A DNA stretch of 64,000 nucleotides. Source: a virus. Lineage: Duplodnaviria > Heunggongvirae > Uroviricota > Caudoviricetes. The notes beneath the pieces are model-generated. The model saw only the letters and a list, made by a program, of their open reading frames with translations. It ran no database searches and was not told where the DNA came from. The stretch lies in the IMG/VR virus record IMGVR_UViG_3300031951_000044. One strand, given 5' to 3'. Positions 1 through 64,000 of this stretch are shown piece by piece. Within the stretch, counting starts at the first letter, position 1. Each line of letters starts with the position of its first letter. The position numbers and the translations under genes were made by a program.

Positions 1-125
1 CCTGAAATCAATTCCAAGAATCGTTGTTCTTTGGTTTTAACATCTTTATTTCGTTGTTTATCAATCTGAGCAAGTTGTTCTTGCGTGAGTTCGATGACAA
101 TTCCGTTTTCAAGCGTTGCTTTCAT
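1..125 (-). CDS. hypothetical protein, C-terminal part beyond window edge; N-terminal 41 codons identical to gene 4159..4608
   Basis: 1..126 is an exact copy of 4483..4608 including the start codon (revcomp cat 123-125). Confidence 0.4.
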   Translation of the reverse strand, partial: MKATLENGIVIELTQEQLAQIDKQRNKDVKTKEQRFLELIS

Positions 126-126
126 T
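1..126. repeat. 126-bp exact direct repeat, copy 1 (copy 2 at 4483..4608)
   Basis: identical sequence read directly at both loci. Confidence 0.85.
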
Positions 127-177
127 TTATTCTATTTTGATGATGCAAAGATATATCAATTTTTTTGATTTTCCAAA

Positions 178-495
178 TCAAACAAGTTCAATTTTTAGTT
201 TCTTCGGAAGAAATTCAGTCCAAAATTCTCGATCGGTAAGAGGATTAAGATTTCCTTTTTGCATATTACAGCGACGACAACAAACAAATAGATTCTCAGG
301 AGAATTAGCACCTCCTTTCTTAACAGGTACAAAATGGTCAGCGGTCATACCATTTTTACTGTGCTGATGATTCCTCAGCTTAATAACTTTCTTTTCACAA
401 TACACACAATGGAAATCAGAATTAATCGCCATAATTTTATCAATGAACTTTTTGGTTACACGACGACGAGCGTTCTTTGATGGTGCTGTGTTCAT
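178..495 (-). CDS. HNH endonuclease
   Basis: HCVYCEKK...ADHFVPVKKGGANSPENLFVCCRRCNMQKGN = HNH motif with Cys pairs. Confidence 0.7.
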   Translation of the reverse strand: MNTAPSKNARRRVTKKFIDKIMAINSDFHCVYCEKKVIKLRNHQHSKNGMTADHFVPVKKGGANSPENLFVCCRRCNMQKGNLNPLTDREFWTEFLPKKLKIELV

Positions 496-553
496 TGTTG
501 GTTGTTTTGTTGATTAACAACACAAAGATACAATTAATTTTCAATCTAACAAC

Positions 554-763
554 TTAACGCTGAGAAAATTTTTGACCAAACTTATTAACAAACAATATAA
601 CATTATTTTCGTCAATGTGTCGGGTCATTACTTCATATCCTCGATAAATGATATCGGTGATAACTTCAATTAGGTTCCCTTCAAACACCTGATTATGAGG
701 ATAATGGTCAGTGAAATCCGAAGGAAGATGGGGGTACCAATAATAAATGTTAATTGTTTTCAT
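554..763 (-). CDS. hypothetical protein
   Basis: co-oriented tightly packed ORF. Confidence 0.4.
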   Translation of the reverse strand: MKTINIYYWYPHLPSDFTDHYPHNQVFEGNLIEVITDIIYRGYEVMTRHIDENNVILFVNKFGQKFSQR

Positions 764-942
764 AAGTTATATCCAATTAGTTTTTCATCTCGAATGATTA
801 GTTTAATATCTTGCTCTTTACACCAATCATAAATTACATTATCATAGGCATTATTAAAAAAACAATCCCTAAACTGTTCTCGCGTTCCTTCAAACATTTC
901 ACCATCTTCAAGAATAATAATATCTGTCTCCTTTTCTTCCAT
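760..942 (-). CDS. hypothetical protein
   Basis: co-oriented ORF, 4-bp overlap with downstream gene. Confidence 0.4.
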   Translation of the reverse strand: MEEKETDIIILEDGEMFEGTREQFRDCFFNNAYDNVIYDWCKEQDIKLIIRDEKLIGYNL

Positions 943-959
943 TTTAGAAATTTGTTATG

Positions 960-1169
960 TTAGATAATAAACCCTTTACGTTTCCTTACCTTATTGGGGT
1001 CAACACTTTTTGTCATGACACCATACCTATCCATCAAGGTCAAACCATTATCATCAATTTCGATAACCTTAAAAGTATGACATACACCCAAATATCCGGT
1101 TATCGACGAACGACTATACACATAATCACCCTCGTTAATATTTTTTGGTCTTGGATAAATGGGTTTCAT
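960..1169 (-). CDS. hypothetical protein
   Basis: co-oriented ORF. Confidence 0.4.
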   Translation of the reverse strand: MKPIYPRPKNINEGDYVYSRSSITGYLGVCHTFKVIEIDDNGLTLMDRYGVMTKSVDPNKVRKRKGFII

Positions 1170-1176
1170 TTTATTC

Positions 1177-1344
1177 TATTTTTTCCCTTACAACTGGTTC
1201 ATCGTCGAGAGTGTGTGAATATTCTGTATCAAGAAAATCTCCACCACCATCCATTACAATTTGCGCAGCTTCATCAGCATTTTCAGCTTCAACCTCATAA
1301 AATGATACATGAACCTCACGAAGTTCAACAATATATTTTTTCAT
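1177..1344 (-). CDS. hypothetical small acidic protein (55 aa, below ORF-track cutoff)
   Basis: manual translation MKKYIVELREVHVSFYEVEAENADEAAQIVMDGGGDF...; fills gap between called genes. Confidence 0.3.
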
Positions 1345-1477
1345 ATTTCTTATTGTGTTTACGGTTATACACTTTTGCTGAAGGTTTTACCTTCTGTATC
1401 ATTTTCCTACGCACGATTTGTGCTACGTGACGCTCAGAGAGACCATTCAAGTTTTCCATGTTATTTTATTGTTTTGG

Positions 1478-1498
1478 TTTGACAATACAAATATACAT
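1478..1498 (-). promoter_or_regulatory. phage promoter motif (gene strand TAtaTTTGtattgtcaaa; Bacteroidetes -7 TAnnTTTG)
   Basis: tttgacaatacaaatatacat on + strand; same motif recurs upstream of many minus-strand genes. Confidence 0.55.
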
Positions 1499-1536
1499 GG
1501 AATTTTTGAATCTGCAATACTCCCTTTGAAAATTAA

Positions 1537-1758
1537 TTACTCGATGATAAACAATTCCTCATCAAGTTTTTCAAGTTCTTCTTCTGAAAACTGACCATTA
1601 TCGAACACAATACATTCAACTTTATTGAATTCAGCTTCATCAATAGCTTGATCAACTTTTTTAATCAATTCATCAATATCGCTGAATTTAATCCCAACGG
1701 TGAATGATGGATTAAAGTCACCACGACTAACTATTTGTACAGTTGCTTGACGTTCCAT
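1537..1758 (-). CDS. hypothetical protein
   Basis: ORF preceded by conserved promoter motif at 1773-1793. Confidence 0.45.
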   Translation of the reverse strand: MERQATVQIVSRGDFNPSFTVGIKFSDIDELIKKVDQAIDEAEFNKVECIVFDNGQFSEEELEKLDEELFIIE

Positions 1759-1772
1759 GTTGTTAATTTTTG

Positions 1773-1793
1773 TTTAACGATGCAAAGATAATG
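1773..1793 (-). promoter_or_regulatory. phage promoter motif (TAtcTTTGcatcgttaaa on gene strand)
   Basis: tttaacgatgcaaagataatg. Confidence 0.55.
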
Positions 1794-1810
1794 AATTTTT
1801 CAATACCAAC

Positions 1811-1993
1811 CTACCATTCGATAAAATTTCTTATTGCATCAAGTTCCTCGGTGGTCAAATCACGACCTTCAACATCAATTTCGGGGGGATATTCATCATC
1901 ATTGTAATATGTAACGCTTGCAATTATCCCATCATCAAGCTGAAATTGCATTGTATATCCAACAATAACTGGTGTTGTTTTAATAATTTTCAT
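1811..1993 (-). CDS. hypothetical protein
   Basis: co-oriented ORF. Confidence 0.45.
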   Translation of the reverse strand: MKIIKTTPVIVGYTMQFQLDDGIIASVTYYNDDEYPPEIDVEGRDLTTEELDAIRNFIEW

Positions 1994-2205
1994 TAGAGAA
2001 TGGTTTTGGTTTGCAAAAATCGACGAAATGCAATGCGAATATCTTCAGATGTATAATCATCGTCAGCACAATCTTCCAAATCTTTAATCACAAATTGGAG
2101 AATTTCGTCATGATTATCAGGTACATCAATACCAATTGCACCATAAATCCATCGCAACTGAAATTCAAGATTATCAATTTCTTTGGTTGGAAATTTATTT
2201 TTCAT
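1993..2205 (-). CDS. hypothetical protein
   Basis: co-oriented ORF, start/stop overlap ATGA-type. Confidence 0.45.
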   Translation of the reverse strand: MKNKFPTKEIDNLEFQLRWIYGAIGIDVPDNHDEILQFVIKDLEDCADDDYTSEDIRIAFRRFLQTKTIL

Positions 2206-2216
2206 TGTTAAGAAGT

Positions 2217-2486
2217 TTAATCACAATCGTAATCAGTAGGATTTACCTTAGCAACACGTCCTCCGCACATAATCAAATCAAAAATATGACCATCTTTTTC
2301 GGTTGCAAATTCACGAACAATGGTATTATCCGCAACATTAATTTCGTTGACCATCATCCATCCACGATTTTCATATTCATCTGTTGTCCATTGAAATGCG
2401 TTATATGCAGCATCAAGTGGTAGAATGGTATCTTGCACCACATTTTTGCTTTTTGCGTCCCAAAGAATGATTGTAAGTGTGTTCAT
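2217..2486 (-). CDS. hypothetical protein
   Basis: co-oriented ORF; promoter motif 2508-2527 upstream. Confidence 0.45.
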   Translation of the reverse strand: MNTLTIILWDAKSKNVVQDTILPLDAAYNAFQWTTDEYENRGWMMVNEINVADNTIVREFATEKDGHIFDLIMCGGRVAKVNPTDYDCD

Positions 2487-2507
2487 TGGTTGTTGGTTTT
2501 TGGTTTG

Positions 2508-2527
2508 TTTGACAACACAAAGATAAG
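2508..2527 (-). promoter_or_regulatory. phage promoter motif
   Basis: tttgacaacacaaagataag (gene strand TAtcTTTG). Confidence 0.55.
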
Positions 2528-2544
2528 AAAATCTAATTAAACAA

Positions 2545-2688
2545 TCAAAATTGAATCACTTTGAAGTAAGTTACAGCAAATCCCAAAGACTTCATGAGAT
2601 TAACAGAATTAAATGTGTCATTCACAGTGCGTTTGATGGTTTTAACCTTGCTTTGGTTAACGTTGTGCTTAAACTCAATGATAATCAT
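2545..2688 (-). CDS. hypothetical small protein (46 aa)
   Basis: manual ORF MIIIEFKHNVNQSKVKTIKR... between two promoter motifs (2508-2527 and 2711-2732). Confidence 0.3.
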   Translation of the reverse strand: MIIIEFKHNVNQSKVKTIKRTVNDTFNSVNLMKSLGFAVTYFKVIQF

Positions 2689-2710
2689 CTTGTTTGGTTT
2701 TTTGGTTTGT

Positions 2711-2732
2711 TTGACAATACAAAGCTACAAAT
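2711..2732 (-). promoter_or_regulatory. phage promoter motif
   Basis: ttgacaatacaaagctacaaat (gene strand TAgcTTTG). Confidence 0.55.
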
Positions 2733-2787
2733 AATTTTCTATACTTGCAAATTTATTCGGATGAACAAATTTTATCATTCGGTTTTG

Positions 2788-2861
2788 TGGTCCCAACAGG
2801 ATTTGAACCTGTAACCTACTGATTATGAGTCAGTTGCTCTAACCGATTGAGCTATGAGACC
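2788..2861 (-). tRNA. tRNA with CAT anticodon (elongator Met or, more likely given adjacent TilS, tRNA-Ile2 k2CAU)
   Basis: gene strand ggtctca-ta-gctc...actga/CTCATAA/tcagt...caggTTCAAATcctg...tgggacc-a; 7-bp acceptor, G1-C72 paired (not initiator), C4-G69, anticodon loop cuCAUaa, T-loop TTCAAAT. Confidence 0.8.
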
Positions 2862-2887
2862 ATTTTCTACTACAAAGATAGCAAATT

Positions 2888-3490
2888 TTACGTTTCTTGT
2901 CTATTCATTACCAACTTTTTAACAATTTTTCTGATACCGGGATTAATAATAAATACTTCCGGAATAATTTTATGTCTGATTCGATTACGTGCAAATCGAA
3001 TATCATCATTTGATTTATCATCCCAATATGGAACACTTTTATCGTTACACCAATTTTGAAACGCTACCTTTGACGTGGTTAAAAATGGTCGAATAACATT
3101 TTTATTACAATAGTTGATTACTTTTGGTTTTCCATGAATACAGGAAAAAATATAAGTTTCAACAACGTCATCAAGATGATGTGCGGTAATAACCGTCCCA
3201 TTAATCGAATGAAAAAACTCATAACGAATGTTTCTCCAATATTCCTCAAGAGATTCAGTTTTAAGACGATTTCTCTTAGATAATCCAAAAATTATCTTAA
3301 CATTATTATTTTCACAATATTTGCGAATCTTATCTTCTACAAATTGTGAATGTTCAGTTCCATGATTGAAGTAAAGAACGGTTACATCCTTTTTACCTCT
3401 AATTAAAAAATCAAGAACAGCCATAGAATCAACACCACCTGAGCAAGCAAGGTAAACATTGTGGGGAATACTACCCATGATTTTAATCAT
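2888..3490 (-). CDS. tilS: tRNA(Ile)-lysidine synthetase, catalytic N-terminal domain only (200 aa)
   Basis: PP-loop SGGVDS; AHHLDDVVETYIF; IRPFL; WDDKSNDDIRFARNRIRHKIIP all match TilS signature blocks. Confidence 0.75.
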   Translation of the reverse strand: MIKIMGSIPHNVYLACSGGVDSMAVLDFLIRGKKDVTVLYFNHGTEHSQFVEDKIRKYCENNNVKIIFGLSKRNRLKTESLEEYWRNIRYEFFHSINGTVITAHHLDDVVETYIFSCIHGKPKVINYCNKNVIRPFLTTSKVAFQNWCNDKSVPYWDDKSNDDIRFARNRIRHKIIPEVFIINPGIRKIVKKLVMNRQET

Positions 3491-3731
3491 CGGAATCTAC
3501 GTCATTTCCATCATGGTCCATACTAAAGAACTCAACATCTGAACCAACATCATATACAGCTTGAACAGCGTCATAACCCACTTTCTTTTCTTCACCAGTT
3601 TTTACCCATTCACCAACACAATCACCTTCATTAATTTGATAAGCGAGAATTTCCAATGAATTAGGATAAAAATTAGGTTCTTCATGAAGAACTGTAACAA
3701 CAAATGTGCTTTTATAGAGTTCTTTTTTCAT
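3483..3731 (-). CDS. hypothetical acidic protein
   Basis: co-oriented ORF; promoter motif 3750-3773. Confidence 0.45.
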   Translation of the reverse strand: MKKELYKSTFVVTVLHEEPNFYPNSLEILAYQINEGDCVGEWVKTGEEKKVGYDAVQAVYDVGSDVEFFSMDHDGNDVDSDD

Positions 3732-3749
3732 CAGACTAATCTTTTATTA

Positions 3750-3773
3750 TTTGACAATGCAAAGCTACAAATT
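3750..3773 (-). promoter_or_regulatory. phage promoter motif
   Basis: tttgacaatgcaaagctacaaat. Confidence 0.55.
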
Positions 3774-3804
3774 AATTGATTCGGTTTTACGATTGTTAAT
3801 AACT

Positions 3805-4086
3805 TTAGTTCGTCACATCAGGTTCAATCTTTTTACCATCACTCAAATACACCTCAATCGTTGGTTGATTATCATTTTCCTTTTTGCTTAATGGTTCAGA
3901 AGTATCAAACTCATAACCATTTTGATAAGGAAAAATATCTTCATCGTAGAAATGACGATACAAATCCTCACAATTATCAATTACACCAGTTTCAATAAGT
4001 TTTACAACCTCCTTTTCTTGTTCCTCAGACAAGTCAACACGTACTTCACGCCAAGCGGTTTCTTTGAAGAAGAATTTTGTACTCAT
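3805..4086 (-). CDS. hypothetical protein
   Basis: co-oriented ORF. Confidence 0.45.
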   Translation of the reverse strand: MSTKFFFKETAWREVRVDLSEEQEKEVVKLIETGVIDNCEDLYRHFYDEDIFPYQNGYEFDTSEPLSKKENDNQPTIEVYLSDGKKIEPDVTN

Positions 4087-4158
4087 TGTTTTGTTGTTTT
4101 TGGTTTCTAATGCTAAGTTAAAAAGAAAAAATCAAACCACCAAATTTAGTTATTAACA

Positions 4159-4608
4159 TTAATTATACAACGGGTCACTTTTGGTTGTAACACCCTCCAA
4201 TTTGAAATGTTCTTCCACCGCAACAGCAGGGGCGGCGTGAGTTGCCTTTGTTGTAACACCCTCCAATTTGAAATGTTCTTCCACCATACCATTCAAGAAC
4301 ATCCTGATTTCCTGATAATTAAGGGCGAATTCCGATTCAAAAACTGACCAAACATTTGAATATGAGAACCAAAAATGGTTATTTTTCCAATCGTATTCGC
4401 AGACATAATTTCCATCTTTATCAAACCAAAACAAGAGATTTGGATATTTTTGGAAATCAACCTTCGGTTGATGAACATCAATTCCTGAAATCAATTCCAA
4501 GAATCGTTGTTCTTTGGTTTTAACATCTTTATTTCGTTGTTTATCAATCTGAGCAAGTTGTTCTTGCGTGAGTTCGATGACAATTCCGTTTTCAAGCGTT
4601 GCTTTCAT
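4159..4608 (-). CDS. hypothetical protein with C-terminal tandem repeat EEHFKLEGVTTK; shares 5' end with window-start gene
   Basis: 36-bp direct repeat gttgtaacaccctccaatttgaaatgttcttccacc at 4186 and 4250; 5' 126 bp duplicated at 1..126. Confidence 0.5.
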   Translation of the reverse strand: MKATLENGIVIELTQEQLAQIDKQRNKDVKTKEQRFLELISGIDVHQPKVDFQKYPNLLFWFDKDGNYVCEYDWKNNHFWFSYSNVWSVFESEFALNYQEIRMFLNGMVEEHFKLEGVTTKATHAAPAVAVEEHFKLEGVTTKSDPLYN

Positions 4609-4681
4609 TTGTTGTTTTGTTTAATACAAATATACACATAAATCTTTTATCTCCAACGAATGTTAATAACTATTTTTAGAC

Positions 4682-4873
4682 CTAATCATAAAATAGTTTC
4701 GCAATAGCTAAAAAGACGTGTGCAACAATTGTAGCGCCAATGGGTGATACGAGAAATAGAAGCAAATACAACGGTTCGTCCTTAGTAATCACATAATAAA
4801 GGGGCGAAATCAAAACCCCAATAGTGATAATTATACCAACGACAGCAATAATTAACCCAATAATGTATTTCAT
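4682..4873 (-). CDS. small membrane protein (2 TM)
   Basis: hydrophobic IIGLIIAVVGIIITIGVLI... ; co-oriented. Confidence 0.45.
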   Translation of the reverse strand: MKYIIGLIIAVVGIIITIGVLISPLYYVITKDEPLYLLLFLVSPIGATIVAHVFLAIAKLFYD

Positions 4874-4874
4874 A

Positions 4875-5195
4875 TTAAAGATTTTTGTTTGCGTAATCCT
4901 TACCTTTTTCAGTCAAGAAAAATACCTGCTCACCGTTTTCATCTTCGATGCTATCAATCATATTTTTATTCATCAATTGCTTCATTGTAGATTCAACAAT
5001 TGATAGTTGCATACCCTTAATAGCATCTTCCTCACTCATTACCAAATCATCACCACGTTTCCATCGCTCAAATACAACCTCACCGAATGCTTTGATTGCT
5101 GATTCCTTATCAACATCATTTTCAGTCAGAAATCCACTCTCATCAAGAGATTGGACAACCTGAGCAACAAATTCATTTACTGATTGTGGATACAT
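4875..5195 (-). CDS. hypothetical protein
   Basis: co-oriented ORF. Confidence 0.45.
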   Translation of the reverse strand: MYPQSVNEFVAQVVQSLDESGFLTENDVDKESAIKAFGEVVFERWKRGDDLVMSEEDAIKGMQLSIVESTMKQLMNKNMIDSIEDENGEQVFFLTEKGKDYANKNL

Positions 5196-5250
5196 TGGTT
5201 TTCTGTTTTTGGTTTGGTAAAGTTACAACAATAATTCGGAAGATGCAAAT

Positions 5251-5601
5251 TTATTTGAAGAGTTCGGGTGAACGTTTTTTCAATTCTTCAAGAAGTTTCG
5301 CATCATTTACTTTTTGTTGTACTTCTCGTTTTGCATTCATTTGCAAAACTTCATTGAGGTTTTTATCGAACGCTGGTACTTCTACATTATATGTGAATAC
5401 CACCTCATAACCATCCTCGTACTTCAAACGTTCTGTTGTGAAAAGAGCATCAGGATAGTTAGCGAGTACTCGCTGAACGTGTTTAAGATGTTCTTTAAGA
5501 GTTGTGGAGGTATCCACGCTTTCTTTTTGCTCACGATAGAACTTATCACCATCTTGGTAATATGAAGTATCACTATAAGAATGTGTTCCAATATATTTCA
5601 T
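5251..5601 (-). CDS. hypothetical protein
   Basis: co-oriented ORF; promoter motif at 5614-5632. Confidence 0.45.
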   Translation of the reverse strand: MKYIGTHSYSDTSYYQDGDKFYREQKESVDTSTTLKEHLKHVQRVLANYPDALFTTERLKYEDGYEVVFTYNVEVPAFDKNLNEVLQMNAKREVQQKVNDAKLLEELKKRSPELFK

Positions 5602-5661
5602 ATTCGTTTGGTTTAGTGATGCAAAGATAGATTATTTTTTTGGTATGTGCAACCACATTTG

Positions 5662-5692
5662 AAAAAAAAATGAGGTGACTGGCTACCACCTC
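5662..5692 (-). terminator. intrinsic terminator (minus strand)
   Basis: gene strand gaggtg-gtagccagt-cacctc followed by aTTTTTTTTTc. Confidence 0.6.
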
Positions 5693-5918
5693 TGTACCGT
5701 TTACCCGGTTGACGACCCACCCATCTCTTTTTATCCCACAACAGCGGATGGATGGTAGTTCCGTTGTGAGATCCGGGTCAAATCACGCTGGAGTCGAACC
5801 AGTTACGGTTGCGTCAACAACCGAAGCACCGCTGCATTTAAGTCACTTGTTCACTTTCGCTGTTGACGCAGTATACTGATGAACAGTTAACCGTGATTGA
5901 GATTGTAAAGTTACATCA
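5693..5918 (-). ncRNA. GC-rich structured RNA candidate with tRNA-like 3' module
   Basis: GC-rich island in 30% GC genome; T-arm-like ctggTTCGACTccag; 9-bp inverted repeat gcgtcaaca/tgttgacgc; aatcacg...cgtgatt pairing ~124 nt apart; no ORF. Confidence 0.3.
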
Positions 5919-6572
5919 TTAATCCGAGACTTGCAAATTTTTCTTATACTTATTTTTCAATATTCCATAAGATTTCGCCCATTTCCGTATTGCATTATCT
6001 GATACACCATATAATTCACCTATTTTCGTGTATGGTGTTGTTTCGATTAGCGTTTGTAATTCTTCTTTGGTTGGGCGATTTTTGACTTTACGTTTACCAT
6101 ATGTATTTTTAGGGTAAATCATTCTAAAATTTGGGTTAATATCACTCGGTTTACGATAGGTGATTGTAGTTCCGGTTGGGTATTTATAGTCTTCCCACCA
6201 AATTATATCCCTATCTTTGTAAAGAGGTAAAGTAGTTCTTACTGTCATATGTGTTAACCCAACATTGGGTATGTATGCGCACTCGTCTATATCAGGTAGA
6301 TAAATTGCATAATATTCAAAATCGTGAATCTCATATTTCTTTACTACCTCCCCGTTAGTTGTGCGAAAATTTTTCGTACAAAGAATCGCATTAACCTTAT
6401 CGTATTTAACTTGTAATCTAAACAATTTATTATTTGTCGTATCGTGACAAATTAAATCATATTGTAGATGTTCCGCGATTGGGATTGCAACTTGATACCC
6501 CTTTTTAGTTAAGTCTGCTATTACTTGTGTGACACCAATATCACCTTTGGTTTTTTCATTATTTAATCTCAT
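5919..6572 (-). CDS. putative free-standing homing endonuclease (PD-(D/E)XK-like N-domain + C-terminal HTH)
   Basis: YDLICHD...FRLQVKY (D...QxK) nuclease-like core; C-terminal ELYGVSDNAIRKWAKSYGI HTH typical of phage HEases; sits inside tRNA/ncRNA island. Confidence 0.4.
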   Translation of the reverse strand: MRLNNEKTKGDIGVTQVIADLTKKGYQVAIPIAEHLQYDLICHDTTNNKLFRLQVKYDKVNAILCTKNFRTTNGEVVKKYEIHDFEYYAIYLPDIDECAYIPNVGLTHMTVRTTLPLYKDRDIIWWEDYKYPTGTTITYRKPSDINPNFRMIYPKNTYGKRKVKNRPTKEELQTLIETTPYTKIGELYGVSDNAIRKWAKSYGILKNKYKKNLQVSD

Positions 6573-6637
6573 TATCGAATCTTTCCCTATAAATATAAGG
6601 AATAATTCAAAAGTTCGATTTAGGATGAAAAAGTTTC

Positions 6638-6710
6638 AGTACCCCCACCTAGAATCGAACTAGGAACCGAAAATTAGAAGTTTTCTATTATATCCATTTA
6701 ACTATGGGGG
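6638..6710 (-). tRNA. tRNA-Arg (anticodon TCT)
   Basis: gene strand gcccccA...gaaaa/CTTCTAA/ttttc...cctagTTCGATTctagg-tgggggt-a; anticodon stem 5 bp, T-arm canonical, acceptor 7 bp with G1-U72; D-arm not cleanly resolved by eye. Confidence 0.6.
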
Positions 6711-6732
6711 CAAAAGTCGAACCTAAAAATGT

Positions 6733-6830
6733 GCTCCCGGTCAGAATCGAACTGACAAGCCCGTTGGGGGCGACAGATTTTCTTACCACTTCGACTTTCG
6801 CCGCCCCAATATTGGGTTTGTGGTCTGGAC
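6733..6830 (-). ncRNA. tRNA-like element (canonical T-arm gtcagTTCGATTctgac) - cloverleaf not resolved manually
   Basis: perfect T-arm + GC-rich stem ggggcg/cgcccc; could be type-II tRNA, intron-containing tRNA or tRNA fragment. Confidence 0.3.
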
Positions 6831-7049
6831 TATACCATCGCCATAACTTTCGTTTTAGGCGTACCGTGTCTAGTCTCTGCACCTTCATGATTTTCATCAC
6901 GCTTGGCTCAGGATTGGCAGTTAAGCGTTCCCTGAATTTACGGTATTCTACATTCACCTTTTCAAGTGATGCACTCAAATTCTAACTACCTGAAAATGAG
7001 GTAGTTAAGTCTAAAGTCTGTTGTGTTTACCAATTTCACCACGGGAGCA

Positions 7050-7075
7050 TTAAGTCAAAGAACATCACAAAGATA
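7050..7075 (-). promoter_or_regulatory. promoter motif upstream of tRNA cluster (repeat copy 1)
   Basis: aagtcaaagaacatcacaaagatac (gene strand TAtcTTTGtgatgttctttg); identical 20-mer again at 7245-7264. Confidence 0.5.
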
Positions 7076-7244
7076 CAACATCCATTTCACATTTCCAAAT
7101 TAAATTGTTCCGGTGACTAAAAATATTAATGGTTAGGAATATTTGCGCCAAATAACAGCATAACGCTGTGTTCCTTTGCGTCAGAACATAAATCTTGGGA
7201 TTTGTAAGACCTAACGATACCCAAGCGTCACCGAAACAATCTAA

Positions 7245-7264
7245 TCAAAGAACATCACAAAGAT
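7245..7264 (-). promoter_or_regulatory. promoter motif (repeat copy 2) driving ~170-nt ORF-less transcript 7080-7240
   Basis: caaagaacatcacaaagata repeated. Confidence 0.4.
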
Positions 7265-7502
7265 AAGCATTATTTTCATATCTCCAACACTTACCTGAAA
7301 ATTTTCATATCTGTGGGTGTGCAAGTTCATGTGGTGGGATTACGGTTTACCCACATCGCTGGTCGCAGACCATGCAGTTGTCGCTTTACAATCACACATG
7401 AACATAGGTCGTTTACACAACCGAAGTTTCTCTTCTCCCGACCAAGGAGCGGTCTTGACCCACAGATATGATATTCAAAGAACTCTTTTACTTTTCGGTG
7501 GG

Positions 7503-7525
7503 GGTCGGTGACGTTTTCACCGACC
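7503..7525 (-). terminator. stem-loop downstream of AT-hook mini-gene 1
   Basis: ggtcggtg-acgtttt-caccgacc perfect 8-bp stem; weak U-tract. Confidence 0.35.
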
Positions 7526-7558
7526 CTCTCCACCTACTTAACCAAACCAACCAACCAA

Positions 7559-7717
7559 TTATCCTTGTGCTTCCTCAGCTTTCCTTGCTTCTCGCTCTGC
7601 TCGTTCGCGCAACTTTTGTTGACGCTTAGAGTCAGGTTTAACAGAACCTTTGGGACGACCGCGCTTGCGCTTTGCAGTTTCCACAGACGTTACCGGTGCT
7701 TCAAGAGTTGCTTCCAT
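7559..7717 (-). CDS. AT-hook mini-protein (52 aa), paralog 1
   Basis: manual ORF MEATLEAPVTSVETAKRKRGRPKGSVKPDSKRQQKLRERAEREARKAEEAQG; RGRP AT-hook; own TAacTTTG promoter at ~7745-7765. Confidence 0.4.
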   Translation of the reverse strand: MEATLEAPVTSVETAKRKRGRPKGSVKPDSKRQQKLRERAEREARKAEEAQG

Positions 7718-7857
7718 CGTTTTTCGTGTTTAAGGTTTGTGTTTCTGTTACCGATACAAAGTTAACTATTCTTATTCAATTTTGCAAGTCTTTTTTCTCT
7801 TTTTTTTCGGTGGGGGATCGGATGACCAATTTCACCCGACCCAAATACCCCACCTAC

Positions 7858-7996
7858 TTATGCTTCCACTTCAACAGTCTTATGTGCATCTCGCTCTGCT
7901 CGTTCGCGCAACTTTTGTTGACGCTTAGAGTTAGGGTTCACCGAACCTTTGGGACGACCGACTTTACGCTTCTCACTTACCACTACATTTTCCATG
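7858..7996 (-). CDS. AT-hook mini-protein (46 aa), paralog 2
   Basis: MENVVVSEKRKVGRPKGSVNPNSKRQQKLRERAERDAHKTVEVEA; tandem duplicate of 7559..7717. Confidence 0.4.
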
Positions 7997-8082
7997 TGTA
8001 CTTAGATTTTAGTTAGACATTTAATTTACCGAGACAAAATTACAACCTTCATTTGATTTATGCAAATCTTTTTTGTTAATTT

Positions 8083-8364
8083 TTAGTTAAGACACAAAAG
8101 TTTTACATCAATATTTGCTTGAACAGGTCCAAAGATTTCTTTGAGCATTTCCATTCCCTCCACAACATCTTCATGACGAGCAACAGCTACTTCATAAGGA
8201 TTGATTTCGTGAAATTTATGATTCAACCATTTATGCTCAGATGCACTAAAGGTGAAGGTTGCAAAGTCGTTGATTCTTGCTACGAGTTGGAACATGGTTG
8301 TTGTTGTTTTGGTTTGACCCCACAAAGGTATAACTATTTTCGTTACCTCCAAATACCTGAGCAA
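8083..8364 (-). CDS. hypothetical protein
   Basis: co-oriented ORF. Confidence 0.45.
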   Translation of the reverse strand: MLRYLEVTKIVIPLWGQTKTTTTMFQLVARINDFATFTFSASEHKWLNHKFHEINPYEVAVARHEDVVEGMEMLKEIFGPVQANIDVKLLCLN

Positions 8365-8370
8365 CTTTTT

Positions 8371-9225
8371 TTATCCCTCCACAAGTTCGCTCAATTCCCT
8401 AAAAATTTGTCGCTCACGATTTCCATAGGTTCCGAACATCTTATTCTCCGTACTATCACCTTTACCCAAAGAGTGCGTTGTGTATCGTGTCACACCTGAG
8501 AACAAACCCCACAAGGTATTACCCTTTTCTTTCAATTCGCGGAGCAAGTCATGTTCAAAAGTTGTGATGCGATTTCTTGTGGTTGTCGATACCGCATCAA
8601 TATCCATAAGATTAACATTATCCTTAACGTTAAACAATGTCTTGGTGACAAAATCTCGTTCCTTCGCACCAAACTCTGTTTCAAACATTCGTTTGATGGT
8701 TTCAAACATTTTTGCTTCTTCCTTCATTGCAACCTCCATACCTTTGCATACATCATCAATTCGCAATTCCATATTCTTGGTATGCTTAATCTTATTCTCC
8801 AATGTTCTGAAGACCGAGAAAAATGTATTCTGACATGAAATGGTCAAATTGCTTGGTCCGAACGCAAGACTTGTGGATCCATCGAATGAATTAATTCCGG
8901 TGATGTATCCAACAACTTTGTCAGAACCGAGCGAAAGGTCATTCGATTTAAGTTGGATGAATACTTTTTTACCCTCACCAAATAGACCACCTGAATGAAT
9001 TGGTAGACCAACTTGTGCGGAAACCCTATCCAAGAGTTCAACGAGTTGGTAATTCTGATATGCTTGATAACCTTCACCATGCACAGACAATACCTCATTA
9101 TTATCCTCACGGATGAGTGCTTTGCGATCCGGAATCACGATTCCGCTTGCTGTTACCATGCTTTCTTCACGAACGGTCCAGTTAAGTCCGGTTTCGTTCA
9201 AAACTTGTTCAATTCGATTGTTCAT
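8371..9225 (-). CDS. hypothetical protein (possibly DUF932-like phage/plasmid family); start reassigned to internal Met
   Basis: ORF-track start at 9342 would overlap upstream gene and promoter; MNNRIEQVLNETG... at 9225 lies just below promoter motif 9246-9266. Confidence 0.45.
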   Translation of the reverse strand: MNNRIEQVLNETGLNWTVREESMVTASGIVIPDRKALIREDNNEVLSVHGEGYQAYQNYQLVELLDRVSAQVGLPIHSGGLFGEGKKVFIQLKSNDLSLGSDKVVGYITGINSFDGSTSLAFGPSNLTISCQNTFFSVFRTLENKIKHTKNMELRIDDVCKGMEVAMKEEAKMFETIKRMFETEFGAKERDFVTKTLFNVKDNVNLMDIDAVSTTTRNRITTFEHDLLRELKEKGNTLWGLFSGVTRYTTHSLGKGDSTENKMFGTYGNRERQIFRELSELVEG

Positions 9226-9245
9226 GTTTGTTCTGTGTTTTAGAG

Positions 9246-9266
9246 TTTGACGATGCAAATATACAT
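9246..9266 (-). promoter_or_regulatory. phage promoter motif
   Basis: tttgacgatgcaaatatacat. Confidence 0.55.
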
Positions 9267-10081
9267 CAATTTTGTGATTCGCGCAACTTTTTAATCTCCG
9301 AGTTATCAACAATTTTGAAATCTTGTCGCGCAATTTTCTCAATCAAATCATCAAGATTAAATCGCATTGCTTCATCTTGTCGCCAACCATTCTTATAGAA
9401 TGTCGCATGAACGGTTTTCTTGTTAACTTTATGAATAAAGATATGTTCCGTTACCGTTCCACCTTTGTATTTGAACTCAATGGTAACACCATCTGCAATA
9501 GCTGACATAACCTTATTTCGTTGCTCTTCACGAACCCTTTGTTGAGTTTCTCGTACCAATTTATCCATCGGAGCGGAAATACTATACACTTTATTGTTCA
9601 TTTCATGGTAGACATGATATGCGCGAACAATCTGACTCTGAACTTCATCCATACGCTTTGCAATTTCCGCACAAAGCATCAAGTGAACAAAATCTTCAAC
9701 ATCAAATTTTGTGGATGAAAAACGCATACTTGACATCGACATTTCAATACCTTCAATTTCCACCTTATTATTAACATAATCGCGATTCTCTTTAACATAA
9801 ATGTTCAAATCACGACCCCAGTTTTTGCTATCCTTTTCTGTGATTCGCAACGTAGTAGAGTAACCGCCAAAATTCACATTAAGTCCAATGGTATCAGGTA
9901 CATCAACAAGACCTTTGAAGTAATATTCAAGATTACTATTGAGGTTCTTGATACCTACTTCATTCTCAGCATATACACTCTGAAGTTTCTCAAAAAGAAG
10001 GTCGTAAACCATCTTATCGGAATCGGTCATGTGTTCGTATGTTTTGCTCTTTTCCATTGTTGTTTTGGTTTGACGATGCAA
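9266..10081 (-). CDS. hypothetical protein (271 aa)
   Basis: co-oriented ORF; promoter motif 10069-10090. Confidence 0.5.
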   Translation of the reverse strand: MHRQTKTTMEKSKTYEHMTDSDKMVYDLLFEKLQSVYAENEVGIKNLNSNLEYYFKGLVDVPDTIGLNVNFGGYSTTLRITEKDSKNWGRDLNIYVKENRDYVNNKVEIEGIEMSMSSMRFSSTKFDVEDFVHLMLCAEIAKRMDEVQSQIVRAYHVYHEMNNKVYSISAPMDKLVRETQQRVREEQRNKVMSAIADGVTIEFKYKGGTVTEHIFIHKVNKKTVHATFYKNGWRQDEAMRFNLDDLIEKIARQDFKIVDNSEIKKLRESQN

Positions 10082-10090
10082 ATATATGTA
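10069..10090 (-). promoter_or_regulatory. phage promoter motif
   Basis: ttgacgatgcaaatatatgta. Confidence 0.55.
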
Positions 10091-10114
10091 TAATTCCGTT
10101 ACCTTTTACGATTG

Positions 10115-10393
10115 TTAATAACTAATTATGAATTTTTGGGGGTGTTTCTTCGCGCAAGAGTTACCAATATTAAAACAACCTTGACTTTTAGCACCAGTCA
10201 ATACTTCACAATTTTCATCTGTAACATCATTTGATACAATCAACCAATCTTCATTCATGTGAACCATTTTGGTTTCACCGGGTTTCATCGGAAGATAACA
10301 ACAAATGCAATAATTCCCATCACCTTCACCATATTTCTTACGATTTTTATCCTTAGCGGGAGAGACATACAAAGGGTGCGTGTATTGATTCAT
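10115..10393 (-). CDS. Cys-rich hypothetical protein
   Basis: CICCYLP...C...C pattern; promoter 10408-10428 (ttaatgcaaaggtataatg). Confidence 0.45.
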   Translation of the reverse strand: MNQYTHPLYVSPAKDKNRKKYGEGDGNYCICCYLPMKPGETKMVHMNEDWLIVSNDVTDENCEVLTGAKSQGCFNIGNSCAKKHPQKFIISY

Positions 10394-10460
10394 TGTTACT
10401 TTGGTTTTGATTAATGCAAAGGTATAATGAAAATTCTAATTCTGCAAATTTTATTACCCC

Positions 10461-10838
10461 CTAATATTCATCATCCCAATTATTGCTTGTTGGTGGAACA
10501 CGTCTTTGATAGACAGTACAAAAATCCTCTTCACCATACTTACAAGAATAAATACTACAATGTTCAGTATGAACATCTTTAATCATCCAAAGACATAGTT
10601 CTGTAAATTGTTCAGATTCAGATGGAACACATCTCGCAAAAGCCCAACCAACATTAATGTATTCCTTAACAATCTCTTTGCAGATTTCAAAAGATAATAC
10701 ACCATCTATTGATGCGGTATAATAATTAAAATCCGGAGATTTCTTTTTAAGAATATTATCAAATCTTGCTACTGCAATATTAACCTGTTCTTTAATTTTT
10801 TCAGAATCCGTAATAAGTTCATTTGGTTTAATTGCCAT
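10461..10838 (-). CDS. hypothetical protein
   Basis: co-oriented ORF; promoter 10851-10872. Confidence 0.45.
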   Translation of the reverse strand: MAIKPNELITDSEKIKEQVNIAVARFDNILKKKSPDFNYYTASIDGVLSFEICKEIVKEYINVGWAFARCVPSESEQFTELCLWMIKDVHTEHCSIYSCKYGEEDFCTVYQRRVPPTSNNWDDEY

Positions 10839-10874
10839 ATTATCTTTGGTTTAGTGATACAAAGGTACAAATAA

Positions 10875-11204
10875 TTATTGAACCACCAAATTAATTTTGA
10901 AAAGTTTATCCAACTCTCTCACAATCTGACCAAACACTTTAGCGTTCTCATAATCACCATCCTTCATTGCTTCCAACATCATATAACCATTAATGTCAGC
11001 AGAATCATGACATTCTACCATAACCATCATCATGTGATGTTGTGGAATTTCCCATTCACCACCATCAACGGGAAGTGAAGAAACGAGTTGGTAAACTTCA
11101 TCTTTGGTTACACAATAATCGTCCAACAAGTCATCGGTATCATGTATCACCATGAGTTTGTGTTGGAGTTCGTTAGAGATTATTTTTGAAATCGTGACCT
11201 TCAT
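10875..11204 (-). CDS. hypothetical protein
   Basis: co-oriented ORF. Confidence 0.45.
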   Translation of the reverse strand: MKVTISKIISNELQHKLMVIHDTDDLLDDYCVTKDEVYQLVSSLPVDGGEWEIPQHHMMMVMVECHDSADINGYMMLEAMKDGDYENAKVFGQIVRELDKLFKINLVVQ

Positions 11205-11545
11205 GGTTGTTTTGGTTTTATTGGTTCTACTCTTTCTCTCTTAACAATATTAATTACCTTAAAATAAGACTCAATCGGTCCATATCCGTGATTTGTCCTA
11301 ACTTCATATGGACGATAATCACTATACGATAAGTTAATAATTTTATGAGAATCATTAGGAAAACCAGTGCAATATTGCTTTTCATCTGAACACATTCCAT
11401 CTTTTAGTCTCAGACCCGTTAAATACCACTCACCATTTACAAGTCTTGACTCAACAATAGGAAAAACTTCATCACCCTCTTTCAAATCCTCATTTGAGAA
11501 AAATACATCCGAATCAATATCCTTAAAATAAATGCAAATTTTCAT
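11201..11545 (-). CDS. hypothetical protein
   Basis: co-oriented ORF; promoter 11556-11579. Confidence 0.45.
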   Translation of the reverse strand: MKICIYFKDIDSDVFFSNEDLKEGDEVFPIVESRLVNGEWYLTGLRLKDGMCSDEKQYCTGFPNDSHKIINLSYSDYRPYEVRTNHGYGPIESYFKVINIVKRERVEPIKPKQP

Positions 11546-11672
11546 TGTTATCTTTCATTTATGCAAAGGTACAAAAAATTCCGGTTCGATGCAAGTAAAA
11601 CTTTTCAACAATGGACCAATTTTTTGTTAAAAAGTTTGTGTATCTTTGCCCCAATGGTTGTTTAATTTATAT

Positions 11673-11858
11673 CTACTCATCCTTAAACAAAATTATATCA
11701 CCATCCCCATCAACATCAACGTCATCCCACTTACCCATCGCTCGATAACGACTGAGGACAGTATCGGTGTCTTTGCTATCAAAGACTTCCAATGTCCTCA
11801 TATTGTCAGCATCAATCACTCGTTGCTTATTCATGGTCGTCATTTTTAATTTATGCAA
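11673..11858 (-). CDS. hypothetical acidic protein
   Basis: co-oriented ORF; promoter 11848-11872 (ttatgcaaagctacaacaaaaat). Confidence 0.4.
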   Translation of the reverse strand: MHKLKMTTMNKQRVIDADNMRTLEVFDSKDTDTVLSRYRAMGKWDDVDVDGDGDIILFKDE

Positions 11859-12126
11859 AGCTACAACAAAAATTCAAAAATACAAGCGCCAACGAAAAAT
11901 AATTTTTGACCATACCCCACACTAATAAGGAACGTGCGTGTGCGCGAAGTATACGCAAAAGACTTCGTATTTCCAAATAGTTTGAAAGAAAAAGTTATTA
12001 ACAGAAAAAAAATGTTAAAATCCTTGCTTTTGTTATATTTATTGTTATATGTTCTTTAGCTATTGCAGAATCAAAAAGTTCTCCGTATCTTGCTGGGTTT
12101 TTGAGATTAATTCGGTCCTATTAGAC

Positions 12127-12240
12127 GTTATGGACGCTATTGTATTAAGCTGTATAGCGTCTATTGTATTAGGCGTTATGGACGCTATTGTATTAAGCTG
12201 TATAGCGTCTATTGTATTAGGCGTTATGGACGCTAATAGG
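12127..12240. repeat. 48-bp tandem repeat x2.3 (iteron-like) inside 650-bp noncoding region
   Basis: gttatggacgctattgtattaagctgtatagcgtctattgtattaggc repeated at 12127, 12175, 12223; flanked by ttaataagttaataagttaat micro-repeats. Confidence 0.8.
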
Positions 12241-12507
12241 ATTACTGAAGTCAAGATGAAATTGTAATAAAAAAATAAATTCAACACAAAAAAAATAGTT
12301 AAAGTTAATAAGTTAATAAGTTAATTTGGAAATTTAATATTTAATGTTATTCATTGTTCATCTATTCCAAATTAAAAAAAATATTCGTAACTTGTGAGAT
12401 TTTTCAACTTAACTCAAACCTATTATTAACCATAAAACGTATTGTATTATGTGTTATTGTATCTAATAGAAAAATTAGACTAAAAAACGAATTTTTAATT
12501 TTTATTA

Positions 12508-12702
12508 TTATTTTTTTTCAGAATATTGATGACATAACACAACTTCTTTGGTTTCCTCGTCAACTATCACACTGACTATTGGTTTATCAACTCTATATCT
12601 AATTTCATCTTCAAAAATACCTTCCTCACCATTAACAATCGAATAATCTAGAAATTCTTCTGGTAATGTTTTCAAAAATTCTAATAGTTCTTTTGTTTTC
12701 AT
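12508..12702 (-). CDS. hypothetical protein
   Basis: co-oriented ORF. Confidence 0.4.
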   Translation of the reverse strand: MKTKELLEFLKTLPEEFLDYSIVNGEEGIFEDEIRYRVDKPIVSVIVDEETKEVVLCHQYSEKK

Positions 12703-12741
12703 TATAAATTTTCTATTTTTTTTTAATCTTATTAAATAAGA

Positions 12742-12770
12742 GGGGGGGGGAGGGGGGGGGAAGGAAAGGA
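12742..12770. repeat. homopolymeric purine tract G9-A-G9 (C-tract in 5' leader of minus-strand gene)
   Basis: aggggggggg aggggggggg aaggaaagga. Confidence 0.9.
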
Positions 12771-12779
12771 AGACGGGAA

Positions 12780-12959
12780 TTATTCTTGCACAACAAAATA
12801 TTTGAACGCTTCAACCTCTTCTTTAAAAATATCATCCGGTCCATAATGTTTCTTTATAAAAACATTTGCTTCTTCCTCAGTTTCAAAACCATGTGTAATG
12901 TATTGTACATATGGTTTTTCATTAGGTAAATTAACAGTTCTGTATATTGTGTAACTCAT
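12780..12959 (-). CDS. hypothetical small protein (59 aa)
   Basis: manual ORF MSYTIYRTVNLPNEKPYVQYITHGFETEEEANVFIKKHYGPDDIFKEEVEAFKYFVVQE between the two G-tracts. Confidence 0.35.
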   Translation of the reverse strand: MSYTIYRTVNLPNEKPYVQYITHGFETEEEANVFIKKHYGPDDIFKEEVEAFKYFVVQE

Positions 12960-12979
12960 TTTATTATTTTTTTTGTTAA

Positions 12980-13010
12980 GGGGGGGGGGGGAGGGGAGAA
13001 GGAACGGAGA
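12980..13010. repeat. homopolymeric purine tract G12-A-G4 (second copy)
   Basis: gggggggggggg aggggagaaggaacggag. Confidence 0.9.
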
Positions 13011-13014
13011 TTAT

Positions 13015-13317
13015 TTATTCTGGATAACCTTTAAATTTTGTTGGTTTTTTATTTTCCATCTTTTCTTTCTCTAACACATGTTTTATAAATTCATTAATAT
13101 CGGAACTTAAATTAAACATTAAATTTGTTACAGTGGTACATTCTCTCCAATAGGTAAAAAGTATATAATTAAAAACCTTTACAAATGTTTTACGTTCAAG
13201 AATGTGATATTCCAGACCATCATTTGATGGTATAAAACGAATTCTTGTGTTTTTATCAATATAATAAATATTTTTCATTTTAAGAAAAATTAAAATATTG
13301 TTCACAATAGATATCAA
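13015..13317 (-). CDS. hypothetical protein
   Basis: co-oriented ORF. Confidence 0.4.
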   Translation of the reverse strand: MISIVNNILIFLKMKNIYYIDKNTRIRFIPSNDGLEYHILERKTFVKVFNYILFTYWRECTTVTNLMFNLSSDINEFIKHVLEKEKMENKKPTKFKGYPE

Positions 13318-13570
13318 TCATCGCTCTATCTTTATTTTTTTCCAATTTGTCAATTAAAGTTTTTGAAAGACATTCAACGACATATTGATTTTTGGGATTA
13401 AATCCTTCCTCATATTTAACACCAACCATATAATAATCCGCATATTGTTGTCCAATATGTCTTGACATGCTCGATAAAGCTTGTTCTTTTGTATTTGCAT
13501 CAACAATATTTAAGAAAACTGTTCTTCCTTCACCTGTCGCAAAATAATCAATCCAAAGCGTATAAATCAT
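13280..13570 (-). CDS. hypothetical protein
   Basis: co-oriented ORF. Confidence 0.4.
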   Translation of the reverse strand: MIYTLWIDYFATGEGRTVFLNIVDANTKEQALSSMSRHIGQQYADYYMVGVKYEEGFNPKNQYVVECLSKTLIDKLEKNKDRAMIDIYCEQYFNFS

Positions 13571-13947
13571 TTTTCTAGTTGTTCTATATATGTTTTTGTT
13601 ATCCTAACAACCAATTCCGACTCACTATCTAGTTTATAATAAGCTTCATTATATAATTTTTTATACCAATCTGAATTATATAAATCTTTATATATTTTAT
13701 CAATTATTAATAAATCAATATCTTTATTAATTTTATAATTACGTAAAATATCAAAAAGTCTTCTTATGATTGGTAAAATTAAATATGAGACACCGGTTTC
13801 ATCAAAAATATTTTCAGATAAAAGATTGTATTTTACAACCGCATCATTAAAATATTTTACAAGTTTAATTTTCTCATCATCTGATAAATTAACCAATAAT
13901 CCAGTATATTCCCACTTTTCCAGTGTTAGTTGTTCACCCCTTAGCAT
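13567..13947 (-). CDS. hypothetical protein
   Basis: co-oriented ORF. Confidence 0.45.
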   Translation of the reverse strand: MLRGEQLTLEKWEYTGLLVNLSDDEKIKLVKYFNDAVVKYNLLSENIFDETGVSYLILPIIRRLFDILRNYKINKDIDLLIIDKIYKDLYNSDWYKKLYNEAYYKLDSESELVVRITKTYIEQLEK

Positions 13948-13950
13948 TTT

Positions 13951-14154
13951 CTACAGTTCTCCAAACTCGTTTAATTTTTTTGTTATGTGTGCTATAGCCT
14001 CATCACGATTGTTCGCATAAAATGGGGTTATAACCACACTCACAAATGGATTTCCTTCACAATCATCAGTATAGTCTTTATGGTCTCCAAACCATCGTTT
14101 AACTTGGATATTACCGTTTGAATGTAGATATCCCCACCACATTAAGTCACTCAT
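13951..14154 (-). CDS. hypothetical protein
   Basis: co-oriented ORF. Confidence 0.4.
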   Translation of the reverse strand: MSDLMWWGYLHSNGNIQVKRWFGDHKDYTDDCEGNPFVSVVITPFYANNRDEAIAHITKKLNEFGEL

Positions 14155-14438
14155 TAGTTTAGAATTAAATAGTTATATAATATATTCTCGATTGAGAGCA
14201 TTTTATCAATCGTATCATTAAATTTTTTGATTTCTTTTTCCACAATAACTTTATTTGCTTTTTCAATAAAAGATTTATTATTTAGTGTTTTTTCAACTGA
14301 ATCCAAAAACTCCCAAAGTCTTTCTAATTCGCTAATTAAATTTTTAATCTCATCGAATTTATTAACCCTATCATTAGATGATCCATAAATTTCATATGTT
14401 ACATTATCAATTATTACCGTCTTTAATAACGTCTTCAT
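14154..14438 (-). CDS. hypothetical protein
   Basis: co-oriented ORF. Confidence 0.4.
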   Translation of the reverse strand: MKTLLKTVIIDNVTYEIYGSSNDRVNKFDEIKNLISELERLWEFLDSVEKTLNNKSFIEKANKVIVEKEIKKFNDTIDKMLSIENILYNYLILN

Positions 14439-14603
14439 ACTAATTTATTGTTTAAAAATCATTTTTTATCCGTTTTTTTAAGAAAAATTTGTACGCTAAA
14501 TAATAAACCAATGAGAGAAATAAATGCTATAATAAAAATTTCGTGTGATTGCATTGTAATATATGTTTAATGTTAGACAATAAGTTGGTGATTTGGTTGC
14601 CTA

Positions 14604-15185
14604 CTAATCATTCAATTCTTCCTCCAAATAATCAATTTCTTTTTGCAACTCATCAAGTTCAAGTCTAGCCTGTTCCAATCTTTCTCTTTTTTCTTCCTCC
14701 TCATTATCATTAATTTCAGTTTCATCTCTGGTAACGTTAGTTGAATCGGAATCAATTTGTATTCTATAGTTATATCCGTAACTTTCATCAGTAAAATACA
14801 AAGTTACCTCATCTGAGTTATTCAAATCAACTGAAACTTCTAAGTCATGTTCTCCTTCAAAAGCAATTAAAGTGTCTAACGTATTCATAATACTAGCTAA
14901 AGGTTCTTGTTCTTTTAAAAGAAAGAAATCAACCGCTTCCGGAACTTCATATGGGTCATCAATAATAACACTAAAATCATCACCATTTGAAGATTTAAAA
15001 ATAAGAGTAATCTCTTCAATTTCATTATTAAGATTGAGTTTTACCTCAAAATCCATTTCAGGATGAAAATCATTTTGAATTGTAATACTTTCATTAAAAC
15101 CAATTAAATTTTCCTGAACCAATTTGCTCATTTCTGTAATTCCATTGAATACTTTTTCAGTATCTCTAAGTTTAATTTTTTGCAT
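14604..15185 (-). CDS. hypothetical acidic protein with C-terminal coiled coil
   Basis: ORF 193 aa, E/D-rich C-terminus. Confidence 0.45.
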   Translation of the reverse strand: MQKIKLRDTEKVFNGITEMSKLVQENLIGFNESITIQNDFHPEMDFEVKLNLNNEIEEITLIFKSSNGDDFSVIIDDPYEVPEAVDFFLLKEQEPLASIMNTLDTLIAFEGEHDLEVSVDLNNSDEVTLYFTDESYGYNYRIQIDSDSTNVTRDETEINDNEEEEKRERLEQARLELDELQKEIDYLEEELND

Positions 15186-15238
15186 TTTTATTTGATTTAA
15201 AATTTTATATTAAATTATAGTTGAATTTGGTGTTAGAA

Positions 15239-15517
15239 TCAAATCAATTTATCCAAAATATTTTTCATGTATGTGCATTTTTCATATTCTTCGATGTGTG
15301 GTTGCGAAAAATATTGAATTGCTCTGGTTAAAGATTTAATTTTCACGTCTTTGGTTAAAGCTCTTGCTTTTGTTTTAATAAACCTTTCATCACCCATATC
15401 AATTAAATCATTATAAAATGACTCATAAAGAAATCTTGTCATTCTTTCATTATCAATTAGATTAGTTTCATTTTTTTCAAATTTTTCATCATCCAAAAAA
15501 AGGTGTGCGTCATACAT
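15239..15517 (-). CDS. hypothetical protein
   Basis: co-oriented ORF. Confidence 0.4.
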   Translation of the reverse strand: MYDAHLFLDDEKFEKNETNLIDNERMTRFLYESFYNDLIDMGDERFIKTKARALTKDVKIKSLTRAIQYFSQPHIEEYEKCTYMKNILDKLI

Positions 15518-15574
15518 TTTTTAATATTTTTAATTTGTTTCACAAAGATATGGAATCCTTTTCGATTTCCAAAA

Positions 15575-15889
15575 TTATTCTTCTCTAATAGAGATTTTTT
15601 TAATATATACAATAGTTGATTTTGGTATTGAAACACAATAACCAATCATGTTCTCATTTCTAAAATAACTATCAGTTAAGACTAGCTTATTTGCGTCCTG
15701 ATAAACGATAAATCCAAGTTGTGTTACCGTATCTTGTTGTGCTCCTGACCATTCCAGCATTTCGTCATATGTTCTCCATCCACCATCTGTTGCTGTAATA
15801 TCAACCCATTTTATTAAAACTGGTTGGTAATCCTGTGAATAAACATTAATTCCAATAGCTAAAAATATTAAAAAAAGTAAATTTCTCAT
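15575..15889 (-). CDS. secreted hypothetical protein (signal peptide)
   Basis: MRNLLFLIFLAIGINVYSQ N-terminus. Confidence 0.45.
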   Translation of the reverse strand: MRNLLFLIFLAIGINVYSQDYQPVLIKWVDITATDGGWRTYDEMLEWSGAQQDTVTQLGFIVYQDANKLVLTDSYFRNENMIGYCVSIPKSTIVYIKKISIREE

Positions 15890-16146
15890 TTTTGATTATC
15901 ATTTAAAAGATTCCAGAAAGAACCATAAACATTATTATAATAATTTCTTTCTTCACCCTGATATGGTCCTTCCATTCCTTGCATTCTACTCCAAATATTA
16001 ATATTATCTAAAATTTGACGATATCTATCGTCATTTAATGAATAATTTCTACAGAGATACATTTGGTTAAAAACATTTTCATACATCTCAACTTTTTGTT
16101 TCAAAGTTGGTTTTTTATAGTTTCCCCTCTTATCTTTCATAATCAA
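15886..16146 (-). CDS. hypothetical protein
   Basis: co-oriented ORF. Confidence 0.4.
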   Translation of the reverse strand: MIMKDKRGNYKKPTLKQKVEMYENVFNQMYLCRNYSLNDDRYRQILDNINIWSRMQGMEGPYQGEERNYYNNVYGSFWNLLNDNQK

Positions 16147-16180
16147 TTATTTATGACCAAAAGATAGAAAAACTTTTTCG

Positions 16181-16702
16181 TTATTTCAATATCTCACCAT
16201 TAAAAAGTCTTAACGAAGGTGTTTTTGAATAATCGGTAATTGTTACCTTCTCAACATAAATTCCCCACTTTTTAGCTTCAACTCTTGCTTGTTTTGTTAT
16301 GAGTGAACTTAAATTTGATGTATAAGATTCTTCCCAAGTTTTTGTTCTTATTATCTCATAAATAACACCACCGGTCATATCCGATAATGCATCAATTGCA
16401 TCATAAACTTCAACACCAAATATCTTAATATCTTCTATTTTATATTTTATATGTCCTCTAATAACAACATTAATTCCATCGCTGGTAACTATGCTTTGTG
16501 GTGGTAATGTAATTGTTGTATATACAACGGGATGTATTTCAATATCATCAAAAAATGGAATTTTAAACTGAATACCGGGTTTTACAACCTTTCTAAATTT
16601 ACCGAATCTAAATAAAACTCCTTGCTGATAATCCTTTAGGACTTTAAAAGGAATTATCTGCTCAATAATCTCAAGAATAAAATCAATTAGTTTTTCTAGC
16701 AT
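16181..16702 (-). CDS. SPFH/band-7 domain protein
   Basis: PGIQFKIPFFDDIEIHPVVYTTITLPPQSIVTSDGINVVIRGHIKYKIED matches SPFH core. Confidence 0.55.
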   Translation of the reverse strand: MLEKLIDFILEIIEQIIPFKVLKDYQQGVLFRFGKFRKVVKPGIQFKIPFFDDIEIHPVVYTTITLPPQSIVTSDGINVVIRGHIKYKIEDIKIFGVEVYDAIDALSDMTGGVIYEIIRTKTWEESYTSNLSSLITKQARVEAKKWGIYVEKVTITDYSKTPSLRLFNGEILK

Positions 16703-16756
16703 TTAATTCTTAATTATTAATAATATAATCCCCATTTTATAAATATCAAGAAAAGT

Positions 16757-16790
16757 TAAAATCCCCACTTTTTGGGTGGGGATTTTATTT
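16757..16790 (-). terminator. intrinsic terminator hairpin
   Basis: aaaatccccac-tttttg-ggtggggatttt, T-rich flanks on both strands. Confidence 0.55.
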
Positions 16791-16804
16791 AATTTTTGTG
16801 GTTA

Positions 16805-17020
16805 TTAAAGACTATAACCAATTTCGCTATTTTTTCTGCGCATGTAGCTAATTTCATATGCGGTATCAGCAGTTTCTTCATTAATTCTGCGTTCTGCCGC
16901 TAACATTCTGCGAGTGTGGTTGGGACTCATTCCGGTTTCAGAGATAATTCTGGAGACATCACCTTCGCGTCTACGTGCATTAAAAAATGCTAACTTTGCT
17001 GTACGATTAAGATTTTTCAT
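16805..17020 (-). CDS. hypothetical basic protein
   Basis: co-oriented ORF. Confidence 0.4.
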   Translation of the reverse strand: MKNLNRTAKLAFFNARRREGDVSRIISETGMSPNHTRRMLAAERRINEETADTAYEISYMRRKNSEIGYSL

Positions 17021-17097
17021 TTTATAAAAGTTTTAATTTGTTTATAACTCAAATATAGTAAACTTTTTGCACTTGACAAGCCTTAAAACGAACTTTT

Positions 17098-17421
17098 TTA
17101 TCTTTTTAAGATATTTTTGGACATGGTTTCCAAAATTTTTTTAATCTCGGAATATTCTCTCTCATCAAAGTTAACATGTTTGTGTAATAAATCAATGACA
17201 CCAAATAAATCTGCGTCAGTTATAATATAAGAAGAGGTCATTAGTGGTTTAGTATTCCACTTGTTTTTTGCTTTTTTAAACATAACTTTACCAATCTGAT
17301 TAGCTTCTCTGTTATCCCAAATAACATTTATGGTGTCACCATCAATTTTTTCTTTTCTTAACCAAAAAAGTCTTGGTAAAATATTTTTTATATTAATTAT
17401 TACATCTTCTCTAAATTCCAT
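17098..17421 (-). CDS. hypothetical protein
   Basis: co-oriented ORF. Confidence 0.45.
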   Translation of the reverse strand: MEFREDVIINIKNILPRLFWLRKEKIDGDTINVIWDNREANQIGKVMFKKAKNKWNTKPLMTSSYIITDADLFGVIDLLHKHVNFDEREYSEIKKILETMSKNILKR

Positions 17422-18125
17422 TATTTTTCAATTTTTAAATCAAAATTTGAAATAAATTCCTCAAAATTAAATAGAGATTTATTAATCTCATTTATAATAT
17501 TATCTAATTTGTCTTCCGGAAAATCTGTCGGGTCATTGAATTCATATTCATTTTTTATTCGATTGAAAAAATAATCTTTATCTCCGTGTACCATTATTTG
17601 ACCATTATATGATAATTTTTGGGACACTAACATCGCAGCTTGTGTAAATATCTTAATTTTAAGATTTGTTTCTTGATCTTCTGTTTTTGCTGGTTCTAAA
17701 ACTAGTCGATTTTTAATTACAAAATAATAAAAAACAGCATCGCCATTTTGATTTGGAAAAAAAGTAAAATCAGAAAACATGAATATTTTATCAAAATCAG
17801 CATACGTCCCTCCAATATTAACTTTTTGATTTTGTGAGACTTTTTTTAAACCAAATTCAATTCTATATTGCATTCCATCTTCTCTATCATCATGTGGGGA
17901 TCTTCCCGGTTCAAGTATAATATTATAGTCTTTTAAAAACGGAACTCTTTCAATGAAATAATTAACTGTAAATTTGTCTTTATATAATTCTAAAACGTTT
18001 TTTCCCAATTTATTTACCTCATCATATGACATGGATTTTCGTTTAGCTAATTTCTTTTCAATCCATTCATTAGAACCAACTTCTTGCTCTAAAATTCGTT
18101 TAATATTTTTTCTTAATCGACTCAT
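17421..18125 (-). CDS. hypothetical protein (234 aa)
   Basis: co-oriented ORF. Confidence 0.5.
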   Translation of the reverse strand: MSRLRKNIKRILEQEVGSNEWIEKKLAKRKSMSYDEVNKLGKNVLELYKDKFTVNYFIERVPFLKDYNIILEPGRSPHDDREDGMQYRIEFGLKKVSQNQKVNIGGTYADFDKIFMFSDFTFFPNQNGDAVFYYFVIKNRLVLEPAKTEDQETNLKIKIFTQAAMLVSQKLSYNGQIMVHGDKDYFFNRIKNEYEFNDPTDFPEDKLDNIINEINKSLFNFEEFISNFDLKIEK

Positions 18126-18178
18126 ATTATTTTTTTATATAAATATATACGAACCCTAAGTTAATTAAATTTTATTTC

Positions 18179-18685
18179 TCAACCAAAAATTAATACGAGT
18201 AAAACTAAAATACTACCACCAACAATTGCTCCAATTTTTAAATTCTTTTGCTTTTGAATTTCTTCATCTTTTTCAACAATAATTGTATTTAAATTATTAA
18301 TTTCAATGTTTTTATTCACAATTGTTGTGTCAGATAAAGCAATTTCTTTTCTTAATTTTTTAATTAATTCATCTTTTTTAAAGATTTCACTTGTTAGGTT
18401 AATAATTTTATATTTTTGCAATTCAACTTTTTCATTTAAATCATTAATTAAACTGACATAATAATATTGTACGGTATCGACTTGTGAATTTAATTTTTCA
18501 ATATATTCAAGAAGTTCAAGGTCTTTATCAATCTTCTGAACATTTTCAACTGAGAAGATGATACCAAGAGTGTCTGATTGATTTTTAATCACGTAAGCTG
18601 GTAATTCATCCCTATCCAACCGGATATTTTGACAATAACCGAATGAAACCAAAAGTAAAAATAATATTGATAAAATATTTCTCAT
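18179..18685 (-). CDS. secreted/membrane-anchored coiled-coil protein
   Basis: N-terminal signal, C-terminal TM helix. Confidence 0.45.
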   Translation of the reverse strand: MRNILSILFLLLVSFGYCQNIRLDRDELPAYVIKNQSDTLGIIFSVENVQKIDKDLELLEYIEKLNSQVDTVQYYYVSLINDLNEKVELQKYKIINLTSEIFKKDELIKKLRKEIALSDTTIVNKNIEINNLNTIIVEKDEEIQKQKNLKIGAIVGGSILVLLVLIFG

Positions 18686-19107
18686 TTTAATCTTTTGCTA
18701 ATTGAAAAAATTAACTCTTCACCTCGTTTTTCATTTGGTGTTGATTTAATCTTATTTATGTTTTCTTTTGTAATATTTTGTTCTTTCAATACATCATTCA
18801 ATTTACCTTTTGTTCTCTCAATGTCAATATCTTTCTTGTCTAACTGTTTATCAATTTTAACTCTTTCCGTTTGTAAATTAACAATAAATAAAGAATCTTC
18901 TTTAATTTGTTCTCTCAATTCCTTTCTTTGTTTTTCAATATCCTCATTTTGTTTTTTAAGTTCCTCATTTTCTTTTCTAAGATTAATTATTGTTTCGTTT
19001 TCTTTTAATTTACCCAATACAATCTTCCATTTATCAGGCAAAACTACATAAGAAATACCCAATAAACTAACAATAATTAAAATTATATATAAAAAATTTT
19101 TGTTCAT
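18682..19107 (-). CDS. membrane-anchored coiled-coil protein
   Basis: N-terminal TM, K/E-rich coil. Confidence 0.45.
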   Translation of the reverse strand: MNKNFLYIILIIVSLLGISYVVLPDKWKIVLGKLKENETIINLRKENEELKKQNEDIEKQRKELREQIKEDSLFIVNLQTERVKIDKQLDKKDIDIERTKGKLNDVLKEQNITKENINKIKSTPNEKRGEELIFSISKRLK

Positions 19108-19109
19108 AA

Positions 19110-19469
19110 CTATAAATATGGATTATGTTCATTATTATGTGAATTAATTTTATCGAACAATTCTTTTCCAACTAAATTCTCAATATCTTTACAATTGGAA
19201 TCAATTAAACTTTCAGAATCAATCGAAATTATCACATCAGGTATTTGTGGATGATTATATCCTAATGCTAACAATTCTTTATCAGTTATCCTTAACAAAT
19301 CATCAACCGAAATTAAATAATCATTTGAGTTAGATGTTAAAAATTCAGCAGCATTCTTAATCGCAATTTTAACATCATTTTCAAAATCAATTTTTGTTTT
19401 ATTTGGATGCGAATATTCAAATATATTCATACTTTGCCAACCTATATTTTCAATAACAAATTTTTTCAT
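19110..19469 (-). CDS. hypothetical protein
   Basis: co-oriented ORF. Confidence 0.45.
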   Translation of the reverse strand: MKKFVIENIGWQSMNIFEYSHPNKTKIDFENDVKIAIKNAAEFLTSNSNDYLISVDDLLRITDKELLALGYNHPQIPDVIISIDSESLIDSNCKDIENLVGKELFDKINSHNNEHNPYL

Positions 19470-19611
19470 TTTTTATTTTCATTTTTAAGACGAATTATCA
19501 TTAGAATTAAGATGAATAAACCACCAACAAAAAATAAAATATCGAATCCACAAGCTAATGCCCATCCAGCGGATTCTAAACATTCCGAACATTTTGGTGA
19601 TTCAAAACAAA

Positions 19612-19827
19612 TCATGGATAAACAACTTTATCAATAATTTTAGTTTTACTAAATAGATAAAGATTCTTTTTTGCTTCTTCTAAAGTTTTAAATCTTGCGG
19701 TCTCATAAAAACCAAAAGAAGCTATTTCACAATCCACCCACTTATCTTTAAATAACCAATGTTTCTTCTGTATAACATATAAGATATTTCCACTTGGATA
19801 GGTTCTTTCAACGATTCTTAAATTCAT
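19612..19827 (-). CDS. hypothetical protein
   Basis: co-oriented ORF. Confidence 0.4.
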   Translation of the reverse strand: MNLRIVERTYPSGNILYVIQKKHWLFKDKWVDCEIASFGFYETARFKTLEEAKKNLYLFSKTKIIDKVVYP

Positions 19828-20204
19828 TTTATTAGTTTTTTAATTTGATTACCACATCCCGGACAAACCCAACACTTATTCGGATAAACAATTCTTTTAT
19901 TAATATGGTCTAATTCTGCATTTTTATATGCCCAAGGTGGAATCCAAGGATTTTTATTACAACATTTAGTCACCAACATAGAAAATTCAACATCATTACC
20001 ATCAACCCATTTTTTCCATTCTTCTTCGGGTACTGATGGATGATGAACTTCCACATATTCGACCCACTTCAATCGACCTTCTGAGATATGAATCTCATAA
20101 ACATCTCTAACCTCTTCAGCAATAACCGCAGCAAAACTATCTCCTTCTGACCATTTTTCAATGGTCTCATCTGTCACTATTGGTATATATTTATTATCAG
20201 TCAT
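19824..20204 (-). CDS. Cys-rich (zinc-binding?) hypothetical protein
   Basis: CCNKNPW...CWVCPGCGN. Confidence 0.45.
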   Translation of the reverse strand: MTDNKYIPIVTDETIEKWSEGDSFAAVIAEEVRDVYEIHISEGRLKWVEYVEVHHPSVPEEEWKKWVDGNDVEFSMLVTKCCNKNPWIPPWAYKNAELDHINKRIVYPNKCWVCPGCGNQIKKLIK

Positions 20205-20208
20205 TTTT

Positions 20209-20403
20209 TTATTTTTTATAACCCATTTCTACTGCTGTATCATAAGAAACATTATGTGCTGTTACACAATGTACTAAGATACCAAACACATAATAAAAAA
20301 CAGTAACATCTGTTTTTTGAACACTTACTTCGCCAATTTTACCCCATCCCCAAGGACCAACAACTACTTTTTTACCAAACAATGAATTTCTTCGATTGTT
20401 CAT
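20209..20403 (-). CDS. hypothetical protein
   Basis: co-oriented ORF. Confidence 0.4.
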   Translation of the reverse strand: MNNRRNSLFGKKVVVGPWGWGKIGEVSVQKTDVTVFYYVFGILVHCVTAHNVSYDTAVEMGYKK

Positions 20404-21380
20404 TTTTTAGAATCATAAGATTTGTTAATAACTTTAAAAGAACCATTTTCATGATTAATTACAACACCCTCAAAAGGTTTACCTTCAATTTTATCAATAC
20501 CAACCGAATATTTTTGAATCAACTCATTAGTTAATTCGACATCCAATTCAATGATATCAACGAATGGTAATTCCAATTCTTGCGCAACATTTCTAAAATA
20601 GAATCTATCGTTCTTTCTATGATATTTACGTTCTTTAATGTTATATACAGAAAACATTACCCACCCTTTTGGTTTTTGAGAATGTGGATTGTTTCCAGAA
20701 CTTTGAATCCCTTGACCAAACGACTCACCACGAATGCACAAAGAAACATTATGTTTTTTGCAATAGTCAATAAGCTTATTTTTAATGTTGTAACGAGCAA
20801 CATGTGCGGTATAGTTATTTACCGCATCCAACTTCATTTCCAAGTTTCTTCCAAGAACACCAAATTCATCAGTTTCAATGTTATAATAGAAACTACAACT
20901 TTGTCCATCAACTTTAGATGTAACATCAACAATTGAACCGAATGGAAGTTCATCAATGATATTCTCAAATCGAATTTCATCAGTGGGACCAATTCCAACC
21001 GGAAGATAACCTTTTGCTTGAAGATCTTGTGGTTGTGGTGCTTCATAATGAACAACACCAATTTGTTCACTCACATCAGAGCCAACTTGAAGATTTGATA
21101 AATCAACTGGAAGTTGTTCAAACCTAACAATAATACCTTCACTAAATTCGCCACGAAGTTTTACAGCTTTGATTCGTTTTGGTGAATATTTTCGATACTC
21201 TTCAGTCCAAGGTTCAATAGGAAGAACCGCATCAGGTCGAATATAAACAATTTTCTCACCACCCTTATAAAGTCCTTTTTGTGTAACGCATTGAAACCCA
21301 AGAATCTTAACAAGATCAAGTCTATCTGCATCAGGATGAGCTTTGACTTCAGAAATAATTTCAATCGTTGCGTCTTTCAT
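20400..21380 (-). CDS. putative RNA ligase with N-terminal tRNA-binding (Myf/EMAP-like OB) domain
   Basis: N-term HPDADRL...VLPIEP...KLRGEFSEGII = tRNA-binding OB fold; nucleotidyltransferase motif I TSKVDGQSCSFY (KxDG). Confidence 0.55.
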   Translation of the reverse strand: MKDATIEIISEVKAHPDADRLDLVKILGFQCVTQKGLYKGGEKIVYIRPDAVLPIEPWTEEYRKYSPKRIKAVKLRGEFSEGIIVRFEQLPVDLSNLQVGSDVSEQIGVVHYEAPQPQDLQAKGYLPVGIGPTDEIRFENIIDELPFGSIVDVTSKVDGQSCSFYYNIETDEFGVLGRNLEMKLDAVNNYTAHVARYNIKNKLIDYCKKHNVSLCIRGESFGQGIQSSGNNPHSQKPKGWVMFSVYNIKERKYHRKNDRFYFRNVAQELELPFVDIIELDVELTNELIQKYSVGIDKIEGKPFEGVVINHENGSFKVINKSYDSKK

Positions 21381-21436
21381 ATTTTGCTTATTTTATTATG
21401 CAAATCTAAGAAAAAAAATTTCAAATTCCAAAAAGA

Positions 21437-21646
21437 TTATCTAAAAACTTTTGGTTTAAAGAACTCATTATTTTCGGGTTTGTAGAATTTTAGTTTCCAT
21501 TCATCATCGCCACGTCTTTCAAACCGTTTATCCGCACTAAGATCTGAATATGCTCTAACCGCTAATTTAATATCAAATCCTTCATATAACACAACATCAG
21601 CTTTTGTTGTAATTTTATATTCAACTGGTTTTAGTTCTTTACTCAT
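21437..21646 (-). CDS. hypothetical protein
   Basis: co-oriented ORF. Confidence 0.4.
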   Translation of the reverse strand: MSKELKPVEYKITTKADVVLYEGFDIKLAVRAYSDLSADKRFERRGDDEWKLKFYKPENNEFFKPKVFR

Positions 21647-21947
21647 TTTCTTCTAATTTAATTATTTTTAACATTTCACCTTTCACAAAAAAAGCAACAA
21701 ATTCGTACCATATTGAGTTAATATTTTGATAAAATCTAATCTCACCAGTATAATTTAGTTTTTCAGTTTCTCCATGATTACCATATTCATCAACATCAAC
21801 CAATAATAGATTACCATTTTCATCGATTTTCAATAAATTAAGAAGTCTATGATGACTTTTGGTTTTCCAACCAAATTCATAATCTTTTAACTCGTCAGGT
21901 AGATGTTTTTTATCAATATATAAATCATCAAACATTCCCATAATCAT
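21639..21947 (-). CDS. hypothetical protein
   Basis: co-oriented ORF. Confidence 0.4.
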   Translation of the reverse strand: MIMGMFDDLYIDKKHLPDELKDYEFGWKTKSHHRLLNLLKIDENGNLLLVDVDEYGNHGETEKLNYTGEIRFYQNINSIWYEFVAFFVKGEMLKIIKLEENE

Positions 21948-22194
21948 CTGCTACATTAGTTGTTATTTCGACTTCATAACCCAAATGTTTCAATACTTGT
22001 TTAAGTATTGTTGCTGTATCATCATTATGCAATTCCAATTCTTGACCATTAACTTTGGTTATTGTACCATAATGAGTACAACAGCCATCAGCGCAATTAT
22101 AACAATATTCGTTTAATTCTATTTTTAGTTTTCTTTTTTCCATTGGTTTAACACCATAAAGATAAAAAGAAAAAGTCAAAAGGTCAATTCCCAA
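21928..22194 (-). CDS. Cys-rich hypothetical protein
   Basis: CYNCADGCCTHYG. Confidence 0.4.
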   Translation of the reverse strand: MGIDLLTFSFYLYGVKPMEKRKLKIELNEYCYNCADGCCTHYGTITKVNGQELELHNDDTATILKQVLKHLGYEVEITTNVADDYGNV

Positions 22195-22564
22195 TAATTA
22201 AATCATTATGGTCCAACTTATCCATTCCCTTCATTTTATCTTCAACCTCATCATACATATATGCTTTAACAACAGCAACAACGGATTGTTCAGCTTGTGC
22301 TATCTTTGATTCCATCCAATCATCAAGTTGTTCATCATCACCCAATTGCTCCCACATTTTATATGCTAATGTTGCAATTGTAAATAATTGTTGTTTTGCC
22401 ATATAAGAACCGTCCTTATCTTCATTAACTTGTTTTTTTGTTTTCTCAATATGCTGAAGAACTTCCGCCATTTGTTTTTCGGTAAGAATGAATTTTGCCA
22501 TTTTTTGAAGTGTTTTATATATAAATATAACAAAAAAATAAAATGGTGATATTTCTATCACCAT
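22184..22564 (-). CDS. hypothetical protein
   Basis: co-oriented ORF. Confidence 0.4.
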   Translation of the reverse strand: MVIEISPFYFFVIFIYKTLQKMAKFILTEKQMAEVLQHIEKTKKQVNEDKDGSYMAKQQLFTIATLAYKMWEQLGDDEQLDDWMESKIAQAEQSVVAVVKAYMYDEVEDKMKGMDKLDHNDLIIGN

Positions 22565-22566
22565 TT
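22532..22566 (-). terminator. intrinsic terminator (minus strand)
   Basis: aaatggtgata-tttc-tatcaccattt 11-bp stem followed on gene strand by TTATTTTTTT. Confidence 0.65.
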
Positions 22567-22624
22567 ATATTTGGGACCAAACGCTTGCAGGTCGCTCCAC
22601 CACTTGGTTTAAAAAACCAAGAAA

Positions 22625-22882
22625 TTAAAAATCATCATAACACCATATTGGTGTTTTTTCACCAACATAAGAACCGCTCACATTAAAATCAAAAAACTCT
22701 CTTGCTTCTTCATAATTCATACCATCTTTTTTCAGAATGTCAATACATTTTGATACCGAATATATTAATCGCATATCAACCTCATCAATACCGATTATTG
22801 CATTATCAAATCCGTCAGCTTTCATAAAGCTAGCATCATCATATATCTCTAAAATTTTTTCTATCATTTTTTTAAAATTCAA
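22625..22882 (-). CDS. hypothetical protein
   Basis: co-oriented ORF immediately upstream of terminator. Confidence 0.45.
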   Translation of the reverse strand: MNFKKMIEKILEIYDDASFMKADGFDNAIIGIDEVDMRLIYSVSKCIDILKKDGMNYEEAREFFDFNVSGSYVGEKTPIWCYDDF

Positions 22883-23021
22883 TATCTTTAATTGCTTTCA
22901 AGTCTTTAAAATCATTAAAATTAAATTCTTCATCTTTTTTACCTTTTACATTGTTGTAAACCATTTTTCCGCCAATGTATACCAAAATAACACCAAGAAT
23001 GATTTTGAAAAGTTTTCCCAT
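22872..23021 (-). CDS. small membrane protein (49 aa)
   Basis: manual ORF MGKLFKIILGVILVYIGGKMVYNNVKGKKDEEF... Confidence 0.3.
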   Translation of the reverse strand: MGKLFKIILGVILVYIGGKMVYNNVKGKKDEEFNFNDFKDLKAIKDIEF

Positions 23022-23025
23022 TTTA

Positions 23026-23325
23026 TTATTTTGTTTTAGTTGTTAGAGCTTCAGCTTTTGATTTAATGATTTCACTTACACCAATTTCATTTTCTTTGGT
23101 AAAGATAACGCTATTTTTCAAAACTGCAAAAGGAATGTGGATTAAAAAGTTTTTTCCATTAAAATAACTAAAATCTTGTGTTGTATCCAAGCAACCCTTA
23201 ATCGCTTTCAAAAAAATCGAAAATTGTGTTTCATCAACAAATCTTTCATCAACCACTTTTCCAAATGTATCATTCCAGATGATAATTTCAAAAACTTCTT
23301 TTTTCATTTTTGTTATTTTTGACAA
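23026..23325 (-). CDS. hypothetical protein
   Basis: co-oriented ORF; promoter motif 23316-23338. Confidence 0.45.
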   Translation of the reverse strand: MSKITKMKKEVFEIIIWNDTFGKVVDERFVDETQFSIFLKAIKGCLDTTQDFSYFNGKNFLIHIPFAVLKNSVIFTKENEIGVSEIIKSKAEALTTKTK

Positions 23326-23341
23326 AGATAACTAAAACTTT

Positions 23342-24142
23342 TCAAACTGGCAAATTAATTTTGTTCAAAATTTGATTTGAAACGTGTGTGTATATTTCTG
23401 TGGTTTTAACATTTGAATGACCAAGAATTTTTTGAATAATTCTTAAATCTGTTCCATTTTCTAATAAGGATGTTGCAAAACTGTGTCTAAGTGTGTGTAT
23501 ATGTCCATCAGATTCAATATATTTTTTGTATATTTTCTGACAACTACCTATTGAATATTTAGTACTGTTTTGTCCATTGAAGAGATATTCCTTTGGGATA
23601 TAATTTTTATAATAAGTTCTTAATAGTCTTAATACATTTTGAGATAATGGAACAACTCTATCTTTTCTTCCTTTTGCGTTCTTAATGTGGATTAACATTC
23701 GCTTGGAATCAATATCCTCTATTTTAAGATTAATTATTTCTGAGACTCGTAGACCAACTGAAAAAGTTAAGGTGAGAATTGCTTTGTGTTTGAGATTATC
23801 AATCTTATTTAATTTATCAATGATTGAATTTGAATCAATTACTTTTGGTAGTTTCTTCTCAGATTTAGGTCTTTTAAACGATATTTTATCATATTTTTTA
23901 TTAAGACCAAATTTGTAGAGAAATCTTATTGCGTTAATGATTTGGTTTTGTTGTGCTGTTGAAGTGAATTTATAATTATCTAAATAGGATTGAAAATCTT
24001 GAGCATTACAATGTATTACTTGTTTACTACCAATGTGATTTAAGAAATTTTTTATATGTGAAAGATAATTATCTTTTGTTCTTGGTGAATAGTTTAAATA
24101 TATAAACTTTTCTTCACAAATCTTAATAATTTTATTATTCAA
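23342..24142 (-). CDS. tyrosine site-specific recombinase (Xer/IntI-like, 266 aa)
   Basis: GLRVSE (box I Arg); HTLRHSFATSLLENGTDLRIIQKILGHSNVKTTEIYTHV (H-x-x-R, catalytic Tyr); apparent TTG start. Confidence 0.8.
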   Translation of the reverse strand: MNNKIIKICEEKFIYLNYSPRTKDNYLSHIKNFLNHIGSKQVIHCNAQDFQSYLDNYKFTSTAQQNQIINAIRFLYKFGLNKKYDKISFKRPKSEKKLPKVIDSNSIIDKLNKIDNLKHKAILTLTFSVGLRVSEIINLKIEDIDSKRMLIHIKNAKGRKDRVVPLSQNVLRLLRTYYKNYIPKEYLFNGQNSTKYSIGSCQKIYKKYIESDGHIHTLRHSFATSLLENGTDLRIIQKILGHSNVKTTEIYTHVSNQILNKINLPV

Positions 24143-24200
24143 GTCCTTTATTTTTAAGTGGTTAGATTATACTTACTTATATATACTAGTTATGTATAAT

Positions 24201-24407
24201 TTATTCCCAAATGATAACGCCTTTCATATTACCATGTGGATTAGTAAAAACGCCTTCATCATCTAAATCATACATATCCATAGTTCCAGAAAAATCAACT
24301 TGAATTGTGTTTAATTTTCCGTCCAAATTCCAATGAAGTGTTTTTACTTTTTTAATACCCCAGTCTTTACCGTGAATGTCGGTTATTTTAATTTTTGGTT
24401 GTTTCAT
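24201..24407 (-). CDS. cassette ORF, hypothetical
   Basis: first ORF upstream of recombinase; followed upstream by attC-like site. Confidence 0.45.
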   Translation of the reverse strand: MKQPKIKITDIHGKDWGIKKVKTLHWNLDGKLNTIQVDFSGTMDMYDLDDEGVFTNPHGNMKGVIIWE

Positions 24408-24439
24408 AAACTTTTATTTTAATTTGTGAATAAACTATA

Positions 24440-24533
24440 CATAACAAGGTGTATATGTAATTTTTTTTACAAAGGTACGAATAAGTTTTGACATTTCCAA
24501 ATAAAAAACTACATATACACCCAATCGTTAGGC
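24440..24533 (-). repeat. attC-like imperfect palindrome (site A) with internal TAccTTTG promoter
   Basis: +strand cACATAAC-aa-GGTGTATATGTA ...48 nt... TACATATACACC-caatc-GTTAGGc. Confidence 0.6.
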
Positions 24534-24537
24534 GCAA

Positions 24538-24756
24538 TTACAACAAACCCTTCGAGAAAAGTTGTGCAATTTGATTTTCGGTTAAATCTTCGCCTTTGAG
24601 CATTGCAGGTTCATTTACTCTTGTGCCATCGTGTTTAATTGTGTAGGTAACAGGATACTCTTTCTTCGGGTCAACAAATTTGACCAAGTAACTGCGCCTA
24701 ACAACGTATTGCTGAACATTGCCAGCTTCGTCTTTAACTTCAACTCTGATTTTCAT
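24538..24756 (-). CDS. cassette ORF, hypothetical
   Basis: ORF bounded by repeat elements. Confidence 0.45.
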   Translation of the reverse strand: MKIRVEVKDEAGNVQQYVVRRSYLVKFVDPKKEYPVTYTIKHDGTRVNEPAMLKGEDLTENQIAQLFSKGLL

Positions 24757-24823
24757 ATTTATTTTTTTGTTTTTAATTCAACATTTGTGTTTCAAATTGG
24801 CAACGTCAGCAATACGCAAACCG

Positions 24824-25105
24824 TTATATGCCACCTTGCGGTCTCAGCAACAAGTACCATCCGTTTTTTATGACATCTTCCCAAATCAATACTTCTGCAT
24901 TCAAAGATTGTGCTTGTTCAGTTATACCACCTTGTGCAAGTTGCCAAAGCATATTCATATTCAAAACATCTTCACGACTGATAAAGTATTGTTTTTTCAG
25001 TTCCAATTTTGACCAATCCCATGTTAACCCTTTCCTTCCCAAATCAAAAAGGCGGCATATAACAGCAGTTTGGCAAGATGCGGGGTTTTGTACTTCGTTT
25101 GACAT
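24824..25105 (-). CDS. cassette ORF, hypothetical
   Basis: stop codon overlaps aaaccGTTAtatg core. Confidence 0.4.
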   Translation of the reverse strand: MSNEVQNPASCQTAVICRLFDLGRKGLTWDWSKLELKKQYFISREDVLNMNMLWQLAQGGITEQAQSLNAEVLIWEDVIKNGWYLLLRPQGGI

Positions 25106-25171
25106 ATTGTTTTTTATTTAAAAATTTGTAATTCTAATCGTCTTTAGTGCTGTAAATCCCGCACCTCGCCA

Positions 25172-25557
25172 AGCTGCGAAACGTTATGTGTAAGTGTTCC
25201 ACCCATCGTTCTAATCAACATCTATGTTTAAAATTTTAAAAGAAAAATTATTTGTTAAATGGTTCACTAAACATAGTTTTAGGATATGTTTCTTCCTTTC
25301 TACTTGAAGGGTTAAATATAGTTACTCGTCCAACACCATACGGTTGGTTATCATATTTAATAACCAAATAATCCTTTTTATTATGAAGTTGGTAATTATC
25401 TTCTGGTGCGTTTTTACATGTGACGTATAACCCATCTTTAAAGTTTTCAAATTTTTTAACTATGTTTCCCATAATCTATATATTAATTTTTCTTTTAAAA
25501 TTTTTGTTCAGTTCTCCGATTAAACATTCCACCTTAATAATCCACACCTACACATAA
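25172..25557 (-). mobile_element. conserved cassette frame copy 1 (12-bp terminal IRs GTTATGTGTARG, ~80-nt conserved subterminal arms, inner IR AAATTTTAAAAGAAAAAT) carrying ORF 25248..25472
   Basis: arms near-identical to those at 29257..29820 while enclosed ORFs are unrelated. Confidence 0.55.
25248..25472 (-). CDS. cassette ORF, hypothetical (74 aa)
   Basis: inside conserved frame. Confidence 0.45.
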   Translation of the reverse strand: MGNIVKKFENFKDGLYVTCKNAPEDNYQLHNKKDYLVIKYDNQPYGVGRVTIFNPSSRKEETYPKTMFSEPFNK

Positions 25558-25610
25558 CAAATGATAAACAACATTAAAACGATTGTTTATCATCGGACGT
25601 TATTCCCCAT

Positions 25611-26063
25611 TTAAAAAACCTCAAATGGAGACACGTAATACATATTTGGTTTATAATCTGCGTATGATACCGTTTTCTGTTGTAAATATATCTTTATACA
25701 CGATGAATCTTTTGCAGTCAACCAAAAATATTTCACATTCTTACTATATTTTTCATCGTTAATTCTATATTCTTGCCCCTTTTGAATACAAATATTTTCG
25801 TCAATAACTTGATTTCTGTTAAATTCAATAAACGCTCCATAATCTCCAATTACAATTCTTTCATATCCTTTTGAAATTATTGTACCGTTTGCTGTTTTTA
25901 ACTCAAATTCAGAATCACCATTGATATTCAAACATTTTGGTATTTCAGACAAATATTGGTTTCTTACCTTGTCAGATAATTCTGATGGAAGTTTTTTGTA
26001 TTTATATTGTAATGCTAATTCGTCTTGTAACATAAAAAATTGGATAAAAACGGGGCATAACAC
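25611..26063 (-). CDS. cassette ORF, hypothetical (150 aa)
   Basis: ORF bounded by repeat elements. Confidence 0.45.
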   Translation of the reverse strand: MLCPVFIQFFMLQDELALQYKYKKLPSELSDKVRNQYLSEIPKCLNINGDSEFELKTANGTIISKGYERIVIGDYGAFIEFNRNQVIDENICIQKGQEYRINDEKYSKNVKYFWLTAKDSSCIKIYLQQKTVSYADYKPNMYYVSPFEVF

Positions 26064-26178
26064 ACGGTATAAAAAATTGGGGCGTGTGTGCGTTCCCGAA
26101 GGTTTGTACTATTAATTATCATTGTATCGGTGCGAAAGTTTATATCTTTTAATCCCCAACTTTTCATACCGTCAACCG

Positions 26179-26481
26179 TTATGCGGGATCGAGAACAATG
26201 CCGTGCGCTTTAAACACCGCCTCGACCTCTCCGATCCCGACCGCCCACACAATATCGTGTCCTCCGGATCCATCGCTTATATGCAGTCGTTCCTGTTCTG
26301 CGAGAATCTCTCGCACCATCGCCTTCACCTCGCTCTCGGTGAACACGCGCTCTTTCTTTTCCGAGCTCGCCTGAGGCTTTTCGCCTGAGCAGCGGCGGCA
26401 CGGTCTTGGTGGATTGATGCTGATGTGACCTCCGCACTTGGAGCACTTGCCGCTCGATGGGCCTAACTTCCTTTTTGCCAT
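26179..26481 (-). CDS. GC-rich cassette ORF, zinc-ribbon-like protein
   Basis: CSKCGGH...CRRCSG; ~60% GC versus ~30% genome background; flanked by ...caaccGTTATGCgg (26171-26185) and attC-like 26521-26581. Confidence 0.5.
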   Translation of the reverse strand: MAKRKLGPSSGKCSKCGGHISINPPRPCRRCSGEKPQASSEKKERVFTESEVKAMVREILAEQERLHISDGSGGHDIVWAVGIGEVEAVFKAHGIVLDPA

Positions 26482-26520
26482 TGTACCTTTTGCTTTTTAC
26501 CGAGTGAAAAAGAATGACCC

Positions 26521-26581
26521 CGCATAACAGTCGGGTTGCCGTTATTGAATGCACAACGGCAACCCGCCGAACCGTTATGTG
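26521..26581 (-). repeat. attC-like site (site F) upstream of GC-rich cassette
   Basis: cgCATAAC-agtcg-GGTTGCCGTT-attgaatgcac-AACGGCAACC-cgccgaacc-GTTATGTg. Confidence 0.55.
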
Positions 26582-26586
26582 TAATA

Positions 26587-26994
26587 CTACATTTGTTCTC
26601 CGATTTGAGTTTCATCTGCAATATCTTTTTCTTTTCTTTTTTCTCCACGCTCTTTAAGAGTAATAATATTATTTCTCAAAGAATTTATTTTTCTTTCGTA
26701 TTCTTTGAATTTTAAATATTCATCATCATATATTTTTATTCTTTCAACATTTTCTGGTGTGTTTTCAGCCAAAGCCCAAGAATAAGTTGCTTGTAATCTT
26801 TCACCAGTTTCTTTACAAGTAAATTCATAACTGCCATTATCTCGTTGAATAACATTATTCATTATCGTTCCAATTTTAATTGGTTTACTTTCAAGTTTGT
26901 TAGGTATCCAAACCATATCTAATCTGTAAATATATTCCATATCAGATTTTGGTTTTCCATTGTCTTTATCTATTAAACAATCAAATATTCCCAT
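26587..26994 (-). CDS. cassette ORF, hypothetical
   Basis: ORF in array. Confidence 0.45.
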   Translation of the reverse strand: MGIFDCLIDKDNGKPKSDMEYIYRLDMVWIPNKLESKPIKIGTIMNNVIQRDNGSYEFTCKETGERLQATYSWALAENTPENVERIKIYDDEYLKFKEYERKINSLRNNIITLKERGEKRKEKDIADETQIGEQM

Positions 26995-26995
26995 T

Positions 26996-27595
26996 TTATT
27001 TATTATTAAATATGTTTATAATTTTTCGAATTTCATCTTGTTTCCAAGGTCTATTCTTACTGCCATCTTCAGAAATTGTTAAATAATCACCATCATATCC
27101 CAATGCTCTTTCAATTAACCAAGGTCTTGATTCTTGTTCAACTGCAATCCACCCATCTTTTGTTTTACCAATTGGAGTACTTCCTTCCTTAATTTCTTCA
27201 CTACCATCTAATGGTAATAAATCTCTTGTTTCATTATAAATTATTCTTGTATCTTTGAATAGTTCATACACTAATCCAACATCTTCACCAGTCCATTCAG
27301 TATCTTCTGTTTGATGTTCATATTTTTTAGCAAGAAAATAACCATCAGATTCTGTTCTTAAAACATATTTTTGATGTAATATTTTTCTACATTCTCTATT
27401 ATAATGGTCAATAGTGTTTTGAATATCTTCTTGTCCTTTCCAATAGTTGTCTTCGCCTACCGAAAGCGAATCACCATTTTGTGGCTGTTCACCAACAAAT
27501 TTTTGATTATCTAAACAAGCCAGTATCATTTCAAAGGAATCTTCCGATATTACAATGTTTCCTTTACCGTCTTTTTTTGCTTCAATTTTCATCAT
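26996..27595 (-). CDS. cassette ORF, hypothetical (199 aa)
   Basis: ORF in array. Confidence 0.45.
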   Translation of the reverse strand: MMKIEAKKDGKGNIVISEDSFEMILACLDNQKFVGEQPQNGDSLSVGEDNYWKGQEDIQNTIDHYNRECRKILHQKYVLRTESDGYFLAKKYEHQTEDTEWTGEDVGLVYELFKDTRIIYNETRDLLPLDGSEEIKEGSTPIGKTKDGWIAVEQESRPWLIERALGYDGDYLTISEDGSKNRPWKQDEIRKIINIFNNK

Positions 27596-27599
27596 AGTT

Positions 27600-27917
27600 T
27601 TAAATTTTAGTTTTTAACATTTCTTTATAAGCATTACCTGTATCAAATTGTTGTTCAAATGTTGGATTTGGATAATGTTCGTTTTTAATCCAATTATCGT
27701 GATGTTCAAATGTTCTCCATTCATTATCACGTAATTCTTTTACCATATTCATCAATCCAGTTCCAACTTTCATATCAGAAGGAATTTCAACTCCACCATC
27801 TGGTGTAACTTTTACAATTGTTTCTAATTTCATATTATTTATTTTTAAATTTTTCAAATTTATTTTGTCCAACCCACAAAAAAGAAAAGAAAAAGGTTCA
27901 GTTCTCCGAATGAGCAT
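27600..27917 (-). CDS. cassette ORF, hypothetical
   Basis: ORF in array. Confidence 0.45.
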   Translation of the reverse strand: MLIRRTEPFSFLFCGLDKINLKNLKINNMKLETIVKVTPDGGVEIPSDMKVGTGLMNMVKELRDNEWRTFEHHDNWIKNEHYPNPTFEQQFDTGNAYKEMLKTKI

Positions 27918-27941
27918 TTGTAGTTTAAATCCGTACTACTG

Positions 27942-28033
27942 CTAACATCGTGTATAAAACATAGCCAATTAAGGTCTGTGGTTTATATTAAGTATTGTGC
28001 GTGGCTACGTTTCATACACCCAACCGTTAGGTG
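27942..28033 (-). repeat. attC-like site (site G)
   Basis: CTAAC-atc-GTGTATAAAAC ...48 nt... GTTTCATACAC-ccaacc-GTTAGGTG. Confidence 0.55.
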
Positions 28034-28042
28034 TAATAAATT

Positions 28043-28231
28043 TTACTCCAACACACCCTTCAAAGTTCGTTTCTTCATTTCACCAAAGTTTCTTTCTTCT
28101 TCTGCCAATTTTCGTAGTTCTTCTTGAAGTTCCATTGGTATTTTATCACCATACTTACCAAGTATCTGAAATAATAATGTTTCCCTACCTAAAGAAACTT
28201 TCATATCAATTAACAGTTGTATATCTTTCAT
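28043..28231 (-). CDS. cassette ORF, hypothetical
   Basis: ORF in array. Confidence 0.4.
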   Translation of the reverse strand: MKDIQLLIDMKVSLGRETLLFQILGKYGDKIPMELQEELRKLAEEERNFGEMKKRTLKGVLE

Positions 28232-28250
28232 AATCCGTAAAATTTACATA

Positions 28251-28383
28251 CACCTAACAAAGTATAACCAAAAGTGGGGTGTAGTTCCAACATTCAGATA
28301 TTGTGCTTCTAATTTACTTTTGTAGGTAAGTCAGGGTTCGGCACTTCTAATCCCCACCTTCGGTTATACTCAACCGTTATAAG
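28251..28383 (-). repeat. attC-like site (site B), nested hairpin
   Basis: CACCTAAC-aa-AGTATAACC...aaGTGGGG...CCCCACctt...GGTTATACT-caacc-GTTATAAG. Confidence 0.6.
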
Positions 28384-28395
28384 TAATAAAACAAA

Positions 28396-28626
28396 CTACT
28401 TTATTCTGTTTATTTTTATAATAAATATTTTAGTGAAAATCATCCAGATCATAAATAAAGTTGAAGACGAAACTAAAATATTTACCAAAAATTGTTTTAC
28501 ACTGAATCCAAAGTGTGATAAATACCACCACCCACTAATAGAACTACCTATTGTTAAAAATAAACAGAATAAAATAAACAGTGTATATAATATACCATCT
28601 AGCGTAATTTGACCTTCAATTTTCAT
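28396..28626 (-). CDS. cassette ORF, small membrane protein
   Basis: hydrophobic 76-aa ORF. Confidence 0.4.
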   Translation of the reverse strand: MKIEGQITLDGILYTLFILFCLFLTIGSSISGWWYLSHFGFSVKQFLVNILVSSSTLFMIWMIFTKIFIIKINRIK

Positions 28627-28656
28627 ATTTAATTATTATTTAGTTTGTTTTACATA

Positions 28657-28813
28657 CTTATAACAACAAATATAAGAAATAAATTTTGATTTATCTAATT
28701 TTTATAGGTAAAATTTACTTCTCATATTTACAACCGTTATGCAAAAGTGTGGCAAGAAAGTTTTGTCTATAATTTGAAATTTTGGAGTTGCCACACCTTC
28801 GCATAACAACGGC
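28657..28813 (-). repeat. two adjacent attC-like sites (possible ORF-less cassette)
   Basis: cTTATAAC-aa-CAAATAT...ATATTTA-caacc-GTTATGCaa overlapping GTTATGC-aaaa-GTGTGGCAA...TTGCCACAC-cttc-GCATAACaacgg. Confidence 0.45.
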
Positions 28814-28858
28814 TAAAACGACAATATTTAAAAACTTTCCCACCGCACAATTGAACAA

Positions 28859-29182
28859 TTAAGAATTACCAAGTATAATGTCAATCACTTCTTTTGGTGC
28901 TTCTATCAATTCATCTTCACGGTATTTTCTCCATCCTGCCTGATTTTCTTCTTGTGAAATACTGTGAGCAATCACCCAAGTAAATTCTCCTTTTTCAGAA
29001 TACTTTTCTACAAATTCCTTTTGAGCAATTACATGTTTGCACAAATAAAATACCTGCGTTCCTGCATAGCAAGTTTGTGCAATCACTTCCATTACTTCCA
29101 AAGCACTCATCTGGTTCTTTGAATTGGTGTCGAATTTTCTTTTCACCAAATTGTTTACGTCAAATTTTGTTTTGATTTCCAT
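28859..29182 (-). CDS. cassette ORF, hypothetical
   Basis: ORF in array. Confidence 0.45.
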   Translation of the reverse strand: MEIKTKFDVNNLVKRKFDTNSKNQMSALEVMEVIAQTCYAGTQVFYLCKHVIAQKEFVEKYSEKGEFTWVIAHSISQEENQAGWRKYREDELIEAPKEVIDIILGNS

Positions 29183-29256
29183 TTTACTTTTTGTTTTTAA
29201 TTATTATTATTTAATTGATTAATTATTTCCCTCGCAAAAGTTTTTAAATACTGCGT

Positions 29257-29820
29257 TTAGCCGATATACGTTATGTGTAAGCGTTCCGTTCATCGTTCTA
29301 ATCAACATTTCGGTTGAAAATTTTAAAAGAAAAATCAAAATCCATAATGAAACCATTTATCATCATTTGGTAGTTGTTCTTTTAATTGTTTGTTTATTTT
29401 TCCCACTATATTTTGAGCAGTAACCGAAGTTATACCTTTAACATCAAAATCATAAGCAATTTGACCGATTGAATATACAAACATTCTCAGTAATTCTCTT
29501 GGTATATCAAATGTTATATCCACATCATAAGTATAGTTTTTACCAGAAAAGTTTATTTCGTCACTTATTGGTCGCATAACTAAGTGATGTAAATCTTCAA
29601 ACCAATCCTTACTCAGTCTTTCACAACCTTTTTTCATCATTGACTCTACCCAAGTTCCAGATGAATTCCACTCTTCTCTTGTTAGAGAAATTTTAACCAC
29701 CTTTTCAAAATAATTGATAGTTGTAATTTTTTGTTTATAATTCATATATTTTTCTTTTAAAATTTTTGTTCATTTCTACTATTTAACATTCTACCTTAAT
29801 TAACCACACCTACACATAAC
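29257..29820 (-). mobile_element. conserved cassette frame copy 2 carrying ORF 29335..29745
   Basis: acGTTATGTGTAAGcgttcc...ttctaatcaacat...aaattttaaaagaaaaat | ORF | atttttcttttaaaatttttgttca...ccacaCCTACACATAAC. Confidence 0.55.
29335..29745 (-). CDS. cassette ORF, hypothetical (136 aa)
   Basis: inside conserved frame. Confidence 0.45.
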   Translation of the reverse strand: MNYKQKITTINYFEKVVKISLTREEWNSSGTWVESMMKKGCERLSKDWFEDLHHLVMRPISDEINFSGKNYTYDVDITFDIPRELLRMFVYSIGQIAYDFDVKGITSVTAQNIVGKINKQLKEQLPNDDKWFHYGF

Positions 29821-29909
29821 AAGGTGTATAAGAAAGTTTGCTATAAAGTTCAGTGGTTAATTTGAAAGTTCATCTAAGCAAACCTTCTCATACACCCAAC
29901 CGTTATAAG
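29813..29909 (-). repeat. attC-like site (site C)
   Basis: CACATAAC-aa-GGTGTATAAG...CTCATACACC-caacc-GTTATAAG. Confidence 0.6.
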
Positions 29910-29916
29910 TAATAAT

Positions 29917-30162
29917 TTAAAATTTATTTATTATTTTATTTTCAATATATTCTTTAACTTTTGACGGTAATATTTGTGTTGGAAATGACCCTTCCGCACC
30001 AACATACATTTCACTACTTGCAACATCACTTGCATCTATTTTATAATATTGTTCATCTGGTGAACATATCGTTACATGAGTTACCTCACCCCATCTACCA
30101 GAACCAACCCAATAAAACCATAGGTCATTTCCAATATGTATTTTTCTTTTCGTTTTTTTCAT
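29917..30162 (-). CDS. cassette ORF, hypothetical
   Basis: ORF in array. Confidence 0.45.
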   Translation of the reverse strand: MKKTKRKIHIGNDLWFYWVGSGRWGEVTHVTICSPDEQYYKIDASDVASSEMYVGAEGSFPTQILPSKVKEYIENKIINKF

Positions 30163-30244
30163 AGGTATAAATTGTAAATTACATACTTATAACAGCAAAT
30201 AAAACACATTAAAACGATTGTTTATCATCAGACGTTATAAACAA

Positions 30245-30523
30245 TTAAATTATTTTCCGCAACAGTTCATCTTTATCCAAAAAAATATCATCCTGTTTAT
30301 ACCAATCATAACTAGATAAATGTCCACCTGAAGGATAGAATTGTTCATTAACTACAACCAAGTAATCAATTTCAATTCCATCCATTTGTTCCATTGTTTC
30401 GCCTTTGATATAAGGTACCCCATGAACAATTCTAATCTTTTCAATTTTACTTTTAAATATTTTTTTGGATAAAAGTATATATACTTCTTGTCCAACATCA
30501 TACTTTACATTATATGTTTTCAT
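30245..30523 (-). CDS. cassette ORF, hypothetical
   Basis: ORF in array. Confidence 0.45.
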   Translation of the reverse strand: MKTYNVKYDVGQEVYILLSKKIFKSKIEKIRIVHGVPYIKGETMEQMDGIEIDYLVVVNEQFYPSGGHLSSYDWYKQDDIFLDKDELLRKII

Positions 30524-30541
30524 AATAAAATAATTTAACGT

Positions 30542-30664
30542 GTTTATAACAACAAATATAAAACATTTATTTCAGCGTTCCAAATTTATTGTTGGTTTAT
30601 ATTTATATACTGTTTTTCAATTTAAGTTTAGTTTAAAACGTTTTATATTTGCAACCGTTATAAG
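30542..30664 (-). repeat. attC-like site (site D), perfect L boxes
   Basis: gTTTATAAC-aa-CAAATATAAAAC ...75 nt... GTTTTATATTTG-caacc-GTTATAAG. Confidence 0.6.
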
Positions 30665-30670
30665 CAAGTG

Positions 30671-32674
30671 CTACATCTCGTTTCCAAATATAGTCCCTAC
30701 ATGTAAATCTTTTTCTTTTCTTTTTTCTTCCCACGCTTTTTTTATTTCCATAGAAAGAAATGGTAAAATCGAAAAAAGTAGTTTATTTAAGTGTTTTAAA
30801 ACATAGTAAAACTCTGTTTCATATTTAATTCTCATATTGGAATTTGTGTCAGATTCATAAAATTCATTTTTAATATCCTCCGTCAACAAAGATGAATAAT
30901 AGTTTATAAATTCAACAAAACCCCTTACTGCTTTATTCAAATCAAATTCATTGACAAGTAAATCAAATTTATTTTCCAACTCTTTTACTTTAAAAAAAAT
31001 ATTTTCATCAACTTTTGTTTCATCATAATCATATATATATAGATTATTAAATAAATAACGGAGAAAGTTTCTTATTTTAAAATATTGTTTACCAGAGTTT
31101 TTTAATGAATCTTCCGAAAAGACAATATCGTTTTTAAAATCTGACAGTAAAACCCATAGTCTTAATACATCAGGGTTATATGTTTCATACAGCTTTTCCA
31201 AACTTCCGCCATTACCTTTTGATTTTGATAGTTTTTCTAATGTGTTATCAACAATAAATCCGTGTGTTATTATTCTTTTTGTTGGTACTCGACCAATCAT
31301 TGATGCTAATATAATCGAACTTTGAAACCACCCTCTGTGTTGGTCTGAACCTTCAATGTATATATCGGCAGGTTTATCATACATCATAAATGTAGAACCA
31401 CTATCAAACCAAACATCCAATATATCATTACTATTAGGTATTTTAACACCCCATTTTCTTTGTCTTGAAATACACCAATCTTTGCGTGAAAATATTGTCG
31501 TTGATAAACGATTTCTGTCTTTTGATGATAACTTTATTTCTTTTAAACAAGTCTTTATTTTGTTTAAATCAAAATCAAGATACGTTTGTTCCGTTAATAC
31601 TTTATACACCTTATTCCCTTCACGCCAATCAATTGGATAATCGTGTGTGTAAATTTCACGTTTATATACAAACTTTTCATCAATTTTAAAATCTTCTATG
31701 TGTTTTAATAAGCCGATTTTATCGCACACATTTTTGGGGGTTATGTTATTATCCATTAAAATTCGATAATCTTCATCACCGTGTCCACCGCAAAGATGTA
31801 CTATACCTGTTTTATCATCTGAAACGTAGTCATCATAAATAATTGGACATAAATCTCCATTGTGGTTATGATATGACTTAATATTACTCACATCAAACAA
31901 ATCATAATCTAAATTATTTTCAATAGCAAAACTTTCACTACAAATAATATTGTCAACAGTTTTAACATATTTTATATTATTACTTAAACATACTGCCTGA
32001 TTTCCGTTTACAGTCCATTCTGTTGTTGTCCAAACAAGTAATTTAAAACTATCAGAGTTGAATAGAAAATACAAAGATTCATCTTCTATTTTTTTATATT
32101 CAATTTCTGAGTTAGCCAATACTGTTTTTAATGTTGGTGAGTACCAAGTAGGCTTATTCTTTTTAAGAATTAGACCCGCATTTAGTAGTTGGTGGTATAT
32201 ATATAATTCTCTTTCTATAAAATCAATATCCATAGTTTTAAACCTACCTTCAGTTGGATAAATCCCGAAAAGTTCAAGAGTTTTATTTTGAATATCACAA
32301 TATTTGGTTGCGACTAATTTAGCATTTTGAATTAAATCACCACTCATTTCTTTTGCTTTATTTTCAATGGGTAAACCATGACAGTCCCAACCAAATGAAA
32401 CCCTAACTTTCTTACCTTTTGTTAAGTAATATTTTACAACAAAATCTTTCAAGGTTTTGTTTAAAAAATGTCCCAAATGTAATTCTCCATTGGCGTATGG
32501 TTCACCATCTTGTATAATGTATTCATCATTTGAATTTTCATACAAGTTGTTCACATAATCTTTGATAGAAGCGTTCAATAAAGTAAGTTTATCTCTATCT
32601 AACTTCTGTGTAATTTCTTCTTTTGGTAATAATACTTTATTCATTATTTTAAATTTTATTTTCCCACCACACAA
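30671..32674 (-). CDS. ileS: minimalist isoleucyl-tRNA synthetase-like class I aaRS (667 aa)
   Basis: PYANGELHLGH (HIGH), GWDCHGLPIE, WTTTEWT, DWCISRQRKWGV, DVWFDSGST, EGSDQHRGWF, KLSKSKGN (KMSKS) - IleRS signature blocks; CP1 and C-terminal regions much shorter than bacterial IleRS. Confidence 0.7.
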   Translation of the reverse strand: MCGGKIKFKIMNKVLLPKEEITQKLDRDKLTLLNASIKDYVNNLYENSNDEYIIQDGEPYANGELHLGHFLNKTLKDFVVKYYLTKGKKVRVSFGWDCHGLPIENKAKEMSGDLIQNAKLVATKYCDIQNKTLELFGIYPTEGRFKTMDIDFIERELYIYHQLLNAGLILKKNKPTWYSPTLKTVLANSEIEYKKIEDESLYFLFNSDSFKLLVWTTTEWTVNGNQAVCLSNNIKYVKTVDNIICSESFAIENNLDYDLFDVSNIKSYHNHNGDLCPIIYDDYVSDDKTGIVHLCGGHGDEDYRILMDNNITPKNVCDKIGLLKHIEDFKIDEKFVYKREIYTHDYPIDWREGNKVYKVLTEQTYLDFDLNKIKTCLKEIKLSSKDRNRLSTTIFSRKDWCISRQRKWGVKIPNSNDILDVWFDSGSTFMMYDKPADIYIEGSDQHRGWFQSSIILASMIGRVPTKRIITHGFIVDNTLEKLSKSKGNGGSLEKLYETYNPDVLRLWVLLSDFKNDIVFSEDSLKNSGKQYFKIRNFLRYLFNNLYIYDYDETKVDENIFFKVKELENKFDLLVNEFDLNKAVRGFVEFINYYSSLLTEDIKNEFYESDTNSNMRIKYETEFYYVLKHLNKLLFSILPFLSMEIKKAWEEKRKEKDLHVGTIFGNEM

Positions 32675-32772
32675 AAAGAAAAGAAAAAGGTTTCGTCTTT
32701 CAAATCAAGTTCTGTGCTATAATACCGCACCTGCTTATAACAGCGTGTATATGCAAGTGGCGGGTTTGTGGT

Positions 32773-33036
32773 TTATTCAACATAAGTACCTTTTACTTTT
32801 GTAATTTGATATCCAAAAAATAATAAAGCTGATTTTAAAAGTTTATTTCTATCCTTGTTCTGTCTAATATATATTCTTTTTTCATTATCATTTTCGGTTC
32901 TACAGTTAGTTAACTTACCTTTAAACGCTGTTATAATTGCGCATTCATATTTTTGAATATGACTATATATTCTATTTAAACTTGATTCGTTAATGTTATT
33001 AAACTCATTTATGAGTTTTCTCATTTCAGTACTCAT
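32773..33036 (-). CDS. hypothetical protein
   Basis: ORF; upstream of last repeat element 32700-32770. Confidence 0.45.
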   Translation of the reverse strand: MSTEMRKLINEFNNINESSLNRIYSHIQKYECAIITAFKGKLTNCRTENDNEKRIYIRQNKDRNKLLKSALLFFGYQITKVKGTYVE

Positions 33037-33059
33037 GATTTTTATTTTTCAATAAATAT

Positions 33060-33374
33060 CTATACCTTATCCAATTCTTCAGACAATTCTCTCAAGAATG
33101 ATTCATCGCCATCATCACCCGATAAAAACCAATCAACTCTTTGTACATAAATTCTTGCAATTGTTAATGATTTAATTGCTTCTTGCAATTTTTCTTGAAT
33201 TTCTTTTGAATAGGTTGGATAATATTTTTCTTCTGGATATTTTTCAAGATATTCATCACTACACCAACGTTCTTCTTTTGGTCTTTCTTTTCCTTGTCTA
33301 TTTAAAACTCTTTCAATATCATCAATGATATCATTAAGTTGATATTTTTTATAATCAAAATAACCTCCTGACAT
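33060..33374 (-). CDS. hypothetical protein
   Basis: co-oriented ORF. Confidence 0.45.
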   Translation of the reverse strand: MSGGYFDYKKYQLNDIIDDIERVLNRQGKERPKEERWCSDEYLEKYPEEKYYPTYSKEIQEKLQEAIKSLTIARIYVQRVDWFLSGDDGDESFLRELSEELDKV

Positions 33375-33386
33375 GTTTTTATTTTT

Positions 33387-33962
33387 TTAGTACCACCAAT
33401 TAATTAAACCCTTACCATTGTGAACATCTTCATATGCTTTACCTTTATGTTCGGTATACATATCAACATTATAGATATCGCCTTTTAAAATATCAAAAAG
33501 TTCATTCCAAACTTCTTTCTCAATTTTTGAAGATTCCTCAAAAATTTTCCAGTTCGCTTGTCTTTCTTCTTCGCTTTCTTCATCAAAAACCAATCTTTTA
33601 CTGGTAGAACCTTCAATTGGTTCAAATTTAAAATCTCTAAAAACTGTTTTATAACCAAGTCTAGCTTCCGCCATATCATGAAATTTATCTTCGAGAATGC
33701 AATCCGTTAAATAAATTGCTCTCTTCATATAATAAAGTTTCAATCTAAGTGTTGGTTCATATTCATTGCTGAACTTTTCCATTGATTCTTTCTGTGTAAT
33801 CAAAGACCTTCTTAGCATTGAGATAGTATAATACCGGTCCCAACCACCAAAGGATTTAAGTTCTCTCCTGAACCTCCAAATGTTCTTAAAAAATCTTGGA
33901 ATATCCCATCGGATAAATTCCCAAGTATTTCTAAAATAATATGAAAAACTATGTTTAAACAT
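33387..33962 (-). CDS. hypothetical protein
   Basis: co-oriented ORF. Confidence 0.45.
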   Translation of the reverse strand: MFKHSFSYYFRNTWEFIRWDIPRFFKNIWRFRRELKSFGGWDRYYTISMLRRSLITQKESMEKFSNEYEPTLRLKLYYMKRAIYLTDCILEDKFHDMAEARLGYKTVFRDFKFEPIEGSTSKRLVFDEESEEERQANWKIFEESSKIEKEVWNELFDILKGDIYNVDMYTEHKGKAYEDVHNGKGLINWWY

Positions 33963-33965
33963 TAG

Positions 33966-34109
33966 AAAGGAAATTGTGAAAACGTTCTTTGTTGTTGCTG
34001 CTTTTTCGCTTTAAGTGCATGTGTTGTGTTTCCAACACCATGACATCTTTGTGATGCACAGGAAGATGCAAAAATAACAATAATAAGTGCAAAAATTAAT
34101 TTTTTCATT
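33966..34109 (-). CDS. small lipoprotein (48 aa)
   Basis: manual ORF MKKLIFALIIVIFASSC...; TAgcTTTG promoter at 34117-34138. Confidence 0.35.
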
Positions 34110-34119
34110 TGTTTTTTGT

Positions 34120-34794
34120 TTAGACAAAGCTAATCATTCTATTTGACATATCCAAATCAATGTTCAAAGGTTTGTTTTGATAAACATAATTTTCACCAAG
34201 AGAACACGCATTAATAAAATTAATATTGTCTCTTTGCATATAACCATAAGAATAATGAATATGACCAAAACAATGAATTATTGGATTAATTCTTTTAATT
34301 TCTTCGGTCAAAATTTCGCATCCAACGGATTGTCCCTGAATTGTTTTGTCCAAACAACCAAACGGTGGACCATGTGTAATTAATATATCAATATTCTCCG
34401 GTATTGCTTTCCATTTTTCTTTAAGTTTTTCACCGTTTCTTGGAAGATTAAACGCCCAATTATAAAATTCTGGTTGCCAAGGTGAGCCATAAATTTTGAC
34501 CCCCTCAATTTCAACCATATTATCCTGAAGATAAATTATATTTGAATATTCTTGAACCAATTCCTTTGATTGGAGTGGGTTATCTTCAAAGAAGAAATCG
34601 TGATTACCAGCAATGAATACTTTGTGTGTATAGGAATCTAAATCGGTAAACCATTCAAGGAACAATCTAACCTCTTCTCTATAACCACGCGAAGAAATAT
34701 CACCACAATGAATAATCATGTCTCCACCCGGAAGATGTTCTTTCGGAATGTGATGATGTTTTGTGTGGGTATCAGATATTATTGTAATTAACAT
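34120..34794 (-). CDS. calcineurin-like metallophosphoesterase
   Basis: IISDTH...HCGDI...GNHD...HGPPFG motifs. Confidence 0.65.
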   Translation of the reverse strand: MLITIISDTHTKHHHIPKEHLPGGDMIIHCGDISSRGYREEVRLFLEWFTDLDSYTHKVFIAGNHDFFFEDNPLQSKELVQEYSNIIYLQDNMVEIEGVKIYGSPWQPEFYNWAFNLPRNGEKLKEKWKAIPENIDILITHGPPFGCLDKTIQGQSVGCEILTEEIKRINPIIHCFGHIHYSYGYMQRDNINFINACSLGENYVYQNKPLNIDLDMSNRMISFV

Positions 34795-34842
34795 TTTTTG
34801 TATTTATATGCAAATATAAATAAAAATGTTTAGAAAAACAAA

Positions 34843-35913
34843 TTAATTGTTTAAAACAATTTTTTTGGTTTTATCGTTTAATCTTAATAAATATATTCCA
34901 GCATTTAGCTGAACTGATCCATTATTCAAATCATGAATAAATCTCCCAGAGATATCACAAATATTAGCTATTTTGTATTCATGTTGGTTGGTTAATGAAA
35001 CCAATCCATTTTGTATTAAAATTGCATCAAAATTATTATTAACTGAAACTATTGGTGAATATGTATAATCACCATCATAATCAACTTGTTTTAAGCGATA
35101 ATATATTATTTTATCATTATTTACATTAAAATCTGTATAATTATACAATATATTTTGTTGTGAGTAACCAATTGAAATTATATTGGCTATTTTATAGAAA
35201 TTAAACGCATCAAATGACTTTTCAATTTCAAAATGCGAATTATCCACTTCTGATGATGTCAACCACTCTAAATTAATTTTATTTTCAATTGACCTCACAT
35301 TAAAATAAACTAACTCAATTGGTAAAGTTGTAAACGAATGTGTGAGTTTCACATTATCAATTCTTACTGTCCCATCGACCGAGCCACCCCAAAAATAAAT
35401 TTTAAAATTTGCTGAACCAGTCACCAATTGATTAATTCCCGCACCAAGTGAAACGCAACTTGTTGATGTTGAATTAAATATTGATTGAGAAACACCATTC
35501 ATATATACAGCAAGGTTGGTGGGTCCAGTGGATGATCTTCTGAAACTAAAACTTAATTGATTTAAATAAAACGAAACATTTGGATATGTTGATATTGTAA
35601 ACTCATAATAATGAGCGAGATTTATTGCTGGACTAGTCCAAGATTTTGTTATAAAGGATGTGTTGTTATTTGTACAAATCAAATCGGGGCATCCGGCTGC
35701 ACATCCATCATTAATGCTACTACATCCCGAACCAAGTGGTAAAGTTGTTGTCACAGGTGTTGCATTAAAATATGGAAAAATATAATCAGGATTATTATTA
35801 CATACATTAAAATCATAAAATACCAAATCTGTTTGTGAGAAAGTTTTAATGTTGAAAACAAAACCAAAAATTATTATAAATATATATTTTAATTTGTTAT
35901 TTATTATTTGCAT
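34843..35913 (-). CDS. secreted protein with T9SS (Por) C-terminal sorting domain
   Basis: signal peptide MQIINNKLKYIFIIIFGFVFNIKTFSQ; C-terminus ...NAGIYLLRLNDKTKKIVLNN typical Por_Secre_tail. Confidence 0.55.
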   Translation of the reverse strand: MQIINNKLKYIFIIIFGFVFNIKTFSQTDLVFYDFNVCNNNPDYIFPYFNATPVTTTLPLGSGCSSINDGCAAGCPDLICTNNNTSFITKSWTSPAINLAHYYEFTISTYPNVSFYLNQLSFSFRRSSTGPTNLAVYMNGVSQSIFNSTSTSCVSLGAGINQLVTGSANFKIYFWGGSVDGTVRIDNVKLTHSFTTLPIELVYFNVRSIENKINLEWLTSSEVDNSHFEIEKSFDAFNFYKIANIISIGYSQQNILYNYTDFNVNNDKIIYYRLKQVDYDGDYTYSPIVSVNNNFDAILIQNGLVSLTNQHEYKIANICDISGRFIHDLNNGSVQLNAGIYLLRLNDKTKKIVLNN

Positions 35914-35969
35914 ATTTTTAAGCGAAAGAATGTTTTTATAAACATAAGTATTTATATATAAAAAATAAA

Positions 35970-36347
35970 ATGAATATAAGAACAAAAATTAAAAAACTTT
36001 TAAAGGAATCGGATAGACAAAATAATTTAAAAGATTTTATTGTGGATAATATAGATTTTGATGGGTATGATATTAGACCAACAAAAAATCCATTAAAAAC
36101 CGGTTTGGAAATATTCGTGAATGAATATGATTTTGAAATCAAAAGACGTGGTATGAAACGAGCATTTATTGAGTATTTGCAAGGTTTACCAAGTTGGATT
36201 AGTTTACCGTATTCTTATTATGATATTGAGCATTTAATGTATGCTTTGGGTTATGATGAAATCAAAGATAAGAATATGGAAGATGATGAAATCGCTAATT
36301 TATTTTATAACGAGGTTGCAAATATATTTTTAGATAGTATTATCTAA
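35970..36347 (+). CDS. hypothetical protein (plus-strand island)
   Basis: only sizeable + ORF not shadowing a minus gene here. Confidence 0.4.
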   Translation: MNIRTKIKKLLKESDRQNNLKDFIVDNIDFDGYDIRPTKNPLKTGLEIFVNEYDFEIKRRGMKRAFIEYLQGLPSWISLPYSYYDIEHLMYALGYDEIKDKNMEDDEIANLFYNEVANIFLDSII

Positions 36348-36879
36348 ATAACGGAATTTTAGTGTGATTTTCGTCAACCCACCCATCTGCTTCAGATTCC
36401 TTAAAAAATGGACCGTATTTAATATTTCTTTCCCTTTCTGTAAGACCTCCTGTTCTTTGTACATACCATGCAACAGGTTTTCTATTTAGCATTTCATCGT
36501 GTTCATTAATAATATCAATGATATCTTGCCAACCATATTTTGTTGACCATCTTTCACCGTTTTCTAACCAAGAAAAATAAAATCCACCACTATGATTATA
36601 TTCTGGATAAACTGAGAAACCCTCACCATTATCATTAATAAATTCTCTGATTGGACCATCATCAAAATATTCATCACCAAGTTTTGGTTCTGAAAATGTT
36701 AAATGTTTTGGATGTTTATTAACCGGAATTACAAAATCTGGAATATTCCAACTTCTTTCATCATCTTCACTTAAATTATTCCATTCTTCCCATTGCTCAC
36801 GAAATTCATTATTAATTAAATAATAATGGGAATTTTTATCTCTATCTATGAAGAAACTTTTATTTATTTTGTATTCCAT
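36340..36879 (-). CDS. hypothetical protein
   Basis: co-oriented ORF. Confidence 0.45.
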   Translation of the reverse strand: MEYKINKSFFIDRDKNSHYYLINNEFREQWEEWNNLSEDDERSWNIPDFVIPVNKHPKHLTFSEPKLGDEYFDDGPIREFINDNGEGFSVYPEYNHSGGFYFSWLENGERWSTKYGWQDIIDIINEHDEMLNRKPVAWYVQRTGGLTERERNIKYGPFFKESEADGWVDENHTKIPLFR

Positions 36880-37222
36880 ATCTAATTATTCTAGTTTTTA
36901 ATCCCTTTTCAGTTACTATATCAATCATATGTTTCGTCCCTCTAGATTCGCCATCCCAAAATGCTATTAGAGCGTCAGCATATTCAGACATTTTAATATT
37001 TCGAAGATAACCAGCTTTTTTTTTATATTCATCCCAATTCGCCAAAAAAATCTTAAGACCATATCTCCTTTCATTTGCATATCGTTCACCAAGAGCATCG
37101 GCACCTTTAGCGCCTCCACTCACTATCTCGATATCCTTTTGATTTATTAAAATTTTATCGCAAGTTTTCTTTAATAATTCATAATCATTAAAGTCTCTAC
37201 TACCCGCTATTATTACTTTCAT
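36860..37222 (-). CDS. SLOG-family protein (DUF2493-like)
   Basis: IIAGSRDF...VSGGAKGADALGERYA...AFWDGESRGTKHMI. Confidence 0.55.
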   Translation of the reverse strand: MKVIIAGSRDFNDYELLKKTCDKILINQKDIEIVSGGAKGADALGERYANERRYGLKIFLANWDEYKKKAGYLRNIKMSEYADALIAFWDGESRGTKHMIDIVTEKGLKTRIIRYGIQNK

Positions 37223-37230
37223 TAAACATT

Positions 37231-37740
37231 TTATTTTAATATTTGGTTTAAATAATCAAACATGGGTTTTAATTCATCGCAATATAACTCACGATTAAAT
37301 TCCTCATTTTCTTTACGATACGCATTCACCATTGAACTATCATTACTTATAGAATAACTCGCATTTGCAAGTCTATCGCAGACCTTAACGAATCTAGCAA
37401 CAGGAATATCGCGAATACCCTGATAGTATTTAGCATTCGCTCGGTCTTTTCGCGTCCTACCTTTTTCATTCGTTAATGCATAGACAGCTTCTGCAATTTG
37501 CTCACCGAATTCCTTTTTGATGTCGTTGTAACTTATAAAGTAAATATCCTCTAGTGTGTCGTGTAACCATGCGGATGCTTGCGCTATTTCCAAATCATCA
37601 TCTTTAAGGAGATATTGGAACTGACTTGCAAATTCACTGACCATTTTAAGATGAACCTCATAAGGTTGATTATCATATTTTTGATTCACAGCATTGTGTG
37701 CTTTGATTGCAAACTCCCTTGCTTTATTTACTATATTCAT
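37231..37740 (-). CDS. HD-domain phosphohydrolase
   Basis: H...WLHDTLED...D motif. Confidence 0.6.
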   Translation of the reverse strand: MNIVNKAREFAIKAHNAVNQKYDNQPYEVHLKMVSEFASQFQYLLKDDDLEIAQASAWLHDTLEDIYFISYNDIKKEFGEQIAEAVYALTNEKGRTRKDRANAKYYQGIRDIPVARFVKVCDRLANASYSISNDSSMVNAYRKENEEFNRELYCDELKPMFDYLNQILK

Positions 37741-38198
37741 TTTTCTTCAACAATTTTAATGATTTGACTTAATTTTTGCGTATATTCTTGTAAATCAAAT
37801 ATACGTGTCTCTGATGTTAGTAATTCGTTATTTAACCCCTTTACTATAAAATTTTCAACAAAGAACTTAGCCTTATTTAAATCCTCAGATGCGTATATAT
37901 AATATTTGTTACCAAAATCCGGATAAACATAGTATATATCACGATTTTTATTTGTGCCTAACATATAAAAAATATTTCTTATGATTGGGTATCCATATGC
38001 CCAATGTAATCGTTCCACAACCGGAACATACGTTTTTACATCATCAGCTAGAACGTGATCCCAAGATCCCGGAAAATCCTCGCTCTTACCATTATATTCA
38101 ATAAATTCCATTTTAATTAAAATATTTTTATCTATAATTATTTTATAGTTCACCCAAACTTTTAAATAAAGCTTCAATCCAAATATTCGACTCTTCAC
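37737..38198 (-). CDS. hypothetical protein
   Basis: co-oriented ORF. Confidence 0.45.
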   Translation of the reverse strand: MKSRIFGLKLYLKVWVNYKIIIDKNILIKMEFIEYNGKSEDFPGSWDHVLADDVKTYVPVVERLHWAYGYPIIRNIFYMLGTNKNRDIYYVYPDFGNKYYIYASEDLNKAKFFVENFIVKGLNNELLTSETRIFDLQEYTQKLSQIIKIVEEK

Positions 38199-38757
38199 AG
38201 TTTTCTTCTTGTTCCTTTAATTTTTTGGAAGAATATTCAAAATCTTTTTTCAATTCATCATATTTTTCTTTTAAAAAAACATCCAAGGACATTGTTTCAA
38301 GTCGATTTTTTAATTCAGAAATTCTTTCGTCATAATAACTTATATCACAATCTTTTTGAGCATATGAAAGCTGTTCCATAACAAAATTTCTAAAACCAAT
38401 ATGTTCATCAGTTGGTACTACCCACTCATTTGCTTCTTTAAAAATTTTATCAACTAATTTTTTATTTTCTAACCTTTTACTAATTTCTTTTTCACAAAAT
38501 TCTAAATCTTCAATAATTTTTTTCTTCTCACTTTCATATGCTTCATGTGGATATTGTTCTAAAAACAATAATTCATGTTTAACCTCATCAAGACTTTCTA
38601 GATAATATGGGTCAACATATCTCTTCCGATAAGAAGAATCTAACGACTCATCTCGCATATGAATAGCTGCGCTGAATGCTCTTGTACATAATTTAGCAAA
38701 ATCTTTAAAATTCGTAATTTCACCCTTTTCAATTCTTTCCGTGAATGCTGTTGGCAT
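38143..38757 (-). CDS. hypothetical protein
   Basis: co-oriented ORF. Confidence 0.45.
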   Translation of the reverse strand: MPTAFTERIEKGEITNFKDFAKLCTRAFSAAIHMRDESLDSSYRKRYVDPYYLESLDEVKHELLFLEQYPHEAYESEKKKIIEDLEFCEKEISKRLENKKLVDKIFKEANEWVVPTDEHIGFRNFVMEQLSYAQKDCDISYYDERISELKNRLETMSLDVFLKEKYDELKKDFEYSSKKLKEQEENCEESNIWIEALFKSLGEL

Positions 38758-38806
38758 GTTAACTTGATTTTATGTTTAAATTTAATGCAAATATAATTAA
38801 TAAATT

Positions 38807-39265
38807 TCACTTATGCAAGAAGTTATATTTTTTGCACCATTCCTCTTCATTAAATCGCTCATCAACATAACCATACTTTGTCTCAATCCACTTAGCGTGT
38901 TCCGTATGTCGAGGTTCCCAATTGCGAATTTCATCTTTGGAGTCCTTCACCAACTGTTCTATTTCTCCGATGTATCTATCGCACATAACATCCCTAGTAT
39001 CTTTGGTGAAATTCCAATAAACATTTTTGAATCCCATTTCATAAATCATGTCACGAATTTCCTTGCATGGTTCCCAAGGATATGGAATAGATTCCCGAAA
39101 ATAAATTTCAATACTCCAATCATAATAATCACAACCTATTTTAAGGTCATCAAGTTTAATTTCCGGTTCATATTTCTCGAAAGCATCAAAAAGCATGTCA
39201 ATAATTTTTGCTTCCGCTAATTGACCGTCAATTAACATATCTGCTAATGTTTTGTGATTATCCAT
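38807..39265 (-). CDS. hypothetical protein
   Basis: co-oriented ORF. Confidence 0.45.
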   Translation of the reverse strand: MDNHKTLADMLIDGQLAEAKIIDMLFDAFEKYEPEIKLDDLKIGCDYYDWSIEIYFRESIPYPWEPCKEIRDMIYEMGFKNVYWNFTKDTRDVMCDRYIGEIEQLVKDSKDEIRNWEPRHTEHAKWIETKYGYVDERFNEEEWCKKYNFLHK

Positions 39266-39536
39266 TTAATTGTAGTTTAATTTGTTCGTCCAATTCATTT
39301 ATATTCTTATTAGAGGTATCCAAGAATTGCTCGAAAATTCTTTTTAAGAAATCAACTTCTTGATTATGAAGGTTGCAATATGGTTTATCAAATGCATCTA
39401 TACCATCAGCAGATAATGTAATATCAATTCTTATATTATTTGATTGGATTTTATTTAATCTTTCTAAGATTCGAATAAGTCCCTCAATATTAGTTAATTC
39501 ATCTTTATAGTAATTTACTAAATTTTTATCAATCAT
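39258..39536 (-). CDS. hypothetical protein
   Basis: co-oriented ORF. Confidence 0.4.
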   Translation of the reverse strand: MIDKNLVNYYKDELTNIEGLIRILERLNKIQSNNIRIDITLSADGIDAFDKPYCNLHNQEVDFLKRIFEQFLDTSNKNINELDEQIKLQLNG

Positions 39537-39539
39537 TTT

Positions 39540-40613
39540 TTAATCTTCTTTATTCCAATAAGGTTTTTGATATTTTGGTCTTACCAAATCCCAAATTAGT
39601 GGTTTATAATTTCTATTATCCAACATCGAATACAATATTTTTTGATATCTTGGAATCACATTCGATTGTATCCATAATGCTTTATCTTTTCTATTTTCAA
39701 GTTGTTGATTATTGAGTTCATCTTTTTTTGTATTGCAGACTGATAAAATGTAATCAAAAGACTTGTTCAAGTCAAATATCTTACCTCTAACCCACTTATC
39801 AAATTCATCTGGAACTTTATTCAAGAACGCATAAATATCATCTTCGTTTTTCAAACATTCCCAAATATCAACGTTTGAAAAATTGGTTATTAATTTATGC
39901 AAACGAACATATTCATCAAATTTAATTTTGATTCGATAGTTAGATGGTTCAAATTTAATAATATAACCCTCTCTATTTTCTTCAAAAGAATTCTTTAATG
40001 ATTTATAATCAAATACATTTCCATATTCTTTAACAATATGTGAATTGGGTATTTGACAACGATTAAATTCTTCTTTGCACTGAGACCAAGAAAGTTCCTT
40101 ATCTTTATGATAGATGGATAAGAAAAATAGTTTTTCCTCATTATAAACCACAACAATCGTGTTTTCAACATAAATTATTTCAACTAGATATGTGTATTCC
40201 GGATTTAACAAATCAACACGATACAAATTATGTAATATTTCCTCAGCTTTTTGCGCTTGTTCAGACATAAAAGAACCTCTGGTTGCTACATTCCACTTAT
40301 TATCATAATAATAAATAATTCCAAGTGATCCATCACATTTATCTTGCACAATCGGATTTTCTTTTACAATAATATTAAACGCGGAGTGATTTTGTGGTAA
40401 TTCTTCATAATTAAAAAACTTTGAGAATCCTCTAGCAATTAAATTACCGTTCTCATCAAGAATGAGACCACGACAATTAAGCGTAATATCGTCCCACTTA
40501 TTATCAAACTGAGTTTTTCTTGAGTAATTATAAATAAAAAGATTTTTGGTTGGGTGTTTTGTTTCTTCTACCCAACCATCAATAACATATTGCTTTATTT
40601 TATTATGATTCAC
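39540..40613 (-). CDS. RNA ligase, T4 Rnl1-like
   Basis: motif I KCDGSLGIIYY (T4 Rnl1 KEDGSL); 357 aa. Confidence 0.6.
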   Translation of the reverse strand: MNHNKIKQYVIDGWVEETKHPTKNLFIYNYSRKTQFDNKWDDITLNCRGLILDENGNLIARGFSKFFNYEELPQNHSAFNIIVKENPIVQDKCDGSLGIIYYYDNKWNVATRGSFMSEQAQKAEEILHNLYRVDLLNPEYTYLVEIIYVENTIVVVYNEEKLFFLSIYHKDKELSWSQCKEEFNRCQIPNSHIVKEYGNVFDYKSLKNSFEENREGYIIKFEPSNYRIKIKFDEYVRLHKLITNFSNVDIWECLKNEDDIYAFLNKVPDEFDKWVRGKIFDLNKSFDYILSVCNTKKDELNNQQLENRKDKALWIQSNVIPRYQKILYSMLDNRNYKPLIWDLVRPKYQKPYWNKED

Positions 40614-41026
40614 GATAATTTTTTTATAACAATTTTTCTTAACTGCTCACCAATTGGTTCTGGTAGGTTATCTATTCCAAACCAACCACACTGTGAATGT
40701 TCATGACCATCTTGTGCTGTTTCCAAATTAACATCAAATTCATTATCAACCTCACAAAAATAAACATACAAAAGACCTTTCATTTTTTCGCCATTCCTTG
40801 TCATTTTTGCAATTAATGAAATTAATTCAATATCTTCGTTTATTTCAATATCAGTTTCTTCAAAAAATTCTCTATATGCTGCATCGATTGGTGCTTCATC
40901 TTCTTCAATTCCTCCAGATGGTATACTCCATTCACCTCCTCTTATTTTTTTTAAAGAGCGTTTACATAAAAGAACTTTGTCATCACATTTGACCAAAATT
41001 CCAGCATATCTTTTATTTTTCTTCAT
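40610..41026 (-). CDS. NUDIX hydrolase
   Basis: Nudix box GGIEEDEAPIDAAYREFFEETDI. Confidence 0.65.
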   Translation of the reverse strand: MKKNKRYAGILVKCDDKVLLCKRSLKKIRGGEWSIPSGGIEEDEAPIDAAYREFFEETDIEINEDIELISLIAKMTRNGEKMKGLLYVYFCEVDNEFDVNLETAQDGHEHSQCGWFGIDNLPEPIGEQLRKIVIKKLS

Positions 41027-41427
41027 GTTGTATGAGGTGGATTATGTCTTATTGAAGTTTGTGGTCTACGTTTATTTTTCAAATAATTATTAACCACCCC
41101 GATTATATTACTCGCACCAATCGGATTTGCGCTATGTGAATATACCAATGGAAGTTCTTGGTTTGTATCTTCAACATGATGAATTAACCACTTAATTAAA
41201 TCATAACCAGTGCATTCATTAATGTTATCGTAATCTAATATGTAATTGGTTGCAACATTTTTAAAATATTCTTTCATTGATTCGGGACCAAGATCGTGAT
41301 CCAAAGAAATTAACTCAACATCTTTAAGTTCAATTTTTTTAATTAAATTCTTAAATTCGTCGCAAGTTCTAACAACTTCCCAACCACCATCTAATGGTGT
41401 ACGAATATCATCCAAGTAAATTTTCAT
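41023..41427 (-). CDS. hypothetical protein
   Basis: last gene of minus block. Confidence 0.45.
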   Translation of the reverse strand: MKIYLDDIRTPLDGGWEVVRTCDEFKNLIKKIELKDVELISLDHDLGPESMKEYFKNVATNYILDYDNINECTGYDLIKWLIHHVEDTNQELPLVYSHSANPIGASNIIGVVNNYLKNKRRPQTSIRHNPPHTT

Positions 41428-41474
41428 GTTTTTTTTTGGTAAAGATACGATAATTTCAGTACAATGTCAATTTA

Positions 41475-42062
41475 ATGATATTTATGGTTATGAAAAAGAT
41501 AAAATTAACAGAATCGGATTTATATAGAATTGTTAGAAAGGTTCTTCTTGAACAGGAGGAAGAAAAGAGAAGTTTTACATTTTCTCCGGGAGCATTTGCA
41601 TCTTTTATAACATCATCATCAGGTGAAAGATTTGTTAAACATCTTAATAACAAATATGATGAGATTGTTGTTAATGGGCATTTGGATTTAAGTGAAACAC
41701 AAATTCAATCCTTACCGGATAATCTTAAAGTTGGGGGAAGTTTGTGGTTAAATGGAACACCAATTCAATCCTTACCGGATAATCTTCATGTTGGGGGAAG
41801 TTTGTATTTACGAGGAACACCAATTCAATCCTTACCGGATAATCTTGACGTTAAGGGATTGTTGGATTTAAGAGGAACACCAATTCAATCCTTACCGGAT
41901 AATCTTCGTGTTGGGGGAAGTTTGTGGTTAAATGGAACACCAATTCAATCCTTACCGGATAATCTTAGGACTGGATTAGAAATTGATATTATCAATACAC
42001 CATTAAGTAAAAATGATGAATTAGTTGCGAACTATAGAAAAAAATATATAATTGTTAAATAA
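41475..42062 (+). CDS. LRR-like repeat protein (5 x 20-aa GTPIQSLPDNLxVGGSLWLN)
   Basis: 60-bp tandem DNA repeats 41695-41975. Confidence 0.55.
   Translation: MIFMVMKKIKLTESDLYRIVRKVLLEQEEEKRSFTFSPGAFASFITSSSGERFVKHLNNKYDEIVVNGHLDLSETQIQSLPDNLKVGGSLWLNGTPIQSLPDNLHVGGSLYLRGTPIQSLPDNLDVKGLLDLRGTPIQSLPDNLRVGGSLWLNGTPIQSLPDNLRTGLEIDIINTPLSKNDELVANYRKKYIIVK
41695..41975. repeat. 60-bp in-frame tandem repeat x ~4.7
   Basis: caattcaatccttaccggataatctt... repeated. Confidence 0.85.
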
Positions 42063-42418
42063 TGAAAATAAAAATAAATAACAAAAACTTTAACGTAATA
42101 CTTAAAACTTCTGTAGAAGGAAGAACTGAAGGTATGATGGGTAAACGATTTAATGGTTTTGATGGAATGTTATTTATAATGGACAAAAATGAAGAACAAT
42201 CATTTTGGATGAAAAATTGCATTGTAAATCTTGATATCATATTTATAGTAAATGATACTATATCAAAAATTCATGAAAATTGTCCTCCTTGCAAATCAAA
42301 TGACTGTCCAACATATTCAGGTCAAGGTAACATAGTTCTTGAGCTACCCGGAGGTTCTTGTTCGCATCATGATATAAAAGTTGGTGATAAAGTTGCATAT
42401 TTCAAAAAATCTTCTTAA
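42062..42418 (+). CDS. DUF192-family protein
   Basis: GMMGKRF...GMLFIMDKNEEQSFWMKNCIVNLDIIFI pattern. Confidence 0.5.
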   Translation: MKIKINNKNFNVILKTSVEGRTEGMMGKRFNGFDGMLFIMDKNEEQSFWMKNCIVNLDIIFIVNDTISKIHENCPPCKSNDCPTYSGQGNIVLELPGGSCSHHDIKVGDKVAYFKKSS

Positions 42419-42449
42419 TTTTGCGGTCTAACCTAAAAAATTAAGAAAC

Positions 42450-42761
42450 ATGAAATTAGAATTCAAAGAAACTTTCACAACCATTAAGCGTATTATTAAT
42501 CATATGTTATTTGTTGTTGCGGTTGCTGGTGGAATCACAGTTGGTTTTTTGGTCGGTATTAATTACAATAAAATTGTTCCTCAACCAAAAACAAAAATCA
42601 AATATGTTAATAAAAAAGATGTTAATATTGCAATAGATGAGGGAAATAGATTGATTTTGATTGATAACTTTAGTGGTGATTATGTGATTTACTCAGACAG
42701 TGTAGGAAAATCAATTTTCAATAGTTATGCAAACCAAATCATGACAAAAAATGAACCATAA
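42450..42761 (+). CDS. membrane protein
   Basis: N-terminal TM helix. Confidence 0.45.
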   Translation: MKLEFKETFTTIKRIINHMLFVVAVAGGITVGFLVGINYNKIVPQPKTKIKYVNKKDVNIAIDEGNRLILIDNFSGDYVIYSDSVGKSIFNSYANQIMTKNEP

Positions 42762-43305
42762 ATTTTACTTAAATGTTTGGGTCTATATTATTATTTGTTT
42801 CACCATCTTTATGTTTTTCATAATTAAACCTGAGGAAAAAACTACATTAGATGATGGTGATTTATTTTATCTAGCGGAAACAGATAATTCCCCAAATTGT
42901 TTAAAGATGTATTACTTCATCGAGAAGTATTCGGATGAATATAATATCCCAAAATATATCGCATACAATGTAGCATACAAAGAAACTAGATATTTGGGTC
43001 CATTTCATTGGGGTTATAATCACGCACAAGGTTCAAAAGCCGGTGCTCTTGGTCCTATGCAAATTATGCCAGCAACATCTGAATTTATTAATAAAGAACC
43101 AATTGGCGGAAAAAAGCTAAAAACCGATATTGAATATAATGTGCGTACTAGTATGAAGTTATTACGCTATCTCCACAATAAATACAAAAAGTGGGATATT
43201 GTTTGTGGTGTTTATAATACTGGTAAAGTACTTGTAAACGATTATGCTATGTATTGCTCAAATACTAAAGATTATAAGAAAATGTGGATTAAACCTCAAA
43301 ATTAA
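42751..43305 (+). CDS. lytic transglycosylase (SLT domain), membrane-anchored
   Basis: GALGPMQIMPATSEF motif; N-terminal TM. Confidence 0.6.
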   Translation: MNHKFYLNVWVYIIICFTIFMFFIIKPEEKTTLDDGDLFYLAETDNSPNCLKMYYFIEKYSDEYNIPKYIAYNVAYKETRYLGPFHWGYNHAQGSKAGALGPMQIMPATSEFINKEPIGGKKLKTDIEYNVRTSMKLLRYLHNKYKKWDIVCGVYNTGKVLVNDYAMYCSNTKDYKKMWIKPQN

Positions 43306-43636
43306 AAAGAAGAACATCATTAGGTTTTAAATCATTTTCATTCTTTAAAAGTGTATTGAGTTCCATCGGATTCTTAATAATAAAATTACCCTTTTTATTT
43401 AACTTTGATAAAATACCGCTCATAGTGTCACCAGATGCGACTTTATATATTAATGCAAAATATGGTTTATCGCCTTTTACATTATATTTTAAATTACCGG
43501 TTTCCATTAAGCAAGATTCTGAATAACCGCCCTTGCAAATACGATGTTCCCCCGGTTTTAATCCGGTTGCATCTTCATTAACAATTGATTTTCTTAAATC
43601 AATTAATTGTTTTTCTGTTATTATAATTTTAGCCAT
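43289..43636 (-). CDS. hypothetical protein
   Basis: ORF. Confidence 0.45.
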   Translation of the reverse strand: MAKIIITEKQLIDLRKSIVNEDATGLKPGEHRICKGGYSESCLMETGNLKYNVKGDKPYFALIYKVASGDTMSGILSKLNKKGNFIIKNPMELNTLLKNENDLKPNDVLLFNFEV

Positions 43637-44001
43637 TATTCTAATGTTAATAGATATTTTAGTTTATTAAATTGACCAAGCATTTCATCTCTTATATTTA
43701 ATAAGTCAGTGTCTGTTTCGCCTGAAAATTCACCACTTAACGAAATTAAAAACTCAACTGCTGAATCTATAAAGTCTTGAAGTGACATATTTTTTATGTC
43801 AAACAACTCAATTGTACCATCTGTTAATTCAAATCTTCCATATTTACCCATAGAGATTTCAACAAAGTCATCAATCAAACCACTTAATTCATCATATGTT
43901 TTACCATATGCGTTATGTTTTGCATAAGATTTTGTTTGCCAATGTAAAATTCTTAATTGTTGTTGTAATTCAACGAATGTCAAAACTATCGTGTCTTTCA
44001 T
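43636..44001 (-). CDS. hypothetical protein
   Basis: ORF. Confidence 0.45.
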   Translation of the reverse strand: MKDTIVLTFVELQQQLRILHWQTKSYAKHNAYGKTYDELSGLIDDFVEISMGKYGRFELTDGTIELFDIKNMSLQDFIDSAVEFLISLSGEFSGETDTDLLNIRDEMLGQFNKLKYLLTLE

Positions 44002-44004
44002 TTT

Positions 44005-45033
44005 TTATAAAAATAATTGTTTTATTATCATACCAAGAATATCATCAGTCTGAGGTATTAAACTAGATTTCTCTTGTTCTTTTTCTGGTTTTACTTCCTT
44101 ATCAACATCTAAATCTTTAGTCATCTCAGAGCCAGAAAAATCACTATTCCAAGCTTGTGTAGATTGTGGTGTCGATGCATATTTTTCAATTCCGTTAAGG
44201 ACTGTGTTTTTTCCAAGTTTTGCTTCTAGCTCATCTGGACCAATAAAATTAGCCACACCTAGATAATCAAGTAAACCTAAATACCATTTAGTTCTTCTCA
44301 TCAAAGATCTAACTGATCTATTACCCCAAATTCTACCAACCCCACCAACAACATATTTTGACCATAATGATGGGTCTAAATCTTTGTACGTTCTAAACGT
44401 TTTTGTTTTTGCTCCGGGTTTTAAAATATCTTTTATAGTATTTAAAAGACTTATTTTTTCACCAGAAGCGACCGCACCTTTTGCTGCGGTTTTAGTTGTG
44501 GTTGTACCTAATTTATATTCTTTAGCACCCTTCGCTAAAAGAGTAATCCATTCATTAATAACCTTCATAAGACCACCAATGACGGGTATTTTTTCGCCTT
44601 TCTTTAGAATTTGAATAAGTCTCGGTAAGATTTCATCGCTATTTTTTAACAACTTACCAAATTCAGGTACTTTTCTACCAGCATTTGCTAAATCAGAACT
44701 AGTTTTAGCACCTCTTAAAATCTTCGCTCCTTCACCACCTAGTTTAAGTACACCAATTACGGGTTTTGCAAACACATCTCCAAGATAGGGAATTGCTGAA
44801 ATCATCGACAACATACCAAATAAATGGTCACCTTGTCGAATATAATCTAACCCATTTACAATATCAACAACCCCAGTTGGGTCAAAAATACCTACAACAT
44901 CCCCTAGCGTGTTCCACCAAGCAGCTTCGGTAATTACTTGTTTCTTTTCTGGATGTAATAAGAATAATGTCTCAACTACAAACTCTCTTTCAGCTAGAGA
45001 TAGTAAACCCCATTTTATTTCTAATTCTTTCAT
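44005..45033 (-). CDS. hypothetical protein (342 aa)
   Basis: ORF. Confidence 0.5.
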   Translation of the reverse strand: MKELEIKWGLLSLAEREFVVETLFLLHPEKKQVITEAAWWNTLGDVVGIFDPTGVVDIVNGLDYIRQGDHLFGMLSMISAIPYLGDVFAKPVIGVLKLGGEGAKILRGAKTSSDLANAGRKVPEFGKLLKNSDEILPRLIQILKKGEKIPVIGGLMKVINEWITLLAKGAKEYKLGTTTTKTAAKGAVASGEKISLLNTIKDILKPGAKTKTFRTYKDLDPSLWSKYVVGGVGRIWGNRSVRSLMRRTKWYLGLLDYLGVANFIGPDELEAKLGKNTVLNGIEKYASTPQSTQAWNSDFSGSEMTKDLDVDKEVKPEKEQEKSSLIPQTDDILGMIIKQLFL

Positions 45034-45075
45034 AACATCTTTTTGTATAAATATACTGACGTTATGAATAATTTA

Positions 45076-45309
45076 TTAATTTTTATTTTCCAAAAGATAA
45101 ATTTTCCTTTCCAAATAAAATTTTGCTTTTTTTAAATCCTCTAACTCTTTATTGGGGTCTTTTTTACCTGATCTAGCGACATATTTAACTACGTTAAAAA
45201 GATAAGCGTCTTTTTCCAAAGACCATGCTTCACAAACTTTTATCACTTCATAGACATTTTCTTTTCCACCATAATGATTTGGGTGGTTAACCATTTCTTT
45301 ATTTTCCAT
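45076..45309 (-). CDS. DUF3310-family phage protein
   Basis: HPNHYGG...VIKVCEAW...KYVARSGKK...EDLKKAKFYLER. Confidence 0.55.
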   Translation of the reverse strand: MENKEMVNHPNHYGGKENVYEVIKVCEAWSLEKDAYLFNVVKYVARSGKKDPNKELEDLKKAKFYLERKIYLLENKN

Positions 45310-45349
45310 CTAAAATTTTACAGAAAAATAAAAAAAACAACTTAAATTG

Positions 45350-46174
45350 TCAACTAAATTCAAAGTTATCAATTATTTCGGATAACTCATCATATAAATG
45401 TTTTAATTGTTTAATAAAATTATCCCATAAAGGTTGATTATATTCTTTAAATAAATTTAAAACGACTAAATATTCTGGTATAATTTCATCATCAAATGGT
45501 TCAATTAGGTGTTGAAATTCAGATGTTAACTTTAGCTTTTCAAGTAAATTAGTAAAATCGTCAACATTTTCCTCTCTACCAGACATTTTTCTTATTATTT
45601 TTTTTGCTTTTGGTAGTATTTCATATCCTTCAGCAAGATGTACAACAATGTTTTTTAGAGTATTTTTTAAATCATTTAATTCTTCTCTATTATTAACATA
45701 ATTTAATTCATTCAAAATTTCATTATGTAATGCTTCTAGAATTTCGCCCGTCCACGCTCTAAATTCTATGCTGGTACCGTAATAAGTTTCAACGTTTTTA
45801 CTATCATAATAACTTAAATACTCATCAGTTTGTGACGTTGTTAAATCAGGGTCCGTTGCATGTAAAAACTCATGATATAGTTTATTATATAAATCCTTAT
45901 CAGATTTAATTAGTAAAGGATTTACAATAAGTTCAATATCAAACAATTTTTTATTTGTACTTACATCTTGAACGTGAGCATAATGATTTATAGATGTGTC
46001 CAAATAAACAGTAACCTCATACATTGTCCCATCGTCAACCCTAACAACAATATCATCAACTTTTTCCCGATTAAAAACTTTTTTTTTCTTTTTAAGTTTA
46101 AAAATTTTGGGAATTAAGTTTTTAATATTGCGTTTTGTCGCAATATCCAATCTATGACGTATTGTGTCACCCAT
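45350..46174 (-). CDS. hypothetical protein
   Basis: ORF. Confidence 0.5.
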   Translation of the reverse strand: MGDTIRHRLDIATKRNIKNLIPKIFKLKKKKKVFNREKVDDIVVRVDDGTMYEVTVYLDTSINHYAHVQDVSTNKKLFDIELIVNPLLIKSDKDLYNKLYHEFLHATDPDLTTSQTDEYLSYYDSKNVETYYGTSIEFRAWTGEILEALHNEILNELNYVNNREELNDLKNTLKNIVVHLAEGYEILPKAKKIIRKMSGREENVDDFTNLLEKLKLTSEFQHLIEPFDDEIIPEYLVVLNLFKEYNQPLWDNFIKQLKHLYDELSEIIDNFEFS

Positions 46175-46176
46175 TA

Positions 46177-46314
46177 ACGCTTATAGTACTTTTGAATTGT
46201 GTTCTTAATTGATTCACTTACAACTTTAGAATTTGATTGAACAGCTTGTTGAACTTGCTGTTGTGTCTGTTGTTGTTGAGTTGTTGTCTTATTTTTGCAT
46301 CCGCAGCCCATGTT
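46177..46314 (-). CDS. Q-rich mini-protein (45 aa)
   Basis: manual ORF MGCGCKNKTTTQQQQTQQQVQQAVQSNSK...; divergent from 46383 gene. Confidence 0.25.
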
Positions 46315-46382
46315 TAATTATTTTTAAGATATTTATTTATATAATAAATATTCTAGGATTTGGAATAAATAAAGATTAAACG

Positions 46383-47432
46383 ATGAAAGAGAGATTAAAA
46401 TTAATTAAAGAAGCGATTAAAGAGGAATTCAATAAAAATGTTTTTGTACTAAACCAGCCTATGTGGACGGTGTTTAACAATGATATTAATAAAATAATTA
46501 ACTTTTTAAACAAAAAAAATTATGATAGAATTGATATTCCGATGTCTTTATCAATTTATAACAATGAACTAACAAAATTACCGGATAACTTAAATATAAA
46601 TGGTAGTTTGATACTAATGGCAAAAAATTTAATAGAGTTACCAAAAAATTTAACGGTTCGTGGAAATATAGACGCTAGAGACACAAGTATTGTCAATTTA
46701 CCTGAAGATGTAACATTAATAAGAGGTAATTTTTATCCTAGTATAGAGTTGGGAAGTAAAAAAAGAAGAGACAATAATGAATGGAATCTTGATTTAGTAG
46801 CTAAAGATAGTGTTGGAGAAAGAGCAAATGCTTTATACAAATATATAACCAAAACCTTTGATGACTCAGAATTTGATAATATCAATAATTTTGATGTTTA
46901 TGATATCATTCCAGAACCAACTAAATACGAAAAAATGTTTCGATTTGAAATACCAAAATTAGATAATAGTGAGTGGGCGGTTGGAACATATTATGAAACA
47001 GAAGGTACAGCAATAGAATTTAAAAAAGATGAAATTGAAACCATTGTTGATAGTCTTGATATTGATGTGATTGAACCGTATTTAAATAAAAAACAAATGT
47101 TAAAAGACGCATTAGAATATATTTCAGATGCAATATATGATGACCCAGAAGGATGGGGAATTGATCCTGATGATATTGATGAAGATGGTGGATATAATGA
47201 AGATGTAATTTCAGAAAGAATTGATTTTTATTCTGAATTGGCTAGAGAAGATATTATTCAATTTTATAAGGATAATGGTATGGAAAATAAGATAAATGAT
47301 TACTTAATACTTAAGGATTTTGTTGCTGATATTATAGAAAGTGATGGTTTTGATTTCTTAGATCAATATTACAATAATATTGGTGAACAAAGAATTAATT
47401 TAAACGACTATTATATTGCGAGAATAGATTGA
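46383..47432 (+). CDS. LRR-like repeat protein with acidic C-terminal domain
   Basis: LTKLPDNLNINGSLIL...LIELPKNLTVRGNIDA...VNLPEDVTL. Confidence 0.5.
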   Translation: MKERLKLIKEAIKEEFNKNVFVLNQPMWTVFNNDINKIINFLNKKNYDRIDIPMSLSIYNNELTKLPDNLNINGSLILMAKNLIELPKNLTVRGNIDARDTSIVNLPEDVTLIRGNFYPSIELGSKKRRDNNEWNLDLVAKDSVGERANALYKYITKTFDDSEFDNINNFDVYDIIPEPTKYEKMFRFEIPKLDNSEWAVGTYYETEGTAIEFKKDEIETIVDSLDIDVIEPYLNKKQMLKDALEYISDAIYDDPEGWGIDPDDIDEDGGYNEDVISERIDFYSELAREDIIQFYKDNGMENKINDYLILKDFVADIIESDGFDFLDQYYNNIGEQRINLNDYYIARID

Positions 47433-47462
47433 TTTTTTTAACAAAAAAATTATTTTGTTTTT

Positions 47463-48221
47463 ATGGAAACAAAAAAAGAAGAATCTAAAGTAAATTTCAT
47501 GTTGAGTCCTGATTGGATTATTCAACAACCAATCGATTTTGAACATAAAAAATATGTCCTTTTATCATTTTTAAAGAAATGTGAGGAAAAATTCAGTCAA
47601 GGTGAAATTTATCCATATTTTATAGAATTGTCATTACATTTTGCAAATGCTCATGTTCTTGAAAAAGAACACAAAATATTTTATACAGATAAAGTATTCA
47701 AATCTGCGGATGATGAACTTTTGATAAATGAATTAAAGAGTATTAAAATTCCAGATTTTTCACCAAATGAGAATTTAGAATTAATAAAAATAAATAAATT
47801 TTTTGGACTCAGAATTTATGAATATTTTTCTGTTGCAAAATCAATGTGGACATTAGCGTTTGAATCCACAAACTTAAGATTTAAAAGAAATAAATCAAAT
47901 TGTGATTTGAATAAAGGTTTTGTTATTTATAAGAATTTATTTAATAAGAAAAATTATATTTGGGAATACTCAATTGAAAACGAAATAAAAAGTATAGATA
48001 ACAAATGTATATTTAATTTAATTCTTGAGATTGAAACTGAAATTAAGAGTCCACTAAGAACTATAAAAAAATACACAACATTTAATCAAGAAGTTGTTAA
48101 CTCACTACCAGTTATTGAAATGTTTTCAACACAGAACTTCCCTGTTTCTGGTACGCTGGCCCCCATTTTTAAAAGAAAACTTATGAGTTATATATATCAG
48201 AACAAGAGAAAAGAAGACTAA
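47463..48221 (+). CDS. hypothetical protein
   Basis: ORF. Confidence 0.5.
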   Translation: METKKEESKVNFMLSPDWIIQQPIDFEHKKYVLLSFLKKCEEKFSQGEIYPYFIELSLHFANAHVLEKEHKIFYTDKVFKSADDELLINELKSIKIPDFSPNENLELIKINKFFGLRIYEYFSVAKSMWTLAFESTNLRFKRNKSNCDLNKGFVIYKNLFNKKNYIWEYSIENEIKSIDNKCIFNLILEIETEIKSPLRTIKKYTTFNQEVVNSLPVIEMFSTQNFPVSGTLAPIFKRKLMSYIYQNKRKED

Positions 48222-48224
48222 AAA

Positions 48225-48515
48225 TTAAATTCTTTTTTTAATAATTTCAATAGCCTCACTTATTTCATTATAATCTCTACTTGGAGCAAAAAGTTCTGCT
48301 TTTGTTGTACCTTCTTCAATTATCATAAACGCGGGAACAAACTCGTTTTGTGTTACCTCCTTAAACAAATCATATTCCAACTCATTTTCATCAATATCCA
48401 AATCATGATATGTAATATTATTCTCAGATAACATATTTTTCATTATGTCGCAAAAAGGACAACCTTTCATTGTATAAACAACCAATATTTTATTTGTTTT
48501 CATTATTTTTTGCAA
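48225..48515 (-). CDS. glutaredoxin/NrdH-like redoxin
   Basis: VVYTMKGCPFCDIMK (CPFC active site). Confidence 0.6.
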   Translation of the reverse strand: MQKIMKTNKILVVYTMKGCPFCDIMKNMLSENNITYHDLDIDENELEYDLFKEVTQNEFVPAFMIIEEGTTKAELFAPSRDYNEISEAIEIIKKRI

Positions 48516-48873
48516 TTTTTTTTAAACCCATTATGAATAGATTTAAATCATTAATATTTTCTGGTTTATAAAAAATTTTAATTTTCGTTTCACCATTAAT
48601 TGACTTAAAGTATATAAACAGATTTTGAGTTGTTTTTATGATTATCTCCTCACTATCAATTTTAAATTCATTAATACTATTAACATTTTTATATTCAAAA
48701 TATAACTTATTATCGTTCTTTAATAAATCTTGATATTTGATTTTAAAACTTTCACCAAAACTAATGACGGAATGAAAAAATTTATCATTTCCCTTTAATA
48801 GATTCAATATTTCATAATCATTTTTAAAAAATAAAGTGGTAGTTTCGTTATACATTTTAATTAATTTAAACAA
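48490..48873 (-). CDS. hypothetical protein
   Basis: ORF. Confidence 0.4.
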   Translation of the reverse strand: MFKLIKMYNETTTLFFKNDYEILNLLKGNDKFFHSVISFGESFKIKYQDLLKNDNKLYFEYKNVNSINEFKIDSEEIIIKTTQNLFIYFKSINGETKIKIFYKPENINDLNLFIMGLKKIAKNNENK

Positions 48874-49133
48874 ATTTGACCAATCTTAGTTGAAATGAAT
48901 GTCTTGTCTATTTTTTTGTTTGTGGTTAATGCGACCACAATTTCAATTAATTGTTTTTTGGTTAATTCGGCTTCTTTGGTTTCTGCATAATTTTCATAGG
49001 ATTTATTCTTGATTTCTTCATAAAATTTTTCTCTATCGGACTCACCAATTAAAGCCAATAAATCATTAGGATTTTTTTCAAAAAAATTAATTATATTATT
49101 TAAATAAATTTCAACCTCAATATTTTTATGCAT
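48861..49133 (-). CDS. hypothetical protein
   Basis: ORF. Confidence 0.4.
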   Translation of the reverse strand: MHKNIEVEIYLNNIINFFEKNPNDLLALIGESDREKFYEEIKNKSYENYAETKEAELTKKQLIEIVVALTTNKKIDKTFISTKIGQICLN

Positions 49134-51114
49134 ATTTAATAACTAATATGTTTTTAATTTCCTCACTTCTTTTATCCAAATTAGGTAAATCCGCTAAATC
49201 CACCCATTGAACAGATTTCATTTCTAATAGCGATTCGGGTAATTTTACTAGGTTTGGATTATCTGATATGCTAAAAAATTCTAAATTTTCACAATTTACA
49301 ATTGTTTCTGGTAAAGTTTTCAAAACTCTCCTTAGAGTTAAAATTCTTAAGTTAGTAAAGTTACCAATATTATCTGGAATATCTATAGCTATATTTATAT
49401 TTTTATCATTGTTTTCAATATTAATAATTTCAACACTTTCTGGGATTGTTTCAAATATATTGTAATCAGGGTATAATCTAATTACTTTTGTAATTTCAGC
49501 GTCCGGTAATTTTATATCAACACTATTAGTATTAAATTCTGAAATACTTGATATTATTTCCTTCCTCATTGAGTTTTTTATTGTTGCCATTTCTGGTAAT
49601 AATAAGAATTCAATTTCATTTGAACTTAATTTATTTGATGAGGTTTTAATCGAGTTGGCTAGTTCTTTTATTTTCTGAAGTCTAAGTTCTTTCATTTTTG
49701 GAAGGTTCAGTTTAAGTAGAACAAAATCGCTAGGTGTTAAATCTTTTATTGATGCATGTTTAATATGCTCAAATCGTCTATTGATATAATAACTTCTAAC
49801 AGTAGATGGACTTCCAGAAATCATTTCTTTAGTAATATTTCTATCATTAGCATAGGATAAATATTTTTTCATTAAATCCGATGTTAAATTTAAATATTGT
49901 TCCGTAGTTAAAGTTGGTGAACCTATTTCAAGCCACATTCCCGTTACTTCCTCCGGTTTTTTATTAACTTCCGCCGCTATTCTATTAAAATATTCGATAG
50001 GATTTTCTCCAACCGCTGAACTAGATATATTTTGAAGTCTATTAACCATAATTAATTCCTCTTCACTAAATGGTCTCCAAATAAATAAATTTCTTAAATT
50101 TTTAATTCTTGGTATTTTTTCTACAATCGTATCCCAACTGGTAATGCGACTTCCTGAGAAATTACCACTATTTGTTATGTCAGCAAGATAATAATTAGTA
50201 TCATCGTCAACTAAAATAACAAAATATTTATTTATTGGCTCTTCCTCATTTAAATCAAAAACAAAGTACATTGTTCTTTCTTTACCCATCGAACCAAATC
50301 TGTATGAATAATAATAATTTGAGTCTTGAGGTGGTCTAGATATACACCAAGATGCTTTATCGGAACCTAATCTAACACACTGCTCTTTGCTTTCTGGTTC
50401 AAAGATAAGTAAATTATCTTTATTATATATTTTTTTTATACTACTATATTTTTCTTCACCTGAAAAATCACTTTTTTTAGTTTGCCCAAAAGTTCGATAT
50501 AAATCATCAAAAAAATATTCAAACTCTTGCTCGTTTTTAAAGTCTAATAAACTTTTTGCTTCAAGAGGTATACTAAACATATTTTCAGTAAAAAAACTTA
50601 TACTTGCAAGTAATATGTTTTCGTCTATATTTTTTATTTTTTTTGAAATCTTATCATAGATTATTTTTGAATAGTTACTTTGAACCATTTCTTTAAAAGA
50701 TTCAAAATCTTTAAAATTTTTAAAGTTCGAATCTTTTTCAGATAATTCGTCTTTAATTTCATTAAAATATTTTACAGTTTTCTTTAGCATTGGGTCAACC
50801 GTTCCGCCCATTACTTTCTTAAAGTAAGAAATAATATTTTCTTTTTGTTTTTTTGATTCTTTTTCACTTTCTTTTTCTTTAACTAATGATTTTAAATCCT
50901 CATAGTTATATTTAGTAATATCTCTCTGTGATGGTTCTAGTGATTGTTGGTAATTCTCAAATGAATTAATAATATTAACGATATTTTCATCGGAATCATC
51001 AGTTTCTTGTTTAAATTTGTCTAACATCGTTTTTTTAATTCCACTAGACAATTCATTTAACAAAATGGTGGATTCTTGTACTAGAATTTTTTTAAGAACT
51101 TCTAATGTTTTCAT
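49126..51114 (-). CDS. large hypothetical protein (662 aa) with C-terminal LRR-like repeats
   Basis: ...NLRILTLRRVLKTLPETIVNCENLEFFSISDNPNLVKLPESLL. Confidence 0.5.
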   Translation of the reverse strand: MKTLEVLKKILVQESTILLNELSSGIKKTMLDKFKQETDDSDENIVNIINSFENYQQSLEPSQRDITKYNYEDLKSLVKEKESEKESKKQKENIISYFKKVMGGTVDPMLKKTVKYFNEIKDELSEKDSNFKNFKDFESFKEMVQSNYSKIIYDKISKKIKNIDENILLASISFFTENMFSIPLEAKSLLDFKNEQEFEYFFDDLYRTFGQTKKSDFSGEEKYSSIKKIYNKDNLLIFEPESKEQCVRLGSDKASWCISRPPQDSNYYYSYRFGSMGKERTMYFVFDLNEEEPINKYFVILVDDDTNYYLADITNSGNFSGSRITSWDTIVEKIPRIKNLRNLFIWRPFSEEELIMVNRLQNISSSAVGENPIEYFNRIAAEVNKKPEEVTGMWLEIGSPTLTTEQYLNLTSDLMKKYLSYANDRNITKEMISGSPSTVRSYYINRRFEHIKHASIKDLTPSDFVLLKLNLPKMKELRLQKIKELANSIKTSSNKLSSNEIEFLLLPEMATIKNSMRKEIISSISEFNTNSVDIKLPDAEITKVIRLYPDYNIFETIPESVEIINIENNDKNINIAIDIPDNIGNFTNLRILTLRRVLKTLPETIVNCENLEFFSISDNPNLVKLPESLLEMKSVQWVDLADLPNLDKRSEEIKNILVIKYA

Positions 51115-51350
51115 TAGATTTTATAATTTTAAATTAATTTATTAATAAATATTAGCATTTCCCTTTAAATTTTTATATAAATAAATATTTTTTTATAAAA
51201 AAATGGAAACAAATAAAAAAACTTGTAGCAAATGTAAGAAATCGCCGGTGAAGTTCCAAAACCCGTTGGTTTTACTTGCCATTTACATATCACTAACATC
51301 GATTTATGGTAATTATTTATTTTTTAAAAAATTAATTAATTATCTTAGTA

Positions 51351-52277
51351 TTACTTTTTAAATCTAACGACTTTCTTTATCAATAAGTCACCTAGATGTC
51401 CACTTCCTCTAAAACCCTTACCCTTAACTCTTAGAGGAATTGACGTGTCGAATGTTTCCGGTAGCGTAATCGTTAGATTACCGCTTGGGTGAGGTATTTC
51501 TATCTTATCCAGATTTAACTCGTCTAATGTAAAGATTTTAGTATAAACAAGATCATTATCTATACGTTCAAAATTATTTTGAGGTTCAATATTAACTTTA
51601 ATTATTAAATCTCCATACATACTATTTTTAAAATCTCCTTTACCTTGAACTCTGTATAGTGACCCGTTTTGAACACCAATTGGTAAATTCATATTAAGAT
51701 TATCTGTCTGTGTTTTAAATCCATTACCTGAACAACTAAAGCAGGGATTAACAATGGTAGATCCATTACCGGAGCAAGTATCACATATTGTTTGGATTGT
51801 TTGTGAAAAAAATCCGTTTCCAGTTCTTTTTAGTTTGGTACCGGAACCGGAACAATCTGAACATTTTTTTCGTTCTCCACCATTTCCATTACAAGAATTA
51901 CATGCAATATTTCTTAAATATGTAATTGGTTTATTTATCCCCAAAAAAGAATCAACAACACCGATAGAAACAGTAATAATTTTCTCAGGTGCAGAAGGTC
52001 TTCTGGTTCTATTTTGATTAAATAGATGATTTAATAAATCGTTAATATCTCCAGCACCACTAGAAAAACCAAATGGATTTTTCCTTTGATTATCATACAC
52101 GTTTCTTTTTTCTGAATCGGATAAATTCTCATACGCCTCACTAATTTCTTTAAATTTATCAGCACCATTTGGATTTACATCTGGATGATATTGTTTACTC
52201 ATTTTACGATAAGATTTTTTTATCTCGTCAACTGATGCTGTTTCTGGTACTCCTAAAATTTGATAATAATCTTTCAT
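51351..52277 (-). CDS. dnaJ: DnaJ-like chaperone (J domain + CxxCxGxG zinc finger)
   Basis: YYQILGV...YHPDVNP (HPD); CNSCNGNG...CSDCSGSG...CDTCSGNG...CFSCSGNG. Confidence 0.75.
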   Translation of the reverse strand: MKDYYQILGVPETASVDEIKKSYRKMSKQYHPDVNPNGADKFKEISEAYENLSDSEKRNVYDNQRKNPFGFSSGAGDINDLLNHLFNQNRTRRPSAPEKIITVSIGVVDSFLGINKPITYLRNIACNSCNGNGGERKKCSDCSGSGTKLKRTGNGFFSQTIQTICDTCSGNGSTIVNPCFSCSGNGFKTQTDNLNMNLPIGVQNGSLYRVQGKGDFKNSMYGDLIIKVNIEPQNNFERIDNDLVYTKIFTLDELNLDKIEIPHPSGNLTITLPETFDTSIPLRVKGKGFRGSGHLGDLLIKKVVRFKK

Positions 52278-52922
52278 GATATGAATTACTTAATAGTTTT
52301 ATTTAAAAATAAAAAACAAAGAAAAATAATAAAGAAATTTAACACTTTCAATCGCGCAAAAGATTTTTTTAAGAAAAAAATAAAAGAAAGTGAATTAATT
52401 AAATTTCCGAAATTAATTGAAACTGGACGACCAATAGAGCACGAATTAGCTATTGTTGGAATTAAAAACACAAAACATAATATATTATATAAAAGAGATT
52501 CTGTGGGTAGGTCAATTAAAATTGAGTTGGAGGATAATACAAGAGAAATTATAGAGTTAAGTCCGTATAACTTAGAAGAACAAATTTTTGATATTAAAAA
52601 TCAAAAAAGAATATTTTTAACTGAGTTTATAGGCCGGTATTTACCTAAAAAAAATATAAAAATGGTTTCCAAACTAAACCATAAAATTATTGTTCAAAAT
52701 GAAGAAAAAATTAATCTTTTTTCATTAAAAAGTGAAGATGATGCTAATAGATTTATATTAATATTAAGCTCTATTTTTTTGGAGAATCGAAGAGTTGATA
52801 CTCTTTTTGTTAGAGATATAGATACACTACAAAGAAAGTATTTATATAACCTATTAATTGATGCTGGTTATGATAAACAAGCATTATATAGAAAATTTAC
52901 AACTCATCCTTCAAAAAAATGA
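52260..52922 (+). CDS. hypothetical protein
   Basis: plus-strand ORF between minus blocks. Confidence 0.45.
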   Translation: MIIIFHDMNYLIVLFKNKKQRKIIKKFNTFNRAKDFFKKKIKESELIKFPKLIETGRPIEHELAIVGIKNTKHNILYKRDSVGRSIKIELEDNTREIIELSPYNLEEQIFDIKNQKRIFLTEFIGRYLPKKNIKMVSKLNHKIIVQNEEKINLFSLKSEDDANRFILILSSIFLENRRVDTLFVRDIDTLQRKYLYNLLIDAGYDKQALYRKFTTHPSKK

Positions 52923-53118
52923 AATCAGTACCTGAAATATCGATTTTAAATTGATTATTTGTTATTACCATTCCATTTAATTCAGTTAAGACACTATTGT
53001 AAACACCTTCTTTTAGTTCAAAAACAACGGTTGTTTTACCCTCCAGTAAGTTCTGAAGTTTATCTGTTATTTCTGCTAAATCATTTAAAATCCTAGTACT
53101 TTTATTATTCGATTCCAT
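52897..53118 (-). CDS. hypothetical protein
   Basis: ORF. Confidence 0.4.
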   Translation of the reverse strand: MESNNKSTRILNDLAEITDKLQNLLEGKTTVVFELKEGVYNSVLTELNGMVITNNQFKIDISGTDFIFLKDEL

Positions 53119-53229
53119 ATTGAGATTGGTTTTTGTTTATGAATTAATTCTTCTTTTTTCACTAATTTTAGTTGTTGGATAATTTTTTGCTTTTCAAATT
53201 CAAGCTCAATTTTATCTTTCTCAATCTGG

Positions 53230-53646
53230 TTATTGTACCACGTCATCAATTTTGAGTTCTCCATCGTCTTCGGATATTTCTTTTATAACTTCAATTTTCA
53301 ATAATTTTAAAGAATCTAAATTATTTTGATCAAACAAAGCTTTCAATTCATTAACTTTATTTTTAAATAATTTTTCTTTATCTTCACGTTCCCTATTTAT
53401 CCTAATTATTGTTTTTATATTCTTAAGCGTATTACTTAAAGACTCTTCCTTAAATTCTGAAACAAATGAAAAAAATCTAAACTCACTATCTTGATTCTCA
53501 TTTTCAACAACTTTAGAATCCTCAATGACTGATTTTGGTATAACCCATTTAGATGGAAATTTTACATCTATTGCTAGATATTTCTCTAATTTTCTTATTG
53601 AAAATAGAAATTCAAATATATTATTTAATTCTTTAAAGAAATCCAT
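53230..53646 (-). CDS. hypothetical protein
   Basis: ORF. Confidence 0.45.
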   Translation of the reverse strand: MDFFKELNNIFEFLFSIRKLEKYLAIDVKFPSKWVIPKSVIEDSKVVENENQDSEFRFFSFVSEFKEESLSNTLKNIKTIIRINREREDKEKLFKNKVNELKALFDQNNLDSLKLLKIEVIKEISEDDGELKIDDVVQ

Positions 53647-53701
53647 ATTTTATGATGTTATATAGGTTATGAAATAACTAATGCAAGTCCCGATGAAGAT
53701 A

Positions 53702-53754
53702 AGTTCCCTACTACGAAAATCCATTTTCTTAGGTGGAGTTTGTAGTAGGGAACT
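53702..53754. other. 13-bp perfect inverted repeat with 27-nt loop (intergenic stem-loop)
   Basis: agttccctactac...gtagtagggaact. Confidence 0.6.
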
Positions 53755-53828
53755 CACAAAGTTTAATATTGTCCTTATGAGGACTAATGTTGAAAATACA
53801 AATAAGAATTTTTCAACATCAAATATCA

Positions 53829-54008
53829 TCAAGCTTCGGCTTTACGATGATTAATAATTTCCTCTCTTAGTTGTTGGAGGGTCGCTTTAATTGATTGTGC
53901 TGTTTTTCTTGCTCTTGTACCCGCAGAGTTATTTCCTTTTTGGAAAAATTTATTGGTATCCAATTCAAGTTCAGCAACTAATTGCTTAATTATTTCAATA
54001 GTATCCAT
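53829..54008 (-). CDS. small basic protein (59 aa), possible DNA-binding
   Basis: manual ORF MDTIEIIKQLVAELELDTNKFFQKGNNSAGTRARKTAQSIKATLQQLREEIINHRKAEA. Confidence 0.3.
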   Translation of the reverse strand: MDTIEIIKQLVAELELDTNKFFQKGNNSAGTRARKTAQSIKATLQQLREEIINHRKAEA

Positions 54009-54057
54009 TTTTTTTAATCTTTTTTTAGTTTATTTATATAAAAATAAGATTTTTAGG

Positions 54058-54534
54058 TTAAAGGTAAACAATATTTAAGTTTTTATCCAATTTTTTATAT
54101 AATTCGGTTAACATATCCAAATCAGATTTTGTATATTGTGCATTAATATCAAAAATATTATGATAAAATTTATCTATTGAATCTCTAACTATTTCATTTT
54201 TTTGGGTATAAAATGCGTCAATAAAAAAACTATAAAAATATTCTTTATGTTCACCGGTTAAATTAAAGATTATTTTTTCTTTTTTAAAATTTTGAACAGT
54301 TTTATTCCAACACCATTCGAAATGTTTAATTTTCTCATCATCATTTAAGATAATTGTTGTTTCGGTTTTTTCATCAAAACTACCCAAATACGTTTCCTGT
54401 ATTAAAGAGGTTAAACTAATTGTAAAATCGAAAAACAAATCAAGTTTTTCAATAATAATATTATTCATATTAAACCAAAGAGTAATATCCTCAGGATTTA
54501 ATGGTTTAGATATCCAGTTAATAAAATTCTCCAT
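54058..54534 (-). CDS. hypothetical protein
   Basis: ORF. Confidence 0.45.
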   Translation of the reverse strand: MENFINWISKPLNPEDITLWFNMNNIIIEKLDLFFDFTISLTSLIQETYLGSFDEKTETTIILNDDEKIKHFEWCWNKTVQNFKKEKIIFNLTGEHKEYFYSFFIDAFYTQKNEIVRDSIDKFYHNIFDINAQYTKSDLDMLTELYKKLDKNLNIVYL

Positions 54535-54587
54535 ATGTTTTTATCATATGGAGAATTTATAGTTAATTTAATAAAGTTTTAAAGTCT

Positions 54588-55979
54588 TTATTGTGTTTTT
54601 TGATTATAATTAATCATTTTAAAGATTTTATTCATTTCTTCGTTAATTTTATCTTTTTTAGAATCCTCAGTTGATTCTAATGTTTTAAAGATTTTATTAA
54701 CTTCCATTCCTTTTTTTGCATCAGTTTCACCAGCAAAATCAGTTACCGGTTGAGGTGCTTTGTTATATGACTGTCGCTTTAATGCTGCTAAATAATTCTT
54801 TTTTCTCTTTTCATTTATTTTTTCACCTAAGTCTGTTTTTTCAGCATTTGCATAATCTGACGAATTTCCTGTTTTTGACGAACCTTTGATGTTCATCTCA
54901 ACCCACTCTTCATTAGGTTTAATTTCATCATAGTCTATATTCTCCATACCTGCGGTCTGTGCAAAGTTTTCAATATATTCATCAACCGCTTTTGAGGGGG
55001 TATATGCCTTTTTAGTCATTTTAGTCAATTGACCGTTTCCTTTTGGAAATGTTTTAGGGTTCATATCAAAATCACCTTTTGAACCGTCTTTTAAATATTC
55101 TTTAAACTTTTTTGTGACCGATTTAATGTAGTCATCATTTTCTTTACCAGACTCTTTATGTGATTTTTTATAAACATCTAAACCCTTAGCAGATTTTTGT
55201 TCGTTTACAATATTTTCGATAAATGTGACCATTTCTTCTTCTGTCATTGTAACTTTATCACTCTTTTTAGGTTTTCTATTATCTTTAAAAGCTTTTTCTG
55301 CCTCAAGTCTAGTAACATCATAAACTTTACCAACTAAACGATACATATCGTTCAAACCACCACCACTTCTATGTGTTGTGATACAATCAACATTTGATTC
55401 TTTAGGTGGGCAAATTCTATGACCGCTTTTTAATTCGCTGATATCGAACTTTAAAATTTTTTCAAAATACTTGATTAAATTATTATATTCCTTTTCTTTA
55501 GAAATTTCATTAATTATTTCAATGGATTCACTAACTTTAGCTTTTCCTTTACCTTTCCAACCTTGTTTAGCTCTTTTAGCAAAATAAAGCTGACTCATTT
55601 TAGTTTTGTTTGAATCAGGAACTTTTTTACCTTCTTCTTTATATTTTTCATTTTGATTTTTTAACTTCTTAATTGCAGCATCAAGTTCAGAAATTGACAT
55701 ATCGACATATTCACCCGTCTGTTCAACATCAACATCACCTTTCCACTTCTCATCTAATTCGGAATATTCTTCAACTTTAAATTTTTTACCGTCAACTTGA
55801 AATTCTTTTTTATTTTCTTTTCTTGCGGTGGCTAGTGCTCCAGTAAACGCATTACCTTCTTCAACCTCTTTACCCATATCTGTTTTTAATTTTTTAACAA
55901 TTGATTCAGCTTTTTCTTGGATGGATTCTTCAAGAACTTGATTTATTAAGGATGTGATATATTTTTTTTCGTTCTCCAT
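54588..55979 (-). CDS. lysine-rich hypothetical protein (463 aa)
   Basis: ORF, K/E-rich. Confidence 0.5.
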   Translation of the reverse strand: MENEKKYITSLINQVLEESIQEKAESIVKKLKTDMGKEVEEGNAFTGALATARKENKKEFQVDGKKFKVEEYSELDEKWKGDVDVEQTGEYVDMSISELDAAIKKLKNQNEKYKEEGKKVPDSNKTKMSQLYFAKRAKQGWKGKGKAKVSESIEIINEISKEKEYNNLIKYFEKILKFDISELKSGHRICPPKESNVDCITTHRSGGGLNDMYRLVGKVYDVTRLEAEKAFKDNRKPKKSDKVTMTEEEMVTFIENIVNEQKSAKGLDVYKKSHKESGKENDDYIKSVTKKFKEYLKDGSKGDFDMNPKTFPKGNGQLTKMTKKAYTPSKAVDEYIENFAQTAGMENIDYDEIKPNEEWVEMNIKGSSKTGNSSDYANAEKTDLGEKINEKRKKNYLAALKRQSYNKAPQPVTDFAGETDAKKGMEVNKIFKTLESTEDSKKDKINEEMNKIFKMINYNQKTQ

Positions 55980-56010
55980 TTTTATTTTTAATTATAAATA
56001 TCGTTATATT

Positions 56011-56781
56011 TTAAATTATTCCTTTTTTTTGCATTTCATAAATGAGAATATTTTTAATTATATTTTCAGATATATTATGTTTTTCAGAAATCTTTTTAAT
56101 AATATTATTAAGTTGTTCATTTTCAAATAACTTCAACGACTTAATGTTGCCTTGATTGCAGTATGGAAAGGTCTTACATTTTTTCTTAACTTCAACAAAT
56201 TTACCACCGGGGTACTGTGTTTTAGAGGCTCCTCTCCAATCTTTTTTATTCATGCTTTTAGCTAAGAATGCTGGACCCGAATACTGACCAGCAGATGATG
56301 CGCCAGTAGCTTCTTTTGTTTCGGTTTTCTTTCCTTTTTTTTCCAGTTTTTCTAATTTATCGTAATATTTTGGATCTTCGGTAAGATGATCCATAGCAAT
56401 TTCTTTTCTAGAACCAGTTTTACTAACATGTTCTTTTTCAACATTCATACCTTTCTTTAATTGTTTTTCTAATGTCGTTTTTTTAACATTATGTTTTTTT
56501 GCTAATTGATTTAACGTTTTATTATCTGCCATACCACCTTTAAGGGTCTCTTCTTTGGTTTCACCATTAGAAAGTGACTGAATATATGCACCAGATGACC
56601 CCGATGTTGTCGCTTCTTTTGTTATTCGTTTTTTAGTTTTTTTATTTTTTTCTTCGTTAGCATTAACTTTCATCTGATTTTTTAAATCTGATGCTTTTAT
56701 TGCCATTTCACCTCTAGAAACATCACTTTGTGCTGCTGCTTGTGAAAATGCGCTATCTATTGTATCTTTAATGTTTGCCAT
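56011..56781 (-). CDS. lysine-rich hypothetical protein (256 aa)
   Basis: ORF. Confidence 0.5.
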   Translation of the reverse strand: MANIKDTIDSAFSQAAAQSDVSRGEMAIKASDLKNQMKVNANEEKNKKTKKRITKEATTSGSSGAYIQSLSNGETKEETLKGGMADNKTLNQLAKKHNVKKTTLEKQLKKGMNVEKEHVSKTGSRKEIAMDHLTEDPKYYDKLEKLEKKGKKTETKEATGASSAGQYSGPAFLAKSMNKKDWRGASKTQYPGGKFVEVKKKCKTFPYCNQGNIKSLKLFENEQLNNIIKKISEKHNISENIIKNILIYEMQKKGII

Positions 56782-56785
56782 TATA

Positions 56786-57031
56786 TTATGCTGATTTTAT
56801 TCTTGATTCCCAGTAAGATCTCTGGGTATACATGAATCCATAAAATTCACGTAACATTCTTACAACAATGTCCTTAACATCGCTTTCAATCTTACCTCTA
56901 GAAATTTCTTTTCTAATCACATCAATCATTTTATCCTCAAACTGATTTAGTGTGTTAGAATTTAAGAAATCTTTAATTTCTTTTCTAATCATTACTTCAA
57001 TATCTCTTTTATCGGTATCGGTTAGTGCCAT
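56786..57031 (-). CDS. hypothetical protein
   Basis: ORF. Confidence 0.4.
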   Translation of the reverse strand: MALTDTDKRDIEVMIRKEIKDFLNSNTLNQFEDKMIDVIRKEISRGKIESDVKDIVVRMLREFYGFMYTQRSYWESRIKSA

Positions 57032-57037
57032 GTGATA

Positions 57038-57622
57038 TTATTTTAAAGGTTCAGTTTTTTTTCTTATTGTAATTATTTTACCCCATCTAACTTTAAATTT
57101 ATCATAAAATTTTTGAAGTTTATCGATAAATGCCAAATATTCTTCATCTACTTTATTCATAGTGCCATTTACATAAATCCCGTTTGTTTCACCGACAGAA
57201 AAAATAAATTCTAAATCCATATCAATTATTTTACCTGACCATTCAACATCGCTAGAGTATAAATTAAGAGGATAAAATTCAACTAGATTTGAAACTTCCT
57301 CTATGAATTCATTCATTGTATCTTGAAATGCAGCTTTTTCATCGATAGTTAACTGTAAATCGGAATTTGTTTTACCATGAACAACAATAAACCCACCAGA
57401 AACTCTATATTTCTGTTGTTTATCCTTAGGTGTGACTTCATCACGTAATTCATCATCTTCGATATCTTTTTCAATTTCTTTAGCCATATTAATTCTTTCT
57501 TGTTCAGAAATTAAAGAAGCATTATTCCAAATTTTTTTAATATCTTCCATTACCAAATCATTTTTCTGTAATGATCTAGATTTTTTAAGTAATTCTTTTA
57601 TTTCGTCGTAATTATTTTTCAT
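57038..57622 (-). CDS. hypothetical protein
   Basis: ORF. Confidence 0.45.
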   Translation of the reverse strand: MKNNYDEIKELLKKSRSLQKNDLVMEDIKKIWNNASLISEQERINMAKEIEKDIEDDELRDEVTPKDKQQKYRVSGGFIVVHGKTNSDLQLTIDEKAAFQDTMNEFIEEVSNLVEFYPLNLYSSDVEWSGKIIDMDLEFIFSVGETNGIYVNGTMNKVDEEYLAFIDKLQKFYDKFKVRWGKIITIRKKTEPLK

Positions 57623-58208
57623 ATTCTAATTTTTTAATAAAGGTTGAGAAGGGAAACGATGGGTTTAAATCGGTATAAAATGAGTTATAATTACTCCTAC
57701 AAGTAATTCCTTCGTAAGTTTCAACTGAAACAGATTTTGTATTATGTCCAATAAATTTATATTTCATTGACATTTCCATTGTTATATTTTTACATAATTC
57801 AATTAATGAGTTTATTTGTTCGTCGGTATAAGTATCCCAAAAAAAATAATCTCTCCACTTCTTCTCATAAATATCTTGTTTTTTAATAATTCCCAACCAA
57901 TTTGAATAATAATCTTTCATAGGAACTTTCTCAACCCAACCAATATTTTCTAAACATATATGTATTAAATCATTTTTATTACTTGATAAAAAATATTCAG
58001 AAATACACTCTGGGCTTATAAAACAAAAAATCTCACCATTTTTCTTTATAAAATAGTGAGGTATTTTTTTGCTTTTACCGTTAAATCTATAAATTAGTTG
58101 ATTTTTGAAATCATCAAAATATCTAAAGGAGTTTGAAAGTAATATTTGTTTTTTACTTTCATTTTTCTCAAAGATATCTGTTGTTAATTTAAACTCATTA
58201 TTCACCAT
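57612..58208 (-). CDS. hypothetical protein
   Basis: ORF. Confidence 0.45.
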   Translation of the reverse strand: MVNNEFKLTTDIFEKNESKKQILLSNSFRYFDDFKNQLIYRFNGKSKKIPHYFIKKNGEIFCFISPECISEYFLSSNKNDLIHICLENIGWVEKVPMKDYYSNWLGIIKKQDIYEKKWRDYFFWDTYTDEQINSLIELCKNITMEMSMKYKFIGHNTKSVSVETYEGITCRSNYNSFYTDLNPSFPFSTFIKKLEYEK

Positions 58209-58938
58209 TTTTGGTGTAGACTAATTTTTTTATTGTTGGTTCTGTTTGATTTTGAGTTTCATCAATGACTGAATCTTCTGTGATTGATTGTTTTTTTAAT
58301 AAAATTTCCTCCATTTTTTTAATTTCTTCTTCTGTTGGGTTAATCGGTTTTTCTTCTGGGAGTTGTTCGTTCTCCCACTTTGATAACTTTTTACTCAATT
58401 CCTCAATATCTTGCGTATCTTGTTGGATTGATTTGGTATTAATATCATTAGTTTTAACTTCTTTATCTTCTTTTTGTTTTTCAGTAAAAACAACCAGCAT
58501 GTGTGCAAAAGTCAATGAAATAAATGGTAATAACCCACCGGTAAAGAAAGCTAATATTCTTTTCTGAGATGGTATATCTAACAACTCAATTCCCATAGGT
58601 TCAAATAAAGGGCCAATTAATTCAACCCAATTTTTAAATGCAACTGATGTTTCATCAATAAATGAGTAGGCAAAAAAAAGATTACCTAGAAATTGGATTA
58701 TTGTTACGATTATAAATGGTATATAAATAAATCTACCCATTTTAACAGAAACTGCGGCTAATGCAGATAGTGCAGCGATTTCAATTGCTATTGATAAATA
58801 GATAGACCAAACAATTGGATTTGATAATTCATACATAGTTGTTACATGAGAAATAGAAACAAATGCAACCAATAAAATTGGTATTATAAAGCAAGTTACT
58901 ATTATGTTTTTCAAGTTATTTTGTATCCAATTTTTCAT
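58198..58938 (-). CDS. integral membrane protein (4 TM) with hydrophilic C-terminus
   Basis: multiple hydrophobic helices. Confidence 0.5.
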   Translation of the reverse strand: MKNWIQNNLKNIIVTCFIIPILLVAFVSISHVTTMYELSNPIVWSIYLSIAIEIAALSALAAVSVKMGRFIYIPFIIVTIIQFLGNLFFAYSFIDETSVAFKNWVELIGPLFEPMGIELLDIPSQKRILAFFTGGLLPFISLTFAHMLVVFTEKQKEDKEVKTNDINTKSIQQDTQDIEELSKKLSKWENEQLPEEKPINPTEEEIKKMEEILLKKQSITEDSVIDETQNQTEPTIKKLVYTKNGE

Positions 58939-58939
58939 G

Positions 58940-59371
58940 TCATTGATTTATATTTTTATAATTGCGCCATGTCGAATAGAACCAAACAATTAAAGTGATA
59001 ATTAATAACAATGTTCCAACCCAACCATTCTCATTCCAAGTAATAATAGATGTGATATGACCAAAAATCATTATCATGGACATAATAATTACTTTTGTCC
59101 AAGGTGTTCTTCCAACACCTGTCGGTCTTTTTAAGTACTGACAAAATGTTTCTTGTCTTATTTCATCTAACCTATATTTTAATTTACGACCAGCATTATT
59201 GATCACTTCAACACCAATTATGGCGTTATCTTCATCTTCTAATGATGGTGTATATATGGGCCAAGAATTTAATGTTAATAATCTTTTTACAATATACCAT
59301 TCATTTGTTTCGATTATGAATATTCCCTCACCAACATTTGGAATCCAAACATTATTTTTTATGTCTTTCAT
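58940..59371 (-). CDS. membrane protein
   Basis: C-terminal TM helices. Confidence 0.45.
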   Translation of the reverse strand: MKDIKNNVWIPNVGEGIFIIETNEWYIVKRLLTLNSWPIYTPSLEDEDNAIIGVEVINNAGRKLKYRLDEIRQETFCQYLKRPTGVGRTPWTKVIIMSMIMIFGHITSIITWNENGWVGTLLLIITLIVWFYSTWRNYKNINQ

Positions 59372-59630
59372 TTTTTAATTGATTAATGGGTATTTTATTT
59401 TTATCGCTCAATTCCTCCAATTCAAGAAAATCCCACATATTATTTTGTAGGTTTTTATTTAATGTTTTTTCAGTGATTGTTCTTTTTTCCAAAGAATCTA
59501 TTTTATTCTCAATTATCGTTATTTTTTTATTAACTCTAGAAATTTCGCTACCAGCACCACAGCTTCTAAAGAAGATTAAAAATAGAAATACCAGAACAAT
59601 AATATTAAAATATTTTTCAATTATTTTCAT
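59352..59630 (-). CDS. membrane-anchored protein
   Basis: N-terminal TM. Confidence 0.4.
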   Translation of the reverse strand: MKIIEKYFNIIVLVFLFLIFFRSCGAGSEISRVNKKITIIENKIDSLEKRTITEKTLNKNLQNNMWDFLELEELSDKNKIPINQLKNERHKK

Positions 59631-59655
59631 TTTTTTTTGTTTTTTTTAATAAATA

Positions 59656-60456
59656 TCACATATATTCAAATAACTCTGATGATTGGTTTCTAAGCTTTCT
59701 CAATGCTCTTTCTTTTATTTGACGAATACGTTCTTTGGTAAGATTAAAATCATTTCCAATTTCCTCAAGTGTTCTTGTTGATCCACTTAAACCAAAATAA
59801 TCATCAATAATAACTTTCTCCCTCTCATCAAGAATATTCATAACATCAAATAATTTTTGTTTTAATGTGTCCTGAGTTGAGAACCCTGAGTCGGGTGATA
59901 ACGCATTTGGGTTTACAATTACATCAATCAATGAATCACCATCTTCATTAATATTCATATCTAATTTAACAATTGACGGTAATGAAGAAAATCTATCTGA
60001 CAGGTTATCACCAGTTTTTTCAGACTTTTTCTTTTCCTTTTGTAAATCTTGAATTACGTTTACAGGAATTCTAATTGATCTAGATTTTTCATTTAATGAT
60101 TGAATTACTGATTGTCTAATCCACCAAACAGCATATGAAATAAATCTTAATTTTTTGGTCCAATCAAAGCTATCAATTGCCTTAATCAAACCCAAATTAC
60201 CTTCAGCAATTAAGTCACCCAATTCCAGTCCTTGATTTTGATATTGTTTTGCCACACTAATGACAAACCGTAAGTTACCCTCAAGGAGTTCTTTTTTAAT
60301 ATCATCTATCTGCTCTTTATTTGCGATGCCGCTATTCATTACTTCAGAAAGCTCTCTTTCCCTTTCAGGAGTCATTACTTTAAATTTACGGATATCTTTT
60401 AAGTACCCATAAATTTCTTCTTGGTTAATTGAAACTGTAGTGTTTTTGTCTTTCAT
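59656..60456 (-). CDS. sigma-70 family RNA polymerase sigma factor
   Basis: region 2 LRFVISVAKQYQNQGLELGDLIAEGNLGLIKAIDSFD; region 4 TLEEIGNDFNLTKERIRQIKERALRKLR. Confidence 0.75.
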   Translation of the reverse strand: MKDKNTTVSINQEEIYGYLKDIRKFKVMTPERERELSEVMNSGIANKEQIDDIKKELLEGNLRFVISVAKQYQNQGLELGDLIAEGNLGLIKAIDSFDWTKKLRFISYAVWWIRQSVIQSLNEKSRSIRIPVNVIQDLQKEKKKSEKTGDNLSDRFSSLPSIVKLDMNINEDGDSLIDVIVNPNALSPDSGFSTQDTLKQKLFDVMNILDEREKVIIDDYFGLSGSTRTLEEIGNDFNLTKERIRQIKERALRKLRNQSSELFEYM

Positions 60457-60460
60457 TTTA

Positions 60461-61024
60461 TTAATATTTTGAGTTTTTTAAAAAATTTTTTTCTTCTTCG
60501 GTTAATGATTCATAACCAGTTTTATTTATCTTATCTAAAATGTCATCAATTGTATAATTTATTTTTTGACTTTCGGTATTGTCTTGTGGTGTAAAAATTG
60601 TGACACCAAAAGTTGTGCCGCTTATCGGCAAAGGTAATGAAATTTCCCCTTCAAAAATAGAAAAATTTGGTCCAACTCCTTTTTTTTCTGGAATAAAATT
60701 TCTAGTGTCCAAATCAACATTTTCTGTTTCGTTCTCTAAATCAAATAAATGATTATATAAATTTTTTGGCATATTTACTGACAACTTGTCAGAATAATTT
60801 AATAAAAAATATTGATTTACTAATAATGCGAGAACTTCAGAAACATAATCCTTTAATTCATTAAATTCTAAATCAGTTTTAAAATTTATAATCATAGAAT
60901 TATCACCATAATTAAATTTTAATTTTGGTGAAACAACAATCGGTGAAAGACATTCGGTAATTAAAGTAATTTTATTTTCGTTATCTTTAAAATCCGAATA
61001 AATAAACAATAAGTATGTTTCCAT
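60461..61024 (-). CDS. hypothetical protein
   Basis: ORF. Confidence 0.45.
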   Translation of the reverse strand: METYLLFIYSDFKDNENKITLITECLSPIVVSPKLKFNYGDNSMIINFKTDLEFNELKDYVSEVLALLVNQYFLLNYSDKLSVNMPKNLYNHLFDLENETENVDLDTRNFIPEKKGVGPNFSIFEGEISLPLPISGTTFGVTIFTPQDNTESQKINYTIDDILDKINKTGYESLTEEEKNFLKNSKY

Positions 61025-61063
61025 TTTATTTTTTTCTGATATTTATGTTTAAAACTATTTAAT

Positions 61064-61465
61064 ATGTCTAAAAAAATTAAATTAACCGAATCTGAATTAA
61101 TTACTGAATTAAAAAAATTTTTATTAGAGCAATCTGATAATGATGAGTTTAATGATGAAGAGATTGATGACTATAATCCAAGACAAGAATTAATTAATAA
61201 ATTAAAGCAATTAATAGATTCTAATGATGAATTTGATGAAGCTGTCATTGATGATATTGATTCAGATGGTAAGCCACATAGAAGAGCTAGAGGCTCGATA
61301 TATGTTGATTTATTTGTTCCTGAAACTGACGATAAAGAATTTGATCGTAATGTTGCCATGAAAATGATGGAATATTTTGCCAGCCAAATTAAAGAAAATA
61401 ATTATGTGGGCGGTGTTGCATTTAAAACTGGTGATTTAACAAATCCATTTGATGCTAAATTTTAA
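61064..61465 (+). CDS. acidic hypothetical protein
   Basis: plus ORF in intergenic gap. Confidence 0.4.
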   Translation: MSKKIKLTESELITELKKFLLEQSDNDEFNDEEIDDYNPRQELINKLKQLIDSNDEFDEAVIDDIDSDGKPHRRARGSIYVDLFVPETDDKEFDRNVAMKMMEYFASQIKENNYVGGVAFKTGDLTNPFDAKF

Positions 61466-63789
61466 TTAACAATCTTACTAATGTTATTTTCTTTCTTAAT
61501 TTTAATTATACTATCAGCCCAATTTGATACTAATGGATTATGTGTAATAATTAAGATTTTGTCAAAATACTCCTTTATTTTCTTGAAGAACTCTCCAACC
61601 ATTTCTAAATTATCATCAGATACTTTACCAAAAATCTCATCGAATACTATAATATTCGGTTTCGGTAATGAACAAACTTTTGACAGAACGGACCTAAGGG
61701 CTAGACTTGCAATTGTTCTTTCATAACCAGAACCTGTGACCATAAGTTTTTCAATTCCGCTTGAGTTATCCGTCATCCAGAACTCAACTTCATTTTTATC
61801 ATTTATTTTAATTTGAAGAGTAAATAATGCGGAATCCTCAAGAAGTCTTTGGAGTTCAGAATTAATTAATGGAATCATAGATTTCATTATAATTTTTGAA
61901 ATTCCATTTTTACCGTAAATATCAAGATATATTTTATATATTTTCTCTTTTTCAAATTCTTCAGCAATTTTAATAATTCTCTTATTGTTCTCATCTATTT
62001 TCTGATGATAAGATTTAATCTGGAAATTGTTGTTATTAATTTCTTTGTTTACCCTATCTTTATCCGAATTTAATTCATCAATCCTAACTTTTGCTTTTAT
62101 TAGCAGACCATCAATCTTTTGATTATCTGCAATTTTACTTTGTGCATCATTATATCGATTAATTTTTTCCTCAATAGAGTTTATTTTAATATCGCAAGCA
62201 TCAATACTAACTTCAAATTTCTCCTTAATTAATTTTGCTTTTTCATATTCATCAAATTCTTTCTTTAATTTAGTAAAACTTTGTTCACTAACAGATAATG
62301 AATTTAGTTCATTATTAATTAAATTTAATTTGTCGGTTAAATCATTTTTTCTAGAAATTTTTTCCTGCGTATATGTTGCATTTATTAATTCAATTCCGCA
62401 GTGCTCACATTTTATCCCATTTGAGTACTTAGACATTAATGAATCAATTTCTCGTAATTGACTACCTATAACAGCAACTTCACTTTTTCTAGTTGTGATT
62501 TTTTCTTTAACTTCATCATGTTTATCCTCATGATAAAATTCCGATGGTTCAACTACTTTAAGGACGGATAATTCTTTTTGATAATCAGTCTTTTCTTTGG
62601 TTATCTTTATAATGTCGTTTTTAGCTTTTTCGGGTTCAAAGATAATCAAATCTTTGTCAATATCAGAATGTTTTGTTTTTAATAAATCTTCGCGGTATTT
62701 TTCACCGATTTTAATCTTCTCGATAACCTCATTTAATTTAACATCAAGTTCTTTATTAGAATCGTTTAAAATACCAATCATTTTTTCATGTTCAATATTG
62801 TCATTTTTTAATTGCTCAACATTAAACACATTTGAAAGCATTCCTTTTGAATAATTCGAGTAAAGCTCTTTAGCTATTTCTTCTTTCTTCTTAAGAACAT
62901 CTAACCCAAGGAATCTACTTAAAACTTGACCTCTAGCGGTGGGTTTTGCTTCTAAGAGTTCTTCTAGATTGGAAGATGTTGTTAGAATAGTCATTAAGAA
63001 ATCTTCTTGTTCACCAATTGATGTTTTTATAAATTTCTCAGTCTCTCTTCTTTGTTCTCCTGTGAAATTTTGAAGCTCACCATCTGGAAGAACTTTAAAA
63101 AAATCAAGTTCGGTTTTTACATTCCACTCACCTGTTTTATTTAATTTTCTTTCTGCGGTTCTAATAATCACATAATCTTCACCATCAATATTAATAGTTC
63201 CCTTTACAGTGACCTTATTCTTATCTGAGAATTTATTAAAGATATCTTCAGCTTTTGAAGTTCTAGATGTTGAGTTAAAAAATAGATATAAAAGTAATTC
63301 CAGCCCTAAAATTGTTTTACCCCCGAAATTTTTTGGATTCGACTCAATAACACTAATACCTCTTAATGTTTCATAATCCAAAACTTGGTCCTCACCATAC
63401 GATAAAAAATTTGAAAATTCAATTTTTTTGATATACCATTTTTTAAATGGTGAAATATCTGGGTTACTTAATACCAAATTATTTTCAACAATGTTGTTTA
63501 TTCCAACAACATCCTCATAAGAATTCTCAAGACCTTTTTGAGTTAAATAATTTTTAACAACATCAAGTTGATAATTTTTATCTAGAATGTTAAAAGAGGT
63601 GTCAACAGTTGTATCCTCTTCTTCTTTCTCAAGGATTGTTTTTAAAACAATGTTAACATTAGAGGTATTATACTTCTTTGAAAAATATGTTTTGACACGC
63701 TTAATTCTTTCCTGCGTGAAATTTTCTGGTGAATCCTCCCAAACAATCTGTACATAGGGGTTATCTAATTTTTCTATTGAAATATTCAT
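61462..63789 (-). CDS. Rad50/SbcC-like recombination ATPase (T4 gp46-like)
   Basis: Walker A NPKNFGGKT; long coiled coil with CxxC hook (CEHCG); C-terminal signature/Walker B ...IIVFDE...ILIITHN. Confidence 0.7.
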   Translation of the reverse strand: MNISIEKLDNPYVQIVWEDSPENFTQERIKRVKTYFSKKYNTSNVNIVLKTILEKEEEDTTVDTSFNILDKNYQLDVVKNYLTQKGLENSYEDVVGINNIVENNLVLSNPDISPFKKWYIKKIEFSNFLSYGEDQVLDYETLRGISVIESNPKNFGGKTILGLELLLYLFFNSTSRTSKAEDIFNKFSDKNKVTVKGTINIDGEDYVIIRTAERKLNKTGEWNVKTELDFFKVLPDGELQNFTGEQRRETEKFIKTSIGEQEDFLMTILTTSSNLEELLEAKPTARGQVLSRFLGLDVLKKKEEIAKELYSNYSKGMLSNVFNVEQLKNDNIEHEKMIGILNDSNKELDVKLNEVIEKIKIGEKYREDLLKTKHSDIDKDLIIFEPEKAKNDIIKITKEKTDYQKELSVLKVVEPSEFYHEDKHDEVKEKITTRKSEVAVIGSQLREIDSLMSKYSNGIKCEHCGIELINATYTQEKISRKNDLTDKLNLINNELNSLSVSEQSFTKLKKEFDEYEKAKLIKEKFEVSIDACDIKINSIEEKINRYNDAQSKIADNQKIDGLLIKAKVRIDELNSDKDRVNKEINNNNFQIKSYHQKIDENNKRIIKIAEEFEKEKIYKIYLDIYGKNGISKIIMKSMIPLINSELQRLLEDSALFTLQIKINDKNEVEFWMTDNSSGIEKLMVTGSGYERTIASLALRSVLSKVCSLPKPNIIVFDEIFGKVSDDNLEMVGEFFKKIKEYFDKILIITHNPLVSNWADSIIKIKKENNISKIVN

Positions 63790-63792
63790 TCG

Positions 63793-63978
63793 TTAAATAG
63801 TTTTTTGCTCTTCATTTTGTGTATCACCTGATGTTTTAGCACTAATCTCCTTAATTCTCTCCATCATTACTTTTTTATACATTTCACTGTATATTTTCTC
63901 AACACGATTACGTTCTTGTTTAATACGTTCATTACGTGCTTTAATTTTTTTTCTATGTTCTTTCTTTTTTTGTCCCAT
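63793..63978 (-). CDS. small basic protein
   Basis: K/R-rich ORF. Confidence 0.35.
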   Translation of the reverse strand: MGQKKKEHRKKIKARNERIKQERNRVEKIYSEMYKKVMMERIKEISAKTSGDTQNEEQKTI

Positions 63979-64000
63979 TTTATTTATTTTTAGATTCTTC

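Follow-up and report, generated by a model that had tools for sequence, protein, structure and literature searches.

The window analysed here, a stretch of 64,000 nucleotides of viral DNA, carries a short gene for a homologue of the lysidine synthetase TilS (mini-TilS) followed by a tRNA with anticodon CAU and, 27 kb from this pair, a gene for a shortened relative of IleRS (mini-IleRS) (Table 1). Between the TilS stop codon (2888-2890) and position 1 of the tRNA (2861) lie 26 nt, the distance given in the first-pass annotation. The sequence TAnnTTTG is the published consensus of the Bacteroidota -7 promoter element, and the copy of it in the spacer may therefore act as a promoter. The upstream ORF, orf82, is probably the first gene of a transcription unit shared with TilS, as the 8-nt overlap suggests. 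A promoter-like motif that contains TAnnTTTG precedes orf82, TilS and the tRNA; it has five minus-strand matches, all within the first 4 kb, where none is expected by chance, and a second exact copy lies at 2710..2730, just beyond the tRNA, at the start of the next unit. These Bacteroidota-type motifs came from visual inspection and a pattern search; a scan around the module for sigma-70 promoters and intrinsic terminators gave nothing above shuffled sequences.

Table 1. Positions in the window of the features discussed in the text.
Feature	Position	Strand	Description
tRNA-Ile2-type tRNA, anticodon CAU	2788..2861	minus	called with ARAGORN and Rfam; typed by profile and distance classifier
26-nt spacer	2862..2887	minus	holds TATCTTTG at 2873..2880, matching the Bacteroidota -7 element TAnnTTTG
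mini-TilS ORF	2888..3490	minus	200 aa; TilS N-terminal catalytic domain only, no CTD1/CTD2
orf82	3483..3731	minus	82 aa; no Pfam match; stop overlaps TilS start by 8 nt
promoter-like motif TTGTAGCTTTGCATTGTCAAA	3750..3770	minus	upstream of orf82-TilS-tRNA
mini-IleRS	30671..32674	minus	ORF of 667 aa; class Ia aminoacyl-tRNA synthetase closest to IleRS

The mini-TilS protein

The translation of the mini-TilS ORF contains YLACSGGVDSMAV, with the PP-loop SGGVDS at residues 17-22, an SGGxDS motif that is invariant in 34 homologues. Against TIGR02432 (lysidine_TilS_N, NCBIfam) the protein scores 126.4 bits, above the curated cutoff of 93.6, and it matches PF01171 at 3e-33, whereas the other PP-loop profiles (QueC, ThiI, TtcA and PAPS reductase) reach E values of 7e-5 to 0.14 only, with 22 bits for TtcA, 17 for QueC and 13 for ThiI. 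PHROGs, which has no TilS family, returned only weak PAPS-reductase and QueC-like matches. A sequence search of solved structures matched 1wy5, 3a2k and 1ni5 only, all of them TilS, the best being Aquifex aeolicus TilS 1wy5 (residues 25-227 of 317, E = 6e-20). Beyond the PP-loop, the signature blocks of TilS (HHxDDxxET, RP and DxSNxD....RNxxR) are all present: TAHHLDDVVET, IRPF and DDKSNDDIRFARNRIRH align to the equivalent blocks of the three structures, and the motifs conserved in that alignment are SGGVDS, TAHHLDDVVET, RPF and DDKSNxDxxxARNRIRH. The AlphaFold2 model (pLDDT 94.8) is of the same fold, its five best PDB matches in Foldseek being TilS at query-normalised TM scores of 0.81-0.83 (0.82-0.83 for Aquifex 2e89, 2e21 and 1wy5, with E. 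coli TilS within the overall range), and the next-best folds, the TtuA/TtcA thiolases, scoring about 0.7.

The protein is nevertheless only part of a TilS. Target-normalised TM scores fall to 0.54 (Aquifex) and 0.39 (E. coli), and the full-length equivalog model NF007942 gives 60.9 against 606. The type II enzyme of Aquifex has 317 aa and carries CTD1, and type I enzymes add CTD2, whereas mini-TilS stops at residue 200, equivalent to Aquifex ~227, the end of the catalytic domain, and so has no C-terminal tRNA-binding domain. It is a TilS catalytic-domain homologue, neither type I nor type II. The first-pass annotation, which had described a minimal TilS with SGGVDS, downstream signature blocks and the catalytic domain only, and had named QueC and ThiI as PP-loop ATPases whose better match would speak against it, is borne out: TilS outscores every other PP-loop family by profile, by solved-structure search and by fold. 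The homologues are uniformly 194-227 aa long, and across over 30 members that share 47-66% identity the TilS-specific residues S17, G18, G19, D21, S22, H43, R86, R89, H104, D108, E111, R134, P135, D158, N161, R168 and R172 are invariant, a pattern that speaks for selection on catalysis. Mini-TilS would accordingly be expected to form lysidine, as the characterised TilS enzymes do.

The CAU tRNA and its pairing with mini-TilS

ARAGORN places a tRNA with anticodon CAT at 2787..2861 on the minus strand and labels it Met by its anticodon; the Rfam tRNA model gives 77.9 bits. The cloverleaf is fully paired, with an acceptor stem of G1-C72, G2-C71, U3-A70, C4-G69, U5.G68, C6-G67 and A7-U66, discriminator A73, anticodon stem ACUGA/UCAGU and D stem GCUC/GAGC, and the body is not that of an initiator (1-72 paired, no G29-G31/C39-C41 run, no A11-U24). 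The pair at 29-41 is U29-A41; C29-G41 is an IleRS element of the E. coli tRNA, and this position counts against the AUA-decoding module proposed below, as does U5.G68 in place of C5-G68.

The type of the tRNA was assessed against a reference set built here of 25 Ile2 and 17 elongator-Met tRNAs. The log-odds of Ile2 over Met are +33.1 bits (+31.0 without pair 3-70), where leave-one-out values span 5.8 to 61 for the Ile2 and -46 to -3 for the Met references, and the ratio of Ile to Met distance is 0.73 (0.56-0.89 for Ile2 references, 0.96-1.44 for Met), the five nearest neighbours all being Ile2. As controls, E. coli ileX scored +25.8 and metT -12.2, their sequences and RefSeq names having been verified. 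None of the TilS anti-determinants C3-G70, U4-A69 and A5-U68 is present; C3-G70 is found in 17/17 Met references, while the C4-G69 of the window tRNA occurs in 21/25 Ile2 and its G68 in 23/25, each in 0/17 Met. By profile and distance the tRNA classifies as tRNA-Ile2 type, and the first-pass annotation, which had noted the CAT anticodon, the paired 1-72 and C4-G69 and had posed the choice between Ile2 and Met, is upheld on each of these points. Covariance models made for the same purpose gave 88.8 bits for Ile2 and 76.6 for Met, but unrelated tRNAs also scored 7-15 bits higher on the Ile2 model; entropy weighting had made both models generic, every tRNA preferring the Ile2 model, and they were dropped as evidence.

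With bacterial tRNA-Ile2 of the E. coli ileX/ileY type the window tRNA shares CAU, the paired 1-72, C4-G69, G68, A73, U12-A23 and the overall profile; it differs in having U3-A70 and U5.G68 where cellular tRNA-Ile2 usually has G3-C70 or C3-G70 and C5-G68. The acceptor-stem discriminators of Ile2 have been described as the absence of C3-G70 and frequent C4-G69 and C5-G68 (Silva et al. 2006, PMC1635315); the window tRNA conforms in keeping G68, with C5 replaced by U5, and its U3-A70, which is outside that list, is shared by the Ile2-type tRNA of Ca. Shikimatogenerans (GGTCTCG), an endosymbiont of the Bacteroidota, and by other phage-linked tRNAs of this type.

The pairing of TilS with a CAU tRNA recurs in many independent phage contigs, so the adjacency is not due to chance. 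Among eight metagenomic lineages retrieved by exact protein look-up, a CAU tRNA lies within 6 kb of the TilS gene in six and within 61 nt in three. In IMG/VR, where a single-sequence query gave one weak relative and an alignment query 381, a CAU tRNA was found at 20 of 80 mini-TilS loci. All 12 distinct CAU tRNA sequences within 1.3 kb of mini-TilS at these 80 loci are of Ile2 type, 11 scoring +13.5 to +52.4 and the remaining one, unscored by the parser, having G3-C70; eight of the 12 lie 18-72 nt from the gene, and one (CCTCTCA/TGGGAGG) shares U3-A70, C4-G69 and U5.G68 with the window tRNA. At six IMG/VR loci the CAU tRNA is the sole tRNA in 12 kb, and the Met- or initiator-like CAU tRNAs all lie more than 2.4 kb from mini-TilS, in tRNA arrays. 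The tRNAs near mini-TilS mostly read A-ending codons (Leu-UAA, Arg-UCU, Lys-UUU). TilS and IleRS occur together again in the 635-kb phage LR745206, separated by 8 kb within a set of 32 tRNAs that includes a CAU tRNA of Ile2 type. Relatives also carry genes for a CCA-adding enzyme, a 2H phosphoesterase and a 2'-5' RNA ligase a few kb from mini-TilS.

The shortened IleRS and codon usage

The database version of mini-IleRS has 657 aa and starts at the ATG at 32644. Its best family is TIGR00392 (ileS, 385 bits; ValS is next with 168), although the equivalog cutoff of 621.4 is not reached, and its top solved-structure matches are all IleRS (8wnf, 2.6e-81). The HIGH and KMSKS motifs of the class Ia core are present as HLGH and KLSKS, together with WTTTEWT and GIVHLCGGHGDEDY; with the bacterial enzymes (8wnf, 1ffy) it shares these motifs, the editing-domain signature peptides and the helical anticodon-binding domain. 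Bacterial IleRS has about 910-920 aa against about 650 here, at 31-35% identity, and the domain set of mini-IleRS is incomplete: it lacks ~58 internal aa (chain residues 478-536) and ~135 aa at the C-terminus, the alignment ending at residue 784 of a 920-aa IleRS. Inspection by eye of the ORF translations downstream of mini-IleRS, at 27600-30670, gave no candidate for the missing C-terminal domain. About 70 clusters of relatives of 633-700 aa occur on contigs of up to 603 kb, and mini-IleRS belongs to a distinct ~650-aa IleRS family found on huge-phage contigs, in a cluster separate from the bacterial enzymes; an identical IleRS is carried by a contig of 256 kb. The IleRS-like gene that had been proposed to complete the set is thus a real IleRS relative, in a shortened form that scores below the equivalog cutoff; it may aminoacylate the window tRNA.

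The window has a GC content of 29.6%, and ATA is used at 26.0 per 1000 codons, which is 28% of Ile codons and more than ATG (23 per 1000), in agreement with the earlier description of a genome with ~70% AT and abundant ATA. A higher ATA count than in Flavobacteriia, which had been suggested as a check, was also seen, but the mismatch is modest and the samples tiny: two small Flavobacteriia samples gave 11-20 per 1000 against 26, and the difference from the actual host may be small, which counts against the proposal of a codon-driven module. The only other tRNA of the window reads AGA, which makes up 60% of Arg codons. In the relative L013 the module is kept at about 50% GC and just 6 ATA per 1000; its retention in such low-ATA relatives implies that AUA demand is not the whole explanation. 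The window also has genes for RNA ligases of the T4 Rnl1 type (39540..40613) and the Rnl2/PHA02142 type (20400..21380), as well as for a protein with an HD domain and for a metallophosphatase.

A proposed AUA-decoding module

The reading of the first-pass annotation, that the phage may supply its own AUA decoder, is supported by the profile and fold of TilS, the Ile2-type tRNA, the recurrent pairing and the ATA counts, and TilS, tRNA-Ile2 and IleRS quite probably constitute a phage-borne AUA-decoding module. In this proposal the phage would make its own tRNA-Ile2 with anticodon CAU, transcribed either in one unit with orf82 and TilS, starting at the promoter-like motif near 3760, or from the TAnnTTTG element in the spacer, and the transcript would be finished by host RNase P and, because CCA is not encoded, by a CCA-adding enzyme. 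Mini-TilS would use ATP to adenylate C34 at C2 and in a second step transfer lysine, giving lysidine as characterised TilS enzymes do, which would switch the tRNA from AUG reading and MetRS charging to AUA reading and IleRS charging, by either the host IleRS or the shortened phage enzyme. What the phage would gain is the capacity to decode ATA, a codon for which bacteria rely on a single scarce tRNA and a single modification enzyme. To our knowledge, activity has been demonstrated for no TilS that lacks both C-terminal domains; this and the low score against the full-length model NF007942 count against the proposal. The AT-rich jumbo phage MIJ3 bears on discrimination by such an enzyme: it has three CAU tRNAs, one of Ile2 type, and its Met-like and Ile2-like CAU tRNAs differ in the acceptor stem only, so that an enzyme reading the anticodon only could not distinguish them, which also counts against the proposal. 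Chances are about even that the ~200-aa proteins represent a third, minimal TilS architecture specific to large phages, co-evolved with phage tRNA-Ile2 and sometimes a shortened IleRS into a largely self-contained AUA-decoding pathway.

The same molecules might instead be a self-sufficient back-up that sustains AUA decoding should the host's tRNAs become damaged or depleted in the course of infection, for instance through anticodon nucleases or defence systems aimed at tRNAs; codon supply would then be secondary. The two RNA ligases, the HD-domain protein and the metallophosphatase of the window, the RNA-processing genes near mini-TilS in relatives and the persistence of the module at the low ATA usage of L013 all favour this idea, but the tRNAs near mini-TilS mostly serve A-ending codons, of which AT-rich phages have many, and this fits codon supply; moreover, we know of no defence system that targets tRNA-Ile2 specifically; it is considered unlikely. 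It is compatible with the AUA-decoding module. A role in host shutoff, with a promiscuous mini-TilS destroying host tRNA-Met, was rejected, given the phage's own reliance on ATG (23 per 1000) and the linkage of mini-TilS to a tRNA of Ile2 type.

Clearly less probable is that the 200-aa protein is a TilS-derived PP-loop enzyme no longer making lysidine, whether inactive alone, dependent on a host partner or engaged in another modification. The absence of both tRNA-binding C-terminal domains, the strongly lower activity of truncated type I TilS (PMC11947777) and the thiolases as next-best folds would suit such an enzyme; against it stand the TilS-specific residues kept across the family, the absence, on sequence inspection, of the CxxC iron-sulfur motifs of TtuA/TtcA, and the tight, repeated linkage to Ile2-type CAU tRNAs and no other tRNAs, which is what a lysidine synthetase predicts. 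It is hardly credible that we are dealing with a normal elongator tRNA-Met that lies beside TilS by coincidence: ARAGORN and most GenBank phage records do label CAU tRNAs Met, A27 and A44 of the window tRNA are commoner in the Met reference set, and similar tRNAs of KVP40-like Vibrio phages are annotated tRNA-Met, yet the acceptor stem has the features seen in none of the Met references, the KVP40-type tRNA, too, comes out as Ile2 (+26.4), and the CAU tRNAs adjacent to mini-TilS elsewhere are all of Ile2 type.

TilS and tRNA-Ile2 are among the clearest cases of one base modification switching both codon reading and amino-acid identity, and TilS has been studied as a bacteria-specific drug target. 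If mini-TilS is active, lysidine synthesis and tRNA-Met rejection would be possible without the C-terminal domains held universal in the TilS field; a naturally occurring enzyme half as large as the smallest TilS characterised so far, beside the gene of its substrate, would be a compact system for minimal tRNA-Ile2 recognition and tRNA-Met rejection, and the MIJ3 pair of CAU tRNAs would be a natural test of its discrimination. For translation takeover by large phages, one phage would supply tRNA, modification enzyme and synthetase for a single codon. In annotation, phage CAU tRNAs adjoining short PP-loop genes should be labelled Ile2 and not Met.

Virus-encoded TilS has been known before. No TilS without a C-terminal domain is described in PMC11947777. 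A putative TilS has been reported in the Pseudomonas jumbo phages vB_PaeM_MIJ3 and PA5oct (PMC6892783), in a passage that calls its function unknown and mentions neither missing domains nor a tRNA partner. These proteins belong to the same short family (about 203 aa, 39.5% full-length identity to the window protein), but the MIJ3 CAU tRNAs lie 7-10 kb from tilS whereas the window tRNA adjoins it, and no IleRS relative was found in the MIJ3 and PA5oct genomes at E <= 1e-20. A comparative review of jumbo phages (PMC7824862) has no mention of TilS, lysidine or PP-loop, and a broader literature search for viral TilS returned nothing beyond MIJ3/PA5oct and the chloroviruses, with no description of a catalytic-domain-only architecture or of linkage to tRNA-Ile2. 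Chloroviruses, eukaryotic viruses with algal hosts, resemble the phage case in rationale: they carry a putative TilS with tRNA clusters, their lysidine synthase has been proposed to help an AT-rich virus read AUA, and AUA is 12-13 times commoner in them than in the host (bioRxiv 10.1101/2020.07.06.190819).

A TilS catalytic domain beside an Ile2-type tRNA

The first-pass annotation had read window positions 2788-3490 as a putative AUA-decoding module; the observation was confirmed, and this interpretation is supported by a TilS catalytic domain, an Ile2-type tRNA and a conserved pairing of the two. The 200-aa protein (mini-TilS; N-terminus MIKIMGSIPHNVYLACSGGVDSMAV) matches the PP-loop family PF01171 (Pfam, 3e-33) and the NCBIfam model of the TilS N-terminal domain, TIGR02432, with 126.4 bits (curated cutoff 93.6), and the NCBIfam models for TtcA, QueC, ThiI, TtuA and LarE each stay below 23 bits, so that the profile check proposed with the annotation came out for TilS. 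The three distinct solved-structure sequences that it matches are all TilS, namely Aquifex aeolicus 1wy5 (317 residues, of which 25-227 are aligned, E = 6e-20), Geobacillus 3a2k and E. coli 1ni5, and in the structure-sequence alignments the TilS blocks TAHHLDDVVET, IRPF and DDKSNDDIRFARNRIRHKIIPE follow the PP-loop. An AlphaFold2 model made with 34 homologues as input (mean pLDDT 94.8) was placed by Foldseek against the PDB nearest to Aquifex TilS (query-normalised TM 0.82-0.83) and E. coli TilS (0.81), with the TtuA/TtcA thiolases as the next folds at about 0.7. The target-normalised values are just 0.54 and 0.39 because mini-TilS spans the N-terminal domain alone, and the protein misses the full-length TilS equivalog cutoff (60.9 bits vs 606). 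As the annotation had claimed, mini-TilS consists of a TilS catalytic domain alone. Type I TilS comprises the catalytic domain, CTD1 and CTD2, and type II the catalytic domain and CTD1; deletion of CTD2 from a type I enzyme is reported to lower activity sharply, and the 3:70 pair is then no longer read (PMC11947777, 2025). With its single domain, mini-TilS falls outside both of these types.

Phages have a large family of such short TilS proteins. Among 5.8 billion proteins searched at E <= 1e-10, 910 clusters matched, and the best 120 of these are every one 194-227 aa long, on contigs of up to 462 kb; in an alignment-based scan, 381 IMG/VR viral contigs encoded a relative. Thirty-four members with 47-66% identity to the window protein have in common invariant residues that include S17, G18, G19, D21, S22, H43, R86, R89, H104, D108, E111, R134, P135, D158, N161, R168, R172 and N183-P184-G185, and in all 34 the C-terminus comes shortly after this NPG motif. 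The nearest relatives in GenBank phage records come from a pair of uncultured huge phages, 635 and 642 kb long (49% identity). PA5oct, MIJ3 and related Pseudomonas jumbo phages follow (39.5%), and there the homologue carries the annotation tRNA(Ile)-lysidine synthetase.

The adjoining CAU tRNA (75 nt by ARAGORN; Rfam tRNA model 77.9 bits at 2788..2861) is separated by a 26-nt spacer, the distance given by the annotation, which runs from the mini-TilS stop codon to tRNA position 1 at 2861. It forms a regular cloverleaf with acceptor pairs G1-C72, G2-C71, U3-A70, C4-G69, U5.G68, C6-G67 and A7-U66, among them the paired 1-72 and C4-G69 noted earlier, D stem GCUC/GAGC, anticodon stem ACUGA/UCAGU, loop CUCAUAA, T stem ACAGG/CCUGU, and discriminator A73 without an encoded CCA. 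For its isotype, species-representative genomes were scanned for CTCATAA-N13/14-GTTCRANTC, which yielded 120 loci and, through ARAGORN, 122 CAU tRNAs. After removal of initiators by their 1-72 mismatch or GGG/CCC anticodon stem, the references divided cleanly into 17 with C3-G70 (elongator Met) and 26 with G3-C70, A3-U70 or U3-A70 (Ile2), most of the latter with C4-G69 and C5-G68; one archaeal Ile2 reference was excluded, leaving 25 against 17. This split agrees with the discriminators in Silva et al. 2006 (PMC1635315). An internal control comes from the genome of the Bacteroidota endosymbiont Ca. Shikimatogenerans, in which both types are found within 8 kb and whose Ile2-type acceptor, GGUCUCG, is nearly identical to GGUCUCA of the window tRNA.

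In a position-specific profile the window tRNA scores +33.1 bits for Ile2 over Met (+31.0 without pair 3-70), leave-one-out values ranging from 5.8 to 61 for Ile2 and from -46 to -3 for Met. The Silva ratio (mean differences to Ile2 over mean differences to Met) is 0.73, compared with 0.56-0.89 among Ile2 and 0.96-1.44 among Met references, and all five nearest neighbours are Ile2. The positions driving the call are C4-G69 (21/25 Ile2 vs 0/17 Met references), G68 (23/25 vs 0/17) and U48. Among outside tRNAs, E. coli ileX scored +25.8 and metT -12.2, both test sequences being 100% matches to the RefSeq features tRNA-Ile and tRNA-Met. Covariance models, one made from each of the two reference sets, were uninformative because every tRNA scored higher on the Ile2 model, and they were set aside. 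Judged by its sequence, the window tRNA is thus classed as Ile2-type, in line with the annotation.

A 21-nt motif, TTGTAGCTTTGyrTTGTCAAA, has five minus-strand copies, which precede small minus-strand genes and are confined to the first 4 kb of the window; it is absent from shuffled sequence. It contains the Bacteroidota-type promoter element TAnnTTTG and probably represents a class of phage promoters. Exact copies flank a putative unit formed by orf82 (an 82-aa ORF), mini-TilS and the tRNA; the orf82 stop and the mini-TilS start overlap by 8 nt, TATCTTTG lies in the spacer 12 nt ahead of tRNA position 1, and no intrinsic terminator was detected around the unit. Given the flanking motifs, the overlap and TATCTTTG, the tRNA may be read through from mini-TilS, have its own start, or both.

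Features of the window and of compared phage loci
Feature	Record	Position	Strand
Mini-TilS ORF	window	2888..3490	-
Mini-TilS stop codon TAA	window	2890-2888	-
tRNA, anticodon CAT	window	2787..2861	-
orf82	window	3483..3731	-
Promoter-like motif copies	window	513..533, 1478..1498, 2508..2528, 2710..2730, 3750..3770 (last two flank the unit)	-
PD-(D/E)XK endonuclease ORF	window	5919..6572	-
tRNA-Arg(UCU)	window	6639..6711	-
Group I intron model match	window	6805..6993	-
AT-hook-like ORFs	window	7559..7717, 7858..7995	-
RNA ligase, Rnl2/PHA02142-type, OB fold	window	20400..21380	-
Tyrosine integrase-family protein	window	23342..24142	-
IleRS relative	window	30671..32674	-
Metallophosphatase	window	34120..34794	-
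HD-domain protein	window	37231..37740	-
RNA ligase, T4 Rnl1-type	window	39540..40613	-
DnaJ	window	51351..52277	-
Phage-type sigma factor (phrog_351)	window	59656..60456	-
Mini-TilS	LR745206	374005-374583
IleRS relative	LR745206	382044-384227
CAU tRNA	L013/L014	5885..5982
CUA tRNA	L007/L008	11935..12009
CAU tRNAs, Met-like and Ile2-like	MIJ3 (L138)	24831..24907 and 25312..25388
tRNA annotated as tRNA-Met	Vibrio phage V09 (L219)	1522..1599

Conservation of the pairing across phages

The strongest argument for a module is that the mini-TilS/CAU-tRNA pair is conserved. Among eight relatives located through exact protein sequence look-up, a CAU tRNA lies upstream of mini-TilS at loci L013/L014 (18 nt) and on the 386-kb contig L006 (61 nt), and downstream at L015/L016 (1.2 kb), L003-L005 (2.3-3.6 kb) and L011 (4.3 kb); L007/L008 and L009/L010 have none inside 6 kb. 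Since the side of the gene on which the tRNA lies, upstream or downstream, differs between lineages, the pairing has survived rearrangement. Of 80 IMG/VR mini-TilS loci, 24 have any tRNA inside 6 kb and 20 a CAU tRNA (16 distinct sequences), which at six loci is the sole tRNA in 12 kb. Twelve distinct CAU tRNAs lie at most 1.3 kb from mini-TilS, eight of them 18-72 nt off; 11 are without C3-G70 and score +13.5 to +52.4, and the remaining one, with G3-C70, was left unscored by the parser. The four Met- or initiator-like CAU tRNAs (-21.7 to -51.5) all stand more than 2.4 kb off, inside tRNA arrays, and one weakly Ile2-like CAU tRNA is 3.9 kb off. One linked tRNA, CCUCUCA/UGGGAGG, has U3-A70, C4-G69 and U5.G68 as in the window.

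The CAU tRNA of L013/L014 has an Ile2-type acceptor, GGGCCAG/CTGGCCC, and lacks a normal D arm; a 24-nt segment separates its anticodon and T arms, and it reaches only 32.8 bits on the Ile2 covariance model. Within 6 kb of mini-TilS, tRNAs with anticodon CUA were seen at L007/L008 and four times in the IMG/VR sample (L139-L218). A CUA-anticodon tRNA would suppress the TAG stop codon, and these neighbours hint that some mini-TilS phages reassign TAG.

The IleRS relative, codon usage and function

Counted from a TTG start, the IleRS-like gene of the annotation encodes 667 aa. The database protein identical to it has 657 aa, begins at an ATG ten codons downstream and sits on a 256-kb contig, which indicates that the window belongs to a genome of jumbo size. 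The family assignment stood, ileS TIGR00392 being the best model (385 bits; valS 168), but the protein is shortened and falls under the equivalog cutoff of 621. Its top solved-structure matches are IleRS throughout, and it retains HLGH, KLSKS, the editing-domain peptides WTTTEWT and GIVHLCGGHGDEDY, and a helical anticodon-binding domain; compared with a 920-aa IleRS, it is without an internal stretch of about 58 residues (478-536 of the chain) and the C-terminal ~135. In the database, some 70 clusters with lengths of 633-700 aa (47-100% identity, contigs up to 603 kb) rank before cellular IleRS of ~910 aa, which have 31-35% identity to the window protein. These ~650-aa relatives are a separate family, of which no description was found in the literature searched. 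In phage LR745206 (635 kb), mini-TilS and an IleRS relative are 8 kb apart amid 32 tRNAs, including initiator, Met-like CAU and Ile2-type CAU tRNAs.

The abundance of ATA codons was borne out in 95 non-overlapping window ORFs, with 26.0 per 1000 codons (28% of Ile codons), above ATG at 23.2; AGA reaches 21.5 (60% of Arg codons) and is read by tRNA-Arg(UCU), the window's sole other tRNA. In two small Flavobacteriia samples ATA was lower, at 19.6 and 10.7 per 1000, so that any mismatch with the host may be modest. The TAnnTTTG motif and CHU_C domain genes, which adjoin mini-TilS in relatives, point to a Bacteroidota host. AUA demand is probably not the sole driver, because some relatives retain the module at ~50% GC and with ATA at 6 per 1000.

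We consider it likely that the phage would provide a tRNA-Ile2 with CAU anticodon, that the adjoining mini-TilS would act as its dedicated minimal lysidine synthetase, and that the phage IleRS relative would back this pair, AUA decoding thereby being secured. A compatible alternative is that the module is a back-up against tRNA damage. The two RNA ligases, the HD-domain protein and the metallophosphatase of the window could be a tRNA-repair set, and CCA-adding enzyme and 2H phosphoesterase genes lie near mini-TilS in relatives. For the AUA-decoding module, the concept is known; what merits experimental attention is how small the enzyme is and how consistently it is paired with its substrate gene.

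Known systems and other window genes

Virus-encoded TilS is already known. A putative TilS in MIJ3 and PA5oct was presented as a phage first (PMC6892783, 2019), in passages that leave its function open, and the same AUA rationale has been put forward for chloroviruses (preprint, bioRxiv 10.1101/2020.07.06.190819). In the literature searched, catalytic-domain-only TilS as a distinct class, its tight, widespread linkage to an Ile2-type tRNA and its co-occurrence with a shortened IleRS were not found described, which places the window module in a little-described phage variant of a well-known system. The three CAU tRNAs of MIJ3 lie 7-10 kb from tilS, unlike the window tRNA, and are classified as initiator-like, Met-like and Ile2-like, one each. 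In the latter two (acceptors CCCTCGG and GGGACTT) the D, anticodon, variable and T arms are the same and only the acceptor stem differs, as if one tRNA had been duplicated and a copy had then exchanged its acceptor stem. An enzyme reading the anticodon loop alone could not separate them; both could be substrates, mini-TilS could reach the acceptor stem otherwise, or sorting could take place at the synthetase step. This pair bears directly on how the window enzyme would avoid tRNA-Met.

The cultured-phage tRNA most similar to that of the window is found in Vibrio phage V09, of the KVP40 group; it is annotated as tRNA-Met and scores +26.4 as Ile2 (acceptor GGCCCTA, C4-G69, C5-G68). The search for TilS relatives gave none in KVP40-group Vibrio phages, and the V09 tRNA is probably a mislabelled tRNA-Ile2 dependent on host TilS.

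The phage origin of the window is well supported, and the mini-TilS and mini-IleRS families occur in cultured jumbo phages, complete huge-phage genomes and IMG/VR contigs. The window genes alone fall short of proof. The 64 kb contain no capsid or tail genes but do encode an SbcC-like protein (phrog_77), phrog_1221, an SPFH protein and an SLT lysozyme, besides the integrase-family protein, the sigma factor and a DnaJ that is full-length, with J, zinc-finger and C-terminal domains. On its upstream side, at a distance of 94 nt, tRNA-Arg(UCU) has a match to the Rfam group I intron model (42 bits, E = 1.9e-8; gathering score 50, so below threshold), and just downstream of the tRNA is a 217-aa endonuclease ORF (PF11645); together they could be what is left of an intron or a homing endonuclease. 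Two further small ORFs encode near-repeats of an AT-hook-like peptide, RGRPKGSVxPxSKRQQKLRERAER, in a region with a GC content of ~0.40 (window 0.30) and weak, sub-threshold Rfam matches to skipping-rope and manA.

Follow-up and report, generated by a model that had tools for sequence, protein, structure and literature searches.

A likely stable-RNA gene cluster with an intron-split tRNA-Leu(UAA) and an apparently undescribed RNA family in an uncultivated freshwater phage

General organization of the cluster

Our analysis of a 64,000-nt stretch of phage DNA (IMG/VR record IMGVR_UViG_3300031951_000044, hereafter the window) revealed a region that is likely to be a minus-strand cluster of stable-RNA genes, belonging to an uncultivated freshwater phage and having Bacteroidota-looking promoters. 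Overall, it may be described as a variant of the T4-like "tRNA region" with one apparently undescribed RNA family. Transcription would pass through RNA A, promoter copy 2, RNA B, promoter copy 1, tRNA-Leu(UAA) with its intron, tRNA-Arg(UCU), a free-standing PD-(D/E)XK homing endonuclease gene, a tRNA-like element and, finally, a small RNA (sRNA) with an intrinsic terminator. An earlier note on this DNA had described a non-coding RNA island here; all the features that it listed were found, all of them on the minus strand and within 1-2 nt of the positions it gave, and among the open reading frames (ORFs) only 5919-6572(-) has family support. All features discussed below lie on the minus strand. 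At least 10 independent assemblies, all of one phage species, agree fully in the sequence of the island.

The upstream boundary of the island is marked by a long hairpin, GGUGG...CCACC (7497..7534), identified from sequence and fold and located after a small basic ORF (7559-7717); a second, similar hairpin at ~7795-7850 shares 78.8% similarity with this copy. At the other end, the GC content rises to 0.44-0.49 (5600-5900), compared with ~0.31-0.37 in the flanks, and this GC-rich segment consists of two parts, the loosely tRNA-like element (5898-5781) and the pseudoknotted sRNA (5779-5662). Genes for two RNA ligases, TilS and an IleRS-like enzyme are present in the same phage; judging from these, it invests in tRNA biology.

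Split tRNA-Leu(UAA) gene

The tRNA-Leu(UAA) gene (6732..7048) consists of exon 1 (7048-7014) and exon 2 (6781-6732), with CCA not encoded, and is interrupted between U34 and A35 by an ORF-less group I intron of 232 nt (6782..7013). On the joined exons ARAGORN recognized tRNA-Leu(taa) of 86 nt with a long variable arm, and it did so on the genomic sequence as well when introns were allowed; removal of the intron yields a canonical tRNA. The T-arm sequence GTCAGTTCGATTCTGAC at ~6756-6740 is part of the 3' exon. It had been noticed earlier as a perfect T-arm in an element that would not fold into a cloverleaf and was possibly an intron-containing tRNA, and that guess proved right. Exon 1 ends in ...ACAGACUU (7014), the intron ends in ...GGUAAG (6782), and exon 2 starts with AAAAUCUGU, giving the splice context CUU/u...g/AAAA with both U-1 and omega-G present. 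The position matches the description CUU/a...g/AAAA of Leu.3Ug, the classical trnL insertion site.

The Rfam model Intron_gpI matched over its full length with 42.0 bits (E=9.6e-9), which is below the gathering score of 50; hits of at least 18-20 bits have been accepted if nested in a split tRNA (Williams, 2020; doi 10.1101/2020.01.27.920355). In four other phage lineages (LR756501, LR756511, L120/L112, and L173), tRNA-Leu(UAA) carries a homologous intron, and the RNAalifold consensus fold, computed from only four phage introns, comprises 48 pairs, of which 25 show compensatory changes. By these sequence comparisons, the intron belongs to a phage tRNA-Leu intron lineage, found in several phage groups, including huge phages of 595-735 kb, and is predicted to self-splice, yielding a functional tRNA-Leu. 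Related introns carry endonuclease-like ORFs and are potentially mobile.

Introns in tRNA genes are possibly common in large phages (doi 10.1101/356790). As default tRNA and Rfam annotation misses intron-split phage tRNAs, a functional tRNA-Leu(UAA) such as this one would go uncounted. The proposed check with Rfam and a tRNA finder was run here: at default thresholds the programs see only tRNAs, and the intron appears only below the gathering score or with introns allowed. A return of just one tRNA had been named beforehand as grounds for rejecting the island; since the intron lies below default thresholds and the sRNA family is absent from Rfam, such a test would reject it wrongly.

Two environmental contigs, L004 and L009 (samples JGI 3300005565 and 3300011381), lack exactly these 232 nt, position 7014 being joined directly to 6781, which fits splicing or an intron-less allele alike. 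That they represent intron-less DNA alleles, i.e., a presence/absence polymorphism with recent intron gain or loss, rather than assembled spliced RNA, is a serious alternative, to which we give slightly less than even weight. Both contigs are listed as ordinary assemblies at JGI; L004, with 23 mismatches in a divergent stretch (4470-4300) and other downstream genes, comes from a distinct strain; and the potential mobility of related introns with endonuclease-like ORFs would suit such a polymorphism. However, although obtained from different samples, both contigs begin at the same base (7135), a start shared by no other contig and consistent with a defined RNA 5' end. Moreover, the T8/T9 variation at 5670 does not follow the presence of the intron, L004 grouping with L005 and L009 with the window; therefore, the DNA reading needs four haplotypes, and the RNA reading two strains, each in spliced and unspliced form.

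tRNA-Arg(UCU) and the homing endonuclease

The clean tRNA-Arg(TCT) recognized in the earlier note is present as an uninterrupted tRNA-Arg(UCU) gene (6639..6711; ARAGORN, and Rfam with 59.7 bits). The next gene starts 66 nt after it and encodes a protein of 217 aa (5919..6572), whose suspected homing-endonuclease nature is borne out by a match to Pfam PF11645 (PDDEXK_5) over residues 5-114, scoring 73.7 bits (E=2e-20) where the cut-off is 26.1. Its similarities identify it as a free-standing PD-(D/E)XK homing endonuclease of the I-Ssp6803I family. In the alignment with the sole solved relative, 2OST, the YDL and QVK motifs are kept (LQYDLI and LQVKY in the query); these positions we take to be the catalytic ones, D ... 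(E/Q)xK. The C-terminus holds a helix-turn-helix-like module that matches a PHROG family annotated as HNH endonuclease.

The gene stands outside any intron, between tRNA-Arg and the tRNA-like element; stand-alone PDDEXK_5 genes have been reported from Jug phages too. Its homologues lie 54-79 nt downstream of tRNA-Arg, usually that with the UCU anticodon, in nine related loci (L015-L020 and L172-L174), one of which (L015) has two endonuclease copies, the copy at 948-1604 being without an upstream tRNA. In L172-L174 the endonuclease gene is located just downstream of a tRNA-Arg(UCU) gene that is itself split at the anticodon by an ORF-less group I intron. The family thus appears to be tied to tRNA-Arg and not to the Leu intron, and its position is near-constant among the related loci examined. 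The earlier idea that the endonuclease points to a mobile intron history stands as far as a homing endonuclease is concerned; it does not stand for the intron, as the gene is not intron-encoded and across its homologues keeps to tRNA-Arg.

In a mixed infection, the endonuclease would cut the tRNA-Arg region of phages that lack it, and recombinational repair would then copy its gene together with the flanks (intron, tRNAs, and sRNA) into the rival genome, in a SegB-like manner. The fixed genomic address of the family, just downstream of tRNA-Arg(UCU), offers a directly testable target, and it suggests how whole clusters of tRNA and sRNA genes may spread between phages, as they do with SegB in T4.

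Conserved pseudoknotted sRNA

The part of the GC-rich segment next to its 3' end is occupied by a conserved phage sRNA of ~117 nt (5662..5779), identified by 19-mer matches, the covariance model R1 and covariation. It contains hairpin S1 (5772-5761 with 5744-5733), a pseudoknot (5755-5746 with 5727-5717), the invariant 19-mer UCAACCGGGUAAACGGUAC (5712-5694), which holds a GNRA hairpin (5709-5696), and an intrinsic terminator made up of an 8-pair hairpin (5692-5672) and a run of nine T, or U9 in the transcript (5670-5662). Both the terminator, which had been placed at 5662..5692, and the structured nature of the GC-rich part had thus been seen correctly from the sequence.

The 19-mer occurs in 17 other loci from IMG/VR and metagenomes, and in more with one degenerate position; more than 20 phage contigs, from marine and freshwater sources, share the 19-mer with its GNRA hairpin and a terminator hairpin that covaries. 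The family is defined by model R1, which includes a helix that ends just before YCG, the invariant UCAACCGGGNAAACGGUAC, inside which a GNRA hairpin of 4 bp forms, another hairpin, whose closing pairs are G-C, G-U and U-G and whose loop reads A-R-Y-C-A, and a U-rich tail. On the window, R1 scores 72.3 bits (E=1e-18) at 5664-5725 and all the defining features are visible. Phage members score 45-77 bits, whereas loci that match a 17-mer by chance, 100 bacterial ones among them, do not exceed 31 bits; no convincing member was found among the tested bacterial genome loci. In the terminator hairpin, 37 double-change cells were counted versus 12 expected, a value as high being reached in none of 500 shuffles, and six members retain the pseudoknot although the sequences that form it are unrelated. 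No match to the family was found in Rfam. On this comparative evidence, the sRNA is a member of a conserved, covarying RNA family of phage and metagenome contigs that is absent from Rfam. Several members adjoin tRNA genes, and no shared neighbouring protein or target was found for the family.

The 3' module (19-mer, hairpin and U-run) might instead be a cis element, namely a terminator, a 3'-end stabiliser, or the DNA flank or target of a homing endonuclease cassette, with its conservation reflecting hitch-hiking or DNA recognition. The module always ends in a terminator-like hairpin, and both in the window and in L173 it directly follows the endonuclease gene, being ~90% identical between the two, whereas the proteins are only 53% identical. 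Nevertheless, we consider this alternative distinctly unlikely: the other ~20 loci have neither an endonuclease nor any other shared protein adjacent; covariation affects the stem of the hairpin but neither its loop nor the 19-mer, which are fixed, an RNA-level pattern; the upstream helices and pseudoknot are maintained by different sequences; in L195 and L200 a tRNA follows 3-4 nt after the hairpin, with only a short U-run; and L187 carries two tandem modules.

A trans-acting sRNA is the reading we prefer. It would act through its invariant 3' module, binding a partner common to very different phage-host pairs. A hairpin with a pseudoknotted loop, followed by an invariant linker and a GNRA hairpin, recalls, in our estimation, small self-cleaving ribozymes such as pistol. 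It is conceivable, though on balance unlikely, that the family ending in UCAACCGGGNAAACGGUAC and the tandem-G-U hairpin is a new functional class of phage RNA of demanding biochemistry, either a small ribozyme or a decoy or sponge; in the latter case the target could be a universally conserved host factor or a tRNA-targeting defence, the RNA being expressed from phage tRNA clusters. Members come from phages of both sea and fresh water, whose hosts probably belong to different phyla; an element so conserved probably contacts something fundamental, and its partner could reveal a new phage-host interaction.

tRNA-like element

The other part of the GC-rich segment, the tRNA-like element (5781..5898), has an acceptor-like helix, a possible T arm, and a long arm of 9-12 bp replacing the anticodon arm. 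The T-arm-like sequence and acceptor-like pairing noted earlier were recovered: the former is CUGG-UUCGACU-CCAG, i.e., CTGGTTCGACTCCAG at 5802-5788, and the latter a 7-bp pairing of AAUCACG (5898-5892) with CGUGAUU (5787-5781). In the minimum free energy (MFE) fold (z=-2.7) the acceptor helix and the long arm are present and the T arm is absent. No tRNA or tmRNA was detected at 5660-5920 by Rfam at E<=10 or by ARAGORN, including a run with introns allowed at default threshold. The closest relative, L173, is without the element. In L180, the sRNA is preceded by a tRNA-like call that is likewise oversized (~150 nt).

The earlier note had suggested that such elements are permuted tRNAs or else tRNA-fragment decoys; a tmRNA, and decoy action against tRNA-targeting host defences, may be considered along with these. 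The acceptor-like helix and canonical T-loop sequence at 5898-5781 in the absence of an anticodon loop, the RNA ligases, TilS and IleRS-like enzyme of the phage, and the oversized call in front of the sRNA in L180 speak for this reading, which we nevertheless hold to be very improbable. The ARAGORN tmRNA search, which includes permuted forms, found none in the window, neither the tRNA nor the tmRNA model of Rfam matched the element at E<=10, and the "perfect T-arm" element is fully explained by the ordinary split tRNA-Leu; a permuted tRNA or tmRNA is accordingly not supported. Should the sRNA be a ribozyme, decoy or sponge, the tRNA-like element could be its processing handle or a second decoy.

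Promoters and transcript processing

The exact repeat that the earlier note had taken for a 20-mer promoter element is indeed duplicated and promoter-like, the coordinates given for it being one base short: it is the 21-mer TATCTTTGTGATGTTCTTTGA, located at 7055-7075 and 7245-7265, with a chance expectation of 0.01 copies even if three mismatches are allowed. The promoter consensus of Bacteroidota comprises TTTG at -33 and TAnnTTTG at -7, and the 21-mer combines a -7 box of this type, TATCTTTG, with the conserved leader GTTCTTTGA. Candidate promoter copy 1 (7055..7099) has both boxes, TTTG at -33 (7099-7096) and TATCTTTG at -7 (7075-7068), with a 20-nt spacer, i.e., within the ~19-21 nt of the two-box layout. 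Its leader ends 6 nt before tRNA-Leu, and the leader sequence CTTTGACTTAAT also stands before tRNA-Leu in L173 and, almost unchanged, in L120. In candidate promoter copy 2 (7245..7265), the -7 box TATCTTTG is followed by the conserved leader TGATGTTCTTTGA, and the upstream box is GTTG, not TTTG; the same 17-mer is found upstream of tRNA-Asp in another phage, L120. A third copy of the leader motif (7475..7483) stands 3 nt upstream of the RNA A closing helix and 6 nt before the core UAUCUGUGGG. Exact minus-strand matches to GTTCTTTGA are limited to 7055-7063, 7245-7253 and 7475-7483, and the motif precedes RNA genes in other phages too. A TAnnTTTG box with TTTG upstream is likewise found ahead of tRNA(CAT) and of the next ORF, and the same layout was seen before an ORF at ~2690 and in L120; TAnnTTTG by itself has 140 matches versus 115 expected.

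Transcription of the cluster would start at the duplicated TTTG-N20-TATCTTTG promoters, and the transcript would be processed by RNase P and RNase Z at the tRNAs, perhaps also at the tRNA-like element. On the gene strand, TAnnTTTG is absent between 7068 and 5629, and no consensus promoter was found for the endonuclease gene itself; therefore, both its mRNA and the sRNA would be set free by the same RNase cuts. A candidate internal promoter, TTTG-N20-TAACTTTA (5906..5937), which agrees with the -7 consensus at seven of eight positions, lies inside the end of the endonuclease ORF and might start transcription near the tRNA-like element.

Orphan RNAs A and B

Two further structured RNAs were recognized by the shuffle test. 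RNA A (7305..7471, ~167 nt) is a multi-stem structure with a ~14-bp closing helix and an MFE of -66.1 kcal/mol, compared with -43.3 kcal/mol for shuffles (z=-5.45); RNA B (7098..7246, ~150 nt) contains no ORF and has a 20-bp closing helix, three internal hairpins and a possible GUUAGG/CCUAAC pseudoknot, with -48.0 versus -29.8 kcal/mol (z=-5.17). For either RNA, none of 200 shuffles folds as well. No homologues of RNA A or RNA B were found in any search made, so both stand without support from covariation.

Part of RNA A (7402-7326) gave a sub-threshold match to the Rfam skipping-rope model (26.2 bits versus a gathering score of 36.7, E=0.003). Like skipping-rope RNA (RF02924; Weinberg et al., 2017; PMC5737381), this segment has an 8-bp outer stem around hairpins, and several conserved positions (GAUG, GGG...CCC and CCA) are matched. 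In contrast to skipping-rope, the first hairpin is poorly matched, no 3' terminator was found after 7326, and the module is nested in a larger, five-way structure; on sequence and fold, we treat this as a resemblance only.

RNA A, RNA B and the tRNA-like element might all be decaying remnants of old tRNAs, introns or endonuclease footprints, or spacer with incidental structure. Such an origin would agree with the lack of homologues of A and B in any search, with the situation in L173, where an ORF lies directly upstream of the tRNA-Leu promoter and the tRNA-like element is missing, and with the character of homing-endonuclease-rich tRNA clusters as recombination hot spots. We regard it as rather unlikely, as z-values of -5.2 to -5.5 together with closing helices of 14-20 bp place RNAs A and B far from random, each of the two starts shortly after a conserved GTTCTTTGA motif, and the sequences are preserved in all the assemblies mentioned above, albeit within one phage species.

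Comparison with known systems

The intron of the Lak and other huge phages (doi 10.1101/356790) is similar in being a tRNA intron of a phage; the Lak introns were described as unclassified, whereas the one in the window is clearly a group I intron. The cyanobacterial and plastid tRNA-Leu(UAA) intron (IC3, Leu.3Ug) shares with it the host gene, the U34/A35 insertion point, U-1, omega-G, the conserved core stretch CAAUCCUGAGCCAAG, a length of ~230 nt and the lack of an ORF. The window copy differs from it in residing in a phage genome, within a lineage common to huge and other uncultivated phages, and in scoring under the Rfam gathering score (42 versus 50).

I-Ssp6803I (PDB 2OST), the enzyme of the Synechocystis tRNA-fMet intron, belongs to the same PF11645 family, and both proteins are associated with tRNA genes. 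However, I-Ssp6803I is intron-encoded, has 151 aa and is linked to tRNA-fMet, while the window enzyme is free-standing, linked to tRNA-Arg and, with 217 aa, longer by a C-terminal helix-turn-helix-like module common to other phage endonucleases. A further parallel is collaborative, or trans, homing by a free-standing endonuclease, of which cyanophage F-CphI with the psbA intron is another case. The arrangement in L172-L174, an endonuclease beside an intron-split tRNA-Arg(UCU), resembles that of T4 mobE/I-TevIII (PMC2790892) and would be expected if the intron shields the carrier genome from its own endonuclease; in the window, by contrast, tRNA-Arg is uninterrupted, and the sole intron is in the neighbouring tRNA-Leu.

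GOLLD and ROOL RNAs (PMC5737381) are likewise large or unusual non-coding RNAs clustered with phage tRNA genes; the sRNA has no sequence or model similarity to them and is much smaller (110-210 nt). Finally, the T4 tRNA region gave no sequence match in the phage collection searched, and it differs in that SegB is a GIY-YIG enzyme, unlike the PD-(D/E)XK enzyme of the window, and that the T4 tRNA genes are without introns, whereas the tRNA-Leu of the window is split. The small stable RNAs of the T4 region are species 1 and 2. What the T4 region with SegB (PMC2330249; PMC13096335) and the window have in common is a tRNA cluster with a free-standing homing endonuclease gene, additional stable RNAs, and the predicted preferential inheritance of the whole region.

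Composition of the RNA island

All genes between positions 4000 and 10000 of the window lie on the minus strand, and the RNA island is therefore read from 7560 to 5660. An earlier note, made from the sequence alone, had described here a noncoding RNA island; all features named in it were found, and its interpretation is supported in part. As it had proposed, only one ORF is credible, that at 5919-6572 on the minus strand being alone in having family support (Pfam PF11645, E = 2e-20). The tRNA-Arg(TCT) was recovered at 6639-6711 on the minus strand by both ARAGORN and Rfam, and the second T-arm, near 6756-6740, belongs to a tRNA-Leu(UAA). The GC-rich segment is real (GC content 0.44-0.49 in 5600-5900 vs. 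approximately 0.31-0.37 in the flanks), and the terminator is formed by a hairpin at 5692-5672 followed by T9. The note would have rejected the island if Rfam and tRNAscan returned a single tRNA. Default ARAGORN and Rfam with gathering thresholds yield two tRNAs in the whole window and are uninformative on the remaining elements; because they give no more than these two, that criterion would reject a real finding. Low-threshold ARAGORN calls in the window were discarded as noise.

When 25 kb of the window was compared with 50,697 phage records by megablast, nothing matched, and the phage is therefore uncultivated. Synteny searches via the 116-aa ORF downstream of the island yielded no relatives in IMG/VR, the distant homologues having no RNA upstream, while 22 loci related via the DUF932 protein had that gene alone in common, with neither tRNAs nor RNA homologues. 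Fourteen contigs of the same phage show zero substitutions in the RNA island except in a T8/T9 run; hence covariation is not obtainable from same-phage strains.

A split tRNA-Leu gene and its group I intron

With relaxed Rfam thresholds, Intron_gpI matches 6805-6993 on the minus strand over the full model length (42 bits, E = 9.6e-9), below the Rfam gathering score of 50. The flanks of this match define, on the minus strand, tRNA-Leu(UAA) exon 1 (7048-7014), a 232-nt group I intron (7013-6782), and exon 2 (6781-6732). ARAGORN folds the joined exons into a standard class II cloverleaf of tRNA-Leu(taa), and, when introns are allowed, calls tRNA-Leu in the genomic sequence as well, interrupted by an intron of about 230 nt. 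The T-arm element that could not be folded earlier, with an intron-containing tRNA among the suggested explanations, is this split gene. The splice context is CUU/u...g/AAAA and has both U-1 and omega-G; this is "Leu.3Ug", the classical position of trnL introns in cyanobacteria (doi 10.1101/2020.01.27.920355). Homologous introns occupy the same tRNA-Leu(UAA) site in the huge uncultured phages LR756501 (735 kb) and LR756511 (595 kb) and in an IMG/VR phage (L120/L112), where the intron is 964 nt long and its ORF has weak HNH signals; at the same site the metagenome contig L173 has an intron of 236 nt, 76.6% identical. In the consensus fold of four phage introns, compensatory changes occur in 25 of the 48 pairs. 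Introns in tRNA genes of large phages were noted earlier and left unclassified (doi 10.1101/356790).

In two of the 14 environmental same-phage contigs, L004 and L009, position 7014 is joined straight to 6781, the sequence being otherwise identical to the window; this exact junction proves the predicted intron borders to be biologically real. The contigs could represent intron-less DNA alleles or assembled spliced RNA. We lean somewhat towards spliced RNA, because both, though from different samples, begin exactly at 7135, and the T8/T9 variant at 5670 is uncoupled from the presence of the intron. Base 7135 falls in the single-stranded A/U-rich 3' part of an upstream folded RNA (RNA B), and could mark RNA processing or else a branch point in the assembly graph.

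The homing endonuclease and its tRNA-Arg address

The product of the ORF 5919-6572 scores 73.7 bits with PF11645 (PDDEXK_5). Its sole solved relative is 2OST, that is I-Ssp6803I, the tRNA-fMet intron endonuclease of Synechocystis, with which the YDL and QVK positions align, whereas the gene in the window is free-standing. The C-terminal residues, about 50, form a module common to many other phage endonuclease-like proteins (60-78% identity). Wherever DNA of homologues could be retrieved, the gene starts 54-79 nt downstream of a tRNA-Arg, which has the anticodon UCU in L016-L020, CCU in L015, and an intron-split UCU in L172-L174 (all related loci); the one exception is a second endonuclease copy in L015. 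The address of this family is thus fixed beside tRNA-Arg, and the earlier suggestion linking the endonuclease to a mobile intron is not supported, as across homologues it adjoins tRNA-Arg rather than the tRNA-Leu intron. By analogy with T4 SegB and I-Ssp6803I, the enzyme would cut the tRNA-Arg region in DNA of phages without the endonuclease gene, and the flanks of the gene would be carried along during repair.

In L173 (482-782), L174 (159-459) and L172 (1-70), the tRNA-Arg(UCU) itself has an ORF-less group I intron, about 224 nt in length, after U34 (CUU/...g/CUAA) and lies directly upstream of the PD-(D/E)XK endonuclease; the ARAGORN label tRNA-Leu is wrong here. This arrangement fits the pattern of "collaborative homing". 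A "tRNA-Ala with a 686-nt intron", called by ARAGORN across the endonuclease gene, was rejected, its 5' half lying inside the ORF and pairing poorly. Other nuclease and mobile genes occur in the tRNA clusters of relatives: a zinc-finger plus DUF559/MTES_1575 endonuclease in L120 (8404-9333), and an IS605 TnpA/TnpB pair adjoining the second PDDEXK_5 copy in L015 (5064-6553). Bacteroides jumbo phages have many stand-alone PDDEXK_5 genes and group I introns.

Orphan RNA candidates and putative promoters

Upstream of tRNA-Leu, two RNA candidates were predicted on the minus strand by folding: RNA A (7471-7305, closing helix of about 14 bp, z = -5.45 vs. shuffles) and RNA B (7246-7098, about 20 bp, z = -5.17). 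No relatives of either were detected, exact-word scans giving chance matches only, and both may be considered orphan RNA candidates. RNA A holds a weak module resembling the skipping-rope family, the defining context of which has been described (PMC5737381); its score of 26.2 bits lies below the Rfam gathering score of 36.7, and membership was rejected.

The repeat reported earlier as a 20-mer is present twice, as stated, but is longer, being an exact 21-mer, TATCTTTGTGATGTTCTTTGA, at 7055-7075 and 7245-7265 (0.01 copies expected by chance). In Bacteroidota, the -7 box has the consensus TAnnTTTG, which is matched by TATCTTTG inside the 21-mer. Together with TTTG 20 nt upstream of copy 1, this makes the repeat promoter-like, in line with the original proposal. 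Within the window, tRNA(CAT) and the next ORF are also preceded by this combination of TAnnTTTG and upstream TTTG, and the 17-mer TTTGTGATGTTCTTTGA recurs exactly, with the same promoter architecture, before tRNA-Asp in L120. Enrichment of TAnnTTTG in the window is modest (140 matches vs. 115 expected), and a scan of IMG/VR with the 17-mer promoter gave mostly chance matches, L093, L112 and L120 being the only relevant loci. The second half of the 21-mer, GTTCTTTGA, has a third copy at 7483-7475, and within about 6 nt downstream of each copy a structured RNA begins (RNA A, RNA B or tRNA-Leu). It is also found upstream of tRNA-Leu in LR756501 and L173 and of sRNA genes in the loci L183 and L200. 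The motif is a component of the start-site region or, alternatively, a signal for processing. On the gene strand, TAnnTTTG is absent from 7068-5629, so that the tRNA operon transcript is the probable source of the endonuclease mRNA. The last two RNAs could have a promoter of their own, a near-consensus TTTG-N20-TAACTTTA being present at 5937-5906.

A conserved family of structured sRNAs

The GC-rich segment is composite. The 5' part (5898-5781, minus strand) has a 7-bp acceptor-like helix and CUGG-UUCGACU-CCAG; its MFE fold retains the acceptor helix and a long central arm and nothing else, no tRNA or tmRNA model of Rfam or ARAGORN matches it, and L173 has no counterpart. With low confidence, it may be called tRNA-like. 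In other phages, tRNA-like genes of unusual length (94-152 nt), with the acceptor AGUCAGG... and a canonical T arm, directly adjoin the sRNA, 251 to 101 nt upstream of it in L180 and 47 nt after the sRNA motif in L195 and L200; these may represent class II tRNAs that carry insertions or short introns of unclassified type, cf. Lak phages (doi 10.1101/356790).

For the 3' part (5779-5662, minus strand), the proposal of a structured RNA ending in a terminator holds. This sRNA is shared with L173 (about 40 nt at 90% identity, three compensatory pairs in the terminator stem) and with other phage and metagenome loci: the 19-mer TCAACCGGGTAAACGGTAC was found in 6 loci of IMG/VR and 11 of metagenomes, Tara Oceans and lake samples among them, and one variable base permitted in it adds seven viral members. 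Members share YCG, then UCA, then a 4-bp hairpin ACCG/CGGU with the loop G-GNAA-A, in which N may be any of the four bases, as expected for a GNRA tetraloop. AC, a terminator-type hairpin and a U-rich tail follow in all members. In this 3' hairpin, the top three pairs (G-C, G-U, U-G) and the A-R-Y-C-A loop are fixed and strong covariation is seen in the five pairs below (95.6% of cells paired; 37 double-change cells vs. 12 expected; 0 of 500 shuffles as high). The covariance model R1, for which 19 members were used, gives 45-77 bits on family members (window: 72.3 bits) and at most 31 bits on chance 17-mer matches, including 100 bacterial and archaeal loci. A 17-mer scan of bacterial genomes gave at least 120 matches, in keeping with the roughly 280 expected by chance; among the matches listed, none qualified as a member on hairpin criteria or under the covariance model (best 31 bits).

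In every member, the nucleotides immediately 5' of YCG are paired with a stretch further upstream, which in the window, L192, L195, L200, L180 and L197 sits in a hairpin loop, giving an H-type pseudoknot; the paired strands are unrelated in sequence (CCAUCCAUC/GAUGGGUGG, UUCUUUCU/AGAAAGA, GUCGUUUG/CAAACGAC, AUUUCAUC/GAUGAAAU). A marine subgroup has a bigger 5' domain, about 210 nt in total, with its own covarying hairpins. The metagenome contig L187 (175-270) contains two tandem 3' modules, each a 19-mer plus hairpin. Several members lie within tRNA clusters, some 3-4 nt from a tRNA; no protein gene was found to be consistently adjacent. No Rfam family matches any member, and BLAST of two members against the phage collection gave no match, no deposited phage genome having the family. 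The family is apparently new, and its nature as a structured RNA is well supported. Since the core does not vary between phages that differ in promoter type, we favor a trans-acting RNA that would bind a widely conserved partner.

Other features of the window

The tRNA(CAT) gene (2787-2861, minus strand) lies 26 nt downstream of a gene for a TilS N-domain protein (2888-3490, minus strand; TIGR02432, 126 bits vs. cut-off 93.6), and a short IleRS-like synthetase of 667 aa is encoded at 30671-32674, minus strand (TIGR00392, E = 7e-115, not reaching the equivalog cut-off). A phage-borne module for AUA decoding could be made up of tRNA-Ile2, lysidine synthase and IleRS. Also encoded are a DRB0094-type and a T4 RnlA-like RNA ligase, together with a tyrosine integrase and a full-length DnaJ (jointly, minus strand: 20400-21380, 39540-40613, 23342-24142, 51351-52277); the ligases fit a phage repairing or defending tRNAs. 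Tandem paralogous small basic ORFs of 52 and 45 aa (7559-7717 and 7858-7995, minus strand) carry the AT-hook-like motif RGRPKGS/VGRPKGS, and each is followed by a long GGUGG...CCACC hairpin (7497-7534 and about 7795-7850) that has, on the coding strand, a run of A instead of U. Positions 1-127 are identical to 4484-4610, which suggests an artefact of assembly at k=127 or else a genuine repeat; ORF 4159-4608 has an internal repeat of about 40 nt.

Comparison with known systems

Four points are new here: the clear phage lineage of trnL-type group I introns, the precise lack of the intron in two contigs, the placement of the endonuclease family beside tRNA-Arg, and an sRNA family not yet catalogued. 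The "tRNA region" of T4 is generally known to hold a free-standing homing endonuclease gene and further stable RNAs alongside its tRNA genes. The arrangement as a whole is a variant of that region, and this known type of locus accounts for most of the island (for SegB, see PMC2330249).

Follow-up and report, generated by a model that had tools for sequence, protein, structure and literature searches.

In the window, which is the whole 64,000-nucleotide stretch of DNA that was analyzed, an operon on the − strand ends with a 59-aa gene (12780..12959, ATG at 12959) and, as its last member, a 64-aa gene (12508..12702, ATG at 12702). The 59-aa gene lies between two C-rich tracts, tract A on its 5′ side and tract B on its 3′ side, and tract A follows the stop codon of an 87-aa gene (13015..13278, − strand), the last of a five-gene block in whose place relatives have other genes. 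Long spacers occur only before the 59-aa and 64-aa genes; elsewhere in the operon, neighboring genes overlap or lie end to end, with gaps of −4 to +3 nt. Spacer A (12960..13014, − strand, 55 nt) separates the stop of the 87-aa gene from the ATG of the 59-aa gene and in the sense direction consists of the stop, ATAA, TCTCCGTTCCTTCTCCCCT, C12, TTAAC, A8, TAATAAA and the ATG. Spacer B (12703..12779, − strand, 77 nt) contains 3 G in 77 nt, is the top sense-strand window for excess of C over G, and runs from the stop through TTCCCGTCTTCCTTTCCTT, C9TC9, TCTTATTTAATAAG, which includes the palindrome CTTATTTAATAAG, and an A-rich leader to the ATG of the 64-aa gene. Both tracts start 0–4 nt past the upstream stop codon, and the C run is separated from the ATG by 39 nt for tract B and by 20 nt for tract A. 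The first-pass annotation had placed the tracts ~30 nt upstream of two start codons, in 5′ leaders. The genes are indeed successive minus-strand genes with a tract upstream of each, but the distance differs from that given and the tracts occupy intercistronic spacers within an operon, without promoters of their own. With the operon on the − strand, the sense RNA would carry poly-C, as had been proposed.

The 59-aa gene encodes a conserved small acidic protein with homologues at 48–54% identity, and its AF2 model (pLDDT 82.8) has a beta-beta-alpha-beta fold for which a search of the PDB gave no significant match (best E = 0.59). The 64-aa protein is also acidic, with homologues at 73–75% identity in a MAFFT alignment and 76–79% in BLASTP local alignments; it had no hit in Pfam, PHROG or PDB, and its AF2 model is unreliable (pLDDT 50). 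Searches of the flanking proteins against PHROGs, Pfam and PDB sequences likewise found nothing. Using a host-type promoter PWM built on the phage's own Bacteroidota-type promoters, we found that the closest strong promoter on the upstream side of the tracts (TTG-N19-TAnnTTTG, 15537..15582, − strand) has a score of 19.8 and is likely the start of the operon that contains both tracts. The genes between this promoter and the tracts are tightly packed, with a weaker match (PWM 12.2) at 14838-14793 within a 193-aa gene, and the next strong promoter downstream (11850..11895, − strand, PWM 21.7) opens the following transcription unit. Good TTG..TAnnTTTG sites number 49 elsewhere, and SD-like sequences are absent. 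The evidence largely establishes the source as an uncultured freshwater jumbo phage (>200 kb) infecting Bacteroidota, with the tracts in its variable early region.

On the + strand, the core of tract B is G9-A-G9 (12742..12760; sense C9-T-C9) within a 36-nt pure polypurine stretch (12738..12773) that is polypyrimidine in the mRNA, and the core of tract A is G12-A-G4 (12980..12996; sense C4-T-C12) within a 27-nt pure polypurine stretch (12978..13004). Both cores are thus where the first-pass annotation had reported them, and its description of a genome nearly free of other G runs is accurate. G/C runs longer than 6 occur in the window only in these two cores, the longest G run in the remainder being 6 (a single case) and the longest C run 5, and the only two G-rich polypurine stretches of the window are the ones that contain G9AG9 and G12AG4. 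G makes up 12.5% of the window, the phage genome is 28% GC, and C is the rarest base on its sense strand. A first-order model predicts 0.003 runs of at least 9 and 1e-5 runs of at least 12 in a 64-kb window, and among 200 shuffles of the window the longest G run was 8, reached once. The two tracts are paralogous (74% identity over 27–38 nt) and form direct repeats on either side of the 59-aa gene. The pairing around this ORF, to which attention had already been drawn, is therefore not coincidence: the tracts are paralogues and belong to a family with copies in relatives.

To describe variation at the tracts, we compared consensus assemblies, not reads, so that the variation recorded is between samples; nine contigs from eight other samples were aligned over 28,175 nt, representing genomes that are 99.9–100% identical outside the tracts. 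With the tracts and one 48-nt tandem repeat set aside, only 4 substitutions remain in the 28,175 nt, and the two tract cores, 36 nt in total, carry at least 7 allelic changes across the 8 samples. Four alleles were found for tract A (C4TC12, C4TC10, C4TC6AC3 and C17, the last an uninterrupted run due to T>C at 12992) and three for tract B (C9TC9, C10TC8 and C9TC10). Runs of A or T of at least 8 nt showed a length change in 0 of 32 comparisons. Assembly breaks off at tract A in 4 samples, and in one of the relatives described below (relative 2) a contig stops at tract B. Errors made in long G/C homopolymers by Illumina sequencing or by the assembler could account for some of the length differences. 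The C runs are polymorphic in both length and interrupting base and change far faster than the surrounding DNA, which bears out the suggestion that they are slippage-prone; slipped-strand mispairing during replication is the likely cause. The runs of G9+G9 and G12+G4 also reach the length of contingency loci (a G/C run of about 7–8 nt or more) and, in the consensus assemblies of the 8 samples, vary far above background as contingency loci do.

We compared the locus with four relatives that are about 70–78% identical in DNA and found homologous tracts at three positions, with some of the long C runs kept, some decayed and some absent. Relative 1 retains tract A as C10-C11 despite a different upstream gene: its homology to the window begins inside tract A, at window position 13002, and upstream of it a single 4HBT thioesterase gene stands in place of five window genes. 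Tract A lies at a gene-content breakpoint, the right edge of the replaced gene block, and in relative 3 a 74-aa gene occupies the place of this block. Relative 2 retains tract B with at least 12 C. In relatives 3 and 4 a B-like tract (C11 and C6TC10) precedes a different gene, and a decayed tract (C7, interrupted) stands before the 56-aa homologue of the 59-aa gene. The homologue of the 64-aa gene is kept in relatives 1, 3 and 4 with no C run before it. The extra gene of relative 3 is flanked by a duplicated noncoding module and not by a tract. The sequences flanking the tracts have diverged among relatives and are still almost purely pyrimidine, the distance from tract to ATG ranges from 14 to 75 nt among the copies, and every copy lies directly 5′ of some gene. 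Neither invariant lengths nor absence from relatives, the pair of observations that the first-pass annotation had set against its own reading, describes these tracts.

No further tracts were found in the ~15 kb beyond the ends of the window, so that in about 79 kb of genome examined in all there is a single tract-bearing locus and the tracts are not a general regulatory signal. Searches of GenBank phages with the locus (megablast, blastn) gave no match, and the RNA ligase had only distant protein hits there, at 35% or less. Neither the 59-aa nor the 96-aa protein had a relative in IMG/VR, where 22 loci that share a 323-aa protein (59–67% identity) had neither tracts nor small-gene synteny. The patterns G9AG9 and CCGT..TTCCTT..C8 across IMG/VR, and TTTCCTTC6YYYYC6 in viral, genome and metagenome collections, recovered unrelated material only. 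Matches in such pattern scans were often GC-rich sequence, contig ends or low-complexity stretches. A 26-mer from within the 59-aa gene had no match in the metagenome scan, though the phage occurs in JGI samples.

Members of the family share a sense-strand order of stop, 20–25-nt C/T tract (CTTCTTTCCTTCC-like), long C run, short T/A motif, A-rich leader and ATG, and the C run is usually split by a single T. We conclude with considerable confidence that the tracts belong to a small paralogous family of portable spacers, which lie between cistrons and precede small accessory genes. The spacers have been copied between intergenic sites; their positions are observed directly, and the route was presumably recombination. 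That they are also functional, as a spacing-tolerant modulator of downstream expression, is a possibility that we favor tentatively. Their effect would be to dampen expression in a way that is specific to C, tolerant of spacing and exerted on a polycistronic transcript, unlike a promoter-spacer on/off switch. Once the ribosome leaves the upstream stop codon, C-rich, nearly G-free and unstructured RNA would be exposed; the termination factor Rho, the most plausible agent, might load on this RNA and thereby let fewer transcripts continue into the 59-aa and 64-aa genes, and drift in C-run length would then produce a population with graded expression of the two genes. We regard the involvement of Rho specifically as doubtful, and weigh it below against the composition of the spacers.

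The two spacers are the top two windows of the sense strand for C over G (C30/G6 and C28/G4 per 78 nt, with 28 and 25 YC dimers), where C minus G over 78-nt windows has a mean of −3.6 and an sd of 6.1. The tract RNA is unstructured (MFE z = 0.29) with its C runs unpaired in the MFE fold, and the tracts matched no family in Rfam. Rho prefers unstructured, ribosome-free RNA that is C-rich and G-poor, and its rut sites are 70–80-nt regions with a C every 11–13 nt (PMC6407284); Rho is stated to be functional in Bacteroidota (PMC11697453). Both spacers are C-rich and G-poor, and by their MFE fold and their intercistronic position, 0–4 nt past a stop, they would be unstructured and ribosome-free. 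The regular spacing is missing: C is packed into about 35 nt, and six C at 11–13-nt spacing occur in none of the 78-nt windows that cover either tract. In the tna leader a rut site lies directly after the tnaC stop codon. The spacers resemble such sites in offering C-rich, G-poor, unstructured and untranslated RNA that starts right past a stop, but differ in that the C are clustered over ~27–40 nt, whereas in rut sites they are regularly spaced over 70–80 nt; in addition, the host here is a member of the Bacteroidota. A further argument against the Rho step is that a rut site would stand before, and not after, the last two genes, without obvious rationale. Long poly(C) of 60–400 nt is also present in the 5′ UTR of cardioviruses and aphthoviruses, which are eukaryotic RNA viruses, and its function there is still debated. 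The likeness consists of a long, length-variable poly-C in untranslated viral RNA 5′ of coding sequence, with no evolutionary or mechanistic link to the phage tracts.

Almost as likely as a functional poly-C leader is a neutral repeat that maintains itself. By this account a pyrimidine-rich spacer seeded C runs, slippage expanded them to an equilibrium length set by indel bias, and they were duplicated passively with neighboring DNA, with no selected effect; homopolymers can persist through mutational equilibrium without selection. Such an origin, a possibility that we take seriously, fits the occurrence of the tracts at a single variable locus within about 79 kb, the freedom of length, interruptions and ATG distance to vary, and the lack of a match to any known motif or RNA family. 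It also fits their loss or decay in some relatives, where the downstream genes are retained; on this comparison the tracts are dispensable, which argues against a modulator of expression. What neutrality does not readily accommodate is that at least 10 C persist at equivalent sites in lineages about 25–30% diverged, at 28% GC and with C the rarest sense base, that the flanks remain nearly purine-free despite sequence change, and that every copy is directly 5′ of a gene.

The gene-content breakpoint at tract A raises a different possibility, that the tracts are recombination joints, with microhomology or fragile non-B DNA (G4, or H-DNA at G9AG9) allowing accessory cassettes to be swapped there as by PeSL. 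PeSL (promoter-early stem-loop) elements are reportedly mobile regulatory cassettes of T4-type phages (Arbiol et al. 2010). Like them, the tracts are short repeated intergenic elements of a variable early region and stand at boundaries of gene cassettes that differ between relatives, as seen at the edge of tract A and at the B- and C-type copies; unlike them, they are low-complexity C/T sequence with neither an early promoter nor a significant stem-loop structure. The exchange of five genes for the thioesterase gene in relative 1, where homology begins in tract A, the 74-aa gene at the replaced site in relative 3, the B-type tracts before different genes in different relatives and the direct repeats around the 59-aa gene all speak for such joints. 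Against them, only a handful of junctions are seen, the extra gene of relative 3 is flanked by the noncoding module, and no deletion variant that arose between A and B and lacks the 59-aa gene was found. As for H-DNA, G9AG9 has perfect mirror symmetry as a 19-nt mirror repeat, but G12AG4 does not, and the alleles C10TC8 and C9TC10 are asymmetric. We consider recombination unlikely as the reason for the tracts.

The first-pass annotation had also pointed to G-quadruplex (G4) capacity on the + strand, and here prediction agrees with it. Only tracts B (3.08) and A (2.76) have G4Hunter scores of at least 2 in 64 kb, a regular expression for four G runs of at least 3 with short loops returned these two sites only, and ViennaRNA with its G-quadruplex option predicts a G4 in both, of 4 layers in tract B and 3 layers in tract A. 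Allowing G4 lowers the predicted energies from −10.8 and −7.8 kcal/mol to −62.9 and −43.4 kcal/mol, so that the predictions support a strongly G4-capable + strand at both tracts. The structure might act as a G4 or triplex roadblock, or as a hybrid G4/R-loop that stops antisense transcription or primes replication near iteron-like repeats, in the manner of the human mitochondrial CSB II, whose sequence, G6AG8, is length polymorphic. Mitochondrial conserved sequence block II is described in PMC3488243 and PMC4176368, and the phage tracts share with it the G-run-A-G-run form and the G4 capacity. Copy-number-variable 24/48-nt repeats lie 500 nt from the tracts and are in line with this idea. The strand, however, is the wrong one: transcription into CSB II from an upstream promoter has the G-rich strand as non-template strand and gives G-rich RNA, whereas here, with the operon on the − strand, the G-rich strand serves as template for the one transcription unit in evidence, and the sense RNA is C-rich and therefore unable to form a G4. 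Moreover, no promoter with a PWM score above 4 was found on the + strand near the tracts that could be aimed into them, GC skew gives no origin signal, and one or other tract is missing in relatives. A role for DNA structure is distinctly improbable.

Phase-variable expression, the possibility that the first-pass annotation had attached to slippage, fares less well in its classical sense, in which the C run is a promoter spacer, for example for a phage sigma factor, and changes of 1–2 nt switch the gene. The Bordetella fim C-stretch, the Neisseria opc poly-C and the porA poly-G are tracts of this kind, acting on promoter or activator spacing. They are similar to the phage tracts in being 9–17 nt of poly-C/G just 5′ of a gene with polymorphic length, but they sit between elements whose spacing is critical, and here no such elements were found and the spacing is not conserved. 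By PWM, neither the tracts nor the sequence that follows them contains host-type −33/−7 elements on either strand, and this holds for the window and for relatives. Together with the ATG distance of 14–75 nt, this leaves a classical promoter-spacer phase switch unsupported. A scan for sigma-70 consensus promoters did no better than scans of shuffles. In support of a switch, the lengths are polymorphic, the phage encodes a sigma-70 family protein, and TTCCTT/TTCTTT and TTAACA are 17–19 nt apart over the C run in tract A and in the copy of relative 1. These putative hexamers are poor and are not common to the B and C copies, however, the leader at tract A would be only about 5–10 nt, no like tract precedes any other gene in 79 kb, and downstream gene homologues are kept in relatives where the tract is decayed or absent. 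Nor can the tracts shift a reading frame, since they are intercistronic, after stops and before ATGs. Contingency loci have recently been described in coliphages T2/T4 (PMC12633550), and homopolymeric contingency loci in Fletchervirus phages of Campylobacter jejuni are attributed, in the same source, to Sorensen et al. 2021. Those of C. jejuni and Fletchervirus and of T2/T4 are likewise long G/C runs in AT-rich genomes, they too show length heterogeneity from polymerase slippage, and the Fletchervirus and T2/T4 loci share the T4-like or large-phage context. The described phage loci mostly frameshift within ORFs (receptor-binding proteins, agt, rIIA), however, whereas the tracts described here are an intercistronic paralogous family with no evident on/off logic. 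Overall, we consider a classical phase switch very unlikely.

Still less probable is a translation enhancer, in which the pyrimidine tract recruits S1 or another single-strand binder for fresh initiation at uncoupled cistrons in a non-Shine-Dalgarno host. The long spacers before only these two genes of the operon, the travel of the tract with its downstream gene and the absence of SD-like sequences are compatible with it, but U-rich tracts would be equally good for S1 and cheaper in an AT-rich genome, which leaves the use of C unexplained, and the ATG distance is too variable. RbpB of Bacteroides, considered as a reader of the pyrimidine tract, was rejected for its preference for AU-rich RNA, which also speaks against an enhancer (PMC11697453). 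Finally, an artefact of sequencing or assembly (two-color-chemistry poly-G or a chimeric join), which might be suspected from the frequency of poly-G at contig ends in public data and from the contig breaks at the tracts, is effectively refuted: both tracts are internal with unique conserved flanks on each side, both recur in JGI, ENA and SRA/Logan assemblies and in diverged relatives, and, since separate assemblies from three or more projects show the same flanks, the tracts are not assembly artefacts.

Returning to the spacing-tolerant poly-C leader, its most far-reaching version would be a portable hypermutable poly-C cassette, in which drifting length sets how often Rho or another reader of C aborts the transcript ahead of an accessory gene, each burst releases phages that express small anti-host genes to graded extents, and the tracts double as joints for gene swaps. 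We consider this combination rather unlikely.

Hypermutable simple repeats are a classic bet-hedging device of bacteria and have been recognized recently in phages, so far mostly inside coding sequences. In a Bacteroidota phage, the tracts would represent a version of this device that lies between genes, is paralogous and has persisted in evolution; the transcription and translation signals of this phylum differ from those of model systems. On the practical side, they systematically break short-read assemblies of an abundant freshwater phage. If neutral, they provide a clean example of long G/C homopolymers persisting in an AT-rich viral genome. If instead they tune read-through, phages would be able to vary, at the level of the transcript, how strongly accessory early genes are expressed, and C-run length would offer a natural handle on the effects of Rho loading or non-B DNA in Bacteroidota.

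The + strand of the window carries G9-A-G9 at 12742-12760 (tract B) and G12-A-G4 at 12980-12996 (tract A). G content of the window is 12.5%, and apart from these two tracts runs reach at most 6 nt for G and 5 nt for C, which bears out the first-pass annotation of two long G tracts in a genome otherwise nearly free of G runs. Under a first-order model 0.003 runs of at least 9 were expected, and the maximum G run in 200 shuffles was 8, reached once. Only two stretches of the window are both polypurine and G-rich, 12738-12773 (36 nt) and 12978-13004 (27 nt), and each has one of the tracts at its core. Based on the run statistics and these sole stretches, we conclude that the paired G tracts are real and far beyond chance.

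Nearly all genes of the window lie on the − strand, where no Shine-Dalgarno sequences were found at start codons. The sequence TTG-N19-TAnnTTTG(C/T)A, the Bacteroidota sigma-A promoter form, occurs in many intergenic regions (49 good − strand sites across the window). Because of this promoter form and the start codons without Shine-Dalgarno sequences, the host is almost certainly a member of the Bacteroidota. The window encodes two RNA ligases, an SbcC/gp46-like nuclease, an HNH endonuclease (178-495, −), tRNA-Met (2787-2861), tRNA-Arg(TCT) (6639-6711) and a sigma-70 family protein with regions 2 and 4 (59656-60456, −), the last implying a class of phage-specific promoters. No near relative was found among GenBank phages. 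The source samples are apparently freshwater lake metagenomes, as we presume from JGI sample numbers, and since the 148.6-kb and 38-kb contigs of one sample do not overlap, the genome is probably >200 kb. The 148.6-kb contig of ERZ27247957 apparently ends, by coordinate arithmetic, near 60-nt-period repeats at 41733-41917, each with TACCGGATAATCTT..GTTGGGGGAAGTTTGT. Two 99-nt repeats (7586-7684 and 7885-7983, 87% identical) adjoin GC-rich, GGTCGGTGAAAACGTCACCGACC-like palindromes, with hairpins near 7500-7530 and 7812-7860; conspicuous in this AT-rich genome, they may be terminators or repeat elements.

A position weight matrix (PWM) derived from 49 promoters of the phage itself placed strong − strand promoters at 15582-15537 (score 19.8) and 11895-11850 (21.7). 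In the interval they delimit, scores >6 were reached at just two further sites, inside the 193-aa gene (12.2) and the 64-aa gene (8.5); no promoter was found in or after the tracts, and none >4 on the + strand nearby. Genes in this interval mostly overlap or abut, the exceptions being two spacers at the operon's 5′ end (53 nt before the 193-aa gene and 165 nt before the 94-aa gene) and both tract-bearing spacers. Given this promoter scan and gene packing, the tracts are intercistronic spacers that precede the final two genes of a single operon; the poly-C leaders proposed earlier are indeed C-rich on the sense strand but do not stand behind promoters of their own. Spacer A reads TAA-ATAA-TCTCCGTTCCTTCTCCCCT-C12-TTAAC-A8-TAATAAA-ATG (59-aa gene, 12780-12959, −) and spacer B TAA-TTCCCGTCTTCCTTTCCTT-C9-T-C9-TCTTATTTAATAAGATT-A9-TAGAAAATTTATA-ATG (64-aa gene, 12508-12702, −). 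The polypyrimidine is separated from the upstream stop codon by 4 nt in spacer A and follows it directly (0 nt) in spacer B. The C run stops short of the ATG by 20 nt in A and 39 nt in B, rather than the ~30 nt first described for the two successive − strand genes. Both products are genuine conserved small acidic proteins, orphans of this phage clade without a family match. The 59-aa protein is confidently predicted to fold as beta-beta-alpha-beta (pLDDT 82.8), with no significant structural match to the model; the 64-aa model is unreliable.

The 165-nt spacer also holds a 31-aa ORF (14459-14554, −) whose protein sequence is 84% conserved in a relative (L113, 5435-5530), so that it is probably a real micro-gene. 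About 600 nt of noncoding DNA with 24/48-nt tandem repeats follows the operon, its iteron-like array alternating 24-nt units TATTGTATTAGGCGTTATGGACGC and TATTGTATTAAGCTGTATAGCGTC (12114-12239; sixth copy 12440-12469). Two assemblies that hardly differ in other respects (L097, L100) lack one 48-nt unit. A conserved noncoding module at ~12110-11900 (−) contains ACTTCGCGCACACGCACGTTCC, which is the same in every relative. In L112 and L113 the module is duplicated, with the copies flanking an inserted gene; possible identities are a small RNA, a protein-binding site and an origin element.

Exact-sequence lookup of the flanking proteins retrieved nine contigs from eight samples (JGI, ENA, SRA/Logan). 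Over 28,175 aligned nt only 4 substitutions and one 48-nt repeat-unit indel occurred outside the tracts. Tract A was C4TC12 in the window and SRR9659501, C4TC10 in ERZ27247979, C4TC6AC3 in ERZ27247975 and an uninterrupted C17 (T>C at 12992) in ERZ27247957, with at least 16 C in JGI 3300005525; it formed the contig end in four samples. Tract B was C9TC9 in the window and two samples, C10TC8 in JGI 3300005525, and C9TC10 in ERZ27247978 and JGI 3300031787. Seven A/T runs of 8-9 nt showed no length difference in 32 comparisons. Part of the tract variation could be long-G/C-homopolymer error, since the alleles are consensuses of short-read assemblies, yet the pattern is that expected of a slippage-prone site, in keeping with the slippage first proposed.

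Four diverged relatives share ~70-78% DNA identity with the window over common segments and, on comparison, keep the tracts in some cases and have them decayed or missing in others. Relative 1 (L110, L111) retains tract A before a 56-aa homologue of the 59-aa gene as CCTTATCCCCTTCTTTCCTCCCT-C10/C11-TTAAC-A9/A10-ATG, and relative 2 (L112) retains tract B, which breaks its assembly, as a contig start C12-TCTTGTTAATAAAAC..ATG; its A position falls outside the contig. No tracts were seen elsewhere in these two. Tract A is decayed before the 56-aa homologue in relatives 3 (L113, L114; CCCTAC7TCCC) and 4 (L115; CCCAC7TCCTCC). In relatives 1, 3 and 4 no C run precedes the 64-aa gene homologue, the homologues at this position being 70 or 67 aa. 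Relative 3 carries a B-like tract, ACTCCCGTCCT-C11-TCTTTCTT, which lies 58-75 nt upstream of another gene, one inserted behind the 70-aa gene, and relative 4 carries CTTCTTTCCTT-C6TC10-T11 at the corresponding position. Relative 3 also has, in an otherwise collinear early region, an inserted, oppositely oriented 536-aa gene (L113 2361-3971, − strand of the locus) that is absent from the window. The nine aligned copies are built alike, running from stop codon through C/T tract, C run, T/A motif and A-rich leader to ATG, with flanks diverged in sequence yet almost purine-free; the tracts thus make up a small, mobile, partly conserved family. It is local to the variable region, because no further copies occurred in an additional ~15 kb of this genome. 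Their pairing had been read as a sign of deliberate function, and the tracts are mutual direct repeats (74% identity over 27-38 nt) of a family recurring in relatives, but a regulatory or recombinational function is only proposed.

We tentatively consider it possible that the tracts are a functional modulator. Neutral persistence is nearly as likely; the relatives that lost or eroded tracts yet kept the downstream genes speak against any function. A role as a recombination joint is improbable. A breakpoint in gene content falls at tract A: homology to relative 1 begins within it, and a 4HBT thioesterase gene lies upstream in place of five window genes. Non-B DNA could promote breaks or recombination because the + strand tracts are, by prediction, the only strong G4 formers in 64 kb and G9AG9 is a mirror repeat. 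Other rivals are less probable still.

As to how a modulator might work, frameshifting is excluded, the tracts lying outside ORFs. A host-promoter spacer switch is unsupported, with no flanking promoter elements and tract-ATG distances of 14-75 nt, as is structured RNA. A CSB II-like element needs the G-rich strand as non-template; here it is template, without a + strand promoter pointing in. The candidate mechanisms that are left tolerate variable spacing and are specific for C or G. Among known systems the homopolymeric contingency locus comes closest, as in the polyG tracts of C. jejuni and Fletchervirus and the contingency loci of T2/T4 (PMC12633550), with which the phage tracts share a long run and hypervariability. 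Unlike these, they have no position converting length into an on/off state, so they resemble a hypermutable repeat in working but are no classical phase switch, and phase-variable expression in that sense, as first suggested, is not upheld. Resemblance to rut sites, CSB II, PeSL cassettes and picornavirus poly(C) is partial.

Rho is the most plausible reader of the tracts, although this specific reading is less probable than modulation in general and, taken alone, rather unlikely. Rho-binding RNA is C>G, unstructured and ribosome-free (PMC6407284). Both spacers are the top C>G sense-RNA windows of the whole window (C30/G6 and C28/G4 per 78 nt, where C-G averages -3.6), and their RNAs are unstructured and exposed immediately after a stop codon. 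Both lack the regular C spacing over 78 nt used as a criterion for Rho sites (PMC6407284), because their C is clustered in ~35 nt. G exceeds C on the sense strand throughout the window, and most phage transcripts would be poor Rho substrates. We conclude that the tracts are real, are statistically extreme and recur in evolution; as modulators, these slippage-prone, portable poly-C leaders would reduce read-through into the gene that follows, with Rho loading on the sense RNA as the most plausible means.
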